Origin: Strigamia acuminata
Lineage: Eukaryota
Assembly (NCBI GenBank): GCA_949358305.1
Contig: OX442314.1
Location: forward strand, 16,740,001-16,804,000
Direction: 5' to 3'
Length of the DNA stretch: 64,000 bases
The position numbers were made by a program, and so were the translations under genes. Of the stretch, positions 1-64,000 are shown piece by piece. The stretch's first letter is position 1, and every line of letters begins with the position of its first letter. The notes under the pieces are model-generated. The model saw only the letters and a program-made list of their open reading frames with translations. It had not been told where the DNA came from and did not search any database.

Positions 1-398
1 TCACTTTTAAGAGTGAACTTAAACGAAGTTCGCGTTTACCATGTTTGATGATGAAAACGTAACTTTTTGCATCTGTTTTAAACGTTTTGATGACTTTTTC
101 ATCATCAAAACATTCATTTTGATCACTTTTTACAACAAAAACGACGAAATCAGCCATTTTCGTCATTAAAAAACAATAAAAACGACTGCTTTACTAAAAA
201 AAACCATCTGCAAAAACCATCTGCAAACCACAAAACAAAAAAAACATTTCAATTTTTTTAAAAAAAAATTGGAAAAGTGAACTGAACTATTGGTTCACTT
301 AAAGAAAAATTTTAGTGAACGTGAACGTGAACTAGTTCATACAGTGATGAACGCGAACTTGAACTAGTTCGCGATTTGATGAACAAGATACAACACTG
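1..398. mobile_element. Right part of a non-autonomous hAT-like element (same family as 34296-34766)
   Basis: Ends in ACAACACTG (390-398), has GTGAAC/GTTCAC subterminal repeats, and aligns colinearly with the full copy at 34296-34766. The left end lies outside the window. Confidence 0.75.
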
Positions 399-844
399 GG
401 GTCTGCACTGTACAGCAAATTGCATTGCATGTATAGTTTGCACTTCAATGTACAGGAGATGAATTCACAGGATGACACAGATCAACATTATAGCGCACAT
501 GCCCTTGTTTTGATCCCGCAGAAATCCCTTGGTGTCAACATAACAACCGCTTCATAATCTCGTGTGGGTCGAAGTGCACATGAGGGCAAGAAGTGAGTTG
601 CAGGCCTTCAAGTGGGATTACGGTTAAAGCAAAGCGACAGGTTCTCTTTCATCTCCCCTGTGGGTTGTGCGCACTTTTCTGCACAAAAGAAAATGCGCCT
701 TTAGAACGTCACACGAACACACAACCTTTTGAAAAGCTTAAAACAAACTTAGCATTGATCTGCAAAGATCTTAGAACTGTGGAAAGTTCCACCACTGATG
801 ATTGTTCTCACTTCGACTTAGGAAGAAGATGAAAAATGGCTAAA

Positions 845-1181
845 CAGTAGAGCATCGATTATCCAGACTAAATAAGTGGGAGACGTGGGTGTTCATAAAA
901 CCGATCGAACTGATCGAACATTCGGTTTATACTGTAGTGCATATAAAAATACAAAATTGTTTAAAGAAGCGTTAAAAACCGATTAAAAATGCATAAAACT
1001 CGCTGAAAAGCATTAAAAACCGATTAAAAATGCATAAAACTCGCTGAAAAGCATTAAAATCCGATTAAAAATGCATAAAACTCGTTAAAAAGCATTAAAA
1101 ACGGATAAAAAAAATCAACTACCGCTATTCGAATAACCGATCGTTCGTATAACCGGTGTTCCAATAATCGATGCGCTACTG
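845..1181. mobile_element. pogo/Tc1-mariner-type MITE with an internal 41-bp tandem repeat
   Basis: TIR CAGTAG(A/C)GCATCGATTAT at both ends, TA on the right flank. About 3 copies of TTAAAAACCGATTAAAAATGCATAAAACTCGCTGAAAAGCA at 972-1094. Confidence 0.7.
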
Positions 1182-1382
1182 TATTTGTTCAATAAATTAA
1201 ATGACATGTGGACAAGAATGATTGCCAATTCATACAGTTCTAATTCAAATTCTCTCACGCTAAATTATTCAAATAACTTTTTCAATAACTCTTTTATGTC
1301 TAAATGTTCAAAGTGCACTTCTCAGTACTTGTATTATTATAAGCAGTAAGAAAATATACTAGCTACATTTGTGTTGATTTAG

Positions 1383-2830
1383 GATATCGAATTCAAAGGC
1401 CAAATGATTCCATGCTTCGAAAGTGGAGGAATTGTGTTCCTAGGATCTCCCGATGTTTGCGGACTGGAGTCATTACTCTGCAGTGGTCTATACATTTGTG
1501 ATATCCCAATACACGATGCTTCCAGAGACGTTGTACTAGTAGGAGAACACTCAAAGGCACAAGACACACTCAGGCGCCAAATGAACAAGCTTCGAACTTC
1601 GATAGAAGATGCCAATACGGCAGTAGAAGAAGAGCGACAGAAGAATGTTCAATTACTTCACCTCATCTTTCCACCCAAAATTGCCAAAAAACTTTGGTTA
1701 GGTACAACAGAAAGCATTTCCCACTGACTTCCACAAATCGTTAATTCTTTTATCAATTTTGCAGGGTTGCAAATCGAAGCGGAAACTCACTCGAACGTAA
1801 CGATGCTCTTTTCCGACATTGTCGGTTTCACATCTATTTGCTCAACAGCCACGCCAATGATGGTGATTGAAATGCTCAATAAATTGTACAGTCGTTTTGA
1901 TGATTTCTGCGGCCAATTGGATGTTTACAAGGTACAAAACTCGTTTTATTTAACTTGTATCGACACCAATATATCAATATTCTGCATATAACGCAATTTT
2001 CCATTAGGAAGGTTTCATTTGTATTGATATCATTTTCTTCCTCGCTTTGTGTGTCAGAAGCTCTACAACTTGTCTTTAATTAATTTAGATGTACAAATGC
2101 AAATGTTTTCAGGTAGAAACAATTGGAGATGCATATTGCGTAGCTAGCGGATTACACAAAGAAATAGCAATTCATGCCCAACAGTGCGCTTGGATGGCAC
2201 TCAAGATGATTATTGCTACGAAGCACGAGGTCGCACCTGATGGAAATGTGATTCAGGTATGACTAAAAATACCAGCTCGGTAAAGCAGTTTCTTCGAATT
2301 AAAACCTCTTTGTAGATGCGAATCGGTTTGCATTCGGGGTGTGTGTTAGCGGGCGTCGTTGGCAGACAAATGCCCCGTTATTGTCTGTTCGGTCACAACG
2401 TTACTTTGGCAAACAAGTTCGAATCTCTAAGTGAATCCATGCGAATAAACATCAGTCCAACAACATATCGGTAAGCAATGAACCATTTCATGTTATTTTT
2501 TGTCTTGTTTATTTAGAAAATAATGGGGGCTCGGGTAATGTGGTCAGCGCCTTTGCTCTGGTGCGCAATGGCCCTGTAGCATTCTACTCTTCTTCCTTTG
2601 TTGTTCTTAATCCATTATCATTATTTGAAAGGCTATTGTCAGAAACATCTGGATTCTCATTCACCTCGAGAGATCCGAAGTGTTTACCAACTAACTTTCC
2701 AACTGATATCCCGGGAACTTGTTATTTTCTTAATGCCTACAAGCATTCTGACATTGACAACCCAATGGATTTGGACGCAAGTATTGAAAAGGCTATGACA
2801 GAATTTGAAAATAGTGATAATAATGTATAA
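1383..2830 (+). CDS. GUCY1A1: Soluble guanylate cyclase alpha subunit, 3' exons (PAS end, coiled coil, cyclase domain); 5' part outside the window
   Basis: Exons 1383-1701, 1765-1931, 2113-2256, 2316-2470, 2632-2830 join in frame through GT-AG introns. Motifs [26 protein letters not shown] (metal-binding Asp present), VETIGDAY and [19 protein letters not shown] are alpha-type. Confidence 0.95.
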
Positions 2831-5800
2831 TAAAATCATTTTTGCTTTATGTCCCATATGATCGTTCATGTATAATAATGATAATAAATGTTTGTAAACA
2901 ATAAAATATTTTCTTCAAGAAATTCTTGTTTTTCTATATGAACCAAAAATCGGAATAACAACACGTTTTAGAGTTTGTTTTCACGTGTTTTTAGCACGTT
3001 TTCACAAATCCAAAATAAACACTACGAAATCCAAACAAATTCAATAAATTTTACCTTAAAAAGCAAAAAAATCTGCTTCATAAATCAATCATATAAATTC
3101 GAAAGTAAAAACCACAATTAGATTGAATTTCCCGATTATGTAAGATGTAGACTATAAAATTTAAAAAACGATATAAAATCCAAGAAATTTTTCCAAAACT
3201 GTTTGTAGTGTGTAAGTACACACAACAAACAGTTTGTTCACTTGGTTAATAGACTGCTTGACGTGTGACATGTGAGATCATAACTACTCATAATTCATAA
3301 TTTAATATTCACGATATCACATGTCACAGTTTTCTGCCCAGTTTTTTTTTCTGCTATGACGTTAATTTGATCGCTCAAATGCAGCTAAAAAGTGCTTAGT
3401 TTTCCATGGAAACTAAGCACAGGTAATTGGCCGAACACCGGGCGCATTTAAGCGCACCTAGGACGATCAGTACAGGACTTATCATCCACCATTTTTTTGA
3501 AATCCAAGTTGTCCCGCATTGTTAAAAATTTTTGCGGACAAATGGAGGACAACTGACATCCCGTATTTACATTTTTGGCGGACATTATAACTATAGTTCA
3601 ATTTTATTTAACGTTTGATTTAAAAATAATGCCCAATACTTTCTTTCCAGATGGGAACCAACAACAGAAATGATGAAGTTTCTGCACTGAAAGTTTTCTG
3701 CTCAGAAACTTTTCTGCTGACTGAATTCAGTCAAGTGGGAAGCCAGCATAATATTGAATAATATTCATTAGCACACAAGCTTTTTGCCCTGATGGCAAAC
3801 CACAATATTGAACTTAACCTCCCAAATTGATAAGAGAGTTATGGGCAAACCAAAGAATGTTTCCTTCTCACTGCAAACCATTGAAACCAACTCTTCCAGA
3901 CTTAATTGAAAAAGCAAAATCAAATTTTGGAGCAAATTCATAATTAATCAACATACAAGTTTCAAGTTTTTTAACTGCAGTAATAAAACTTGACAATCCG
4001 AGTCTTATTTCTATTTTTAGAATGAATAATTAACACTCACTGCACCCTGATCCTTTTATGAGACTTTTCATTAATTCCGCAGACATGCAAGATAAAAGGA
4101 TTAGCAGACACCTTACGTTTAATGCAAATTTCCTCTCGCCAAATTAGATTATCACCAGTAAATACCACAAGAAACAATAAAAATTATCAATAATTTTTGT
4201 TGTCATGACAGATCACCCGTAAGATTAGCTGAAATGCTGCTACACTCAGCAAATGAAATACCAATAATAATAAAAAATTATTAATAAAATTTTAATTGGA
4301 ACCTACAAGGCATTTGCAGAGGAACTCATAACATAAGGAATAAAACTTTTTAATTGCCCAGACAATAATTGCTGTAGTAATGACTGATCACTAATCACTG
4401 GTAATATGAATTTTAAATTTAAAAAAATGGAATGTTTAAACCAGAACACCCAAAGTTATCTTCTTAAAGAAATAATAATAAACTTTGGGTGTTTCGGTCC
4501 AAAAATTCCATTTTTTAAATTTTTTATTTTTTGTTTTAAAATAATTTACATGAAGAAAAATCAAGGAATTCAAAAAAATTGATATAAAAAATTAAAATAA
4601 ATGTAAAAAACAGCAAAGCTCACCACAGACCTACTCCACTTGTCCTTTCTGATATTGAAAAAATTAAATCACTTCAAATTAAATTTTAAATTTTTGTTTT
4701 ATTGATGAATCGATATTGAACTCAAGGATGTCATACTTCAAAAAATCTACTGCGTTTGGTAATTAAAAGATTTAAAATATCAAATAAATAAATCAATAAA
4801 TAGAATTTCAGTCGAATACCACCGTGTTGCTGTGTTGTTGTTGTGGCTTATGCCACTCATTTGCATTACGCGCATGCGCAACGCCTGGCGGAAAACGAAA
4901 AGCCTTATTCTAATTAAACATCGAAAAACAAACTGTGACTTTAAATCGATCGAATGAAAAAGACATCTATCTGTATTTTTCTCCCCTCTATTATATTCTT
5001 AAATTATATTTCTGGAAGGAATGTTTCCCTAAGGTGCCATTTCAAAATAAAAAATAAAAAAACACCGAAGATGGAAAATGAAAGTGGGTGAAAAACCTTT
5101 TCATGTCTCCTACAAATCATCCACGAGACATTTATATGAAAAAATATTTTAGAGCAAGTAGACGTGCATTCACAAATGCAGTGCGAGATGAATTCCTGTT
5201 CAAATGCCAATAAACTGCAGTCAGAACATCGTACTCTGCGTAAGAATCATAACAAAATTCAACCACACCCTTCCTCTGATTGTAGTCTGTAATTCCATTT
5301 AATGAATATCATTATTATGCACTAAGCGCCTATTAATGTTGGCACTAAGCGGATAATTTTGCAATTTTAAGATTCTAAACGATAGCATCATTAACATTTA
5401 AACTATACCCAACACAAAAGAGATTAAGGTCTTTCAAATTATCGTGGTCCGATAAAATTGAATTTTCTGCAGCAAATTCAATTTTTTTTTTAAAAAAAAT
5501 AACATGTTTCTCTTTAAACCAAGTTATCCAATAACTTTTCTCTTCAATCCACATTTTGCGAATTCCGATTCGATTTAAGATTGTGGACACTTGCAACGTC
5601 TCAAGAAAACAAAATTCTACTAAAAAAAAAAATTTTATATAATGCAATGTGTGTAAAAACAATCACAAAACCCACAGAATTCAACGCAAAAACACAATTT
5701 GGGCGTTGGCCAAACTGCAAGCACTAACAGTTTACAATTGTTATTTTTCTCATTTAGTACCAAAACAAATGTCTAAATGCAAGATAATTTGAGAGCAAAG

Positions 5801-7080
5801 TTAAAAGTAGTGTCCAAACATCAAAGCATTTGATAAATGGAAAAAGGAGCAGTGTTCTTGTTTTCTTCAGACTCGATCTCATGTGAATAAAGGTCAGAAA
5901 TGATGAATAGTCACGTGAAATAGCATTCATCTTAATATTAACTAATTCTAGATATAAATCAAACACCTACAACAGCGAAAAACAAATCAGTATATGACCT
6001 TAACGACAGCAAAAAATAATTGAAAAAAACGATCAATATTGCTACTTGATCCTGCGTGTACTGAAAAAGCAAGACAGTTGTTACATTGAGAAAAGACAGA
6101 TTCTTTTGTTTGTTACATTAGCTTTAAAAGCTGGGTACAATGATAGATATCTTGCTTGCTTTTTGCATTGTTGGCCCAGCACAAGAAAGAAAAGTTCCAG
6201 CAAGTTTCAAAATCTGAACTTTTTGTATTTAATACTCAGAAAATTCTTGCATATCAACCAATAGAAAATTGATTGCAACTGGTTACAACTGAGCATAACA
6301 ATTCACAGGCATATTAAAATCAGAATGTTGGGGGAAAAAAAGGTGGAAAAAAGTTACACGATAAAAATGTCACGCTTTATCAGATTTTAAGGATATAGAA
6401 TTAAGTTTTTTAGTTAAAAAAGGGCCAAGTTCTTGTTCACAAAAGCCGTACAAATACAAAAATAAAATAAGAAATGCAACTATTTGCAAATAACATCATC
6501 CACGCACGGAAATTAAATTTCCCTGTAGCAACTCATGCACAGAAAAATAAAGCATTCTTTTTGAAGTGGTGCAGTTCCAATGAAATATTTCGTATATTTC
6601 GTATATAAGATACAGTATGATTTAATTCTTTCAGACGTGCTTAGACAACTTCCTAAAAGTGTACCATTTCCTCTTCTTTTCCATTAAACATAGGAATTTC
6701 TACACCTTTAAAGTTACACGATAAGAATTTGACTGACTCGCTAGCATGGATCGTCTGACATTCTGAAACTGACTAAAAATTCCTCCAAGATCCTCAAACG
6801 ATAAGACTGAAAGCCAAATGCCATACGTGCACGTACACGTAGCGTCAATGTTAGAATGGTCAGTCTGAGTGGGGGCACGTATCCTGCGCATCTCGATGCA
6901 CCGCGTCCTCACTTTAGCGCGACCAAATTCTTTTTTCGTTTCGTTCTCGATATATCGCGACCAAATTTATCGCGCCTCGGATTACAGCAACGCGAATTAT
7001 CGCGTCCACCGCGAAATGCCAAATATATATAATTTTTTTTTTTTACTTTCAGATTTGTGTGTTTTTTAAAAAAATGTTTT

Positions 7081-7527
7081 ACACCACAAATGGCCCCGAA
7101 AATAATCATGTCCGATTATGAACGTGCGATCCAAAATGCAGCGCAATGAGGATTTCCACGGGCAAGAATTTCAGGGTGTTTCTTCCACTTCACTCAAGCT
7201 GTATGGCAGCAAGTGCAAGAATTGGGTTTGGTTCTTTTTTTTCGTTCTAATGAGGATGTGCATGGCTCTTGCATTCTACCAGCGCCTAGAATTGTTGAAG
7301 GGTTAGAAGCTATTCGAAATTTTGTCACCACCGCTGGATTCGATCTGCCTGAATTAAACCGCTTATTTATTAGCATACATGGACCAGTTTTGGATGAACT
7401 GCTGGAGTTGTTATACGATACTCCAGAAGTCTTTTCAGTATATTCCTTAACTAGACGCACGAACAATAAGTTGGAAAGTTTCCACAGTGATTTGCAAAAT
7501 CGCAGTGGATTTCATAAATATGAATGA
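7081..7527 (+). pseudogene. Mutator/MULE transposase remnant
   Basis: Reads IIMSDYERAIQNA.*GFP...GCFFHFTQAVW (CxxH), then MALAF/LP across a frameshift, then FSVY...RTNNKLESFH. Contains an in-frame stop and frameshifts. CGCGACCAAAT repeats lie upstream at ~6918-6970. Confidence 0.85.
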
Positions 7528-8520
7528 ATATTCACATTTACATTAGCAAAGAAAGATAAGTTAACTCCCCCTCCCCCTTGCCTACAAAATTACAATGAAT
7601 TCACTGTACATTGAGTTGCAGTTGTTCAGTTTGCTATTGTTTGATTTGCGGTATTACGTTTTCCCGCTAAATCGAGTTGCGGATTCGGTTTACACTCTAT
7701 GGCACGCCCCAACTTCCCAAAATGAATCAACTAAATTCATTTCTTAATACGTACGTACATTAATTAGCTTCCTTGGCAACAACCGCCCAGCAGCAACTCG
7801 GAATTGTTGACATCGTCAATACATCCTCAAATACTGAACTAAATAAATAACAAATAAAGTTATACATCTAAAATTTATGAAACAGACAGCGCTTGTGTAT
7901 GTCCAAAAACCACAAACTTTACATTTCCCAGACGTAAATCAAAAATTTGCATCGATACATGTACGACTTGTATGTCGGTTGACTTTCAGACCTCATCTCC
8001 ATGGCAACTGCAGAGTAATTTAGAATATTAGATTATTTAGGAGTGATTCTGTCATCCGCAGAAATGGTTTTAGGTCAAGATTCCATAAGCCAACTATAAG
8101 TCCCAAGAAATGTTTAGACCCTGCAGCGAAAGATGAGGATATTTTTTTAAAAAAATAAAAAATATTTTCTTTAAAAAATAAGGAATAAAAGATTTTGAGA
8201 CAAAAAGATAATGCAACTACAACGTCACAATTATATTTAAAATAAAAAATAATAATTTCACACCCAGGTTACAGAGACTTAGAACTTTTCCTTTAAAACA
8301 GGAGTTCTCAAACTTTTTAACACCATAACACTTTTTTTAAAAGGCAATCTGTGAAAACTGGAGTGTGTAGATCGTACGAAATCGAGTGGGACAGCACAGT
8401 GTTGGGCAGTGAAGCCGACTTGAGGGGGGTGTTTTTGTGCGATATTAGATGACGCGTGACCGGAAGTGCTGTAATAGTGTCATAAATTATCTAGAATAAC
8501 CCTTTGTTCCTTTGTTCTTG

Positions 8521-9710
8521 TAAGGTGCGTCCAAAAAGTCTGTGGAATGAGAAAAAATTTGAAAAATTTTTCCTTCCAATATTTTGATTTAATTTTTCTT
8601 TTAAGATTACTAAATATACCACTTAAGTAATGTCTGATTAAATTTTCAGACTGATTCAATAAAATTTATTCAAAATATCAACAATAAATGAAAAAACAGG
8701 TGTCCAAAAAGTCTGTGGAATTTATGTTTATTCTTTCCCACAGTAGTGAGGTTATATTTAGAGTCAATAATAGAGCATTTCTATGTTATTATACCTTTAT
8801 TACAATGCTTTTTTGAATTTTGAAACATTTGGTAATTGTTTCATCAACAATGCCAAACAACAAAGAATTCACTGCTGATGAAGTGATAAAAATATGGAAA
8901 ATTAAAGATGGAAGACTTACTACTCATGAAATTGCTAAGCTAATTGATACATATTATCAGTAAAAAGAAAACTAGCAACTTAAACCTCGATCAGGAAGAC
9001 CAATAGTAACTACAAATAAAGCTCATTGCAGAGTTCTAAATTTGGTAACAAACTGTTCATACTCAGTTCAAAAAATCTGTGATGTCTTTGAAGGAAACAT
9101 TTGTAAAAGTACTGTTCATAATCACCTTCAAACTTTCCCAATGATAGTTTATAAAATAAATGGCTGAACAACCAACTTTGAAACCTCAACATACTCAAGC
9201 CAAATTATACTGGGCAAGGGTTCAAATGACCTGGAACAATGAGTGGTACACAGTGATTTTAGTGATGAGAAGAAGTTGAATCTTGATAGTCATGATGGTT
9301 TAGCTTACTATTGGCATGAAATTCGAAAGGAACCACACCTTTTTCAGAGCCCAACAGGGTGGAGAGTCAGTGAAGGTGTGGAGAGTTTTTGCCTTCAAGG
9401 GAAGAACTTATGTAGCAGGAAATATACTCAGGCTCATCATAAGAGTATGACCTCTTCTTACTGGTCGAGCCTATTTTCTGGTGTAGGGCTACATAAAAGT
9501 AGGCCAACATTCCATAAATACAATTACAAAACTACTTCTCCTTGTGAAAGTATACAGATAACAGTAATGAGTAAATAGGCTCGACCAGTAAGAAGAGGTC
9601 ATACTCTTATGATGAGCCAGAGTATACTTCATGAATTTTTGTTCCTGTTGGGCAATTAATTTGGGAATACCTAATGGATACTTCAGCAGGATAATGCACT
9701 ATTCACTTCA
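8521..9710 (+). mobile_element. Degenerate Tc1/Tc3-like transposon interrupted by a nested MITE
   Basis: Direct repeat GTCCAAAAAGTCTGTGGAA at ~8529 and ~8702 (IR-DR-like). Transposase fragments MPNNKEFT..HEIAKLI, KPRSGRP, W..EW..V/FSDEKKLNLDSHDG..YYWHEIRKE, and WILQQDNA after the insertion. Confidence 0.8.
9423..9626. mobile_element. TATA-CTC...GAG-TATA MITE, copy A, nested in the Tc1 remnant
   Basis: Near-perfect ~54 bp TIR TATACTC(A/T)GGCTCATCATAAGAGTATGACCTCTTCTTACTGGTCGAGCCTATTT. Confidence 0.85.
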
Positions 9711-9792
9711 TTTTAATTACGAGAATTCAAACAATCTATTACGACTCATTTCAACCCTAGCGCATTGAATTTTTTCAGTGATACTTATTGAC

Positions 9793-10254
9793 TATACTCT
9801 GACCCACCTTAAGAGACACACCACTAACACCAGTTCCTATTGGCCGAGCCCACAGGAAACTGTGGCCGAGCCTATTTACTCCTTACTGTTGCCTGTATTA
9901 TTCTACCAGGAAAAGTAGGTTTGTTGTGATTTTTATTACTTTGATTATTTCCGGTATTTGAAATGATGTAAGTTGACTTATATGTAGTAATAAAATATTT
10001 TAAAAAGTCTGAAAGCAATGTGTTATGTTTTAACTTCTTCAAATTACATGATTGTTTAGTTCGTTAAATTTATCGGTTGCTTTCTCCAGCTGGTTTTCAA
10101 ATGTAAGATTGATTGTTATGTCAGGACACAAAATGGCTTCCCGTAACTCAAGCATTTGTATTTTGGCCTACTTTTATGTAGCCCTACACCAGTGAATAGG
10201 CGGCCAATAGGAACTGGTGTTAGTGGTGTGTCTCTTAAGGTGGGTCAGAGTATA
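9793..10254. mobile_element. TATA-CTC MITE, copy B
   Basis: Perfect ~54 bp TIR TATACTCTGACCCACCTTAAGAGACACACCACTAACACCAGTTCCTATTGGCCG. Subterminal motifs are shared with copy A. Confidence 0.85.
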
Positions 10255-12680
10255 CAACTATATCATCTTATAACCTTCTCTATAAGTTAGATGGAAGTAA
10301 GCTTATATTTCTATTACACCTTGTTTTGTCTTAACTTTGGCAATTCCCCTTAATTTTTATATCTTAAAAATTAAAACACATTCAATATGTTTTTTGCGAC
10401 TCACCAGGAATCGGCTGCTTTAAAACATGTGGTCCCTGAACACGAATCAATTTAAAAGCAAAACCACAGAAAACTGTACTTTTATAAAAAAAAAATTATA
10501 CCCGCCTCCAACGACGAATGTTTAAGCAATGCGCAATTTATTGCTCCCAAAGGTAAAGTGATGAAACTGCAGGAGTTGCTTCAACCCCATTTAGAAGATC
10601 GTTCTCATTGTATATTCATGTTGATCTTGCCCCCCTACAATCTAGGATCAAAGTACTACTTTTTTTTATTACATCTTGGTGAATTTTGTATTGTAGACTT
10701 AACCATGAGAACTCGAATAAAACTTCACTATTTTTAACGCAAAACAAAATGCAACAAATGAAAACTAGGAAAGGCTAGAAAATTCATAACAATTGTTGCG
10801 TGGCAACCGACCATGGTAACGAAGGTAACTAATTAGATCATGCACAACGCTCCCCCCCCCCCCCCCACACACACACACACATTTTGAAAAATGCAAAATA
10901 CTTTTGACTACATGAAAACTTTTCAACGTGTTTTAATTTACCACAATAAATTTAAATAACGCAAAACTTCGATAAAATTTAAAGTACGGTAAATTTCTAA
11001 AACTCTATGCTTATCTAGAAAAATGTTGATAACTTTCTGAAAAATATCCAATATTGCAGTACGGTGAAGCGTGATGTTTTTATTACCGCCAGAAATGATG
11101 TTGTTGCAAGTTATTTTTTTATTCCTTCTTTCTTGAAGTTGAAATTGATTTTATGGATTGACAACGTCTCTTTTACAATATTATCATCTATTTTTTAGTA
11201 GTAGGACTTAACATGGCAATGCATAGCAGATTATGTCTAAAATATTTATGCGGTTGGTAGAGATATTTCCCTATGGAGATAACTGGGACAATCAAATTAA
11301 CATTTAATAAAATAAACTTTCAGTAAATGATATTACAGTGCTAACCTACAGTGTAGTGCAATAACTAATAAAATCAAAATGTTTGAGACACATATTGGTG
11401 CCATTCAAATTTCTTTCCATATTATTTAGGGTTCGCTAGAGGCACGTATCAGTCAGTTTCCTGCACATGGCCTACCAGCTGAAATAGATTATGTTTGTTT
11501 TAACTTGAATAGAAATATAAAATATATTTATATTTAATATAAAATATATATATATATATAAAATATATATATATATAAAATAAATTAATAATAACATCTG
11601 CTAGGAATTTGCAGAAAATAATAATATTTAATCTTAAAAATCATGTTATTGTATTAATTTTTTAGTCACTTGAGATAAAATGTTCGCGTATAGCTAAAAT
11701 AAAACCACTTTAAAGCTAACTGTTTACACTTCATTTAAATAATGCTAGTTATATATTCACTCAATCGTGATGTTCAGACTACTAATGTAATCGATACCAC
11801 TAGAAAACGCTTGAAAGAAAATAAAATAACACGGCACAGTACCCCCGAATTAAAACTCCGTTGTCAAAATGATAAAATGTCTTGTCAAAATTAATTAATT
11901 TTGGCACCCACTTTTTAGTAAAGTCACACGACTTCAGTTTCGTTTTCTCTCATACTTCTTCAACAGTAAGTTGTCTTAACGAAAAAGTGCCCACATCACG
12001 TAATGTAAAAGTGGTATTGATCAATGAAGAGTTAGAAATTGAAACTTTAATGTTAAATGATGTTGATTAAAAATATATTAATTTGATGATGTTACATCCA
12101 AACATATGCACCTGTGACTCGTTATTAGATTGCAATTTACCTCACTCATTATTTACTCGAACTATATTGTCAGTTTATAATAATACATTGGTTGTCAGGG
12201 CAGAAACCTAACAACCAAGTCATTCGGAAATAAACGGTTCAGTCTTGACTCGAAATTCATAAGTAAACATCGTCATTTATTTGCCCCTTCACCACACATT
12301 TGGAATTTGAACATAAGCCCAAATTGATGTGTGCTAAACCCGCATAAGTTCGCCCGTTCAACGCGGTTATTTCTTGATGGACTAATCAGACTAAATCGAA
12401 TTCTACATCACACATGTTTGAACATCGTGTATTTCACAGATGATGTAGTTTTAACTTGCAAGTAAGACGAGTACTTTTGTTTGTCTAAATTAAATTGCAT
12501 GTTGTAAGTTCTATTGTTGACGATTGAATTATTTATTGCAATCTGAATGCGAAGTAAGTCTCAGAGGATTAAATACTCCATGCAACAATCTTGAGCATCT
12601 TGATTGGATGTTGGATGCCGTATGCATATACATCCAATCTCCCCAATTAGTGCCCTCCAAGCTTACATGATTACAGATGC

Positions 12681-13105
12681 TATACTCTGATCAACTACAA
12701 AGTAGGCCAATTACCCATTGGTCGAGCCTTTTCACTTGTGTATTGATACCAAAAAAAGACCAAAACACCAGAATTGCACTTGATGTACAGACATTGTAAT
12801 TGAAAAAAGAAAATTCAAAAATTGTTTTATTTCCTGACAAAGCAACCAATAAACTGAACAAACATGTATGATGAATTAAAAACAACTTAAAACTTAATTT
12901 TATGAATGAAAAAAACATTTCATTATAAAATACAATTAAAATTAAATCAAGTTAATCATTAGAATAATCACAAAAATTAAAAAATATATATATACAACTA
13001 CTTTTCCTGGTGGTAGTACACAGTCTACAGTTAGGAGTGAAATGGCTCGACCAATGGGTAATTGGTAATTGGCCCACTTTGTAGTTGATCAATGATCAGA
13101 GTATA
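12681..13105. mobile_element. TATA-CTC MITE, copy C
   Basis: TIR TATACTCTGATCAACTACAAAGT..GCCAATTACCCATTGGTCGAGCC, with small internal duplications in the right arm. Confidence 0.8.
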
Positions 13106-13200
13106 AATGCATTACCACCAAATTAAGACGATAATAAAATGAGAAAACACAATCAGATATTTGCTTTGGTTATCTCCCAACATCATGTTGCGTAGGTGAC

Positions 13201-13601
13201 TATACTCCAAACAGCCCCAACGTTGTCCTAACTCCTATTGTTTGAGTCAGATTACTCCTAACTGTGGATTGTGCTCTTCTATGCAGAAAAGTAGTTCTGT
13301 TTATTTTCAATGAATTTCAGTGTAAAAAGTTATTAGAATGATTGATTTTATTTATTTGGTAATAAAATATTCATTTCATTTGCTAAAATAAGCGTTTTTC
13401 CCTTTTAGTCAATCAATCAATGTTAGCATAGTTTGTTGGTTTCTTTTGGCAAGTAAAGAAAGGTTTAGTTTTATATTGTTTTTTTTTGCCTAGTTAGATT
13501 ACAATTCTGGTGTTATGGGCTACTTTTTTGTGCCATCACTACCCCAGTGAGATGACTCAACAAATAAGAGTTAGGACAACGTTGGCGCGATTTGGAGTAT
13601 A
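13201..13601. mobile_element. TATA-CTC MITE, copy D
   Basis: TIR TATACTCCAAA..CCAACGTTGTCCTAACTC..TGAGTCA. Shares the subterminal TTACTCCT..GAAAAGTAG motif. Confidence 0.75.
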
Positions 13602-14020
13602 GAGATTTCTTTACAATTCCAAGAAAATTGGTTGCTATATAGCATGAAATTCTCATGGGAGTTGCCGTGTTACCACAGAATAGCTGATGATTAGGTACTA
13701 ATGCAATACAGTAAGTGCATCAATGTGCTTAAAATGTTTGTTCGCCGAAAATGGTTAATACATTTTATCAAAAAAAATGTATCAAATACTTGTAAAAGTA
13801 ATTAATAACAAAATTTTAAAAAAGTAAATAAAAATCTGCACTATTGTTCGGTTCAATTTATGTTCAGAAAGATCGAGAATATTTTGATTTTGTCGTAAAA
13901 CTGCATCAAACCGACAATCAAAAGAAAAAAAATATTAATTACAGAAAACTCTAATAGTTTAAATCACAACTTAAAATAAGAAGCTCTATTGATTTGCTTA
14001 TTCTAAAATTGACGAAAAAT

Positions 14021-14081
14021 CTTTTCCATTTTCAAATCCGAGCATGGTGTCACACCATGCTCGGATTTGAAAATGGAAAAG
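14021..14081. repeat. Perfect 61-bp palindrome (30-bp arms, 1-nt spacer)
   Basis: CTTTTCCATTTTCAAATCCGAGCATGGTGT-C-ACACCATGCTCGGATTTGAAAATGGAAAAG. Confidence 0.95.
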
Positions 14082-15194
14082 CTGAACTCAGCACCTTGTG
14101 GTGCAAAATGTCTTGGAATCCTGTCCTTTTCAGAATCTAAAGCTGTGGTTAGAAAGAACGCAATTGTCGAGACGTTTCCTCTAATGCCATCGTTTTGTAT
14201 TTTTATAATGATAAAAATAAAAAATAAAAACTAGAAATATATACCATAATTTGGGACAGAAGAAGTACAATTTTAATTTCAAACTAAAAACATTTTATAG
14301 AGCTTGAAATGCCATTTTAAGTTTGAAAATTATTTCACTCGGATGCTTTCCTTGTGAGCCAGAGACCTGAACGTTTTTGTTTGCTCATTTCTTGCCGAAC
14401 ATTTTGACTAAAGTAGTGATTGTAGGGGAAAGCAATACCTACTATTCTAGTCTTTCAGTCGTCATGGAGCAATGGGGCAATGGAGGGCGCATCATTGTGC
14501 ATTTACTATTGAAATTTTTTTTAAAAAAAATGGCGATTCCGTGATTGCAACTCAACAGCTATTTTCCAGACTTAAAATGGTTTTAGTTTCAAATAAACAT
14601 TTTAATTAGTTACAGAGTAATTAAATTTTCAAAATCGTCAGGTCTATGGTTAACCCCGTATCAATACAATTCGTATATTCCAATGAAGCTGCCCTTCACA
14701 TTTCCAATTCACCTTTCATTTGAAGCTTTAAAAGATTATTCGTTTAGTGTTTTTCTTTTATTTTCCTTTAAAAGAATTTTAGAAAACTGCAATACTCAAG
14801 TTGACGTAACATTAACGGCTTAAGAATTAAGATCTTGCAAAGTAAAAACTTTGATTAATTCATAAAAAATGTATAATTTAGGTTTGTTTACAACTGCAGC
14901 GTACGACCTCCATCCCAATCACACAAATCTTGAACATGCAGCATCAATAAAACTTCAAGCTGTTGTTTTTCCGATCCTAACATCAAAACAAATAATTGAA
15001 AAACAAAACTTACCAGCAATGGAAATTTAAATTTCTTATTCGTTGCTGCATTTTAAAATAATTTAAAAGCATTTAAAATTCAGTTCACGGCTATTTTTTA
15101 AAGAACGGTACCTGAATTGAATTTTAATAGTCAAATTAATGTATATATATTGTGACTTATTTAAGCTCTCGGTTGATACATTCTAGAACAAAGC

Positions 15195-15381
15195 TAGTTC
15201 TTATCTCTGACACTAGATATCACACTTTTGCACAACCATTTTAAATCGATACTAGCAAAGAGTTAAGAGGCTACTGCACGGAAACGGGTCTCACTGTGGC
15301 TTGAAACCAATCGCCTACCACTTGCATCTTACTAACACAAATTCTTGTTTTGAAGTACATTGAAGCGTGAATAAGGTAAGT
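15195..15381 (+). promoter_or_regulatory. Putative promoter and non-coding first exon of sGC beta copy 1
   Basis: Block conserved with 27776-27982. Ends in AAG|GTAAGTC. The matching acceptor GTGCAG at ~17390 lies just before the ATG. Confidence 0.55.
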
Positions 15382-15666
15382 CGGTATCGTAAGAAAGCCA
15401 ACTTTTCAAACCTTACTTTTCCTGCTACTTTCGAGCTTACTATTTAACTAAGTTAAAATTTTGATTTGATAAACTAAACTAGGTTGTGAATAACGTTGGG
15501 AAAAGAATGAAATTGTTTTTTTTGAACTCATTTCATTTCCAGCCATTACGAATTGAAGTCGATGTGCATAGTTAACAAATAATTTCCTTGTATGTCGAAT
15601 TCGACAACTACGCTGTAGTATGTACACAACTATAGATATCCCAATTTACATTTTCTTCTATTTATG

Positions 15667-15792
15667 AAAAACTGATGTGAAATATAATTTATTCTTAAAC
15701 AATTTATAAAAAAAACTAATGTGAAATATAATTTATTCTTAAACAATTTAAGAAAAACTAATGTGAAATATAAGTTATTCTTAAACAATTTA
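15667..15792. repeat. ~43-bp tandem repeat, 3 copies
   Basis: Unit AAAACT(G/A)ATGTGAAATATAA(T/G)TTATTCTTAAACAATTTA. Confidence 0.85.
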
Positions 15793-17418
15793 TGAATATA
15801 CATGTTGACAGCAGTTACAAATAGTAATTGTTTTTTGATAATGTCTTAAAACATATTTTTTTTCGATTCAGATCGAATAAAGAAATGTTCAACACGTTAT
15901 CGAAATTTTTAAATTTATTTCAGCTGAATAAAAGAATGGATTTTCGTCTCGATTTAATACTGAGTACCATTTTATAAAATTCCATACCTAACTCGAGCGA
16001 AAACGAGTCTGTGTCCCAGATATCTCGACCTCCCACGCGCTCCCATCGCTTGACTGTTACATAATTGCAACATTTTATTTCAGCACTCACTTATATTATG
16101 ACTAGAGATATAAAAATTCCTGTACTTTACAATAAAATCTACATACGATAGATTACACTTGTGAGCTTAAATCGACTTTCAAAAAGTCCTTATTAACAGA
16201 ATATAAAAACAAAGCTCATTCTTGAGTCATTATAACTAACTTGTAAGTGTTGGACACTCATCAATCCCACAACATTAAAAACTATATAGAGGAGGGGTCT
16301 CAAAGATCAGGTCTTAAAGGGGAATAGCAAAGGTTTTTGAAAGGTCAAACTTTTGTGCTTTTCTTACTTACATTGCTCAACCCTACTACCAAATAAAATT
16401 TTATTACATTTGACGTATTACTACTAGATCAGAAATTCAAAATGTCAGGGTCACGACCGAAAGTAAGAGATTTTATACGAGATTTACGAGAGATTTTTTG
16501 GGGTAGCACGCAGAGTGAAGCAATTTGGCAGATCGCACCCGATATCGGGAATAACAGTGTACCAGAAGTGACCAATGAGCCAACAGCTTGAAAATCACCA
16601 TCCCCGTCACACAAATGTGTACACCATCCATACAGCAGAAGTAACAACAATAACAACCATGCCAAGATGGAAAACAATTCCCAGACAACAATAACAATGC
16701 TACGATGGAAAACAATTCCCATCAAGAGATGGTGCTGGAACAACACCCTCCCTATGCCGAGTGTGAGCCGATAAGTAAACACAATGAGTCAACACAAGCC
16801 TGTCAAGGTGTTAACCAGTCGAAATGAAAATAACAATAAAAACAACAAACAATCCCCTCCCTCTAAGTTGCAGTTGCAGTTGCACACAAGTAAACTCTCA
16901 CTCATTAGAACCAACTCTTACTCACTTGTTTATTCACATTTTCATGACAACATCATACAAAACTGAAACAATTCACAACTCAAATCATTATTATGAATCT
17001 TAATTGAAGTACACAACACTACTGTGCCCCTCTGAATATATTTTTTAAATCTCATATACCATGTTTACATGCATGGAATATTTCGAGTGAGGCGAAATAT
17101 TCCGTGTGCACAACTGGCATGTAAACAGGATTATCCGGATTATTCGAGGATTATTCGAGTAAGTGAATAATCCCTCGCAGAAGGTTGTTTAATTATTTTT
17201 ATTGCGCATGCGCGCATTGCTTCCGGCACTTCCCCATTGGTCGAAAACTGAAAATGATCATTGATCATGAATTATTTTCTGCATGTAAATGCAACAATTG
17301 GATTATTTCAACACACGGATTATTCACCACTCGAATTATAGTTTAATGATACTTCTTTACCTTTTTAAGATTACATAATACACCGTGCAGATACCACCAG
17401 TTCAAACATTTGTATAAA

Positions 17419-20400
17419 ATGGTAATAACTTTTTTTAAATACTAATACAATGAGTAACTAATAAAAATTGTTACTGTTGTTATTGTAGTATGGCTTTGTT
17501 AATCATGCCCTGGAATTGCTTGTATTAAGAACATATGGCCCAGAAGTTTGGGAAGAAATTAAGTAAGTAAACCATAATAAATAAGAAAAATTAAATTATT
17601 GAGACAGTCGGACCTCGTTGTAACAAATCGCAAGGGACCCAAGAAATCGGTTCGTTATAACGACAGTTCGTTATGACAAACGAGCTAAAAAAATTCAATT
17701 TCATCATAAAAAAATCATTAATTATGTCATGTACAGTGTGATTTTTGTACGAATGGAAGTTTTTCCAGTAGCTGCATTCCAGAAGTCATGTTTCAAGTGT
17801 ATATATGTTTGTGTTTTTGCTTTGTATTGTTAAAAAATTCCAAAACATAAACACAGACACCGAAAACACTCTACACAAAAGTTTTTGCATGCAGCTAGTA
17901 TTTTAATAATGAAATTGTTTGCCTCTAAGTCGCTTTCAGGTTAAGCAGCTTAAATAAGGACATCAGTTTTGATTCATGTGATCAAAATTCGTTATAACAA
18001 GGGGTTGTGGGTATTAAAGTGTTTCAGAAAATTGTTTGTTATAACGAATAATTCGTTATATTAAAATTCATTATACAGTATCAAATATTTTAACATGGTC
18101 TTGGTCTTCTATGGCTGGCCAACCAAGTCATTTTAACAATTCGTATACCGTATTAAAAATTCGTTATAACGCAATTAATTATAACGAGGTTCGTATTATA
18201 CAATATCGGCCGATAGCCGATAGTCTAATAGAAATCCGATAATCTTTTAACTGACCTGACCACTAACCTTGTTTTCAAATTCTGACAGAAAAGACTTACA
18301 ATCTGTTTGGTTTATGCTTCTTGGTATTTGACCAAAGTTTACATTATTTCCGTTATTTCATCCTTGCATGTAAACATCAAATCAATAAGCGCGCTCTAGC
18401 ACATGTTTATTTCACTTCAAAGGAGTTCTAAAACAAAAGAGAACAAAAACACATTAGTTGTGCAATTCAATCATCAAATTCAAAATTAATTTTGGCTAGA
18501 TTTGGCTACGTCAACGAATACTGAAGCAGCCATTTTTGTTTTACCCGGTAGCATACATGACATGATTCAATCTGCGCATGCTCGAAAGAGTGTCACTACT
18601 AAATGAAAAATATACCCAAAAAAGTACTGCAAATCATTAAACTAATTCGTTTTAAAACATTTTAACATGAATGAATTAAATTATTTAAGGTACTATTTCT
18701 AGATATTAAAATAGGTGTATAGTGACACCTAAATAATGCAAATAATTACGATTTTTTTCAACAAAATACAGTCGAAACTCTTTATAACGAATCGCAAGGA
18801 AACCGAAAAATAAATTCGTTATAATGAGAATTCGTTATATCAAAATTTTTTAACATGGTGTTCTATGGCCAGCCAACCAAACCAGCCATTTTTAGGTATT
18901 CGTTATATCGATAATTCGTTATATCGCGATTCGTTATAAAGAGTTTCGACTGTACCTACAATTTAGAATGCAATTTTAGATGCAAATGTTGAAAATCGTC
19001 TAAAAATTTCCTGGACTATTATACTGTATATGACCATATGATTGACAAGTCCAGAAACCACCCTCGAATCTCCCGGCAACTTGCGGATGGCTTATCCCTT
19101 CGTACAGATGCTTGAATACGGAGTACCGAGTCGTCCGGGGTCCTTTATCAGCCGATATTGGCTTCATATAAGTTATTGCAACATTAAAAACATACGACAT
19201 AATAGAAAAATCAAAATCAAAATCAAGGACCGACAAAAACGGATTCGATGATAAGAATTTTCAGATAACATGAACATGACAGTTGAAAATTAAATGAAAT
19301 AAAATTCCAATAAAAAATACTTTCAATCATTTCAGGAAAGAGGCAGAAGTAAGGATGGAAGGACAGTTTTTAGTGCGCTTAATTTACGATGATGAAATAA
19401 CATACAATCTCGTCGCAGCTGCAGAAGTTGTTTTAAGTAAGTAATAAACTCGAAATAATTACATTTTCTTTTAACTCAGAAATGCAAATTTAGAATTATC
19501 AGCCGAGGAGATATTGGAAATGTTTGGTGTCATGTTTTTTGAATTTTGCAAGGAGTCTGGCTATGACAAAATTATGCAAGTGTTGGGTGGAACTCCGAGA
19601 GATTTCCTTCAAAATTTAGATGCTCTCCACGACCACTTGGGAACTATTTATCCTGGAATGCGCGCACCTTCATTTCGATGCAGTGAAAGACCGGAAGACG
19701 GCGCTTTAATTCTACATTACTATTCCGAGAGAGAGGGACTTGAGCCCATTGTGATTGGAATAGTCAAGGTGAGCACATTTGGTGCATCACAATTTAAATT
19801 TCAAAGAAAAATGTTGAACAATTATTTCTTGTTTCCAGTCTGTCGCGAAACAATTACACAATACGGAAATTGACATGAAAATTCTTCGAACTAAAGAAGC
19901 ATCAGATCATGCTCAGTTCATAATAATCGAAAAGAATAAACAAGAACGAATTAAAAATTATGACTATGAAGAATTCGATACTTTGTCTAAAGGTTTTTCA
20001 TATTTTTTTTTATTTTTTTTTTTATTTTTATTTTTTCTAAATTTTTTTTTCATTGCAGAACCAAAAATTAGTCCTGCGACATTTAGCCGAGCATTTCCTT
20101 TTCACATAATATTTGGGCGTGATATGATCGTTCGTCAGGCTGGACTTTCCATCGCCCGCGTTTTGCCTCAATTAATCGAAGAAAATTGCAACATTACAAA
20201 TATCATGGACATGGCTCGTCCTCACCTTGCCTTCACATTTAACAATATACTATCTCACATCAATACAATTTATGTTTTAGTAACCAAAGAAGGAATCTCG
20301 GACACGCATGTTGATAATAAATATGCTCCTCCTAATGAAACCTCACCAATGAGATTAAAAGCGAGTTTATTTTCAATAAATGTTGATATTTTCATTTTTT

Positions 20401-21728
20401 AAATTTCATTTTACAAAATCTTTTCGTTTAGGGACAAATGTTGTTTGTATCAGAAACCGACGTTATTTTATTTCTTTGTTCACCAAGTGTTCTTAATTTG
20501 GAAGATCTCAACAAGTAAGTTATTTGAACGCAACGACATCGATCGTGGAAACTTGCAAATTAATATTGCTTTTTTTTAGACGTGGGCTCTTTTTATCTGA
20601 CATTCCTTTGCACGATGCAACTAGAGATTTAGTTCTGCTATCCGAACAATTTGAAGCCGAGTATAAATTAACACAAAACCTGGAGATCTTAACTGATAAA
20701 TTGCAACAGACCTACAGAGATCTAGAAGATGAAAAAAAGAAAACTGACAGGTTTTTAATTCAAATACTATACTGTACTATACTATGAACAGTTAATTTTT
20801 TAAATTTTTTTATAGATTACTCTACTCCATTCTACCGGCATCTGTTGCCAATGAACTCCGTCACAAACGACCAGTACCAGCGAGACGATACGATTCAGTA
20901 ACACTTTTATTCAGTGGAGTTGTCGGCTTTAGTGACTACTGTGCTCGGAATTCCGATGCCCAAGGAGCCATGAAAATAGTTCAGTTGCTCAACGACATAT
21001 ATACAACTTTCGATGTATTAACCGAGCCCAAAAAAAATCCAAATGTCTATAAAGTAAGACAATACTAAAACATGAATTGAATTGAATTTAAAAACGGTAT
21101 GCTTTTCTTTGAGGTTGAAACTATAGGTGATAAATATATGGCCGTCAGTGGATTGCCCGAACCTTGTGACTTTCACGCTAAATGCATCGCTAATTTAGCA
21201 TTGGATATGATGAGTCTTTCGCATAAGATTAAAACTGTCGAAGGAGATTCAATGGTAACTAGAATCAAAATATCTTGTAACCAATGGGCACCCAAAGTCG
21301 GGTTAATAATAAACTCAAAAGGCCCAAAGGCTGCAAGAAACCATAACCTTAATGCGTTAATATTATATTCTACATTGTTCAACAGCAAATCACTATTGGT
21401 ATACATTCTGGTGAAGTGGTGACGGGAGTAATAGGCCAACGAATGCCACGATACTGCCTGTTTGGAAACACAGTGAACTTAACCAGTAGAACTGAAACAA
21501 CTGGTCAAAAGGGAAGAATTAATGTATCGGATGATGCATACAAGTAAATAAAACAATTATAATTATAGTTGAGTTTATCCATATTTGACTTCACCCATTT
21601 GTAGACATTTGCAAGAACCTCAGAATCATGATCCAACATTTAAATTTTCCTACCGTGGTGAGATAACCATGAAAGGCAAGAAAGAGCCGATGAAGGTTTG
21701 GTTTTTGGAAAGAAAGCAACCGGAATAA
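17419..21728 (+). CDS. GUCY1B1: Soluble guanylate cyclase beta-1-type subunit, copy 1 (~607 aa)
   Basis: Exons 17419-17421 (ATG only), 17489-17562, 19336-19436, 19494-19768, 19839-19992, 20059-20360 (GC donor), 20432-20514, 20580-20750, 20816-21053, 21114-21254, 21386-21543, 21605-21728. Motifs [17 protein letters not shown] (haem His105), YYSER, Ile145, LFSGVVGF and [21 protein letters not shown]. Confidence 0.96.
17605..18198. mobile_element. Older pogo/Tigger-like non-autonomous element in an sGC beta intron
   Basis: Starts CAGTCGGACCTCGTTGTAAC and ends TTATAACGAGGTTCG. Many TTCGTTATA repeats. Related to 18769-18952. Confidence 0.6.
18769..18952. mobile_element. pogo/Tigger-like MITE
   Basis: Perfect 27-bp TIR CAGTCGAAACTCTTTATAACGAATCGC with TA on both flanks. 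Confidence 0.9.
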
Positions 21729-23132
21729 ATAAAAATTTGATCCAAACTTCATATATTTTTCCTCACACTATAGAAGTAGAATAATTCACTGACCAATAAA
21801 TGTGTATAATTTCTTTAATAAAATCTATTTGCGCACGACTTAACAAACCATTACATCTACAATCTACAATAACAAAACAAAGCCATTCCTGTCTGCAGTG
21901 AATTCTATTCATATGTAAATTATCACTACCGTACTTGAACTAAGCATTTACCGCTAATGGTTTGTAAATATCCATATTTACCAACCATCCCAAAAACTGC
22001 TCAACTGTTGAGGAGCACTTAGTAAGCACTAAGTAAACAACTCACCTATGTAACAAACCAATGCCTTACTAAGCCCTCACTTCATTATTCCAACAGTGTT
22101 TTGAGTCCTCGGGTTTGTCGTAGTGACAAGCCCCGTTGCAGGCTTACTTGGCAGACTGTTACAGCCCTCAGTAGTCAATATTTAATCTGTGCAAGTATTT
22201 GTTGTGAGAGCAACTCATTTTGACTCACTAAAGGTATTCACTCTTACTTGTTAGATTTGATGGAATAACGTTCACAACACACATTGATGATGAATAAACA
22301 AGTATAATGTTCCATACAGTTGTTAAATTACACAGATTGAGTACACACGAATTTAAGCTTCATTACATCATTCCAAGCAACACAATATAATCTCGAACAC
22401 AGTATAATTATACATAAAAAACTCTAACATTACTAACTGTTCATTTTCAAACATTATTCTACTGCTCCAGCTGTTTCTAATGATGGTGCCACCTAATCAG
22501 TAATGCATTATCACATGGGCACTCATCTAGAGCACAATATTTATTATTTTTATTGATTTATTTATTCGGTATTCATAATCATAATGCTATGGTTGGAGAA
22601 TTCGGCCAAGCAATGAGCGTTTTGTGCTATTCATCACTGAATGCCCAAAATAATAGTGAATGTAGGTTGGTACTTTTATTTCAGGAGCACTTCTAAACTT
22701 TCAAATGATCATTAAAATGGGGCACTTGTAATCGATTATAAAGACTGCTGCTTCATTAATTTCATCCTAAAAACGACTATGAATTAAAAAAAAAACTTGC
22801 CCCTGCTATTTGAGATGTTCGTTCCAGTTTCTAAACAACTTTAATTTGTACAAGCAACAAGTGGTACCCAGTCAATTAAATTAGACATGTGCAGTCATTA
22901 CAGGCAATGTAATGTGGAATGAAAAGATGTGCAAGGTCAGTTAATTACACCAAGGATATAGACAAGAAAAGAATAACGGAGACTTAGCCGGCAATCTTAA
23001 TTAACCTGTGTTTCAGTCCACTACTTGTTCCTTTGTAAACTGTCAGGTCGATTATCCAATTCACATCCCTTTTTCAATAGAAACAATGTATTGGTAGTCG
23101 GTGCGTTGACGTTGTTTTCTAATTACATAATA

Positions 23133-23394
23133 CCGTATTTTATCGATTAAGAGCCGCGGATCTTATTCAAAACTGCCATATTTGTCAGCAATTACAATTT
23201 CGGTTTTTTTGTTTGTTTAATGTAACAAACGAAGTCTGAACATCACGAACGAAGCTTCCGTTCATCGTTCGTGAGGTTAAATACGGAAACAATACCGTAC
23301 TTTTGCAAAAATACGATATTCTTGGTGTCTCAGCCGCGGCTACTATTCGAGGGCTGTTACAATTCGAGGGCGACTCTTAATCAGTAAAATACGG
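23133..23394. mobile_element. Tc2/pogo-like MITE
   Basis: TA-CCGTATTTTA..GATTAAGAG(C/T)CGC ... TAAAATACGG-TA. Confidence 0.8.
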
Positions 23395-23614
23395 TAATCA
23401 CAAAAATAATAATTGTAATTTCATCATTTCAAACATTTACTCCCTAACCTTTTTATAATAGCAATTACGTAGTTTCGCTCGTCCTCTGCCAGCTTTTCCA
23501 ACGTGCCCTTTGCTTTACGGATATCCAATAATTCCAAACGGTGAAATAATAAATAATTTCCAGTAAGTAAAATTAAATTGCAAATAACCCTAATTGGTAA
23601 GCACAATCTACGTA

Positions 23615-23809
23615 CAGTGGTGGGCAAAAAAAACTTCCCTTCAGTTTAGCTGTTTTAAGTTTATCTATCATTATTTGCCAGGTCTATCTTTTAATACTGT
23701 TGTTTAGGGTAAGACGAGAGACCGAGTCAAGATTGATGGATTTTTATGCCACCTGGTAGATAAACTTAAAACAGCTAAACTGAAGGAAAGTTTTTTTTGT
23801 CCACCACTG
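23615..23809. mobile_element. Tc1-like MITE
   Basis: ~53 bp TIR CAGTGGTGG(G/A)CAAAAAAAACTT..CTTCAGTTTAGCTGTTTTAAGTTTATCTA with a TA TSD. Confidence 0.88.
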
Positions 23810-23887
23810 TACATAAGTAACAAGCAAATAAATTATACAAAGTGACTATAGGTAAATCGATACATCAAGTGTCAGTTGCTTTTAACC

Positions 23888-23959
23888 AAATTTCCCACAA
23901 AACACTTATTATATTAAAAGCTTTTGCTTTTAATATAATAGGTGTTTTGTGAGAAATTT
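23888..23959. repeat. Hairpin-type inverted repeat (34-bp arms, TTTT loop)
   Basis: AAATTTCCCACAAAACACTTATTATATTAAAAGC-TTTT-GCTTTTAATATAATAGGTGTTTTGTGAGAAATTT, with 2 mismatches. Confidence 0.85.
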
Positions 23960-24477
23960 CAGCTGTTATAAAATAAATTAAATCTGTTTACGAAGATAAA
24001 TGTTTAAAACATGTGCATTTTAATACGCCCAAAGGAATCTTCACAGCTCGTTCCCATTTTATATTCATGTTGAACTTGCTCCCCTATTCAATCTAGGATC
24101 ATGTACTATTTTTTATTTCACCTGGTAACCAACTAATGAATCGAAAATGTAGTTCATTATACCATTACCACATAACACAACGACTGCAGCGTTTCTGTCT
24201 AATAAAATTGTTCTTTATTTTGTGTCACCTCGATCCAATTATGCAAATCCCGACTGAGGGTCTCCACCACCGGAAAAAGTTGTCTCTAATTTTGCGAACC
24301 CAGAACGTAACTGGCGACATCCGGTTGACCAAGAACGGGTGCAAATTGTGCTTTCAATTTGCGAATGCAATAAACGTTATTCAACTTAACCGAAAGACGA
24401 GTAATCCTCCCAATCGATTTACAACAAAAATGAGCAACTCAAATGAGATGTTAAGTCGTGGAAGGACAGTGCTAATA

Positions 24478-24665
24478 AGTGCATTCAAAAACTCTAAAAC
24501 ATATGCAAAACTCGTTTCGTGTTGAATAACATGAATAACATTGAATAACATGTTATTCAATGAAATAATATGAATAACATTGAATAACATGTTATTCAAT
24601 AGGAATGACGTCACGTACAAACACGAAACGAGTTTTGCATACGTTTTAGAGTTTTTGAATGCACC
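24478..24665. mobile_element. MITE with an internal TGAATAACA tandem array
   Basis: ~45 bp TIR GTGCATTCAAAAACTCTAAAAC(A/G)TATGCAAAACTCGTTTCGTGTT with TA flanks. Confidence 0.8.
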
Positions 24666-25321
24666 TACTGAATCGAATTTTTGACACTTGGATCACCGTT
24701 AAAAAAAGGAATTGAACATTTAATATTAAATGATATTTAATAGAATAATTTCTCTGCGAAATCAGGTAGTGTAGTTAAAGTTAAAAAAAAATTTTCTACA
24801 ATTACCGGTATGTTTCATAAAAACAATTCAAGAGAATTAAGATTGAAAAGAAATTAATGACTAATGTCAAACTGAAAAATCCACATTGACACAATTGCAC
24901 TTTAGCTGTTTTAAAAAGATTAGACACAACAGCAAACTCCTGTCAATTATTGTGGCTGAAAAAGAGAAAGTTTAAATCCAGAAAAAAATTAAAACGTCAA
25001 TGAAAACTTTTCACTTTAATTTTTGTCAGAGATTTACTCTAAATTTTATGATCCACATTTAAATGCCTAAAGAAAATAAAACGTGATTAAATGATATCCA
25101 CAAGCAAAGTAAATAAAGTGAACAATAACATGCAAACATATTTGAATAAACTTCTAGCCAATGCATAATCAACTGTTTACATTTGCTGTCGCCCATGTTG
25201 ATGAGATGGGTAGAGACTTCTTGGCAACACCATGAATATCTGTTCCTACAAAACACAATTTTCTTGAAAATGTTGCCACAATCTCAAAAAATATTAGGTT
25301 CCGATGCCATACAATTCGAAT

Positions 25322-25656
25322 GGCTCACCACACTCGTCACCTGTTCCCATTAGAAAACAGAAGTTAAGCAGTACCGGTATTGGGCCTTCAGTACTTGGAT
25401 GGGTCACCAACTGAGAATTTCTGTTGTTTCTCATCCTTATCTGACTAAAGTACTGTTTCAAGAGCAAGAACATCTGCCACTTATCTCCAACTGGATTTTC
25501 TATGGTTTCTTAGCTCACGGTGCAAACGTGAGAAAGTCGTCCTTCAGATCAGCGGCTTGCATGGCTTAATCCCCTCATAGGCACTCGTCAAGAAAGTGAT
25601 TACCACCATTACCACGCATAATGTCAATAATACAATTCAATACAATACAATACAAT
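25322..25656 (+). mobile_element. 5S rRNA-derived SINE (SINE3-type)
   Basis: Head resembles 5S rRNA: CAGAAGTTAAGCAG (box A, ~25358-25371) and AGTACTTGGATGGGTCACC (IE/box C, 25390-25408). Followed by an unrelated body and a (CAATA)n tail. Confidence 0.7.
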
Positions 25657-27031
25657 ATCTACCCAATGTTATACAATGGCTGCTACATCACTGTAAACGT
25701 CTTAAAACAAAGTTGGTTTTCAATTGTTTAATGCAACTAATGCATCTAGTGGAAATGGAGTAAGATAAAAGTAAAGTGGTTATGGGGGTTTTCAAAAGCC
25801 AATATTTCTTTCCTTTGAAGAACACCAACAAAGCTTTTATGACCTCTGTCCACCCTCTGGCTGTGAATGTTCAAATATCACTAATCAAAAATGAAAGAAG
25901 GCAAACATTTACAGCCTGAAGACGTCCAGATACTAGATCAAAAAGCTTTTAGTATTTCTTATACAGTATTTGCTTAGTTTGAACAAAATAAATTAATTTT
26001 TTTTTTCACGTAAACAAACACTGGCGTAGAATTGTGCTTTTTATTCGAGTCTGGCAAAAGCTACCTGCTAGCTAGACGATTCAAAGACGAGATTTTATGA
26101 ACATCATAAAAACAAGTTTAATGCAAAATGAAAGCAGACTAATTCCCTAACAACAGAAAGCTTGGTTACTGTTGGCCAGCAACCAACAGCCACAATACTA
26201 AAAAAAAATCAACTACTATGCCCAATCAACAATAATTAGCCGGTTTTACAATAGGAATGCAAATCCGAACAACGTTTCTTTCAGAACCTCTGACGAACTT
26301 GGTTTTTCATTTCAATCCCAACATACAACTTCTCGACCATGGGGTATATTGTGCATGTCTAAACATTGGAATAATCCATGTTTAAAAATGTATCAGTCGT
26401 TTGATTGAAATGCAGGAAAAAAACATCTCGGCTGAATGGAATTTTAAAAACATTTACGTGGACTTAAAGTTACTAAACACTCATCTATTTCCACTAAAGA
26501 AGATTTTAAAATAATAATTAAATAAAAAGTTACAACCATATTGCTTTTGCCAAAATAATAGAATAAAGACATTTTAGTGCCAAAATCTTGGAATATTTTA
26601 GAAATAGCTCTCTATACGAGTTTAAATCACAGCTGTGTGCGCGAAAAAACATTGTTGGCTCTTCTTTTTACTATATTGATCGTTTCTAATCTTTGAACCA
26701 TCAATCAAAACCGCACAACTTTGGCATCCTGATGCAATTACACAAATTTGTGGCCTGAGAGAAGTTTGAGAGAAGTTTGGCTACAAATTTTTCACCAAAA
26801 CGGCTTTTTATACTTCTCTTTACATAATTTCTTTAGTAAAATGTAGATTCCCACACCCTGACTAGTCGGTAAACTTCATCCCAAAATTTGGCCTCCATTT
26901 TGAACAGCACAATAAACCCAGTGGGTTTACAATGGTGTTTTTTTTTTTACTTTAGCTGATTTATGATGCTTACATCATAAATCAGCAAACGTGAAATTTT
27001 TATTAAAAACAAATTTTAAATAAAGAGAGAA

Positions 27032-27355
27032 TTAACCCAGAACGACCGAAACCGGTCAAAATGACCAGTCGAAATAGCATGAACAATACGCGCACAATAC
27101 GTGCATACAATGTTTTGGCGTCAAATTGGTTTGTTTTAAATTCAGAAACACGCAAAACATGTGAATAAAATACTAAAACAAAAATTGATGGATTTTATAA
27201 AATCTGATAAATTTAAAACGGAAATTTTAATTTTAGACACGTGCAATTCAATTTTGGATAGATCTGGTTCCCCGGTATAGATGATTAAACTATATCTATT
27301 AAATTATTATTTTCTCAATGGGTGTTATGATCGGTTTTGACCATTCTAGTGTTAA
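27032..27355. mobile_element. Possible piggyBac-like non-autonomous element
   Basis: TTAA-CCCAGAACGACCGAAACC ... GGTTTTGACCATTCTAGTG-TTAA; the TIR is imperfect. Confidence 0.35.
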
Positions 27356-27775
27356 TACACCACAAGACATACCGAGCACCAAAAATGTAAATACCGATAC
27401 AAATTTACAGTATAATAAAAAAAAAAAATTTTCATGCATGAAATATAGATGTCCAGTTTGGGACTCTATCGTTGCACTGAGCTAGGACTCCGCTAGGCAA
27501 ATGGACAATTTGTTAACCAATTAATATAGAAGTCAAAGCTGGAATTAGGCCTTAGGCAAGCTATTCAAAGCATTTAACCTAACCCAGCCGGGTTAACCTG
27601 GATCTAACAGTTCCCCGCCCCCGTCTGTATAAACTTAACCTGCAATTAGATTGTTTTATTAAAAAGTATTTCTTGGTTAATTCTTGTTAAAATACCGTTG
27701 TGTCGTCAGATTCCGTATTGATATGCGTGAATATTTATTTTATTTTGTTTTGTGGTTTGATATATTCAAAAAAGG

Positions 27776-27982
27776 TAGTTCTTATCTTTGACACTAGACC
27801 TCACACTTTAGCATATCCCATTTTAAATCGATAATAGCAAAGAGTTAAGAGGCAACAGCAACAGCACGTGAACGGGACTCATAGTAGCTGCCAACCAATC
27901 AACCGGTTAACATAAATTATTATTTTGAAATCCACTAAAGAGCAACAGAATACAAATGATTTGCTTTAACCACAAGGTAAGT
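27776..27982 (+). promoter_or_regulatory. Putative promoter and non-coding first exon of sGC beta copy 2
   Basis: Paralogous to 15195-15381. Donor AAG|GTAAGTC at 27976/27977 and acceptor GTGCAG at ~31258. Confidence 0.55.
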
Positions 27983-28410
27983 CGACATTCGATATTCGCT
28001 GCAAACTAACTTTTTTCTACTTCACAACTTCATTTTTCGATAAATGAACATTTTGATTTAACTACATTGATTAAATCTGCAAGTAAAATCTACGATATAT
28101 AATTGCATTTTCTGACACATGGAAAGTAGTTTTTGAATAATCTTTAAGCTTACGTCCCACTTTTCATTTCCTTCCGCTTACCAAACTTTTGAGTTCCTCA
28201 GGTGTTTTTACGCTTTGTCACCAAAAAATTAGATGATAAATATTTATGGTAAAAAGAATGCATTTTTGATTATTTTATCAAAGTTTGGATTTTCACATTT
28301 ACGTTCCATCCAAGTTCCATGCATACTCCATTCTATATCCAAGCAGCAATATTTATGACAGCAAAATGCCCAAAGGAAAAAAAATTTTTTTAACCAAACT
28401 CGGATGACAG

Positions 28411-28637
28411 ATCAACACAAAACGTGGACCATTTGAAGGCAAGCTTGTCTTCATTCCAAGGATTCCATTGGTTCCAACTGATTTGCCGTTTTCATTCAAA
28501 CGATTACAATTCCCTTTTCGGCTTGCATTTGCATTCACTATTAATAAATCGCAGGGACATTCACTTAAAGTAACATGCTTCATTTGACAGACGAATGCTT
28601 CTCACATGGACAGCTGTATGTTGGAATGTCAAGAGTA
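28411..28637 (+). pseudogene. Helitron PIF1-type helicase remnant
   Basis: Reads [48 protein letters not shown], then a frameshift, then ECFSHGQLYVGMSRV (helicase motifs V-VI). Confidence 0.9.
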
Positions 28638-28663
28638 AATGGCGGTTTTCAGGGATGCTTGGA

Positions 28664-29088
28664 GGCATAAGGCTATACGGATTTATGGACAAGCTCTTTC
28701 TTGAATAGGAAAATTTTTTTTCCTATCCATTTTTTTTGCTGAAAATTTGCAATTTTGTTTATATCATAGTAAATCTTAACTCGGGTGAAATTTTAAGTCA
28801 TTGGTCATTTATTTAATTAGTTATGCTAAATGCAAATTTTCTGCCCCTTAAACTCTAGCAAAACTATTATGCTGGCTTTGCTGCCTAAGAAACAGCGTTT
28901 CAGTTAACAGCTTTTCGCATACACCAGTAGTGTTTAAACCAACCACTAGTTGGTAAAAAAAATATAATTTTTCACTGTTCATAACTACGCCTTCTATAAA
29001 ATAAGTTGTGAACTTCAAAAATCGAAACGGCGCTTTAACTACCGTAATTGACCTGAAAACTGTCCATAAATCCGTAGTGCCTTATACC
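28664..29088. mobile_element. Unclassified TIR element
   Basis: GGCATAAGGC..TACGGATTTATGGACA ... TGTCCATAAATCCGTAGTGCCTTATACC. No clear TSD. Confidence 0.6.
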
Positions 29089-31283
29089 AGAACGGCACAT
29101 GTACCAAGCTCAGTATACTTTAATTCTTGTTTACAGTTAATTTAATTTTAATTTCTTCTTATTTAATTTTTCGCCTTTATCAATTTCGGACTTTCTCATT
29201 TCAACCTGAATGTCACTTCGTTCAAAATTAATTTCTGGAATTTCATTAATTTCTTAAATTTCACGAATATGGAGTTTTGACTCACTTCATTTCCGTCTTT
29301 GTACGCCACCCAATTGTTGAGCTTAGCTTAGTATATATATATATAGTCAGATTTGTCTGCTGAAGATAAATACAACTGAAGTTCCCTTGAAAAAAATCAA
29401 TATCCAATCTGACCCTTGACAAATGTAATCTTTCAGTTCCAAATTGCAGATACAAAATTATGGTAAACCACTTGTCCAGCAAACGGGAGATTTGGGTTCA
29501 ACTCCTGACTGTAGACTTCATGGAGTCTGAGTCAATTGGTTTTTTAAACCACAAATTTGAAAGCAGGAGGTAGACCATAAACTTTCTCCAAATACAAATG
29601 ATGTTTCCTGCATTGAAATATCATCTAAAGTTTCATATTTCAAATTGCTGCTCTTGGCCACGGGTACTAGTCGAGGGCGGCTCTTTGTCGAGGAAAAACT
29701 GCATGTTTTTGTTATCAATTGATTGTAATATTGTGTACTCCACAAATAAACAACAGGTGCATTCAAAGTTTCTGTTTGTGTTAATATTAGTGTTTGCAAA
29801 AACAAAAACAGCCGTAAACTAACATCAAAACGACGTAAACAGAAACTTTTAATGCAGCTAATGTTGTAATGAGTTACGGAGTATTTCTCAATTTTTGCAT
29901 GGTGTGGCAAATTGCACTCATTCACCAGATTTTGATTTCACCTCATTGAAAAATAGGTTGCCCACCTCATGTCTAAGTTTTTATTTTCCATAATCCTAAT
30001 GCCTTTCATTTTGTATCACCATAACTTCAGCAATAAGCATTCTTTCCAGTGATAATTACAGTGATACATCTCTAATTTTTGGCCTTCAATTTATTTATTT
30101 CTGGTTTCTCCGCAATTTTGAAGTAGCAGTTCTGTTTGAATTGAGTTTTATTAGATTTACTTTTATTTACGGTATTATAACTCGTGAGCCGGACTTATCC
30201 CATTTGCAACAACCAAGAAATTATTACAGACTATTTCCGATTCACCGATTTATCTTCAGTTATTAAATTTCAAATTGTATTATTCTCAAACAACTGGTCT
30301 GTGACACTAGTAATTTACTTAAAAGCAAAAATTTCTTTCTAGAATGGTAATTGGATCTTATGTTTACCGACCGGTTCATGCATTTGTTAAATTAAAATTA
30401 ACATTTGATGCATAAAATTCGTCTGATCATACAAATTTGTACAGAAGCTCTTACGTTTATACGATCAGCCGCATATTTGTGACGAAAATTGAACACATCA
30501 AACCATATTAGCGATTTCAAACACCAATTCTGTTTTAATTTAATACAAATAATTTATGTCGCCGTTTTGTTCACAATAGAAAATTGCGTTAGTAATTGCA
30601 TTAAAATTACTTGAACTTCCAATTCACTTTTACCACTAACTTATTTAGACCCCAGCTTACCGCTAAGTGTCTCTTTACACAGTCCTGAAATGCTGACTTG
30701 CTTATAAATTCCTCCCTATTCATGCAAGAGAATCAAACTTTTTATGAAAGTACATTTAAACATTTGAAGAAGCCAGTCACCTGATTTCGAAATATTCCTA
30801 TCATACATTAATTTGATTTCATACACTTATGATAAATTCAATTTACTTTTCTTTTACTATTTTTATAACTACTTGAATTGTTAGGTTTACAAAACATTAG
30901 TTAACTGCGGAACTGTAAATTTATGGTAAATGTATTATCCTTTATATGATAAACTTAAATTTACACAGAATTTTTAGTCACTTCGTTTTGTTTTCCAAAA
31001 ATCATTTGAATGTAAATTTCCTGTAAATACACTCAACCCAATAGATAGACATCAAAACATAACTTAAATTCTCTTATACATTTTTAGTTCAGGAATGCTA
31101 AATATTTCATTTAATAATAATCTTTTTAAATTTATGGTTCTGTAAATCCAATAGTTCAACCAGTGATAATGATACACTAATACTGTAGTGTGTGTGTATT
31201 GATAAAAAATATGTATTATAGCTTACCGATTGACGCTGTAGCAATTAATCACGTGCAGACATCAGTTCAAACACTTGAGTAAC

Positions 31284-34200
31284 ATGGTAATATATATTCA
31301 ACTCTGTAATAAATAAAAAAAAATGCATCAATAATTCCTAATTGAATTCGTAGTACGGGTTTGTGATTTATGCTCTGGAGTTACTTCTAGTACGAAAGTA
31401 TGGCCCTGATACCTGGGAAAAAATTAAGTAAGTAAAACTTACATATATAGAAAAGTAATAGAGGTTATTGATGTTGTGCTAAACTGTGTGAACACAAACT
31501 TAATTTTGCTTACAGTATTTTATGTTAGTCCTATTAATTATCAATTAAATTTGTATTCGCAAAGCGAAATTATGTCGGTTAAATTAGCAATATAGAAATT
31601 GTTTTAAATTCAAACAGAATGATTAATCATCTGCCATGCCTGACCACTAGATTATGTTTACATTTTATTTTAATTTTAATAAAACATTTCTCTTTACTTA
31701 ACATAGTTAATTGGTGATTTCCGTATAATTACGAGACCTCATCCTCGACCTCGACTTGTTGTTTCAATCTATACGTCGCAGCACACATGCCTTCATTTCA
31801 GACAAATTCTAAAATAAAATAACAACAAATTAGCTGAATAATTGAATCATCGATTCGAATCAAATAAATGGTTTTAGTGCTTTCTTTGTTCACCATGGAT
31901 CTCGCAGCCATTTTGTTTCACTCGTAGGCTTTTCGTGCGTCGATCTGCGCATGCTGTAATGATTATTTCCGGTGTAAAGAAAACGAAAATTTACAAATGA
32001 CTGCAAAAAAATAATCCCAATGATAATTGCCGACGAAAGATATAAAAACTTAATGTTTCCCTCATTTCAGGAAAGAAGCGGCAGTAATAATGGAAGGACA
32101 TTTCATACTGCGCCTAAATTACGACGATGAAATAATGTACAATCTAGTAGCGGCTGCTGCAGTTGTTTTACGTAATTAATAAAATCAAAATCTTTACCTT
32201 TCTTTTAATTCAGATTAATGCAAATGTAGAAATACCAGCCGAGGAGATATTGGAAATGTTTGGTGGCATGTTTTTTGAATTCTGCATGGAGACCGGTTAT
32301 TATAAACTTATGAAAGCATTGGGTGGAACTCCGAGAGATTTCCTACAGAATCTAGATGCACTTCACGACCACTTGAAGAGCATTTGTCCGGGAATGCGAG
32401 GGCCATCGTTTCGAGTCAGCGAAAGAGTCGAAGACGGTGCGCTAATTCTGCATTACTATTCAGAAAGAGAGGGGCTTGAGCCAATTGTGATCGGAATAGT
32501 TAAGGCGAGTACACTTAGTGCATCACAATTTACGTAAACTTCAACCAAAAATGCTAACCATTTATTTAATTTTTTTAGTCTGTTGCAGAACACTTACACA
32601 ATACTGAAATTGATATGAAAATTCTCCGGACTGAAGAAGCTACAGATCACACACAATTTGTGATAATAGAAAAGAATAAACAGGAGCAAACTTCCAGTTT
32701 TGAATATGAAGAATTCGATACTTTGCCTAAAGGTTTATTTTTATTTTTATTTTTTATTTGATTATTCTTTTTATTCTTCTTTTTCGCTTAATAGAATTGT
32801 GCATCAGTCCTGCTACATTTGGTCGAGCATTTCCCTTTCACATAATATTTGATCGTGATATGATCGTTTGTCAGGCTGGAATTTCCATTGCCCGCGTTTT
32901 GCCTCAATTAGTTGGAGGAAATTGCAACATTACAAATATCATGGACATGACTCGTCCTCGTCTGGCCTTCACATTTAAGAATATACTTTCTCATATCAAT
33001 ACAATTTACGCTTTAGTAACGAAGGAAGAGATTTCTGTTTCACATGTCGATAAAAATACATCCACACCATTGAAATTAAAAGCGAGTTAATTTTTAAAAA
33101 TATTTGCAATTTGCAATTTCGAATGACAAAATCTTTTAATTTAGGGGCAAATGTTGTTTGTGCAAGAAACAAATGTTATTTTGTTTCTTGGATCCCCCAG
33201 TGTTGTTAACTTGGAAGATCTCAACAAGTAAGTTTTTAATAAAAAAAAAAGTCTTCGTCCTTACTTTGAATGCAGAGACATCTATCTAGTAAACTTAAAA
33301 GCTGCAAATATCAAAATCAATAACCTTTTTTTTAGATGTGGGCTCTTTTTATCTGATATTCCTTTACACGATGCAACGAGAGATTTAGTTCAAAAATCCG
33401 AACAATTCGAAGCTGGCTATAAATTAGCACAAAATCTGGAGATCCTAACCGACGAATTGCAACAAACTTACAGAGATCTAGAAGATGAAAAAAAGAAAAC
33501 TGACAGGTTATAATACAAGTAGTACAAATTTAAATGGAATATCATTTTTTTAAATTCTTTACAGATTACTCTACTCCATTCTACCGGCAACTGTTGCCAA
33601 TGAACTCCGTCACAAACGACCAGTACCAGCGAAACGTTACGATGAAGTGACATTGTTATTCAGTGGAGTTGTTGGCTTTAGCGAATACTGTGCTCGGAAT
33701 TCGGATGCTCAAGGAGCCATGAAAATAGTTCAGTTACTTAACGACATATATACAACTTTTGATGTATTAACCGATCCCAAAAAAAATCCAAATGTCTATA
33801 AAGTAAGACAATACTAAAGCATGAATTGAATTGAATTTAAAAACGATATGCTTTCCTTTGAGGTTGAAACTATAGGTGATAAATATATGGCTGTCAGTGG
33901 ATTGCCCGAGCCTTGTGACTTTCACGCTAAATGCATCGCTAATTTAGCATTGGATATGATGAGTCTTTCGCATAAGATTAAAACTGTCGAAGGAGATTCA
34001 ATGGTAATTAGAATCAAAATATCTTGTAACCAATAGGTACCCAAAGTCGGGTTAATAATAAACTCCTAAGCATAAACTTAATGCGTTAATATAATATTTT
34101 AAATTGTTCAATAGCAAATCACTATTGGTATGCATTCTGGTGAAGTGGTGACGGGAGTAATAGGCCAACGAATGCCACGATACTGCCTGTTTGGAAACAC

Positions 34201-34936
34201 AGTGAACCTAACCAGTAGAACTGAAACAACTGGCCAAAAGGGAAGAATTAATGTATCAGATGAAGCTTACATGTAAATAAAACTGATATAATTACCAGTG
34301 TTGTATCAAACGTGAGCTATTAGTTCTTGTTCGTGAACGCGTTCACTTTTTAAAGTGAATGAAAATTGAGAACTTCGTTCACTTTTAATGGTGAACGTTG
34401 CAAAAACGTTAATTTTCGTTCGAAAAATCATAATTTTAAAGGTTTCGATGATGTTTTTATCATCAAAACGTTCATTTCCAATTGAAAAAAAGCTGTTTTC
34501 GTCATAAAGAGACATGAAAGCAACTGCTTTTTCTAAAAAAAAAAAAAAAAAAAAGTCGTTTTTTCCACCTGCAAAGCACAAAATGGAACAAAAAAGTATC
34601 AATTTTTAAAAAAAACAATTGAAAAGTGAACGTGAACTATTGGTTCAAATTCGTGAACTTGAACTAACTTGTAAGTTCACCTTGAAAAAAATTGCAGTGA
34701 ACGTGAACACGATGACGAACGTGAACTTGAACGCATTCACATTTAAGTGAACGAGACACAACACTAATAATTATAGTTGAGTTTATCCATATTCAACTTT
34801 ATCCATTTGTAGACATTTACAAGAGCCTCAGAATCATGATCCAACATTTAAATTTTCCTACCGTGGTGAAGTGACCATGAAAGGCAAGACAGAGCCGATG
34901 AAGGTTTGGTTTTTGGATAGAAAGCAACCGGAATAA
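31284..34936 (+). CDS. Soluble guanylate cyclase beta-1-type subunit, copy 2 (~602 aa, divergent H-NOX)
   Basis: Exons 31284-31286, 31354-31427, 32071-32171, 32230-32504 (GC donor), 32579-32732, 32795-33081 (GC donor), 33145-33227, 33336-33506, 33565-33802, 33863-34003, 34115-34272, 34813-34936. No stops or frameshifts. His105, YxSxR and the cyclase motifs are retained. Confidence 0.92.
34296..34766. mobile_element. hAT-like non-autonomous element in the last intron of sGC beta copy 2
   Basis: TIR CAGTGTTGT...ACAACACTA with an 8-bp TSD ATAATTAC/ATAATTAT. The empty site is visible in the copy 1 intron 21544-21604. Confidence 0.9.
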
Positions 34937-35855
34937 AAAAAATTGACACAAACTTCATATGATATTCGAGTATATTTCACCTCGCTGTATAGAGTAGCAT
35001 AATTCAATGTATAGGCTACAATGTATATCGTTCTGTACTTTAAAAGAAAGTAACATATTTAAAATACAATCTAATTACGCAAGACCTAACTTTATTTTTT
35101 CTAAAACAAACCGTAACATCTACAATGACAAAAACAAAACCATTTCATTCTGGAATGCGTTCTATTCATGTGCAACTTTTAAACTAAAGAAAAAAATGTT
35201 TAAAAATATGAACGAAAAATAATGAACGAAAAATAATGAACGAAAAATTAATTAAAAAAAAATAAAAATCACCTTCAACCCACTATTCAATATTTAAACA
35301 GCGCAAGCTTTTGCTGTGACTTCAATTTCATTACGCCTCACTGATAGAAAACATCCTTTCATCATTCAAGTTCAGCTGTTTTTGTCAAAATAATAACCAT
35401 GAATTAAATTTCTCACTCAACTTGTATCAAATGATCGTGCTACCTAGTCATAAACCCCCCAAAAAATTTAACATTTTAAATAATTGCAATAGTTTGTCGC
35501 AACAAATCACCACAAAGTCAGAGGAACCTTGGATACACTCACAAACGGAACATAAAAACATTACATTTAAATCATGTTGCGTGATGTGGAGTCAAGTCAG
35601 TAGTAAACAAACTGAGATTTAACAAATTGTTCGTATAAATTATGAAACGTGTGGCCAAAAGGAAACAGATTTAGCACAGATTCTAAAGTTTGCTCACGTC
35701 TTCGTTTTAGTAGTCGTCATTTTCGAACCGGTTGACTAGATCATTCCTCAAAAACCAGCTTGTTTCTTTGCAAAGACGATTTCCCACAACATGTGGAGTA
35801 AGATTTAATGCCAAAACTGTCCATTTCGTTGCCATGTTTATCCGTTATTTATGGA

Positions 35856-38828
35856 TTACCACTCCGCATCACCGGAAGCACGTTGAAATACAAAGTCCTT
35901 TCCTTGCAAATTCATGATCCCATCTTTCAAATGAAATTTCCACTTGTTTCTACTCCGCGTAATCTAAAATCCAACATCAACAATCACATAAAATCCAACA
36001 AAAACATAATCAAACCCAAACAACTGACTAACCTTATCATACTGGCATACAATAACGTTATCCGTGTCGAATAATTCCGACGGATCTTCATCGCTGACAT
36101 CATCCTCGGAGTTCAAAGGTTCCTAAACAATTTCCATTTAAACTCATTATTATATCATGCACCGCCTCGTATCCCCAATTACAAATTCCACCTCCTCTTC
36201 ACCGGCACCGTCGTTTTCTTCGTCATTGGCTTCATCGTCATTATCCATATCATCATCGTCTTTAAAATCATCGTCGTCGTCTTCATCGCTCGTGTCATCA
36301 GCCCCATCTAACTGAATGACACCGCCACTCTGCAACAACTAAAACTAATTAATTTCCTTTACTCCACAGGTTCAAATTCAAAACAACCAACATTTTGCAA
36401 CTGCACTTGCTGAACCTGAGATGTTGTTTGCGCACCAGGCGCCTGCGGTACATTTATTGTGTAGCCCTGTTTGGCCAATTGCTCAGTATTCACAGTTTGA
36501 TATTGTACCGTACCATCTCCTGTGGTGCAGGCATTTAACAATACATATGAACCATCTCGTTTGGCCATTATCCTGCCTAATTCTTTACCTGAATTAGGAT
36601 GCGCAATTAAATTTGCAGCATTTATCGTAGCGATACCAGGCTGTAATATGCCAGCTGTAATACCGTGTGGCAATGCCGAAGCAGCAGCAGCTGCCGACGC
36701 ACTCTAAAAACACAGATAATAAAAATATTGTATCATTTCAACGTCGCATTCAAATATCAGCGGACAACTTACCATGACTATTCCACCGCCTTGCTGCATG
36801 AGTGCAGTGGCAGGTAGGGATATAGTAACTGGCTTTTGAGATCCTGCTATAGTCTGTGGTAATGTAATGGTCACAGTTTTCGATCCATCAGGCTAGAAAT
36901 TAAACAAATGTTAGTTTTGTGGAATTTAAATCCAATTTAACTGGTGCCTCACCATTTCGCCTTGTGCATATTGGTATTGTAGAGTTGGTTGAACGATACT
37001 GCCAGCTGGTAATTGCTGCTGAACAGCGGTAGCTGGAAAATTGTTAATAAATCAATGTTAGGTTGAGTTGAATGCTTTACGTTGTGTTTGATTATACCAT
37101 ATTTATATTGAATTCCTCTTGCGGTTTTCACTGCGACTGGTGTGTTTCCAGCCGATGTCGTTTGTGGAGGTTGAGTTTGTATGGTGAAGGGTGTTGGCAT
37201 GATTCTTTCTTCTGCTTGAACGCCTTCTGGTGGAACAGCTTTAGATTGCAATAATTTGTTCTCCCAACACTGTAACGAAAGTTTCAAAATTACTTACGGT
37301 ATATTTTTATTAGAATAAAAAAATTAATATTTTTTTTATTATTGACATTCAGTATCATAGTGTTTGTCGAAATGTCATGATAGTATGTGGTGACAAATAC
37401 TGTACATTTAATCAAAACGTGCGAAACAACAACTGGTACGTGTTATTCTTATCCATAAAACAAATTAGATAAAATATATATATATATATACGGCATATAT
37501 TTATTTTTTAATATTATAGTATTAAATCCAATAAGATGTAAGATAACTTAATTTAATTTTTTACCTTCCCTCGAAAAAGTTAGCTATATTTTTAGCTATA
37601 TTTTTAGATACATTAAAATTAAAGTTTACGATCCTTCTGGATACGCACATGTGAAAACTGTATGCAAACTACTTGCTTACAAGCAAATTAAATACAAACA
37701 CTATTAGAAACTGCTTGTCATTTTATTTCCCTCATTTTAATCAGTAGACTGATTCGTTTTATCTTTAATTTGCTGATAATTTTAATGGTTTGAAAAAAAA
37801 TTGCCTAATTGATCCTATTAATTTGCTATTCACACAATTTAAAATTCATTCATTTTATTTCTAATCAATGAATTAGAATGGGACCATGACATACCAATAG
37901 TCTATAATTAAAGAAAAATTTAATCATTTTACTATTAAACTACAACTTTATTTTTTAATATTTATTATAGTCATTCAAAATTCAAATAATTTAAAATTGA
38001 CATCAGAAATTTTTATGTAGGCCTATTTTTATTTTTATTTTTTTATTTCTGCAATATCATCACTAAATTTAGCAAATTTTCCCATAAAACAAACAAAAAG
38101 GCAATTAAACATTTGCAAATGACAATATTGCTTCAATTTGTAACTAACAAATTTAAATATACTTTAAAATAAAAAATTAAAACGAGTTACAAACTTCAAA
38201 ACAATAGCGACTTTCGCAATGCAGTTTATCGTCTTGTCTTTCCGTAATTTCGAAATTTACCTGCTTTAATTCCTGCAATATATGTTCATCTAAACTTTCG
38301 TCCAGAAAGACTTCACGCACGTTGTTTATGACATCGTCGATGACACTTTTGTACAGTTGCGACTGCAATTATAAATTGGAAAATTCCGATTTATTAATGT
38401 TTTTTATTTCGGTATATATTGTCTTAAAATTTAGCAATACAGTTCATATTTCTGCAAATAAATAAGAATTCCCAAAACTTTTTTTTTGTTCGGCAAATTA
38501 TTATTTTTTCTTCTAACCATAAATAATGAACACCATTTTATAAATTAATTACGTCACTACATTTCGTAAATGTTAAGACAATGAAAATCAAAACTTGCAT
38601 GAATTTATTTATTCAATAGCACACACTGCATACATATTTTCATGTTTTATTTTCGCACTTTATTCGGAAATTGGTATTTTGGGAAACAAAAATGAACGTC
38701 AACTACGGCCACTGATCGCCATTTTCAATGTTGGTGCTTTAAAAATTGCGTTGAGATCTTTTCATTTTTCTTTCATTCTTAGTAAACAATTCAACATGAT
38801 ATTCGTGACTTACCACGCCGGACGACAT
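35856..38828 (-). CDS. GTF2A1: Transcription initiation factor IIA alpha/beta precursor (~378 aa)
   Basis: Exons 38814-38828, 38261-38362, 37098-37269 (donor uncertain), 36953-37032, 36773-36892, 36392-36703, 36192-36329, 36033-36122, 35856-35963. Motifs LYKSVIDDVINNVR..WENKL, QLDG cleavage site, acidic tract, VCQYDKITRSRNKWKFHLKDGIM..GDAEW*. Confidence 0.95.
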
Positions 38829-41000
38829 TTTCAATAATTAAACTTTTAAAATTACAATGATTTTTCCCACTTTCCGGGCTTCGTAGAAGCCAACGCCGGT
38901 GGAGAAGTTCTCGCTTTTATACTTGCAGCTCTGCTTCCAATTCCCTTTAGAGGGGATTCGCCAATTGCAAACGTTTGACATCATCTCAGCAAACGCCACA
39001 CTTGTTGTAATGACGTCATCACATTCATCATTACCATGACGTTTGTGATATTTAATGACGTTTCAGAGCAGATTTCGTTCAGGTCTCATGCAAACAAACA
39101 CTGTCGTTTCTGATTGGTTAGCCGCATGTTTTTTGCAGTGTGTTGCTTTGAACCAAGGCAATAGGTGAGTAAAATAATGTGATTCAAGCGTGAACCCATC
39201 CCCATTATTTTTTTTGTTATTTCCAGCAATATGGAGTATACAACTAATAATAATAATCCCAAGCTCCAGCGTCAATGTTGCATCATCATTCATCCATGAT
39301 TCATCATTAATCAAGCGGCCACCACTAATTTATGCAGTGGCGTAGCAAGAAGTCAATGCGCCCGTGTTCAAATTGGGTAGATGGGTCTTTAGCTGAGCTG
39401 TAGCTAGAATTATCTTGGCTCATCCTCCATGACCACCCCTTGTGGGCCCGTGTCAGGACCGGCTCAAGGCATGACCGAGCGGTGCAACTGCACAGGGCGC
39501 TAAGCTTTGAGGGATGCATTAATGCGCCCAAAATTCGCCGACTAGCATTCAAGCAAAAAATATACGCAGCCTTGGCCCATGTCAACCACATGCACTGCAA
39601 CTGCACCCATATTTGCTATGCTTTTGAAAATATTATCCGAAAATATATAGAAATGTGGGTCAGATGAGTAGGAATTTCGCCTAAGTAATTGTAATCATAT
39701 TCGTCGATTTGAAAAATACCAATATCAATCCCTTTAGTTTGGTCAAAAGTTGTTAAAATGTGGGTACCAATTGGTAAGGTATTTGATGAGTGGCTGGCAT
39801 TGAATGCGTTGTGATCTATTCAAGGTTTAGAATCTAAACTTTAGATTGATATAGATTCCATAAAGCGAATTAGAAAAATCGAGGCGAGATAAAAACAACA
39901 AAAGTGATTTCATCCCTCCATAAACTGTTCACTTCAGTCCAGATGAACTTCTTTGGCTACAGATTCCTGGCCGATGAAAAACATACTGTTGAAAGTAATG
40001 GACACAGTACGAACATGCGCATAGATTCAAGTATTAAAGATGCTTTATTTGGCTTTATTCTAAAACAAACAATATTTTTTTATTTCACAAACGAAGGAAC
40101 AGCAAATGGATTCTGGTTATTCGGAAAAGTGATTAATACAAATACTACACAATCACAATACCTAGGATCCACTGTAGGTTCTCTAGTTCAGACAATTTAA
40201 AAGACAGTAAAAGATCCAGCAGTCAGAAGAGAATGGTTCAGGTTTTTTTTCTTTAGTTTAGACCACGGTGTTTCTCTTACACCGTGGTTTAGACCTAGTT
40301 TTGGATTTCTCTCGATTTTTGTCGTGTATTTGATCAATAAAAGCTTTTTCTCGAGTTTCTGACATTTTCAACTAATTTTACATTTTTGTTTCAACATTTC
40401 ATCTCAAATTCAACACCAAAATGTACAAATACTCTCGCAAACACTGCACCTTTGGCCCGTACTGTGTTTATATTTGTAGTCATAGTTATGCATTTTGTCA
40501 CCAGGGCAGCTACGCAGTCAATGTTTTATTTTGTTTATCGTAAGTTCAACTGATTGTTTGTGCTTGGACGTCCAAGGTTTGTGTACACATACACGAAAAG
40601 TTAAAAGGGAAAAAAAGCAAAGGGGCAAATCATGGTCTTGAACAGTTGAATAAAATTAGTACTCAAAGGACCTTGTTTCCCCCCGCCCCACGACAAGGTC
40701 GGATTTAAGGTAGGGCAAGCGGGTCACAACTCCCAGACGTCCGGTAGGAGGAGACAAACGTTTCCCCCTGGAATACCCCCGCATTCTTTGGCCTTTTTAT
40801 CGTTTCCCGCTCGGACCACCAGCTCTAATTAATTGACTAAATTTGCATTGCAAAAACAAAGAAAACACGCTGCGAGAATGATTATCTTTAATCTTGATAC
40901 GATTCATGAAAATTTAAATTTAAATCCCCGCCTACTTGTAATGTTACTATTTTTAAACATTACATCTTCTCATTCAACCAATAACACGCTACTACTGAAA

Positions 41001-41177
41001 TGACGTAAGCGCATGCGCACGAGAGGCGTCCGGCTGTTCGATTGGGTACAAAGACGTGAGTCACCGCTACCGCTTCAGTTAACGTCTGGTCTGTTCTTGG
41101 GAGTGTATACCTGTTGCTTGGAAAATTCACCATTCATCAAACAAGCTTCACTTTAATGTTTTAAAATAATAAACCAG
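41001..41177 (+). promoter_or_regulatory. DUSP core promoter and non-coding first exon
   Basis: TGACGTAA (41001), GCGCATGCGC (41009, NRF1/Ewg-type), ATTGG (41041), TGAGTCA (41057), Inr-like TCAGTT (41075), and donor CAG|GTATG at 41177. Confidence 0.65.
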
Positions 41178-42348
41178 GTATGTTTATCTTTTTTTTCTTC
41201 TTCCCTATCTTGAACAATTCAAACACTGGAGCGCCGTAAGTTTGAATTTTTGTCGTCTGCTATTCAAACCCGGAAAACTCGCCTTTTATTTTATCGCACT
41301 AAAAAAAAGAAAAAAGATATTTCTAATTTCTAATTGTTGTCTGCCTGACAGTACACACAAACAACAAAATAGAACTGAAAAAAAGCGAAAAAAAAAAATA
41401 TTACACAACCCCGTATAATTTATTTATTATTGTTGTTGTTAATATTCTTTTAAAAAAAACGCCATTATATAACAGGAAAAAGTTGTTTTTTAATCTATAA
41501 GGAAAATATACTTTCTACATAATAAGTATTAATGATTCTTAAGAGAATATCAACTAAAACTCCTAAGTAAATGTTAAATCTGACATTTGTAAACAAGGAT
41601 AATATTTTTATCTTTACTGCTCTATACAAACTAAGACGTATGACGTCATTCTTGACCTCCTCCAATACATTGCAATAACTGGTGGGATGGATTTGTATTC
41701 TTACACAATGTTTTGTAATAAAAATTAATTACAAAATTAAAAAATAAAAAATATCAATAATTTGAAATATTAATTTTATTTTAATTACTTAATTTTTATT
41801 GTAGAAATAACCTTAAAAAGAAAGATATTTTCTTTAAAAAAAAATCGTCTTGAACACATTTCAATCTAGGCCTCAGTTGTTTGGGTGAGTTAAAAATACC
41901 TCCCGCATTACGTCACAGGGCATATCTGTTAGTGGTATATCAGAGCAGGATGGGGATGGGAGCTCATTCGAGCCCGAGGCTTGCATGAGTTCACACTCGG
42001 ACCCTGCGAGACTGGAGTTGCACAGGACCCAAGTGAGTCACTGGTGAGTTGTGTGGTACAAAGTATTAAGTCTCCTCGTCATTATTTGATTCATAATGTT
42101 GGGAAAGTTTATCCATGAGTCCATTTCATTTCATACCCAGCCCAGTGTTTGACAGGCAATTTTTAGCTCCAAAAAAATGAGGGAAAAGTGGAGTACGTAA
42201 TTTATTTAAAGTTATTGTGGTTGAATTTAGATCCAGTTGACAGTGCCAAAAAAAACTGAAGGATTTTTTAATTTTTTTTTCTTTTTTAAATTTTTTTTTT
42301 TGGTATTAATTTTGAATTAATTTCTATTTGTAGTAAAAGCGCCTTCGA

Positions 42349-43163
42349 ATGTCCGGTGTCGAAGTGGAGTGTTGAAGTTCGGCGGTAGAAGATTGGCCTT
42401 GCGTCCACTCGTCATGCTTAGCGTGAGTGAAAGTCGTCGTGAAAGCCTTAAGCTGCCTTTGAGTCGAAGCCTGAGTGAACCAGGACCGACGAATGTAATC
42501 GTGGTGACCAGCACTTCAGCTCCGAGCAAGAAATGTAAACTGGAAGAAACCGTGTCGTTGCCAGCATCGCCCAATTCCGACCCTGCCATCAATTTCCGAA
42601 GCGTGATCAAAGCGAGCCGAGTGATGGAAGTGGGCGAACTGTCGAGACGAATCGTGGAGAACGGACACACGCAGAGCAGATCGTTTTTAATACTAGATTG
42701 CCGTCCTTTTCTGGCGTTCAACTGCGGTCACATCGCCGGTTCGATCAACGTGAATTGCAGCGATCGATTCAACCGGAAGAGATTGCAAGTCGGAAGGGCA
42801 ACGTTGGCCGATTTGGCTCCCTGCAAAGAGGCAAAGGACCTAATCAGACGTCGAACGTGTCGTGAGGTCATCGTGTGTGATGACTCCACTGCTGATTTGG
42901 ACAACCTGCATCAGAATCATCCATTGTTTCTTGTGTTGAGTGCATTGTGTGAAGACCAGAGGGATGCTGTCGTCCTTAAAGGTGATTGTTTTTGCTATTT
43001 CTTTTATCCGACCTCAAGTGTAATAAAATGGTGTAATAAAAGAGCGATTTGAGCCAAATTTAGGGTCTGCTCTAAATTTGGGATCATCTTGGATCGCTGC
43101 CCTACGCCGTTTAAAACTGATGAATAGTTTTGCATTTTATTTTCAATTAGAGATCATCTTTTT

Positions 43164-43194
<31 letters not shown>

Positions 43195-46100
43195 TCGATA
43201 GTCTGATACGGATGAGATCAATTTTGAGTCATTTTCAGCTGTTTCCAATTCGGCTGACTCATTTGAAGAACTTTTTACAGTATTTCAGTTTTGACTCATT
43301 TACGGCATTCGTTAAAGCAGCAGTTTTCTTCAAAACAAAAAGAAAATTATTTCTATTTTATTTTTAATTTTTTTTTTTGATTTTGATTTTTTTTTTGGAT
43401 TTTAAGGAATGGGTTATTGACCTAATGCCCTACAGCCTTCAGTGAAAATAGTCTGAGATGCTTTTTGACCTGACTTTGACCCATTTTTTGGTATTTGGGA
43501 AGGACATTTTTGAGAAAAGAACCTCCAAAAATGTTTGCCTTGACTGATTAATACGGTCAGGGATTGTGGTTTCACAGCTTTATTGCAAGTATCGGGCAAT
43601 TTGGATGTTGCGGAATAAAGGTCTAATCAAATAACGTATATTGCCTCGATTTAGCGCCCCAGTAAATGCGCGCTAATTGGATTAATCTGGGCACAAATTT
43701 TGGCAGCTAATCTGAAAATGGACAGTATTTTTCCATTGTGTTATGAGATAACCAAATGGAGTCGTTACTATGTACTATTGAGCCCTGAATGAGTATGGAT
43801 GTGAAAAAAATGGCTATTTGTGTAAATCCGATCCTGAAATAGCCAACTTTACTTGCTACCACCCATTTAAACCTATGACTAGGAGGAAAAGTATTGAGTT
43901 TGGAATCTGCTTTAGTGTTTTTGGCACGGGGGATCTAAAAACATTTGTTTTGATGGTGAATCATCAGACTGGGCATGCAAAACAAGACTGCAAGAATTTT
44001 TGCTTTAAAGTTCATGGGTCTAATACGCTAAACTAGGGGAGGCGAAGAAGAAATCTTTTCTGAATCATATTCATACCTTTGTTAGACATAAGTCCAAATT
44101 TAGCAGATGATCTAAACTGTGAAGGAATGACGATTGTTGAACTTCAAACTTTTTTATGAGGAATTATTTTATTTTTGTTTGTTTTTTATTGATTAATCGA
44201 TTTGGATTAAAGAGGTAAAAATAGAAAAATCAGGTCTGGGCTATTTACCGCAGATATTGCCCATTTAACCCGTTCTAGTCAATCATGGAGTTGGTCTATT
44301 CATTGATTCGCCATCTGCTGCCAATCAAATTAGGAAATAATGGCGAATTTAATTTACAACCCTTCGTGACTCATCATTATTCACACTTTGTGACGTCACT
44401 AAACGACAATGATATTTTGTCAAAAGTGCAAAAGGTAGACAAAGTTGTTCTCTTGAAAAATTAGCATTATAATGAAAGGATTTTTTTTTTCTCAACTGGT
44501 CGGCAAGGTTATTTATATTTTTATTTATTTATTTATTTATACTTTCTACATCTGATGTCATTTTTGAGTGGTGAGTGTTAGATCAAAGGATTTCCTAAAA
44601 GTGCAATGAACACGACCGTATAAGTCGAAAGTCGTTTGAGACTGCGTGGAGCCTCGTGTCATCTAACTTAAAAGACAAATTACCTCTTTAAATAAAAATT
44701 ATTTTTTTTCTAAAATTATTATTTAATTGATTTATTTTTATTTTTTATTTAAGGTGGGTGGCGTGAATTCAACAAACACTACGCACATTTATGCGAATCA
44801 AATACTGTTCAATCTCCGACGATACTTTGTTGCGATACGATGTCGTGCGACCCGTCACTAAACGAACCGGACATTGAAAACACACCAGCAACTCGCGTGC
44901 TTCCATTTCTCTTCTTGGGCAATGAAAGAGATGCGGCAGATTTGAAGGGGTTGTTGGATCTGCGAATTACGTGTATTCTTAATGTAACAGCTCATTTGCC
45001 CGGCTATCACGAAGAACAGGGGATCAAGTATAAACGATTACCAGCTTCTGACAGTGGTCATCAGAATCTCAAACAGTACTTCGATGAAGCTTTCGAATTT
45101 ATTGGTAAGTCAACTTTATTTATTTAGTATTAGTAATTTGTTGCAATTCTTTCCATAGAAAGAGACATTTCATTGACATGTCCAAATTGCACAGCTGCGA
45201 GTGCATAGCCGAACATTAATTATGTTTACGCCGCTTGTTTCCGGGTATCCGAAACCGAGTACATGCACGGGACCAATCCCTATGGGCATCTTGCAGGTTT
45301 CAGATACTTTTACAGCGAAATCTAGCAGGGGGAATCCATGCAACTGAGGATATAGCTGGAATTAACGGTTTCGGTTCCGTCCTTGCACACCTCTCTGCCC
45401 TATTTTTCTGTAGCAATGACTCGATTACAGATTTATCGCTGTATTTTTTATTTATTTCTGTTTCCTCATACACGTTTTTGAAGGTTAATGAATGGGTTTC
45501 GCAAGATTGGTTCGGTTGGGAAACCCTTTTTTGGGTTTCTAGTGTGTACTGTATGTGGTAATATAGTATACAGACCGATAAACAATTAAAACTAATCATT
45601 GCAGCTGTTGTCATCCATTCATTTTCCGGCAGATGTTAGTTTCGAAAGTTGCTTTCAAACTCCGTCATTATGACGTCAGGTAATTGATGCGGTATAAAAA
45701 AAATTCATAGACAACAATTTTAGATTCGGAGAAAGTTTTTTTCTCTCGCTCTCTTTACGGCCGAGTTGTCTTTTGCTTCGGTTTAGAACAGAGTTCAATG
45801 TCCCCTAAAATAAAATAAAAAAAAGTTTACGTTTGATGCAACCGCAGTGAGGTAGCCTTCCAATCCAAGCGAAGAAATGAATAAATGAAATTTATTTAAA
45901 TTGATTTTTATATTTCTTTTTTAATTTTTCAATGAGGAAGCTTTTAATTCGAATTGGGATTAGTGAATGGTCAGTTGATGAATGGAAGCTGTTGAATGGC
46001 AATGACAAGGTTTGTGCTGCTCGAATTTCCGGTGCATTTGTGCGCGGGCTAGAAGAAGGCTTCGAGTTTGAATGGACCGGAAACAGTAGCAATGATACCG

Positions 46101-49100
46101 TCGAAAGGCGACCGGTCCAGAAGTGGCAACAGATGGTTATGAAGGGGGAAAGGTGTAGTTCGCATGATAAAGCGGTTCCTGAATAGGGGGCTCGGCAAAC
46201 TAGACTCGGGTCGGCTTTTCAGTTTGCATTTGGCTTTTGTTCTGTGTCCATTGAAAGTTGCACGCGTACCGCGGAACAAAAGTAATATGACATCATCGCA
46301 GATTAGGTGACGTAGTTGTGAATTGTAATTGGCTTGATGGGGGTCTACCGATGAAGGGGGTGCTGGCTGACTCATACCCACAAAAAAGAAAGCAAAATTT
46401 GTTTTGGGTCGAGTCGTGACAGTTGACAATTAGTTGCATTTTGCTTGTTTGTTTGGTTATTTCGGAGGTTTCGTGCGGCCGGAAGTGTCCGTCGTTGACC
46501 GGAACAGTGGATTTCCTCTTACGATTGGGTGTGGTTAACGCGAGAGGTTCCTCAGCCGTAAACAAGATTCTTAATTTGTGGAATTAGACACCCATCCTTG
46601 TGAGTCAGCCACTTAAGTTGAAAAAGTGAGCTAATAAGATTCTTCGTTTTTAATTTGTCTCGCTAAAAATTGTTTACAGCAAATTTTAAGTTTGAAAATT
46701 TGATTACGGGAAATTTTGTTGCGAGTTGTTTTCGGCTTTATTATTATTTTGAAGTATTATTATTATTTATTATTATTATTGGTTTTTATGGAGGCCTAAA
46801 ATGCACAATTTATCTTATCGTAAGTTGATAAGATGGCGACAAGGTGGCGGCGATATTTTTTTTTGTTATTTGTGCCATGTAAACAGACCGAGTGCATTAT
46901 GAGGCAGATTTGATCCATCACCTGTAACACGATGATTCAATCAGTGAGTCACTACACGTGTGCAACAAGTGAAAAAAAGTTGATAGCAACAAGTCCTCGG
47001 TATCCTCCTATCGCGTGTATTTTGATTGATATATTTGAATGTATAAACAATATATTTTGAAGAAGTAAAAAATGAATTTGGTGATTAAATTTCTGAATAT
47101 TAATTTCAAGTAGATTACACCGAGTATGCTTTGACCAAACAGTTATCAATAATTCTAAATTCGCTTTTATATTCGCACTACGTAATTTCGTGAGTCATGC
47201 GCTAATCTCGTCATGCATGACCTTCACAAAGTCGCCATTTTTAATTTTTTGCATGATAATTGAGTGCGAAAAAATTAGTAAATCAGTGGGTGTAGTGAGA
47301 TTGTGAGGGGTGTGCATTGATATCAATGAGATTAGAAACAAGAGTGGGGGTGTTCTCAGGGCTGATGTTGTGCAATTGGCCAGTTAATGGAGCAGAACTT
47401 TTTAATTTATCTTGATTTCCGTTGTGAGAGGTTTTTAGGTCATAGAAATGAGCAAATCTATGTTCATGACCTCACATGAATTATAATTCAATCTGGGATT
47501 TTTGTCAGGAGATGAAGATAGAATTTTTCTTTATTTTTTTTTATTATTTTTTTTTTTTACTAAAGAAAATAAAATAAAAATAAAAATATATAAAAAAAAG
47601 CAATAAAAACGGGCGGTAATGAAATAAGTTTGTACTTTTTATGACCTTGACTGGTGGTAATCTTATGAAAAGTGAGTCATTCTGTACTGTAAAACCTTCA
47701 AATAATAACAAGGAAAATGGTTGAGAGCAAAAAAAAGAAATTGTTTACTTTTGTTCTGAAAAATGTTGTGTAATTGGCGTTGGATTGTAAAGTGATATTA
47801 TTGTTGACTACTGATTGGGTTTGGTTATTTTTAGTTTGAGATTTTTCGAAGAACGAAAGCAAAAAATTGTAAACAAATAATAGTTTTATGTTGATGGTTC
47901 GTTAGATTCTGGTATGATGTTGTGGTTTCGAATTGTATGGCTGCTTCCTGTGGGCTGCGGGTCACCCAGGAATGGTAGAATGAGTCATAGTGAGTATGGC
48001 GGACAGATGGTTGCCATGCAACTTATAAAAGAAATGAACAGCTGGCTTTTTTCCAACTTAGCCCTTCCCTCTACATCAATTTCCATGGTGTGAAGTTTTT
48101 ATTTACAAATTAACTTTATTTTTGCCTATTAAAATTTAAAAAAAGTGGGCGGATAAATTGAAATAAATTCCATCAAATATGTGAATGTGTCTGTTGTAAC
48201 CTTTTGTGGACATGCATGCTAAATAATGGCGTGTTGACTAATCAATAAAGAGGGGAAAAACAAACATGTTAAAGTGCAACTAAAATTTTTTTTTGTTTTT
48301 ACCATAAAAATGTAACAAAAAAATGTAAATTTAGATTTAAAAATTCTATTTAATTGTGAAATACCTTTTTAACAATTTGTTTTTGGTAGCAAAAAATGCT
48401 CCATCTTGATTTCCTGCATGATTCATTCCAGTTTTTTTCCCCAATAATTTTTCAATATCTTTTTCCTGATTCATAAATATCCCCTTGGTACTAATTTATT
48501 TTTTATGAAAAAAATAACCGTCACTAAATGACTAAGGAAATTAATGAAAATAAAAAGGGGTGCTGGGAGGAGGTATATTATCAACTGGACTTGATTAGGA
48601 GGTGAGGGTAACTTTTTTTATTCCCCCAACTCATTTTTTTAAATCCAATATTCGAACCCCTAACCCATTGGGTATAAATAAAAAGCGCAATAAATATATC
48701 GCCGCAGCCAAAGGGGTCGATTTAATACGCCAAAGTTTATTCGCAGAGGTGGAATTTTTTATTTTTTCATTTGTTTAGGTAACTGGAAATTATTAGGAAC
48801 CTCAGCAGGGATGTGAACGTACACTTTAACGTGGCTTTGATTTAATCTGTGATGTCAGCACCTTCAGACCCATGAGTCAACCTATTCACCATCTGCCCGA
48901 GATGAAGTACTGACGTCATTTTATGTACAATAACAGCGAGTGCATGAGAGACATAATACTGGCCAATAATGAAGAAGTGGATTAGGGGTTGGTCATCTCG
49001 TTGTGTCAATTTGACGACCCTCCCATGCCGTGATCAAAAGCTAGTTTAGCACTAAATGGCAAAGTTTGTTGCAAACATGGCCGGCAGTCGTTGTTTTTAC

Positions 49101-50230
49101 GGCGCTTTGGGCAAATATTACGTCAAAATGTTAAGAGATGTCGTTAAGTAGGAAGTTGTTTGGGCTTTGGGTTAGTTTTATTTGACTTCCGCTCGGTTTG
49201 ATTCTGATTAGGAAAATGTGTTGAGTGGTTGGCATAGAATTTGGGTAATTTAAAATTATAAAAAAAAAATTGTAGGTTTTGTAAATCATGGAAAAAATGT
49301 GTAGGAAATCAAATGGATTTAATCTTCCGGGTGACTGGGAACGTTTAAAATGAGGTCAGAAATGTATTTCTTGCATGAGTTGCTACACTTCCTTGAGTTT
49401 TGGAAATGTTTTTCCTAATTGATCAATATCCTACGAAAGGATCATTCCCCTTGAATCAAAATCGTCGCAAATTTTAGCGGTATTACGTTAAGAAATGTCC
49501 GAAATATTGCGTGATGTAAACTTACACGACGGTTAAACGTGGGGAATATTTCCTGCTTATTGTGAATTTGTTGCTCACGTAGAAAACAAAAAAACCCGGT
49601 AGGAATTCCTGTTGTATGAGTTAGAAAACTCCTGAAAATCGGAAAAATCTTTGACTGCATGCGTGTAGTTGCCAGCTTCCTGTTTGTTAGATTCATTTGC
49701 GTCTGTTTTGTGTGCATTTTTGAGTTTTAATGACTTCTTTTCGTGTTAGGGTAATGGCTTTTTGGCCCTTTAGCTCGTGTTCGCGTGCTAATTGCTTAAA
49801 CCAGGTTGGTTGAATGAGTTTTCTTGGGGTCTTGCAGTTGTCATTAAAGTTGAGATGTGTTGTTTTGTGTCTGATTTGTGTTGAAACGAATTTTAATGTT
49901 TGTTTCAATGTATTTGCAGATGAGGCCCGACGAAATGAAAACAACGTGCTTATACATTGCCAGGCGGGCATTTCCCGTTCACCCACCATAACCATTGCCT
50001 ACATCATGAAACACACATTAATGAACATGGTAGACGCGTACCGAATGGTGAAAAACAAACGTCCAATCATATCACCTAATTTCAACTTCATGGGCCAATT
50101 GTTGGAGTTCGAACAGAATCTTCGCAGCAGCCAAGATGATCCTGAGTGCAAACCTTGTCGTCAGTGTGTGTGGACAGACTCGAATTCAGTTACTGACTTG
50201 TCGCAGTGTGGTAAAACGTGCAGTGTTTGA
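42349..50230 (+). CDS. DUSP10: Dual-specificity MAPK phosphatase, DUSP10/MKP5 type (rhodanese + DSP domains)
   Basis: Coding exons (42349 or 42414)-42981, 44754-45104, 49920-50230. Motifs [56 protein letters not shown]. The start is ambiguous: the ATG at 42349 is 1 nt out of frame and the first in-frame ATG is 42414. Confidence 0.93.
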
Positions 50231-51272
50231 GTGTGTTGTATAGTAAATGCCCGAGCAGTCGAGTATTGTCTTCCTCCTATTATCAGCTTTAGCATCTACC
50301 AGTCGATGTTTTTGTTTTTCCAAAGGCCCTAGTCCACTTTTTATTTAATTTTATTGTTTCTTTTAAATTTCTATTATTGTAATTGTTGGCCAATGTATAC
50401 AAAGATCCACAAACGGTCGCTTTTAGGTTACTAGAAGTTTAGATCGACTGGCTTTCATTAGCGCTCATTGCCGACATGTTGGATGAGCGTGGGAAATATC
50501 ACGTGATGTATACGTTTTAACTGAGCTTACAAGTCGGACATGAACTAGTCGACTAGCGTTGAAACGGAGTTTCCCGTAGTCAATTTTTTAAATATTGTTA
50601 TTAGGCCTAATGTAATGGAAATTTAAAAGTCGAAATGTCAGTAAGCAGCATTCAATGGCCTTTATCAATTACGACTGCAGAATTTGCAGAGAAATAACTG
50701 AAAAGAATCAGTATTTTCCAATATTTTTTTGTGACAACTTCCTTATTATATCACTAGGGCTTCCTTTTTTTATTACATTTGTCAGAGCAGTACTTAATTC
50801 TGTGCCTTAAGTTGGGCAAATGTTATTACTACTGATGTGCATATCTGGTGAAAATAAGAAAGACTTAACAAAATGAATAACCTTCTCTGAAAAAGTGCTC
50901 ACATTTATGGGGTTTCTTTTGTTTATTTCTAGTCTGGTTACAACTAAAGTGCCTGTGAAAGGATAAAACAAAAACCTCGAGTCATTTAATATTTTTATTG
51001 TATTTTTTTTTTATCCTGGCACATTTTTCAATGAAAAGTTGTATTTTTAGATTTATTTTTCGTGTTTGTCTGAAAGAAAAAAGTACAAAGCTATTCTGTA
51101 ATGTGTATGCAAGGAATACTTTGAACACTTGTATGCTGATTGTAGTGTGTTTGAAAAATGAGAACTTTATACACCAATATATTATTAAATTATGAACATT
51201 TCTGTATACTACTCGTGTTCATTTATTACATTGACTTATGGAAACGTTTAAATTACAGCAATACGATGAATG

Positions 51273-54200
51273 TTATTTTGCTGACCTGCTAAAAAGAAAA
51301 CTTAAGGATCAACACATTGTATCGTGGGTATAATGGTAAGTTGGATGCATACCAGTGAGATGCAATGTTAAACACGGAGAGAATCGACAAGCCTAACCCA
51401 ATTCCCAAAATGCTTCCTATGTCACTGATGAGTGCATGGCCCGTGTATTTTTGGATTTCCAAAAGATGTTCAATATAATTGGTTAGAAGAAAGTTTGAGA
51501 CAATGGTTATTACTTTGGTGGGGTGTTCTTCTGTCACGACACTAGACGTGACAATAGTTTTAGTACAACTCGGTAAACAATGGCACGACTTGTACGCGTC
51601 ACTTCTCATATAAATGTCAACATATTTGTGCTGCGATTGCAATGATGAACTGAAGTTGGTACACATTGGAATGTAGATGTCAAAATTAGTCATATAAGGT
51701 AAGCTGTAGGTACATGAAAAGAAAGTGCGCTGTAGAACAATATGATTGCTGATTGGTTCTAAAGAAAATATTTGGATTTTTTTGCCTTGTGTTGGAGAAA
51801 TTGGTTCTGAAATGGGGCAAGGTGTTCTAAATTTATAAGGCTCTAGCTAGGAATTTTTGTTACATTGTTTCAACCAATTTGGTCATGGATGACCATTTTA
51901 GAAATTCTAAATGCTTAATTTGTGCCTGGAATTTTATTACTTCGAATTCAAACTGCATCATTACTGTACATGCTCAAAAATTAAAGAGAGTTAGTGTGTT
52001 TTGTTTCTGATTATAAACGTTGAGTGCAGCTAGTGTCTGCTGTTTCTTGAACACATTAATTATTTATTGTGTTGACGTGTCCAGGCTAGAATGTACAATT
52101 TGAATTTAGCATCAAATTAGGACTACTAGTTTGTGTTCACCAGTATAGAACCATTTTTAATAATAGGTTGGTGTCTTTGTCTACTATTTTCCATCATTCC
52201 CAGCAGAGAAGAGAGGTTCAACTATTAGGGAAAACTATAGGAAAAGTATCTGTTGGGTAGTTCCTTTAATTTATAAGAGATACTGATAGTCTGTAAAATC
52301 AGTTTAGCATTCAAAAATTGAATTCAGCTAATGTTTACATTTGGTAACCAAAAGATACTTTTGAGATATATTAAGTTCTTTTAATTTTGAAGCTTGGATG
52401 CTCTCACTGGAGCAGATTCCAGGTAACAACAGTTTTATTTATACTTGGCGATACTGTACGGAAGCTTACCGACAAGATAATTGTTCCTGTAATTTTTGTT
52501 TTAGACATTGTTGAAGGCAATTTAAATGTATCTTTTTATCCGTGCATCTATACCGAGTGATATTTAGTTGAGTCATCTGAAAAATTTCCAGATAATGTAC
52601 AAATTTAAACATTTTCGCGATTCTCGTGCGACTCGGTTACTGCTTTCCGATAAGAAACAAACACAATCTGACAAATTAAGCGGATACACCACTGTTTGGT
52701 TCCACTGCAGCCTCCAATACAGCACTTGAGTTTATTTATTTTCAACATTGAATCAAGAAGCTTAAAAAAATACCTTTTTTATTCGTATGTATACGATACT
52801 TCGGGTGGCTCCCTGCACGTCTGTTGCCGTTGACAAATCTATATTTTCATCAGGTGAATTTAAGATGTACTAATAAAGTTAAAAAGATAATTTTAAAATT
52901 TTTGCCTCTTCTGGCGCAGATTTTCTTAATTTTACCCAAAACGTATGTTTATCGCAAAAAAAATACTTTGGAAATGGAAGCAACTGCAATGACAATCCTG
53001 TGGTTGCACCTGTATAGTTAACCGGTGTTGTATGTAGTTGAGTACACTTGCCGTATAACAGCATTGCCGTTGTTTTGGTTGCATTGAAATCTACAGGTGT
53101 TCCTCCTGTATAATGCTAAAATTACAATAATGTGATGAATATGTGTATTATCACTGTGACACTTGTTTACTTTAAATGTATCGCTAACGCTGACCGCTGA
53201 ATGAATAGAAAGATCATTCCAGATACGATCTGCTGGATTGATGTCGTCAATAAGTTGCAGATGATTAATTTGTTCACATCCCAATACTTTGTTGCCATTA
53301 GCTTTACGCTTTAGTTTATGTATACGTGAAGATTCGCCACATATAGTTACTATAGGAAACTGGACCTTTGAAAGTCGAAGTATGTCAACTGACGATGTCG
53401 TCGGTTCATTCATGTAGTACTTAGTGCGCCAATACAACATGTAGACAGTCAAACCAATTAGCAAACTGATAGTTATTATTTTTACTGCATGTAAAATGGA
53501 TTTGTTATTTTGCTGAGATAGTTTTCTTCTAATTTTACCAATCTTTTTTACTAAACGCAACTGTCTGGTCGTTCTCCAATATTTTCGTTGTTTACGTATG
53601 ATTCTCACAATCATAAAACATTCTATTACAGACAGCAATGATAGACCCATCGTAAGGCCTAAAGTTCCTCCAATTTCCGAAAGCAAAGAGATTATATCAA
53701 ATGACAAATGTTGAATATAAGCAGTGATTTCTTTATCTCGAAAGTAAAAATTGAAAATCAGTTCGTGTCCAGCTATACGAGTGCTCTCTATAGTTGGTTC
53801 ATAAGAATATTCAACACATTTTTTTATGCATCCACAATCACGTTCTGGGTATTTTTTTGTGTGAAAAATTGACAGTAACTTTAAGAACAATTCGGAAATC
53901 TCGGGATTACTGAGCGTGCACTCGGGTAAATTAGATGTAGCGAATGGAAACCTTTTAAATATTCACAGATATTAAAGAAGAAGTATGTAACTAATGATGC
54001 ACAATTGTTTTAAAATAATACTTACTTGCAATTAAGTTTTCTATGCATCCTGTCAATACAATCTTTGAAACATTTTGCATGGTCTTTAAAACTAACACAG
54101 TGTGACTTTGGAGTATCAATTAATGAGTACTAAAGTAGTAAGTTGCAAAGGAAAATATATTTTCAGGATAAAATGCATTAAAAACGAAAAAAACAACTTA

Positions 54201-54725
54201 ATTTACACAGCTTACTTTTAAATAAGTAAAGGTAACTCTTTTTTCAGAGCCTGAAGCCACCGGATATGAAATTTTGGCAATAGTTGCATCTCCGATTTGT
54301 TTTACATAAATCTATAAAATTATGTTGGTTCAAAATGTTAAGATGTTAAACCTAATTATGAGAACCCACCACATAGCTGTGTTCATTACAGAAATCTTTA
54401 TTCTTCTTTGCATACATTACTTCAAATGAACTGCCTTGATAAGACGGCATCCAAGGATTAACTGTATGCAAGTTTAGAAATAAATTTAATGCACAATACC
54501 AAAACGACACTCGCGTGTTTAATACCAAAGCGAAATCGTGTTGTGATTCCCAAGTCAGCAGCTAGGACTTCATCTTGAACTATTTTCAAATGTGAAATTT
54601 TCTGTTTCTGTAAGAATAAAAAGAAACGTAAATTATAACTCAAACTGGGCTATTGTACATACGTATACAGGGGCGGATCTAGCTTTTCGGGGGCCCTGGG
54701 CTCGAGGTCTTTTCGGGGCCCCTTT

Positions 54726-54765
<40 letters not shown>

Positions 54766-55401
54766 TACATTGTCTTGTTTCTTGGGGCCCTCCTAGGATT
54801 TGGAGGCCCTGGGCTCAAGCCCTAGTAGCCCTTATGTAGATCCGCCCCTGTACGTATATACAATATTCTGCAAGCTTACTTTTCTAACTTTAAATGATTG
54901 CATTGCTGTTGTAATGTTAGTTGCGTTCCATATTTCCTTTAAAGTTACATCTGGAGGAATGGTTTTTGCCTTCATTAAACTAAGTAGTGGGTTAACGCAG
55001 TTAATATTAACCAAATCTGCAGGCCGGACATCTAAATTTGACCTGTTCCATAAGTCAAACATTGCATCTGTGTCGTATGCCGCAATGTCAAATGCTGGAT
55101 GATCAAACTCTTCTGATGTTTGAATAACATCGACAACTGTATGGTAATCGAAGTAATAACTTGTTCTGACGAACGTTTGATATCCAAAAAATAAAATACA
55201 AACGCACAATGTAGCAACGAAAATACATTTTAAAGGAACAGGAACTTTCTTCTGAGTGAGTAAACTCAATCCAGAAATAGGAAAATCTGCCAAACTTATT
55301 TCTTTTTGAGATTGAGTTACAATTCGTCGGATTAAGGCTTTCGAACGAAGTTTTTTGTCTAAACAGTTTGGTTTAAAAGGTTGAAATACATATTTCTGCA
55401 T
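51273..55401 (-). CDS. DEG/ENaC (pickpocket/ASIC-like) protein with two tandem channel units (~800 aa)
   Basis: Exons 54880-55401, 54526-54607, 54370-54461, 54216-54311, 54026-54129, 53171-53951, 52936-53105, 52774-52869, 52470-52576, 51352-51703, 51273-51288 (or read-through to the stop at 51289). Two TM1 plus HPAFDI/FPIVTIC segments, two Cys-rich thumbs, and two TM2 segments (SEIGGTLGLTMGLSLLSV; SDIGSILGIGLGLSILSV). The 53171/53105 junction is 1 nt out of phase. Confidence 0.85.
54668..54850. mobile_element. hAT-type MITE in DEG/ENaC intron 1
   Basis: TIR CAGGGGCGGATCTA/TAGATCCGCCCCTG, a perfect 8-bp TSD TACGTATA (54660-54667, 54851-54858), and an internal poly-T tract. Confidence 0.93.
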
Positions 55402-58400
55402 TTTTCTACATATAGCCAGAAGACAACTCAGACAATTATCGTGTGGTATGAGCTTATAAATGCAAAAACAATGATAAATATTTAATTTTATTTCAAATTG
55501 AAAAAAGTGCTCACAAATTTTAGATCAAAGTTTTGATAACAAATTTTTGCTAAACTTCTGTGTGGGTGTTAATACATAAGTAGCTTGACTAAAAAAAAGA
55601 AACATCATGTTGATATAAACAGTATTAACCGTAGAAAGAATTATACCCATAAATTTTTTAAAAGAAAGATCTTATTTTGTTGCCTCTTTAGTTCCCATCA
55701 GTTCGCATATTCTTTAATAAACCAGAATAACAAAAACGAAGGAATTTACGCATTATGCACATTATCGTTTTTAATAACGATTAGTTTCAAAGCACAATCT
55801 TTTTAAAAATCTCTTATGGACAAGATTGCAAGTTACGATTTCAGTTGTGTATCGTTATGTGAATACAGGTGCATTAGATTATGGTTCGGATAACACTGGT
55901 CAATATTAATTGACAATTTAACCCTTTTAATTATTGCTTCAGCATCTAACTAGTGGATGTTTTTGTCTTTCTAACATCTTTAGTTCAATTTTTATTTTAC
56001 TTTATGTTTTCTTTTAAATGTATATCACAGGTAGCTTAACCTGTGTTTAAGTTTAATCACAAAAACGGTCGCTTGCAAGTTAGTGGGAGTAAGAACGACT
56101 GGTTTTCATGCGCGCTCATGCCGACAGTAAAATAACAAAGCATAAAAATCAGCGAGACGCCCATACGAAAATTTGCTGGTATTTGAGTATAAATATGGTG
56201 ACTCAGCCCCACGACTATTTTCCCTTAGGCTAGTGGAGGTCAATGATGAGGAAAAAAAGGGGCGAACCCTTTTTTATGGTGATGATAGTCATTGCTTTTA
56301 ACCTAATCTATCGAGAGGAAAAAACCTTTCCATTTTCACCAAAATGGCCCATAAAAGCATTCTTAAAATATTAATGTGTTAAAACTATTTATTCTCATTG
56401 ATCTACTATACATCAATTTCCAAATAAATGTTTAAAATACAATTTATTGCTCTTTTTTGGTTTGGTTTCGCCCTACATGGAAATATCCGTGGTGTTATAT
56501 TTGATTTTCAGCAAATGTCTATGGAATGGATTGCTGTGATTTCAAAACCAACACTGCATTTCGGCTATAGCTGCATTCAGTCGTGTTTTTGGTGTTGTGC
56601 TTTTGGTTTGTGATTTTAAAAAATACAAAAAACAAAGAAAAAACACTTAAAACTCGGCTTTATGAATGCAGCTGCTGATAAAAGAGTTTTTGATACATGA
56701 AAGGTGTGCTTTATGTTAGGTATTTTTGAGTATTTTTGTCAATTCTAATATGCGTGCAAATACTCTTCACATGTGAATCCCACTTTTAGATCCTGATCCT
56801 GTGGGGGGAAAAGAGGGGGAACTGAGTACTCTAGAGGGGATAAACGAAGGATATGAGTACAGGGAATAAATGATCCGTGCAGGGCGACAATCCACGTTTG
56901 CGTTCCATCAGTGTTGGGAGAACCAACTGTTGGTAAAATCAATGACTGGGGCAGCGGCCTTGGTGCTGTAATGAGGTCCATGATGTGTCATAGCTTGGCG
57001 CTGAGTCATCCTAGTGTTGAGAGATTGCTAGATCTGACCTATTTTTGAAAATTCTTAGGTGTAATTTTCTACTTAATCATGAAAACTATGGCTTTGCTTT
57101 TTAGTTCAAGCTTAGCAAAATTTTTTTTTGAAATTTGCAAAATATTTTATTGATAAAGTGCATCGACTGTGCAGTTCAGTTCAGTTAGGTTGAGATTAGC
57201 CTTAATCGCCGGTTGCAGTGCGCAAATGTTTTGCTGTAAAATCAATGCTCTCTCAGAGTAAAGGAACGTCGATATAACTGATGACATCACACTGGCGTGC
57301 ATGTAAGATACATGACTCATGCCAAATGCATGATAAAGACAGATTTTTTATTTATTTCTTCAATTTTTTTTTTGCTAAATGCTATGGCAATGAATTTACT
57401 GTATGTCTGACCTATTTTGTCTTTTTTTTAAAATTTATTATTTGTTAAATTCTTGCTGTATGTTTATAAACCCACAAAGTATGATCTCAACAGTATGACA
57501 GATTCTTCATTTTTTATTTCCATGATAAAATGAAATAAACTGTCCACATTTTGTTTGTTTTCTTATCTATCGCACTATTAAACATATAAAATAATGTTTG
57601 GACAATATTACATTTTGTTTTCAAACTCATCGGAACCTTGTGAATGCAAATTGTAATTTAAAAAATTCCATTCGTTGAGTCGTTTCTTCATATCCTTTAT
57701 CTCTTAACCTTACTAGTCGCAAGATATGCATGTTTGGAAGCTGCTGAAGCAGAGTATATAGACAAAGTAAACCTAGTGTGTGCCTTAATCCAAATGACCT
57801 CACCTCTTTGATAGATTGTATGTCAAACGTCATCACTAACAGCTCATCAGTGATGTGTACAATTCGTTAATCCTTCTTACTCTTGAGCACGAACATTTCT
57901 GACTAATTCTTGTACTCGTTTATCATCTTCTGGGCAATCAAACCTGGATACGAGAGATTTGTCTGATGACGTGTTCAATTGGTATTAAAATCTCATTAGT
58001 AGATACAATTTTAAGTCCCAAAAGAGTTGGTTGATATTATGACTCAGTTTGACCAAACTGAAAGGGACCAGCTTTTATCTCTCCCCCAACTTTTTCAAAC
58101 GAACTAACAGATGCCTATTAGTGGGGGCTGTTTGCTACTGGCGAATTACTCATAGGGCAACCAATGTAGAACAAAGTTGATGACACATACCTATTCTATT
58201 CATCTCTGAGATCATAGACTTGGACTGACATCACAATCTTCTGCAGGCACATTATAATCGTCTAATTACTTGTAAACAACTTAATGATGTTTATTTATGT
58301 TCGTGCACTCAACTAACGCTAGTTTGGACTATGAATTCAATCATTTATTTTTTAAATTTAACAAATTAACTTTAAATTTTTGTGGATGCATTGTCAGAAA

Positions 58401-61400
58401 TGAAATTTAAAACGCATGATGTAAATGACATTTTCGTGAGGTTGGTTTGGAGCTATGGAGAAAAACATTGATCGAAACATGTGATAGATATCACGCCTTA
58501 TGACGTGACGCCTTATTACTAGTAAAAAAAATCCAAAATGGTTGAAAACACAAACAAGAAGCTTTAAATATACTGTATATTGGATTACGGTATTGTATTG
58601 TTGTACAACATTAGTTTGTTACATAGAATGAATCACACTATACGCATCTGAGATGACATCACTTGTTTGTAATACTTGTTACCGGAAATGAAACCAAATG
58701 CGGGTAGCCATGAGCTTGATAACCAACAATCTATTCCCTTTATATCTTATACCCCTCCTCTGTTCTTTTTCCTCTATGACGATATAACCACACCCTGTGA
58801 TCTAGTCACAAGAATCGAGTAATTAGATGGATCGATTATCGTGACACGAATATCCAAATTATTGTGGGTTTTATCAGATTGAAACAAAAGAATGCGGTGG
58901 ATCTCCCAATAAAATACAAAATTTTAAAGCAAAATTTTGCGATTGATTTATTTTTCAAAGGTTTTCGGGTAGAATTGGTTGGTTTAGTCATTTATACAAT
59001 AAATTACTTGACATCAGCATTCAGCAGGTACGAATGGACATTTTATTTCGAGTCATTCACTCTGTGTATGGCTCAGCTGAAGCGAAAACAAATGGCGCGG
59101 AATGAGTCTGTTAATTCGAATTGCAAAACATTCCACAAGACAATCCAATCTCATTTCTCATAATGTCACCACCCTCTGTGACTGATTCAATGACTGTGAT
59201 TCCAACTTATTGGCAGTGGTAGATGCCAGTGGCCAACATCGAGTGGGTGTGAGTAGAATCCGAAATTAATTAGGGCCCTAAGTGCCCTTTTCCGTGGTAC
59301 TCAGATAAGGGTGACTCAAAACTCCTCCTCTTTTCAAAGCAACGGTGATGTAACGGCCGTTATTCCCCCAGTTCTCATTACAATAACGTCATGGCACAAT
59401 CTGCATGCATTATGCAGTTTTCATACCGAGGTTTGGTGTTCTAAGCGGGACGGCAAAGAAGAATAGAGTCAACTGATCAGCGAGGAGGGCGTCATCACTG
59501 ATATATAGATAATTATTCTGATGGTTCAACCCTCGCTAGGAATTCGTCATCTTTTGCGTTTGTCATGCTAATTCGATTTTTCCCTTTGTTTTTTAATTTA
59601 GTTTCTGAATTCAAAGTGTGCGCATTGATCCCGATCACGACAGTCATATTTTTAATTTTTTGATTTTTTTTTTTTACCAATAAAATAAATAGTTTTATTA
59701 TATAAATACAACTAATTTTAGTAACTTTTTGTATCATTTAAGGGTTAAACTGCACGGCGTTGGATTAGTTTTCAATGTCTCTCGTTTTCCCCCCTCGTGG
59801 ATCTAATGAGCTGTTAGCGGATAACTTTATTATACATGTTTAAGCTATAATCCAATAAATGTGTATCAGACGTGAATAAATGAGGAGGAATATTTAGTGG
59901 ATGGGGTTGATATGCAGTTGATACGATGCGCTTTTTAATTAATTTTCATTTCAATATTTGCACGTATTCATAAACAACAAGACTCGAAATGAAAATGAGG
60001 CCCTAATTTGGAAGGCACAATACATCCGACTAAAGCATGAGTCATATTTCGTATAGATACTTTTCGTCTTTCCTTATTTGATTTAACAAGTGATGTTGCT
60101 ATGGTTTCAGCACAGTCTAATCTAAAAGCAAACACTGACTCAGCAACGGCAATATCACAAAATCCACATAAAATCCACTCTGATTGCTTTATCCTTAGCA
60201 ATTCTAATTTGATCCGTATTAAGAACAAATACGACACCCATTACCACCTAATGTACATATAATTGAAAGCACCGCCTTCGTCAGTGGATGCTGCACCACA
60301 ATACACGAGGCAGTTTTGCTTGCACAAATATGAATAAAAACAATTTGTAAAGTAGAAACAGCTTATTTTTTTAATTTCCAATGTGATTAAAGTGTGAAAA
60401 TAAAACTACATCTATAGGATTATCCATTTAATTGACTAATGGATAAGGATATGACTCATTTGCCTTTTTGTTATCTTGTTGGGCCGCGGTATCTACAGGG
60501 AACAATTACAGCAATGAAGTAAAGCGCGTCGAAAAAGATTTCATTGGCATACGAGTGCCAGATAGAAATAATAATAAGAAGTGAAACACTGAGAGTGAGT
60601 GCTACTCGTTTTATTTTGACATGCTGGGACGATATGATAACGATAACTAGGTTTTTTTTTTTGCTCAATATTCGTTGATGAATCACAATGGTTTTCTGGC
60701 CTTTTAGACTTTCACACTCTTTTTTAGTCATCTAAATTAAAACTATCAAGTCATCTAATAATTGTATACCCTATAATATAAACAGCACGTATGGGATTAA
60801 TAATTCAAAGTACCCCCTTTAGTCTTTTGCAGTTTTTTTGTTCGTAACGTTTTGTTATACAGAGATGATGTAGTGATTTTCTAATGACGGGTTAGATAAT
60901 GTAATTAACCTAGACGATAATGAACACCTAATTAGAATGTGCAATCTCTCGAGACTTGATTGTAAATTTTATATTTTTTAAAAATAATTAAATAATTATA
61001 GCCTAAAAACCTAGCAGTGATTGATGGGCAAAAATAGAAAAGTTGAATAATTTTTTTATTCAAGTTTTATTCAAATATATACAGATAGTAATTACGGTTT
61101 GTTTTAATAATAACAGTGTAAGGTTTGAAAAGAGTGAGAGACTAATTCTTCTGATAGGGGTAGGAAATAATGTACCGTATACTGCATTTGCCATCATGAA
61201 CGTGTCATGTTCTATAATATTGACATGGCTGAGTCAGTTAATTATAGGGGTGGCGTAGCAATACATACTCGGAGTGTCTTTTGATATTAAAATAGAATAA
61301 AATTGTTTCTTTTACATTGGGTAAGTCTATCAATCATCGAAGCCAGTTATTTGTCCGTATTCATTTATGTAAATAGTAATACAGATTAATGATGCTCAAT

Positions 61401-62788
61401 ATAATGCTGGTCTGGACAGATAAGTTTCATTTGTCATTCTTAATATTCAATTTCCCCATGTTCAAGCCAATTAAGATATCTACTGCAACAGAATTTGTAT
61501 GTTTCATTTTTTTAACATTTATCTTTGGTATTAAAATAAAAATTCGATACATTAATTTTTTTTAATTCACTGTTCCATCATTCTATGTAACATAGCTGCT
61601 AAATGAGCAAATAATCCGCCATAAAATAGAAGCAGGTTGAAGGATACCCACGTGATTGCATTGCATCTCACGCTTAAAGTGGATTATGGAAAAACTCATG
61701 TGTTCAGTTTCCTTTTAATTATTGCAAATACGGATGACTCATTTCATTTTGTTTTCAAACTAATTCAGCGAATCAGCTTATTCTTCATACGAATAATTAC
61801 ATAATTTTAGTATTTTAGTATTTAGTATTTTGGAGAATTTCATTAGAAACACATGTTTTCCATAGACACCTATAAATTCTTGTAAAACCGCTTCCTGTTC
61901 TGGAGGGCTACTCCAGGAAATGGATGAATCGCACAAAAACACAAATTGCTTGCTGGGGAATTGACTTGACTCGTGAGAAGCATCACAAGAAGGTGTTACG
62001 AGTATTAGCAACTGGACTTGACCAATTATGTTCATTATCACGAAGGCGATACAGGAGTTGTACAGGAGGGTGAAAAGATAAGGAGTCAGGACACATGTAC
62101 AGAATTTCGCATATTTTTGGAAAACTTTAGTAATAAAATTCCAGTTTCAAAACAATCATTTCCTTTTTTTTACTAGCTTCTTATTCGAACTAAAAAAAAC
62201 TGATGAAATTGAATTCCAAATTATGTTGAAATGGAAATGAAGTATTGCAGTCAACTGCACTGCACAAACTCTGTTTTTGGCAGATAAATTTAGACAAACA
62301 AAAACACATGTAACTATTTTTATTACATCAGATTGTAAGTTAGCCGACATCGTTTCAAGTTTCATTCCTTCCAAGCAAACTTTGTGTGAGTTTAACACGG
62401 ATGTAATACATTCATTGACCACACATTAGGAGGTGTGTTGAGAGATAAAGTGACATCAGCGATGGCGTGGCAACCATCTGGCCGCGTGTCTTTTGTTAAA
62501 TGACAAATCCATCTGCACTACGTCATACTAGGGGATATAGGGGATAGGGTGAAATCACTTGTCACTCAAGTGCGGTGAAGTCACCGTTAAAGTGATGTCA
62601 TCGGATCAAAGTTTCTAATATATTTACAATTTAGCAAAAGTTTACTTATGATTTGTCTGTTGATTGTTTAATTTTGTTGATACTATTTGCTATTTGTTTA
62701 CAATGCAATTAAACAAAACAGAACAAAGAGGCATTTAATAATGAAATACCATTGAGAAAAATTGCTACATCAAAACGAATTAAACCTA

Positions 62789-63134
62789 ATGGCCAACATT
62801 ATGGACTGGCTTCGCAAATTAAAAGACCAGGTTGTTTATTTCGCTGAAGAATTAATTTGTCATCGTTTTCTTCGCCGAAAGTATATGCGCATCAAAAAGA
62901 CAAATTTTGCAATGTACAGTAATAATATTTTACTTTGGTTTTAGAAAAAAGGAGGAATATGAACCCAGTAGTTACCAGTATGATAATCCTTATATAAATT
63001 TGGTAAGCCTTAACGTACTCGACAGTACAACTGGTATTGACGATACGGAAACCACAAAGAACATAGCCGAGACGAGACTTAACGAGACTTATACGGAATT
63101 GCCAATTCTGGGTAACGATGATGAAATTTGGTGA
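62789..63134 (+). CDS. Possible small two-exon orphan protein (~93 aa) or the tail of a larger gene
   Basis: 62789-62880 and 62945-63134 join in frame across a 64-nt GT-AG intron to give MANIMDWLRKLKDQ...RRKKKEEYEPSSYQYDNPYINL...YTELPILGNDDEIW*. No recognised homology. Confidence 0.35.
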
Positions 63135-64000
63135 GAAAATGGGCGTAACATCTGTTTAATCGCATTGAAAACAAAATCTTCAAAGATGCAATTACTAAAC
63201 GTATTCCACAAAAGCGGCCACGATCCATAACAAATGACGGCATTTTTGTTCAAACTGATTCTCTCATTTTTCGACCAAGAGCGTGTAATTTGGATTTAAA
63301 ATGGCATGAGGAATGGGCCGAGCGAATCGAAAATGGATTTGCTTTCTTATTGCCTTTTCGATATTCTAATTAATAGTCCTAAAATGTAAAAAAAAATCAT
63401 AAAAAATCAAAAAAAATCAAAAATAAATTTTGGCTGCTACAAATTATTTTATTCTAGTTTATTATAATGATTAATCCGAAATTTTGGAATTGATTTTCGA
63501 ATCAAGGACTCAAGCACGACTAACTCTTCGCTTTTATGTGTTTTGGATAATACATATACCCACTGAGGGATAATTTGGTCGACTACATGAAATTCCTTTC
63601 AGCTTCCATTTGTTTTGCAAAGGAATTAAATGTGTACGCTGCAATGTCATTACAAGCATGTCTTTTTATTTTACGAGAAGGTGCAGTTGTTGAACTTGTT
63701 ATAAAATCTCCACGGAAAATGCGTTACAGCAAAATATATTTTTTACGTTACAAATAAATGCGCTTTCTTAGATATTCACATAATATTAAAGTATGAAAAT
63801 AAAAATTACTCAATTCTTAGCTTTCAGAGTAATTTAAATATGTAATATATATTATGTAACTGCAGTTTTAATTACAGTAGTATGATTTTGCTTTGAAAAG
63901 CATTCAAAAAAGAGTACCGGTAATTTAATCTAAAATCTGATATTTTTCAAACAATGAGCAGAGTCACCAGAAAATTAACTTTGTCAGCGTCATCAAGATT

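What the first reader, a model, noticed from the sequence alone, without database searches (positions are those of the whole stretch)
51273..55401. Naturally concatenated two-subunit DEG/ENaC channel in one polypeptide
Seen: the single exon 53171-53951 has no stop. It carries the thumb end and TM2 of unit 1 (CGCIKKC..LLSEIGGTLGLTMGLSLLSVIE), a basic ~35 aa linker (RKQRKYWRTTRQLRLVKKIGKIRRK), and TM1 plus the post-TM1 motif of unit 2 (KYYMNEPT..VQFPIVTICG). Unit 2 ends in its own thumb and TM2 in the last large exon. Four intron positions recur in both units (after FK, after HSYV/HTFW, after YLK/IKK, and phase 2 after CK/CR) although the sequences are strongly diverged. This points to an old tandem duplication followed by fusion. 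Known: DEG/ENaC subunits have two TMs with cytoplasmic ends and assemble as trimers, so a fusion is topologically feasible. Inference: a 4-TM dimer cannot fill a trimer evenly, so it would need a third monomeric partner, linker cleavage, or cross-linked trimers. I do not know a characterised natural example but cannot exclude one.
Basis: partly seen in the sequence, partly recalled or inferred. Interest (0 to 1): 0.88.

Follow-up and report, generated by a model that had tools for sequence, protein, structure and literature searches.

The report
Centipede ion channel with fused subunits
A centipede gene carries two different subunits of a normally three-part sodium-channel family back to back in one reading frame, as do at least 21 database gene models of its family, so it is predicted to make a ready-linked two-thirds of a channel that likely needs a separate third subunit, a layout I did not find described in print.

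Summary
Exon 53951-53171 is stop-free and runs TM2, a 36-residue basic linker, then TM1. An 11-exon GT-AG model gives 808 residues, four TMs and two DEG/ENaC units about 23% identical. Contigs of two DNA runs match the junction exactly. It is not a one-off. 21 other proteins cross the same junction (15 looked up, all Strigamia maritima gene models). All first units form one clade (97/94) and all second units another (97/95). The window's two units are rejected as sisters (AU p=0.0003). One old A-B fusion therefore preceded a family expansion. Unit B has a systematically altered pore helix. The closest characterised relatives are the centipede homotrimers BRTNaC1 and PDPNaC1. Best reading: an obligate A-B tandem completed by a monomer (2+1 trimer); this assembly is inferred. 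No transcript was available, so expression of the fusion is untested. A separate three-unit single-chain form exists in a shrimp and two unnamed records. Ten literature searches, three weakened by a failed term, found no description. The scan's index holds no earlier report of this layout.

The parts
54880..55401 (-). Exon 1: start codon, cytoplasmic N-terminus with pre-TM1 Gly in register with the HG motif (His replaced by Ser), TM1 of unit A (about 55251-55165), start of the extracellular domain
   Evidence: tblastn to paralog P0014 residues 7-119; Pfam ASC 14.5 bits, below cut-off
54526..54607 (-). Exon 2 (unit A extracellular domain); ends in phase 1; this intron has no counterpart in unit B
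   Evidence: predicted from frame and GT-AG only
54370..54461 (-). Exon 3 (unit A); ends at the intron shared with unit B exon 7
54216..54311 (-). Exon 4 (unit A, 96 nt; counterpart of exon 8)
54026..54129 (-). Exon 5 (unit A thumb start; phase-2 end; counterpart of exon 9)
53171..53951 (-). Exon 6, the junction exon: thumb end and TM2 of unit A, linker, TM1 and start of the extracellular domain of unit B, all in one open frame
53606..53686 (-). TM2 of unit A: canonical pore helix (GG pair, G-x-S filter, acidic 18' position)
53498..53605 (-). Cytoplasmic linker, 36 codons, 15 Lys/Arg and no Asp/Glu; no in-frame ATG, no poly(A) hexamer, T-poor (0.20) unlike the short introns (0.33-0.49)
53429..53497 (-). 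TM1 of unit B; no HG-like motif in register before it
52936..53115 (-). Exon 7 (unit B); spliced model matches S. maritima T1JNY9 (P0001) across exons 6-9 at 68% identity
52774..52869 (-). Exon 8 (unit B, 96 nt)
52470..52576 (-). Exon 9 (unit B thumb start; phase-2 end)
51353..51703 (-). Exon 10: thumb end and TM2 of unit B (about 51438-51353); G-x-S kept, second Gly of the GG pair is Ser, 18' position is Asn
51273..51288 (-). Possible short last exon with stop codon; alternatively read-through to the stop at 51289
   Evidence: unverified

Best explanation
The gene holds two different DEG/ENaC subunits (A then B) in one open frame and is predicted to make one four-transmembrane protein that likely fills two of the three positions of a trimeric cation channel, with a separately encoded monomer likely supplying the third. 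Shown: the open frame, the two units, the A and B clades, the conserved basic linker and the A/B pore asymmetry. Inferred: one ancestral fusion of already different A and B genes, then duplication of the whole A-B cassette at least 20 times. Inferred: the linker is A's C-tail joined to the remnant of B's N-terminus; two paralogs still keep B's re-entrant-loop motif and most have lost it. Inferred: fusion fixes the A-B pairing and order. A keeps a canonical pore helix while B acts as a modified structural or tuning subunit. A canonical-pore monomer of the same centipede clade (BRTNaC1-like, e.g. S. maritima T1IGW0) would complete a 2+1 heterotrimer. A sensory role (pH, temperature or chemicals) is a guess from the antennal relatives BRTNaC1 and PDPNaC1.
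For: 29 of the 150 best phmmer hits carry TM2 followed 80-150 residues later by the post-TM1 motif; 21 of them belong to the window's A-B family. 15 of those 21 were looked up and all are S. maritima UniProt models. TM2-to-post-TM1 distance is 106 in the window and 103-131 in the 21 paralogs; all 21 linkers scored (window plus 20) are net basic. The model aligns end to end with P0008, P0011, P0014 and P0004 (E 1e-41 to 1e-60). Careful mixture-model tree of 40 rows: 13 of 13 first units form one clade (97/94) and 15 of 15 second units another (97/95), with a mirrored top split; none of 500 label shuffles was as low. The AU test rejects the window's two units as sisters, p=0.0003. TM2: Gly at the fourth motif position in 22 of 22 A units against 1 of 7 B units; acidic 18' in 16 of 22 A against 1 of 7 B; the 8 monomers checked look like A (8 of 8 and 6 of 8). 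E18' and the HG loop shape the lower pore in ASICs (PMC7062507, PMC7308080, abstracts). AlphaFold2 of paralog P0008 gives two complete folds joined by a helical hairpin (pLDDT 73.9, pTM 0.69); each half matches ASIC-type chains and the best match is BRTNaC1 (Z 20.8, rmsd 4.0, 325 aligned). The closest solved relatives are trimers (PMC12714832 passages). PDB titles list a human beta-gamma ENaC dimer and trimers completed by delta or a second beta. Engineered head-to-tail ASIC1a dimers pass current (PMC4529235 passages).
Against: No RNA or protein evidence for the fusion here or in any paralog I could trace; every centipede junction-spanning hit looked up is an automated gene model, and I could not see their DNA. 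Two family models (P0021, P0056) skip part of the junction, so annotation is not uniform. No third subunit was identified and none lies in the window. P0115 looks like a stand-alone B-type subunit with an intact pre-TM1 motif, or else a truncated A-B model; its source was not looked up. A+B as sister clades has only 85/77 support. Branches are long and many rows are fragments. The fold is of a paralog, without a control, and I could not inspect how its two units pack; the window's own junction fragment folded poorly (pTM 0.24). Engineered dimers work without an added monomer and show cleavage products (PMC4529235), which fits the rivals equally well.
Confidence: 0.55

Rival explanations
1. The fused protein is real and self-sufficient. 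Two chains build one trimer with one unit left outside, or three chains build two linked trimers (A-B-A plus B-A-B), which would cluster channels.
For: Engineered ASIC1a dimers are functional alone in oocytes (PMC4529235 passages). Six units divide evenly into two trimers. No partner gene lies in the window.
Against: B's pore helix is altered in 6 of 7 cases, which makes a two-B trimer a doubtful pore. The linker is short (about 30-57 residues) and is modelled as a helical hairpin. Canonical monomers exist in the same clade.
Confidence: 0.2
2. The gene makes its own third subunit. Alternative splicing or cleavage of the basic linker releases an A-only (or B-only) monomer that joins full-length A-B, or all three subunits end up as monomers.
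For: A 58-nt GT-AG interval at 53608-53551 would put a stop directly after TM2 of unit A. Its length matches the gene's short introns (55-86 nt), and its site scores (1.8, -1.1) lie within the wide leave-one-out range of the true sites. The linker is rich in Lys/Arg.
Against: That interval is T-poor (0.21) and GC-richer (0.40) than all 7 short introns, and its sites do not rank among the top 12 of 124 exon-internal GT or 117 AG sites. The linker is cytoplasmic, away from secretory-pathway convertases (established knowledge). No well-matched A-only full-length protein was among the 106 other hits classified; the 18 weak A assignments score 59 bits or less.
Confidence: 0.11
3. Two neighbouring genes are transcribed or translated separately, and the open frame is a vestige or a shared annotation artefact.
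For: No transcript was seen. A stop-free in-frame gap has about a 3.6% chance at one locus. The closest S. maritima model (T1JNY9) is annotated starting only after TM1 of unit B.
Against: There is no in-frame ATG between TM2 and the end of TM1 and no poly(A) hexamer in the interval, so B has no start of its own. T1JNY9 lacks TM1 and TM2 and is a fragment. Linkers with little sequence identity stay open, basic and of similar length in 21 paralogs, and the A and B trees mirror each other.
Confidence: 0.1
4. [quoted passage not shown]
For: An even number of units fits a dimer of dimers; PMC4529235 (passages) argues for ASIC1a tetramers from cross-linking.
Against: The closest solved relatives have three chains per entry (BRTNaC1, PDPNaC1, PMC12714832). 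The independent three-unit single-chain proteins fit a trimer exactly.
Confidence: 0.04

Closest known systems
BRTNaC1 (Scolopendra subspinipes mutilans; PMC9974506; PDB 8YMR/8YMW)
   Same: Best PDB hit by sequence (E 7e-10) and by fold. It lies in the same branch of my tree (97/96) and has a similarly compact subunit of about 430 aa.
   Different: A single 431-aa two-TM subunit with an intact HG motif that forms homotrimers; only 23-28% identical to the window's units; not an ortholog. Heat gating was not tested for the window's protein.
PDPNaC1 (same centipede; PMC12714832; PDB 9JF7)
   Same: Antennal centipede DEG/ENaC; third-ranked fold match (Z 19.6).
   Different: 421-aa monomer, homotrimer. 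It was not included in my trees.
Heteromeric ENaC, ASIC2a/3 and PPK heterotrimers
   Same: Fixed or preferred unequal stoichiometries: ASIC2a/3 1:2 (PMC10329638 abstract); a beta-gamma ENaC dimer plus a variable third subunit (PDB titles); PDB 9PZN/9PZO list one chain of one type per two Pickpocket 26 chains.
   Different: Every subunit is a separate polypeptide; here two are genetically joined.
Engineered ASIC/ENaC concatemers (PMC4529235, PMC10329638)
   Same: Head-to-tail joining through cytoplasmic ends, with four or six TMs; functional in oocytes.
   Different: Laboratory constructs that keep full termini plus an added linker. Here the join is natural and old, and B's N-terminus is trimmed.
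Naturally repeated channels such as Nav/Cav, TPC and K2P (recalled, no call)
   Same: Subunit-sized repeats fused in one chain, with divergence between the repeats.
   Different: These fill a four-fold pore with whole numbers of chains; two units cannot fill a three-fold pore evenly.

Membership tests
DEG/ENaC superfamily (per unit) | Pfam ASC PF00858 above the gathering score | tested here: met
   Exon-6 frame 68.6 bits in 2 stretches, exon-10 frame 28.5 bits, cut-off 23.6; exon 1 alone 14.5 bits
DEG/ENaC superfamily (per unit) | Two TM helices flanking a large extracellular domain | tested here: met
   Four hydropathy peaks, two per unit; paralog model has two full folds
DEG/ENaC superfamily (per unit) | Cysteine-rich thumb | tested here: met
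   Thumb cysteines of both units align with BRTNaC1 and paralogs
DEG/ENaC superfamily (per unit) | G-x-S filter motif in TM2 | tested here: met
   Present in both units
DEG/ENaC superfamily (per unit) | Trimeric assembly, cation current, amiloride block | not testable with these tools
Canonical one-subunit DEG/ENaC chain (not filed under this) | One two-TM subunit per polypeptide | tested here: not met
   Two units in one frame
ASIC-type pore-forming subunit (not filed under this) | His-Gly re-entrant loop before TM1, plus GG pair and acidic 18' in TM2 | tested here: not met
   Unit A has Ser-Gly, GG and Glu18'; unit B has no motif in register, GS and Asn18'
BRTNaC1-containing centipede clade | Groups with BRTNaC1 against other DEG/ENaC hits | tested here: met
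   97/96 in the 40-row tree with 4 outgroup rows; 99 SH-aLRT in the 87-row tree; outgroup sampling limited to hits
BRTNaC1 orthologs (not filed under this) | Sister grouping with BRTNaC1 and high identity | tested here: not met
   23-28% identity; BRTNaC1 sits with other monomers
BRTNaC1 orthologs (not filed under this) | pH-dependent heat activation | not testable with these tools
   Needs electrophysiology
Strigamia A-B tandem family (defined here) | First unit in the A clade, second unit in the B clade, basic linker with TM2-to-post-TM1 distance of 103-131 | tested here: met

The most novel reading that the evidence does not exclude
Arthropods have repeatedly hard-wired DEG/ENaC stoichiometry into the gene. 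Geophilomorph centipedes have a large sensory family of obligate A-B tandems that act as fixed two-thirds scaffolds taking an interchangeable third subunit. Independently, shrimp-type crustaceans have complete single-chain pseudo-trimers with three position-specific repeats, the trimeric counterpart of four-repeat Nav/Cav channels.
Probability: 0.5. Interest if true: 0.88.

Novelty: new variant of a known kind. Interest (0 to 1): 0.76.

Why it matters
The DEG/ENaC channels in the papers and structures I saw are built from separate two-TM subunits, and concatemers appear there only as laboratory tools. A natural tandem kept through a 20-fold gene expansion would show that subunit order and ratio were worth fixing genetically. 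It would give a natural test of trimer versus tetramer or cross-linked assembly, and of how much each position contributes to the filter, the HG loop and the 18' ring. It also predicts why many invertebrate DEG/ENaCs stay silent when expressed alone, and it warns that curators who split double-domain models as annotation errors may be removing real genes. The three-unit crustacean proteins would be ready-made asymmetric channels for structure work.

Tried and rejected
No whole genome is held for this window, so paralogs and a third-subunit gene in this species could not be sought. No RNA holder was listed; this says nothing about expression. Word-seeded searches for longer homologs of exon 6 and of alignment A1 returned nothing, although phmmer found such proteins, so these blanks are uninformative. 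A search with P0010, made in the hope of transcript-derived relatives, returned 3 proteins, all S. maritima UniProt models. The fold of the window's junction exon alone was low-confidence and was not searched. The complex prediction (A-B plus monomer) was not available, so there is no verdict. The ESM Atlas query with P0096 gave only generic ASC clusters. A third unit up- or downstream in the window is rejected: 0 of 304 tblastn HSPs fall outside 51200-55500. Recent internal duplication within this gene is rejected by the AU test. My first exon model had wrong boundaries at exons 3, 7, 8 and 10 and was corrected. P0021 was first treated as a monomer but carries A's TM2 at its N-terminus. Tree handling: segments under 120 aa were left out; one non-channel tail was dropped; four rows were trimmed; only 28 of the single-unit hits entered the 87-row tree. 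In 19, 32 and 55 the term 'DEG ENaC' matched none of the listed papers, so they are weak. Three earlier scan notes concern separate neighbouring genes or a crossover chimera and did not bear on this.
Full report
Observation. The minus-strand frame 53962-53021 is open for 314 codons and matches Pfam ASC in two stretches. An 11-exon model with ten GT-AG introns gives 808 residues, no internal stop and four hydrophobic segments. Its two halves are 23% identical and share four intron positions and phases. The first of these lies after FKVRK rather than FK. Contigs of two DNA runs from one study cover 47602-54692 without a difference. No RNA run was listed. None of 304 tblastn HSPs from the 153 stored proteins falls outside the gene, so there is no third unit in the window. 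The linker has 15 Lys/Arg and no acidic residue in 36, no in-frame ATG, no poly(A) hexamer, and a base composition unlike the gene's short introns. A stop-free, in-frame gap of that size has about a 3.6% chance at one locus.

Relatives. phmmer of exon 6 against 1.84 billion representatives gave 256 hits at E up to 0.001, of which the best 150 were listed. 29 of these 150 carry TM2 followed by the post-TM1 motif. 21 of the 29 form one family with the window's gene. The 15 that I looked up are all uncharacterised Strigamia maritima UniProt models; six were not looked up. A S. maritima fragment (T1JNY9) is 68% identical to unit 2 over 215 columns and supports my splice model for exons 6-9. The window therefore most likely comes from a centipede close to S. 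maritima (inference). The TM2-to-post-TM1 distance is 106 here and 103-131 in the 21 paralogs, and the linkers are net basic. The whole model aligns end to end with four paralogs.

History. I cut multi-unit proteins into units and built trees. In the 87-row tree, the 27-row tree, the careful 40-row mixture tree and a 36-row tree, first units (A) and second units (B) each need only one change. Support is 97/94 and 97/95, and the top split within A mirrors that within B. The window's A and B are rejected as sisters (p-AU 0.0003). One fusion of already distinct A and B subunits was followed by duplication of the whole cassette. A+B as sisters is weaker (85/77), branches are long, and many rows are fragments. 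Two paralogs keep a Pro-Gly motif in the linker, in register with the HG motif of BRTNaC1. The window's B and most others have lost it, while the window's A keeps Ser-Gly. This suggests the linker is A's tail plus a shrinking remnant of B's N-terminus.

Pore asymmetry. The fourth position of the TM2 motif is Gly in 22 of 22 A units and 1 of 7 B units. The 18' position is acidic in 16 of 22 A units and 1 of 7 B units. Eight monomers resemble A. In ASICs, E18' sets sodium preference in the lower pore (PMC7062507, abstract) and the HG loop lines it (PMC7308080, abstract). Both window units keep G-x-S. B looks like a specialised subunit, not a decayed one, since its thumb cysteines and fold are intact.

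Structure. The window's junction fragment folded poorly. The complete paralog P0008, folded with a 27-row alignment, gave pLDDT 73.9 and pTM 0.69, with TM2 of A and TM1 of B joined by a helical hairpin. Both halves match DEG/ENaC chains, best BRTNaC1 and PDPNaC1. The pTM hints at a defined packing of the two units, but I had no control and could not view coordinates. The A-B plus monomer complex could not be predicted, so the assembly is untested.

Mechanism. I rank a 2+1 trimer first (0.55): A-B supplies two neighbouring positions and a canonical-pore monomer of the clade supplies the third. Reasons: the nearest solved relatives are trimers (PMC12714832 passages); B's pore helix argues against two B units in one pore; such monomers exist in S. 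maritima (T1IGW0, T1INH1); and ENaC structures list a beta-gamma dimer completed by different third subunits (PDB titles). Rivals are self-assembly with a dangling unit or linked trimers (0.2; engineered ASIC1a dimers conduct, PMC4529235 passages), a self-made monomer by a cryptic 58-nt intron or cleavage (0.11), separate genes (0.1) and a tetramer (0.04). P0115, a B-type sequence with an intact N-terminus, may be a free B subunit or a truncated model. A sensory function is extrapolated from BRTNaC1, a heat- and pH-gated antennal channel (PMC9974506, parts 1-2 of 5 and passages), and PDPNaC1.

Other multi-unit forms. Halocaridina rubra KAK7013173.1 (P0145) and two unnamed Logan proteins (P0065, P0096; about 1270 aa on contigs of 4.4-4.7 kb) each have three units. 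These group by position, and within-gene grouping is rejected (p-AU 4e-10 for P0096 and 0.0004 for P0145; P0065 was not tested). This is an independent, old single-chain trimer layout. A second S. maritima group (P0002, P0003, P0007, P0018) has two or three closely related units. Polypedilum P0017 has three units that group together and may be recent or a merged annotation. P0039 is another unnamed two-unit protein.

Literature. Ten searches (three weakened by a term that matched none of the listed papers) found no description of natural multi-subunit DEG/ENaC chains. Term searches in the main text of the S. maritima genome paper found no mention of ENaC, degenerin or pickpocket. Term searches or passages of PMC5203786, PMC8438182, PMC7067487, PMC5952958, PMC10148893, PMC9822975 and PMC10507113 found no such report. 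PMC8438182 notes 46 of 578 insect PPKs with three to five predicted TMs without interpreting them. PMC10329638 was seen as abstract only. No supplements were read, and most subscription journals are outside the library. The double-domain models themselves already sit in UniProt, uncharacterised.

Verdict. The feature is real at the DNA level and family-wide in gene models, a new architectural variant of DEG/ENaC. I put the chance that the fused chain is made at about 0.85-0.9. Its assembly and stimulus are open and directly testable.

Noticed in passing
P0145 (Halocaridina rubra KAK7013173.1), P0065, P0096, P0152, P0153: Three DEG/ENaC units in one chain of about 1270-1290 aa. Units group by position across species, and the unnamed records lie on 4.4-4.7 kb contigs with little room for introns: a candidate natural single-chain trimer.
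   Followed up: partly
P0002, P0003, P0007, P0018 (S. maritima T1IZL2, T1IU28, T1ITG7, T1IL99): A second, separate multi-unit group with two or three closely related units per model; possibly a younger, independent concatenation or merged tandem genes.
   Followed up: partly
P0017 (Polypedilum vanderplanki KAG5672929.1) and P0039 (unnamed Logan contig, 3.3 kb): Further three-unit and two-unit DEG/ENaC models outside the centipede clade; in each, the units group with one another.
   Followed up: partly
window 54668-54850 (intron 1): 183-bp MITE-like insertion with 14-bp terminal inverted repeats and an 8-bp target duplication (hAT-like, label recalled). Summed contig depth in its bin is about 33,600 against about 370 in the flanks in run X1, so it is a high-copy family.
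   Followed up: partly
window 53608-53551 (minus strand): A 58-nt GT-AG interval that, if spliced, would end the protein right after TM2 of unit A and yield an A-only monomer; weak site scores and un-intron-like composition.
   Followed up: partly
P0115: 410-aa B-clade sequence with an intact pre-TM1 motif: a free B subunit or a truncated A-B model; source not looked up.
   Followed up: partly
window 42321-50230 (+): Dual-specificity phosphatase gene (Pfam DSPc on the last exon; MAPK-phosphatase type by recalled motifs) ending about 1 kb from the channel gene's stop, tail to tail.
   Followed up: no
window 1383-1988, 19475-21419 and 32151-33814 (+): Exons that look like a soluble guanylate cyclase alpha gene followed by two tandem beta-like paralogs (read from translations; names recalled, not tested).
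   Followed up: no
window 7150-7524 (+): 125-codon frame resembling a MULE-type transposase fragment (label recalled, not tested).
   Followed up: no
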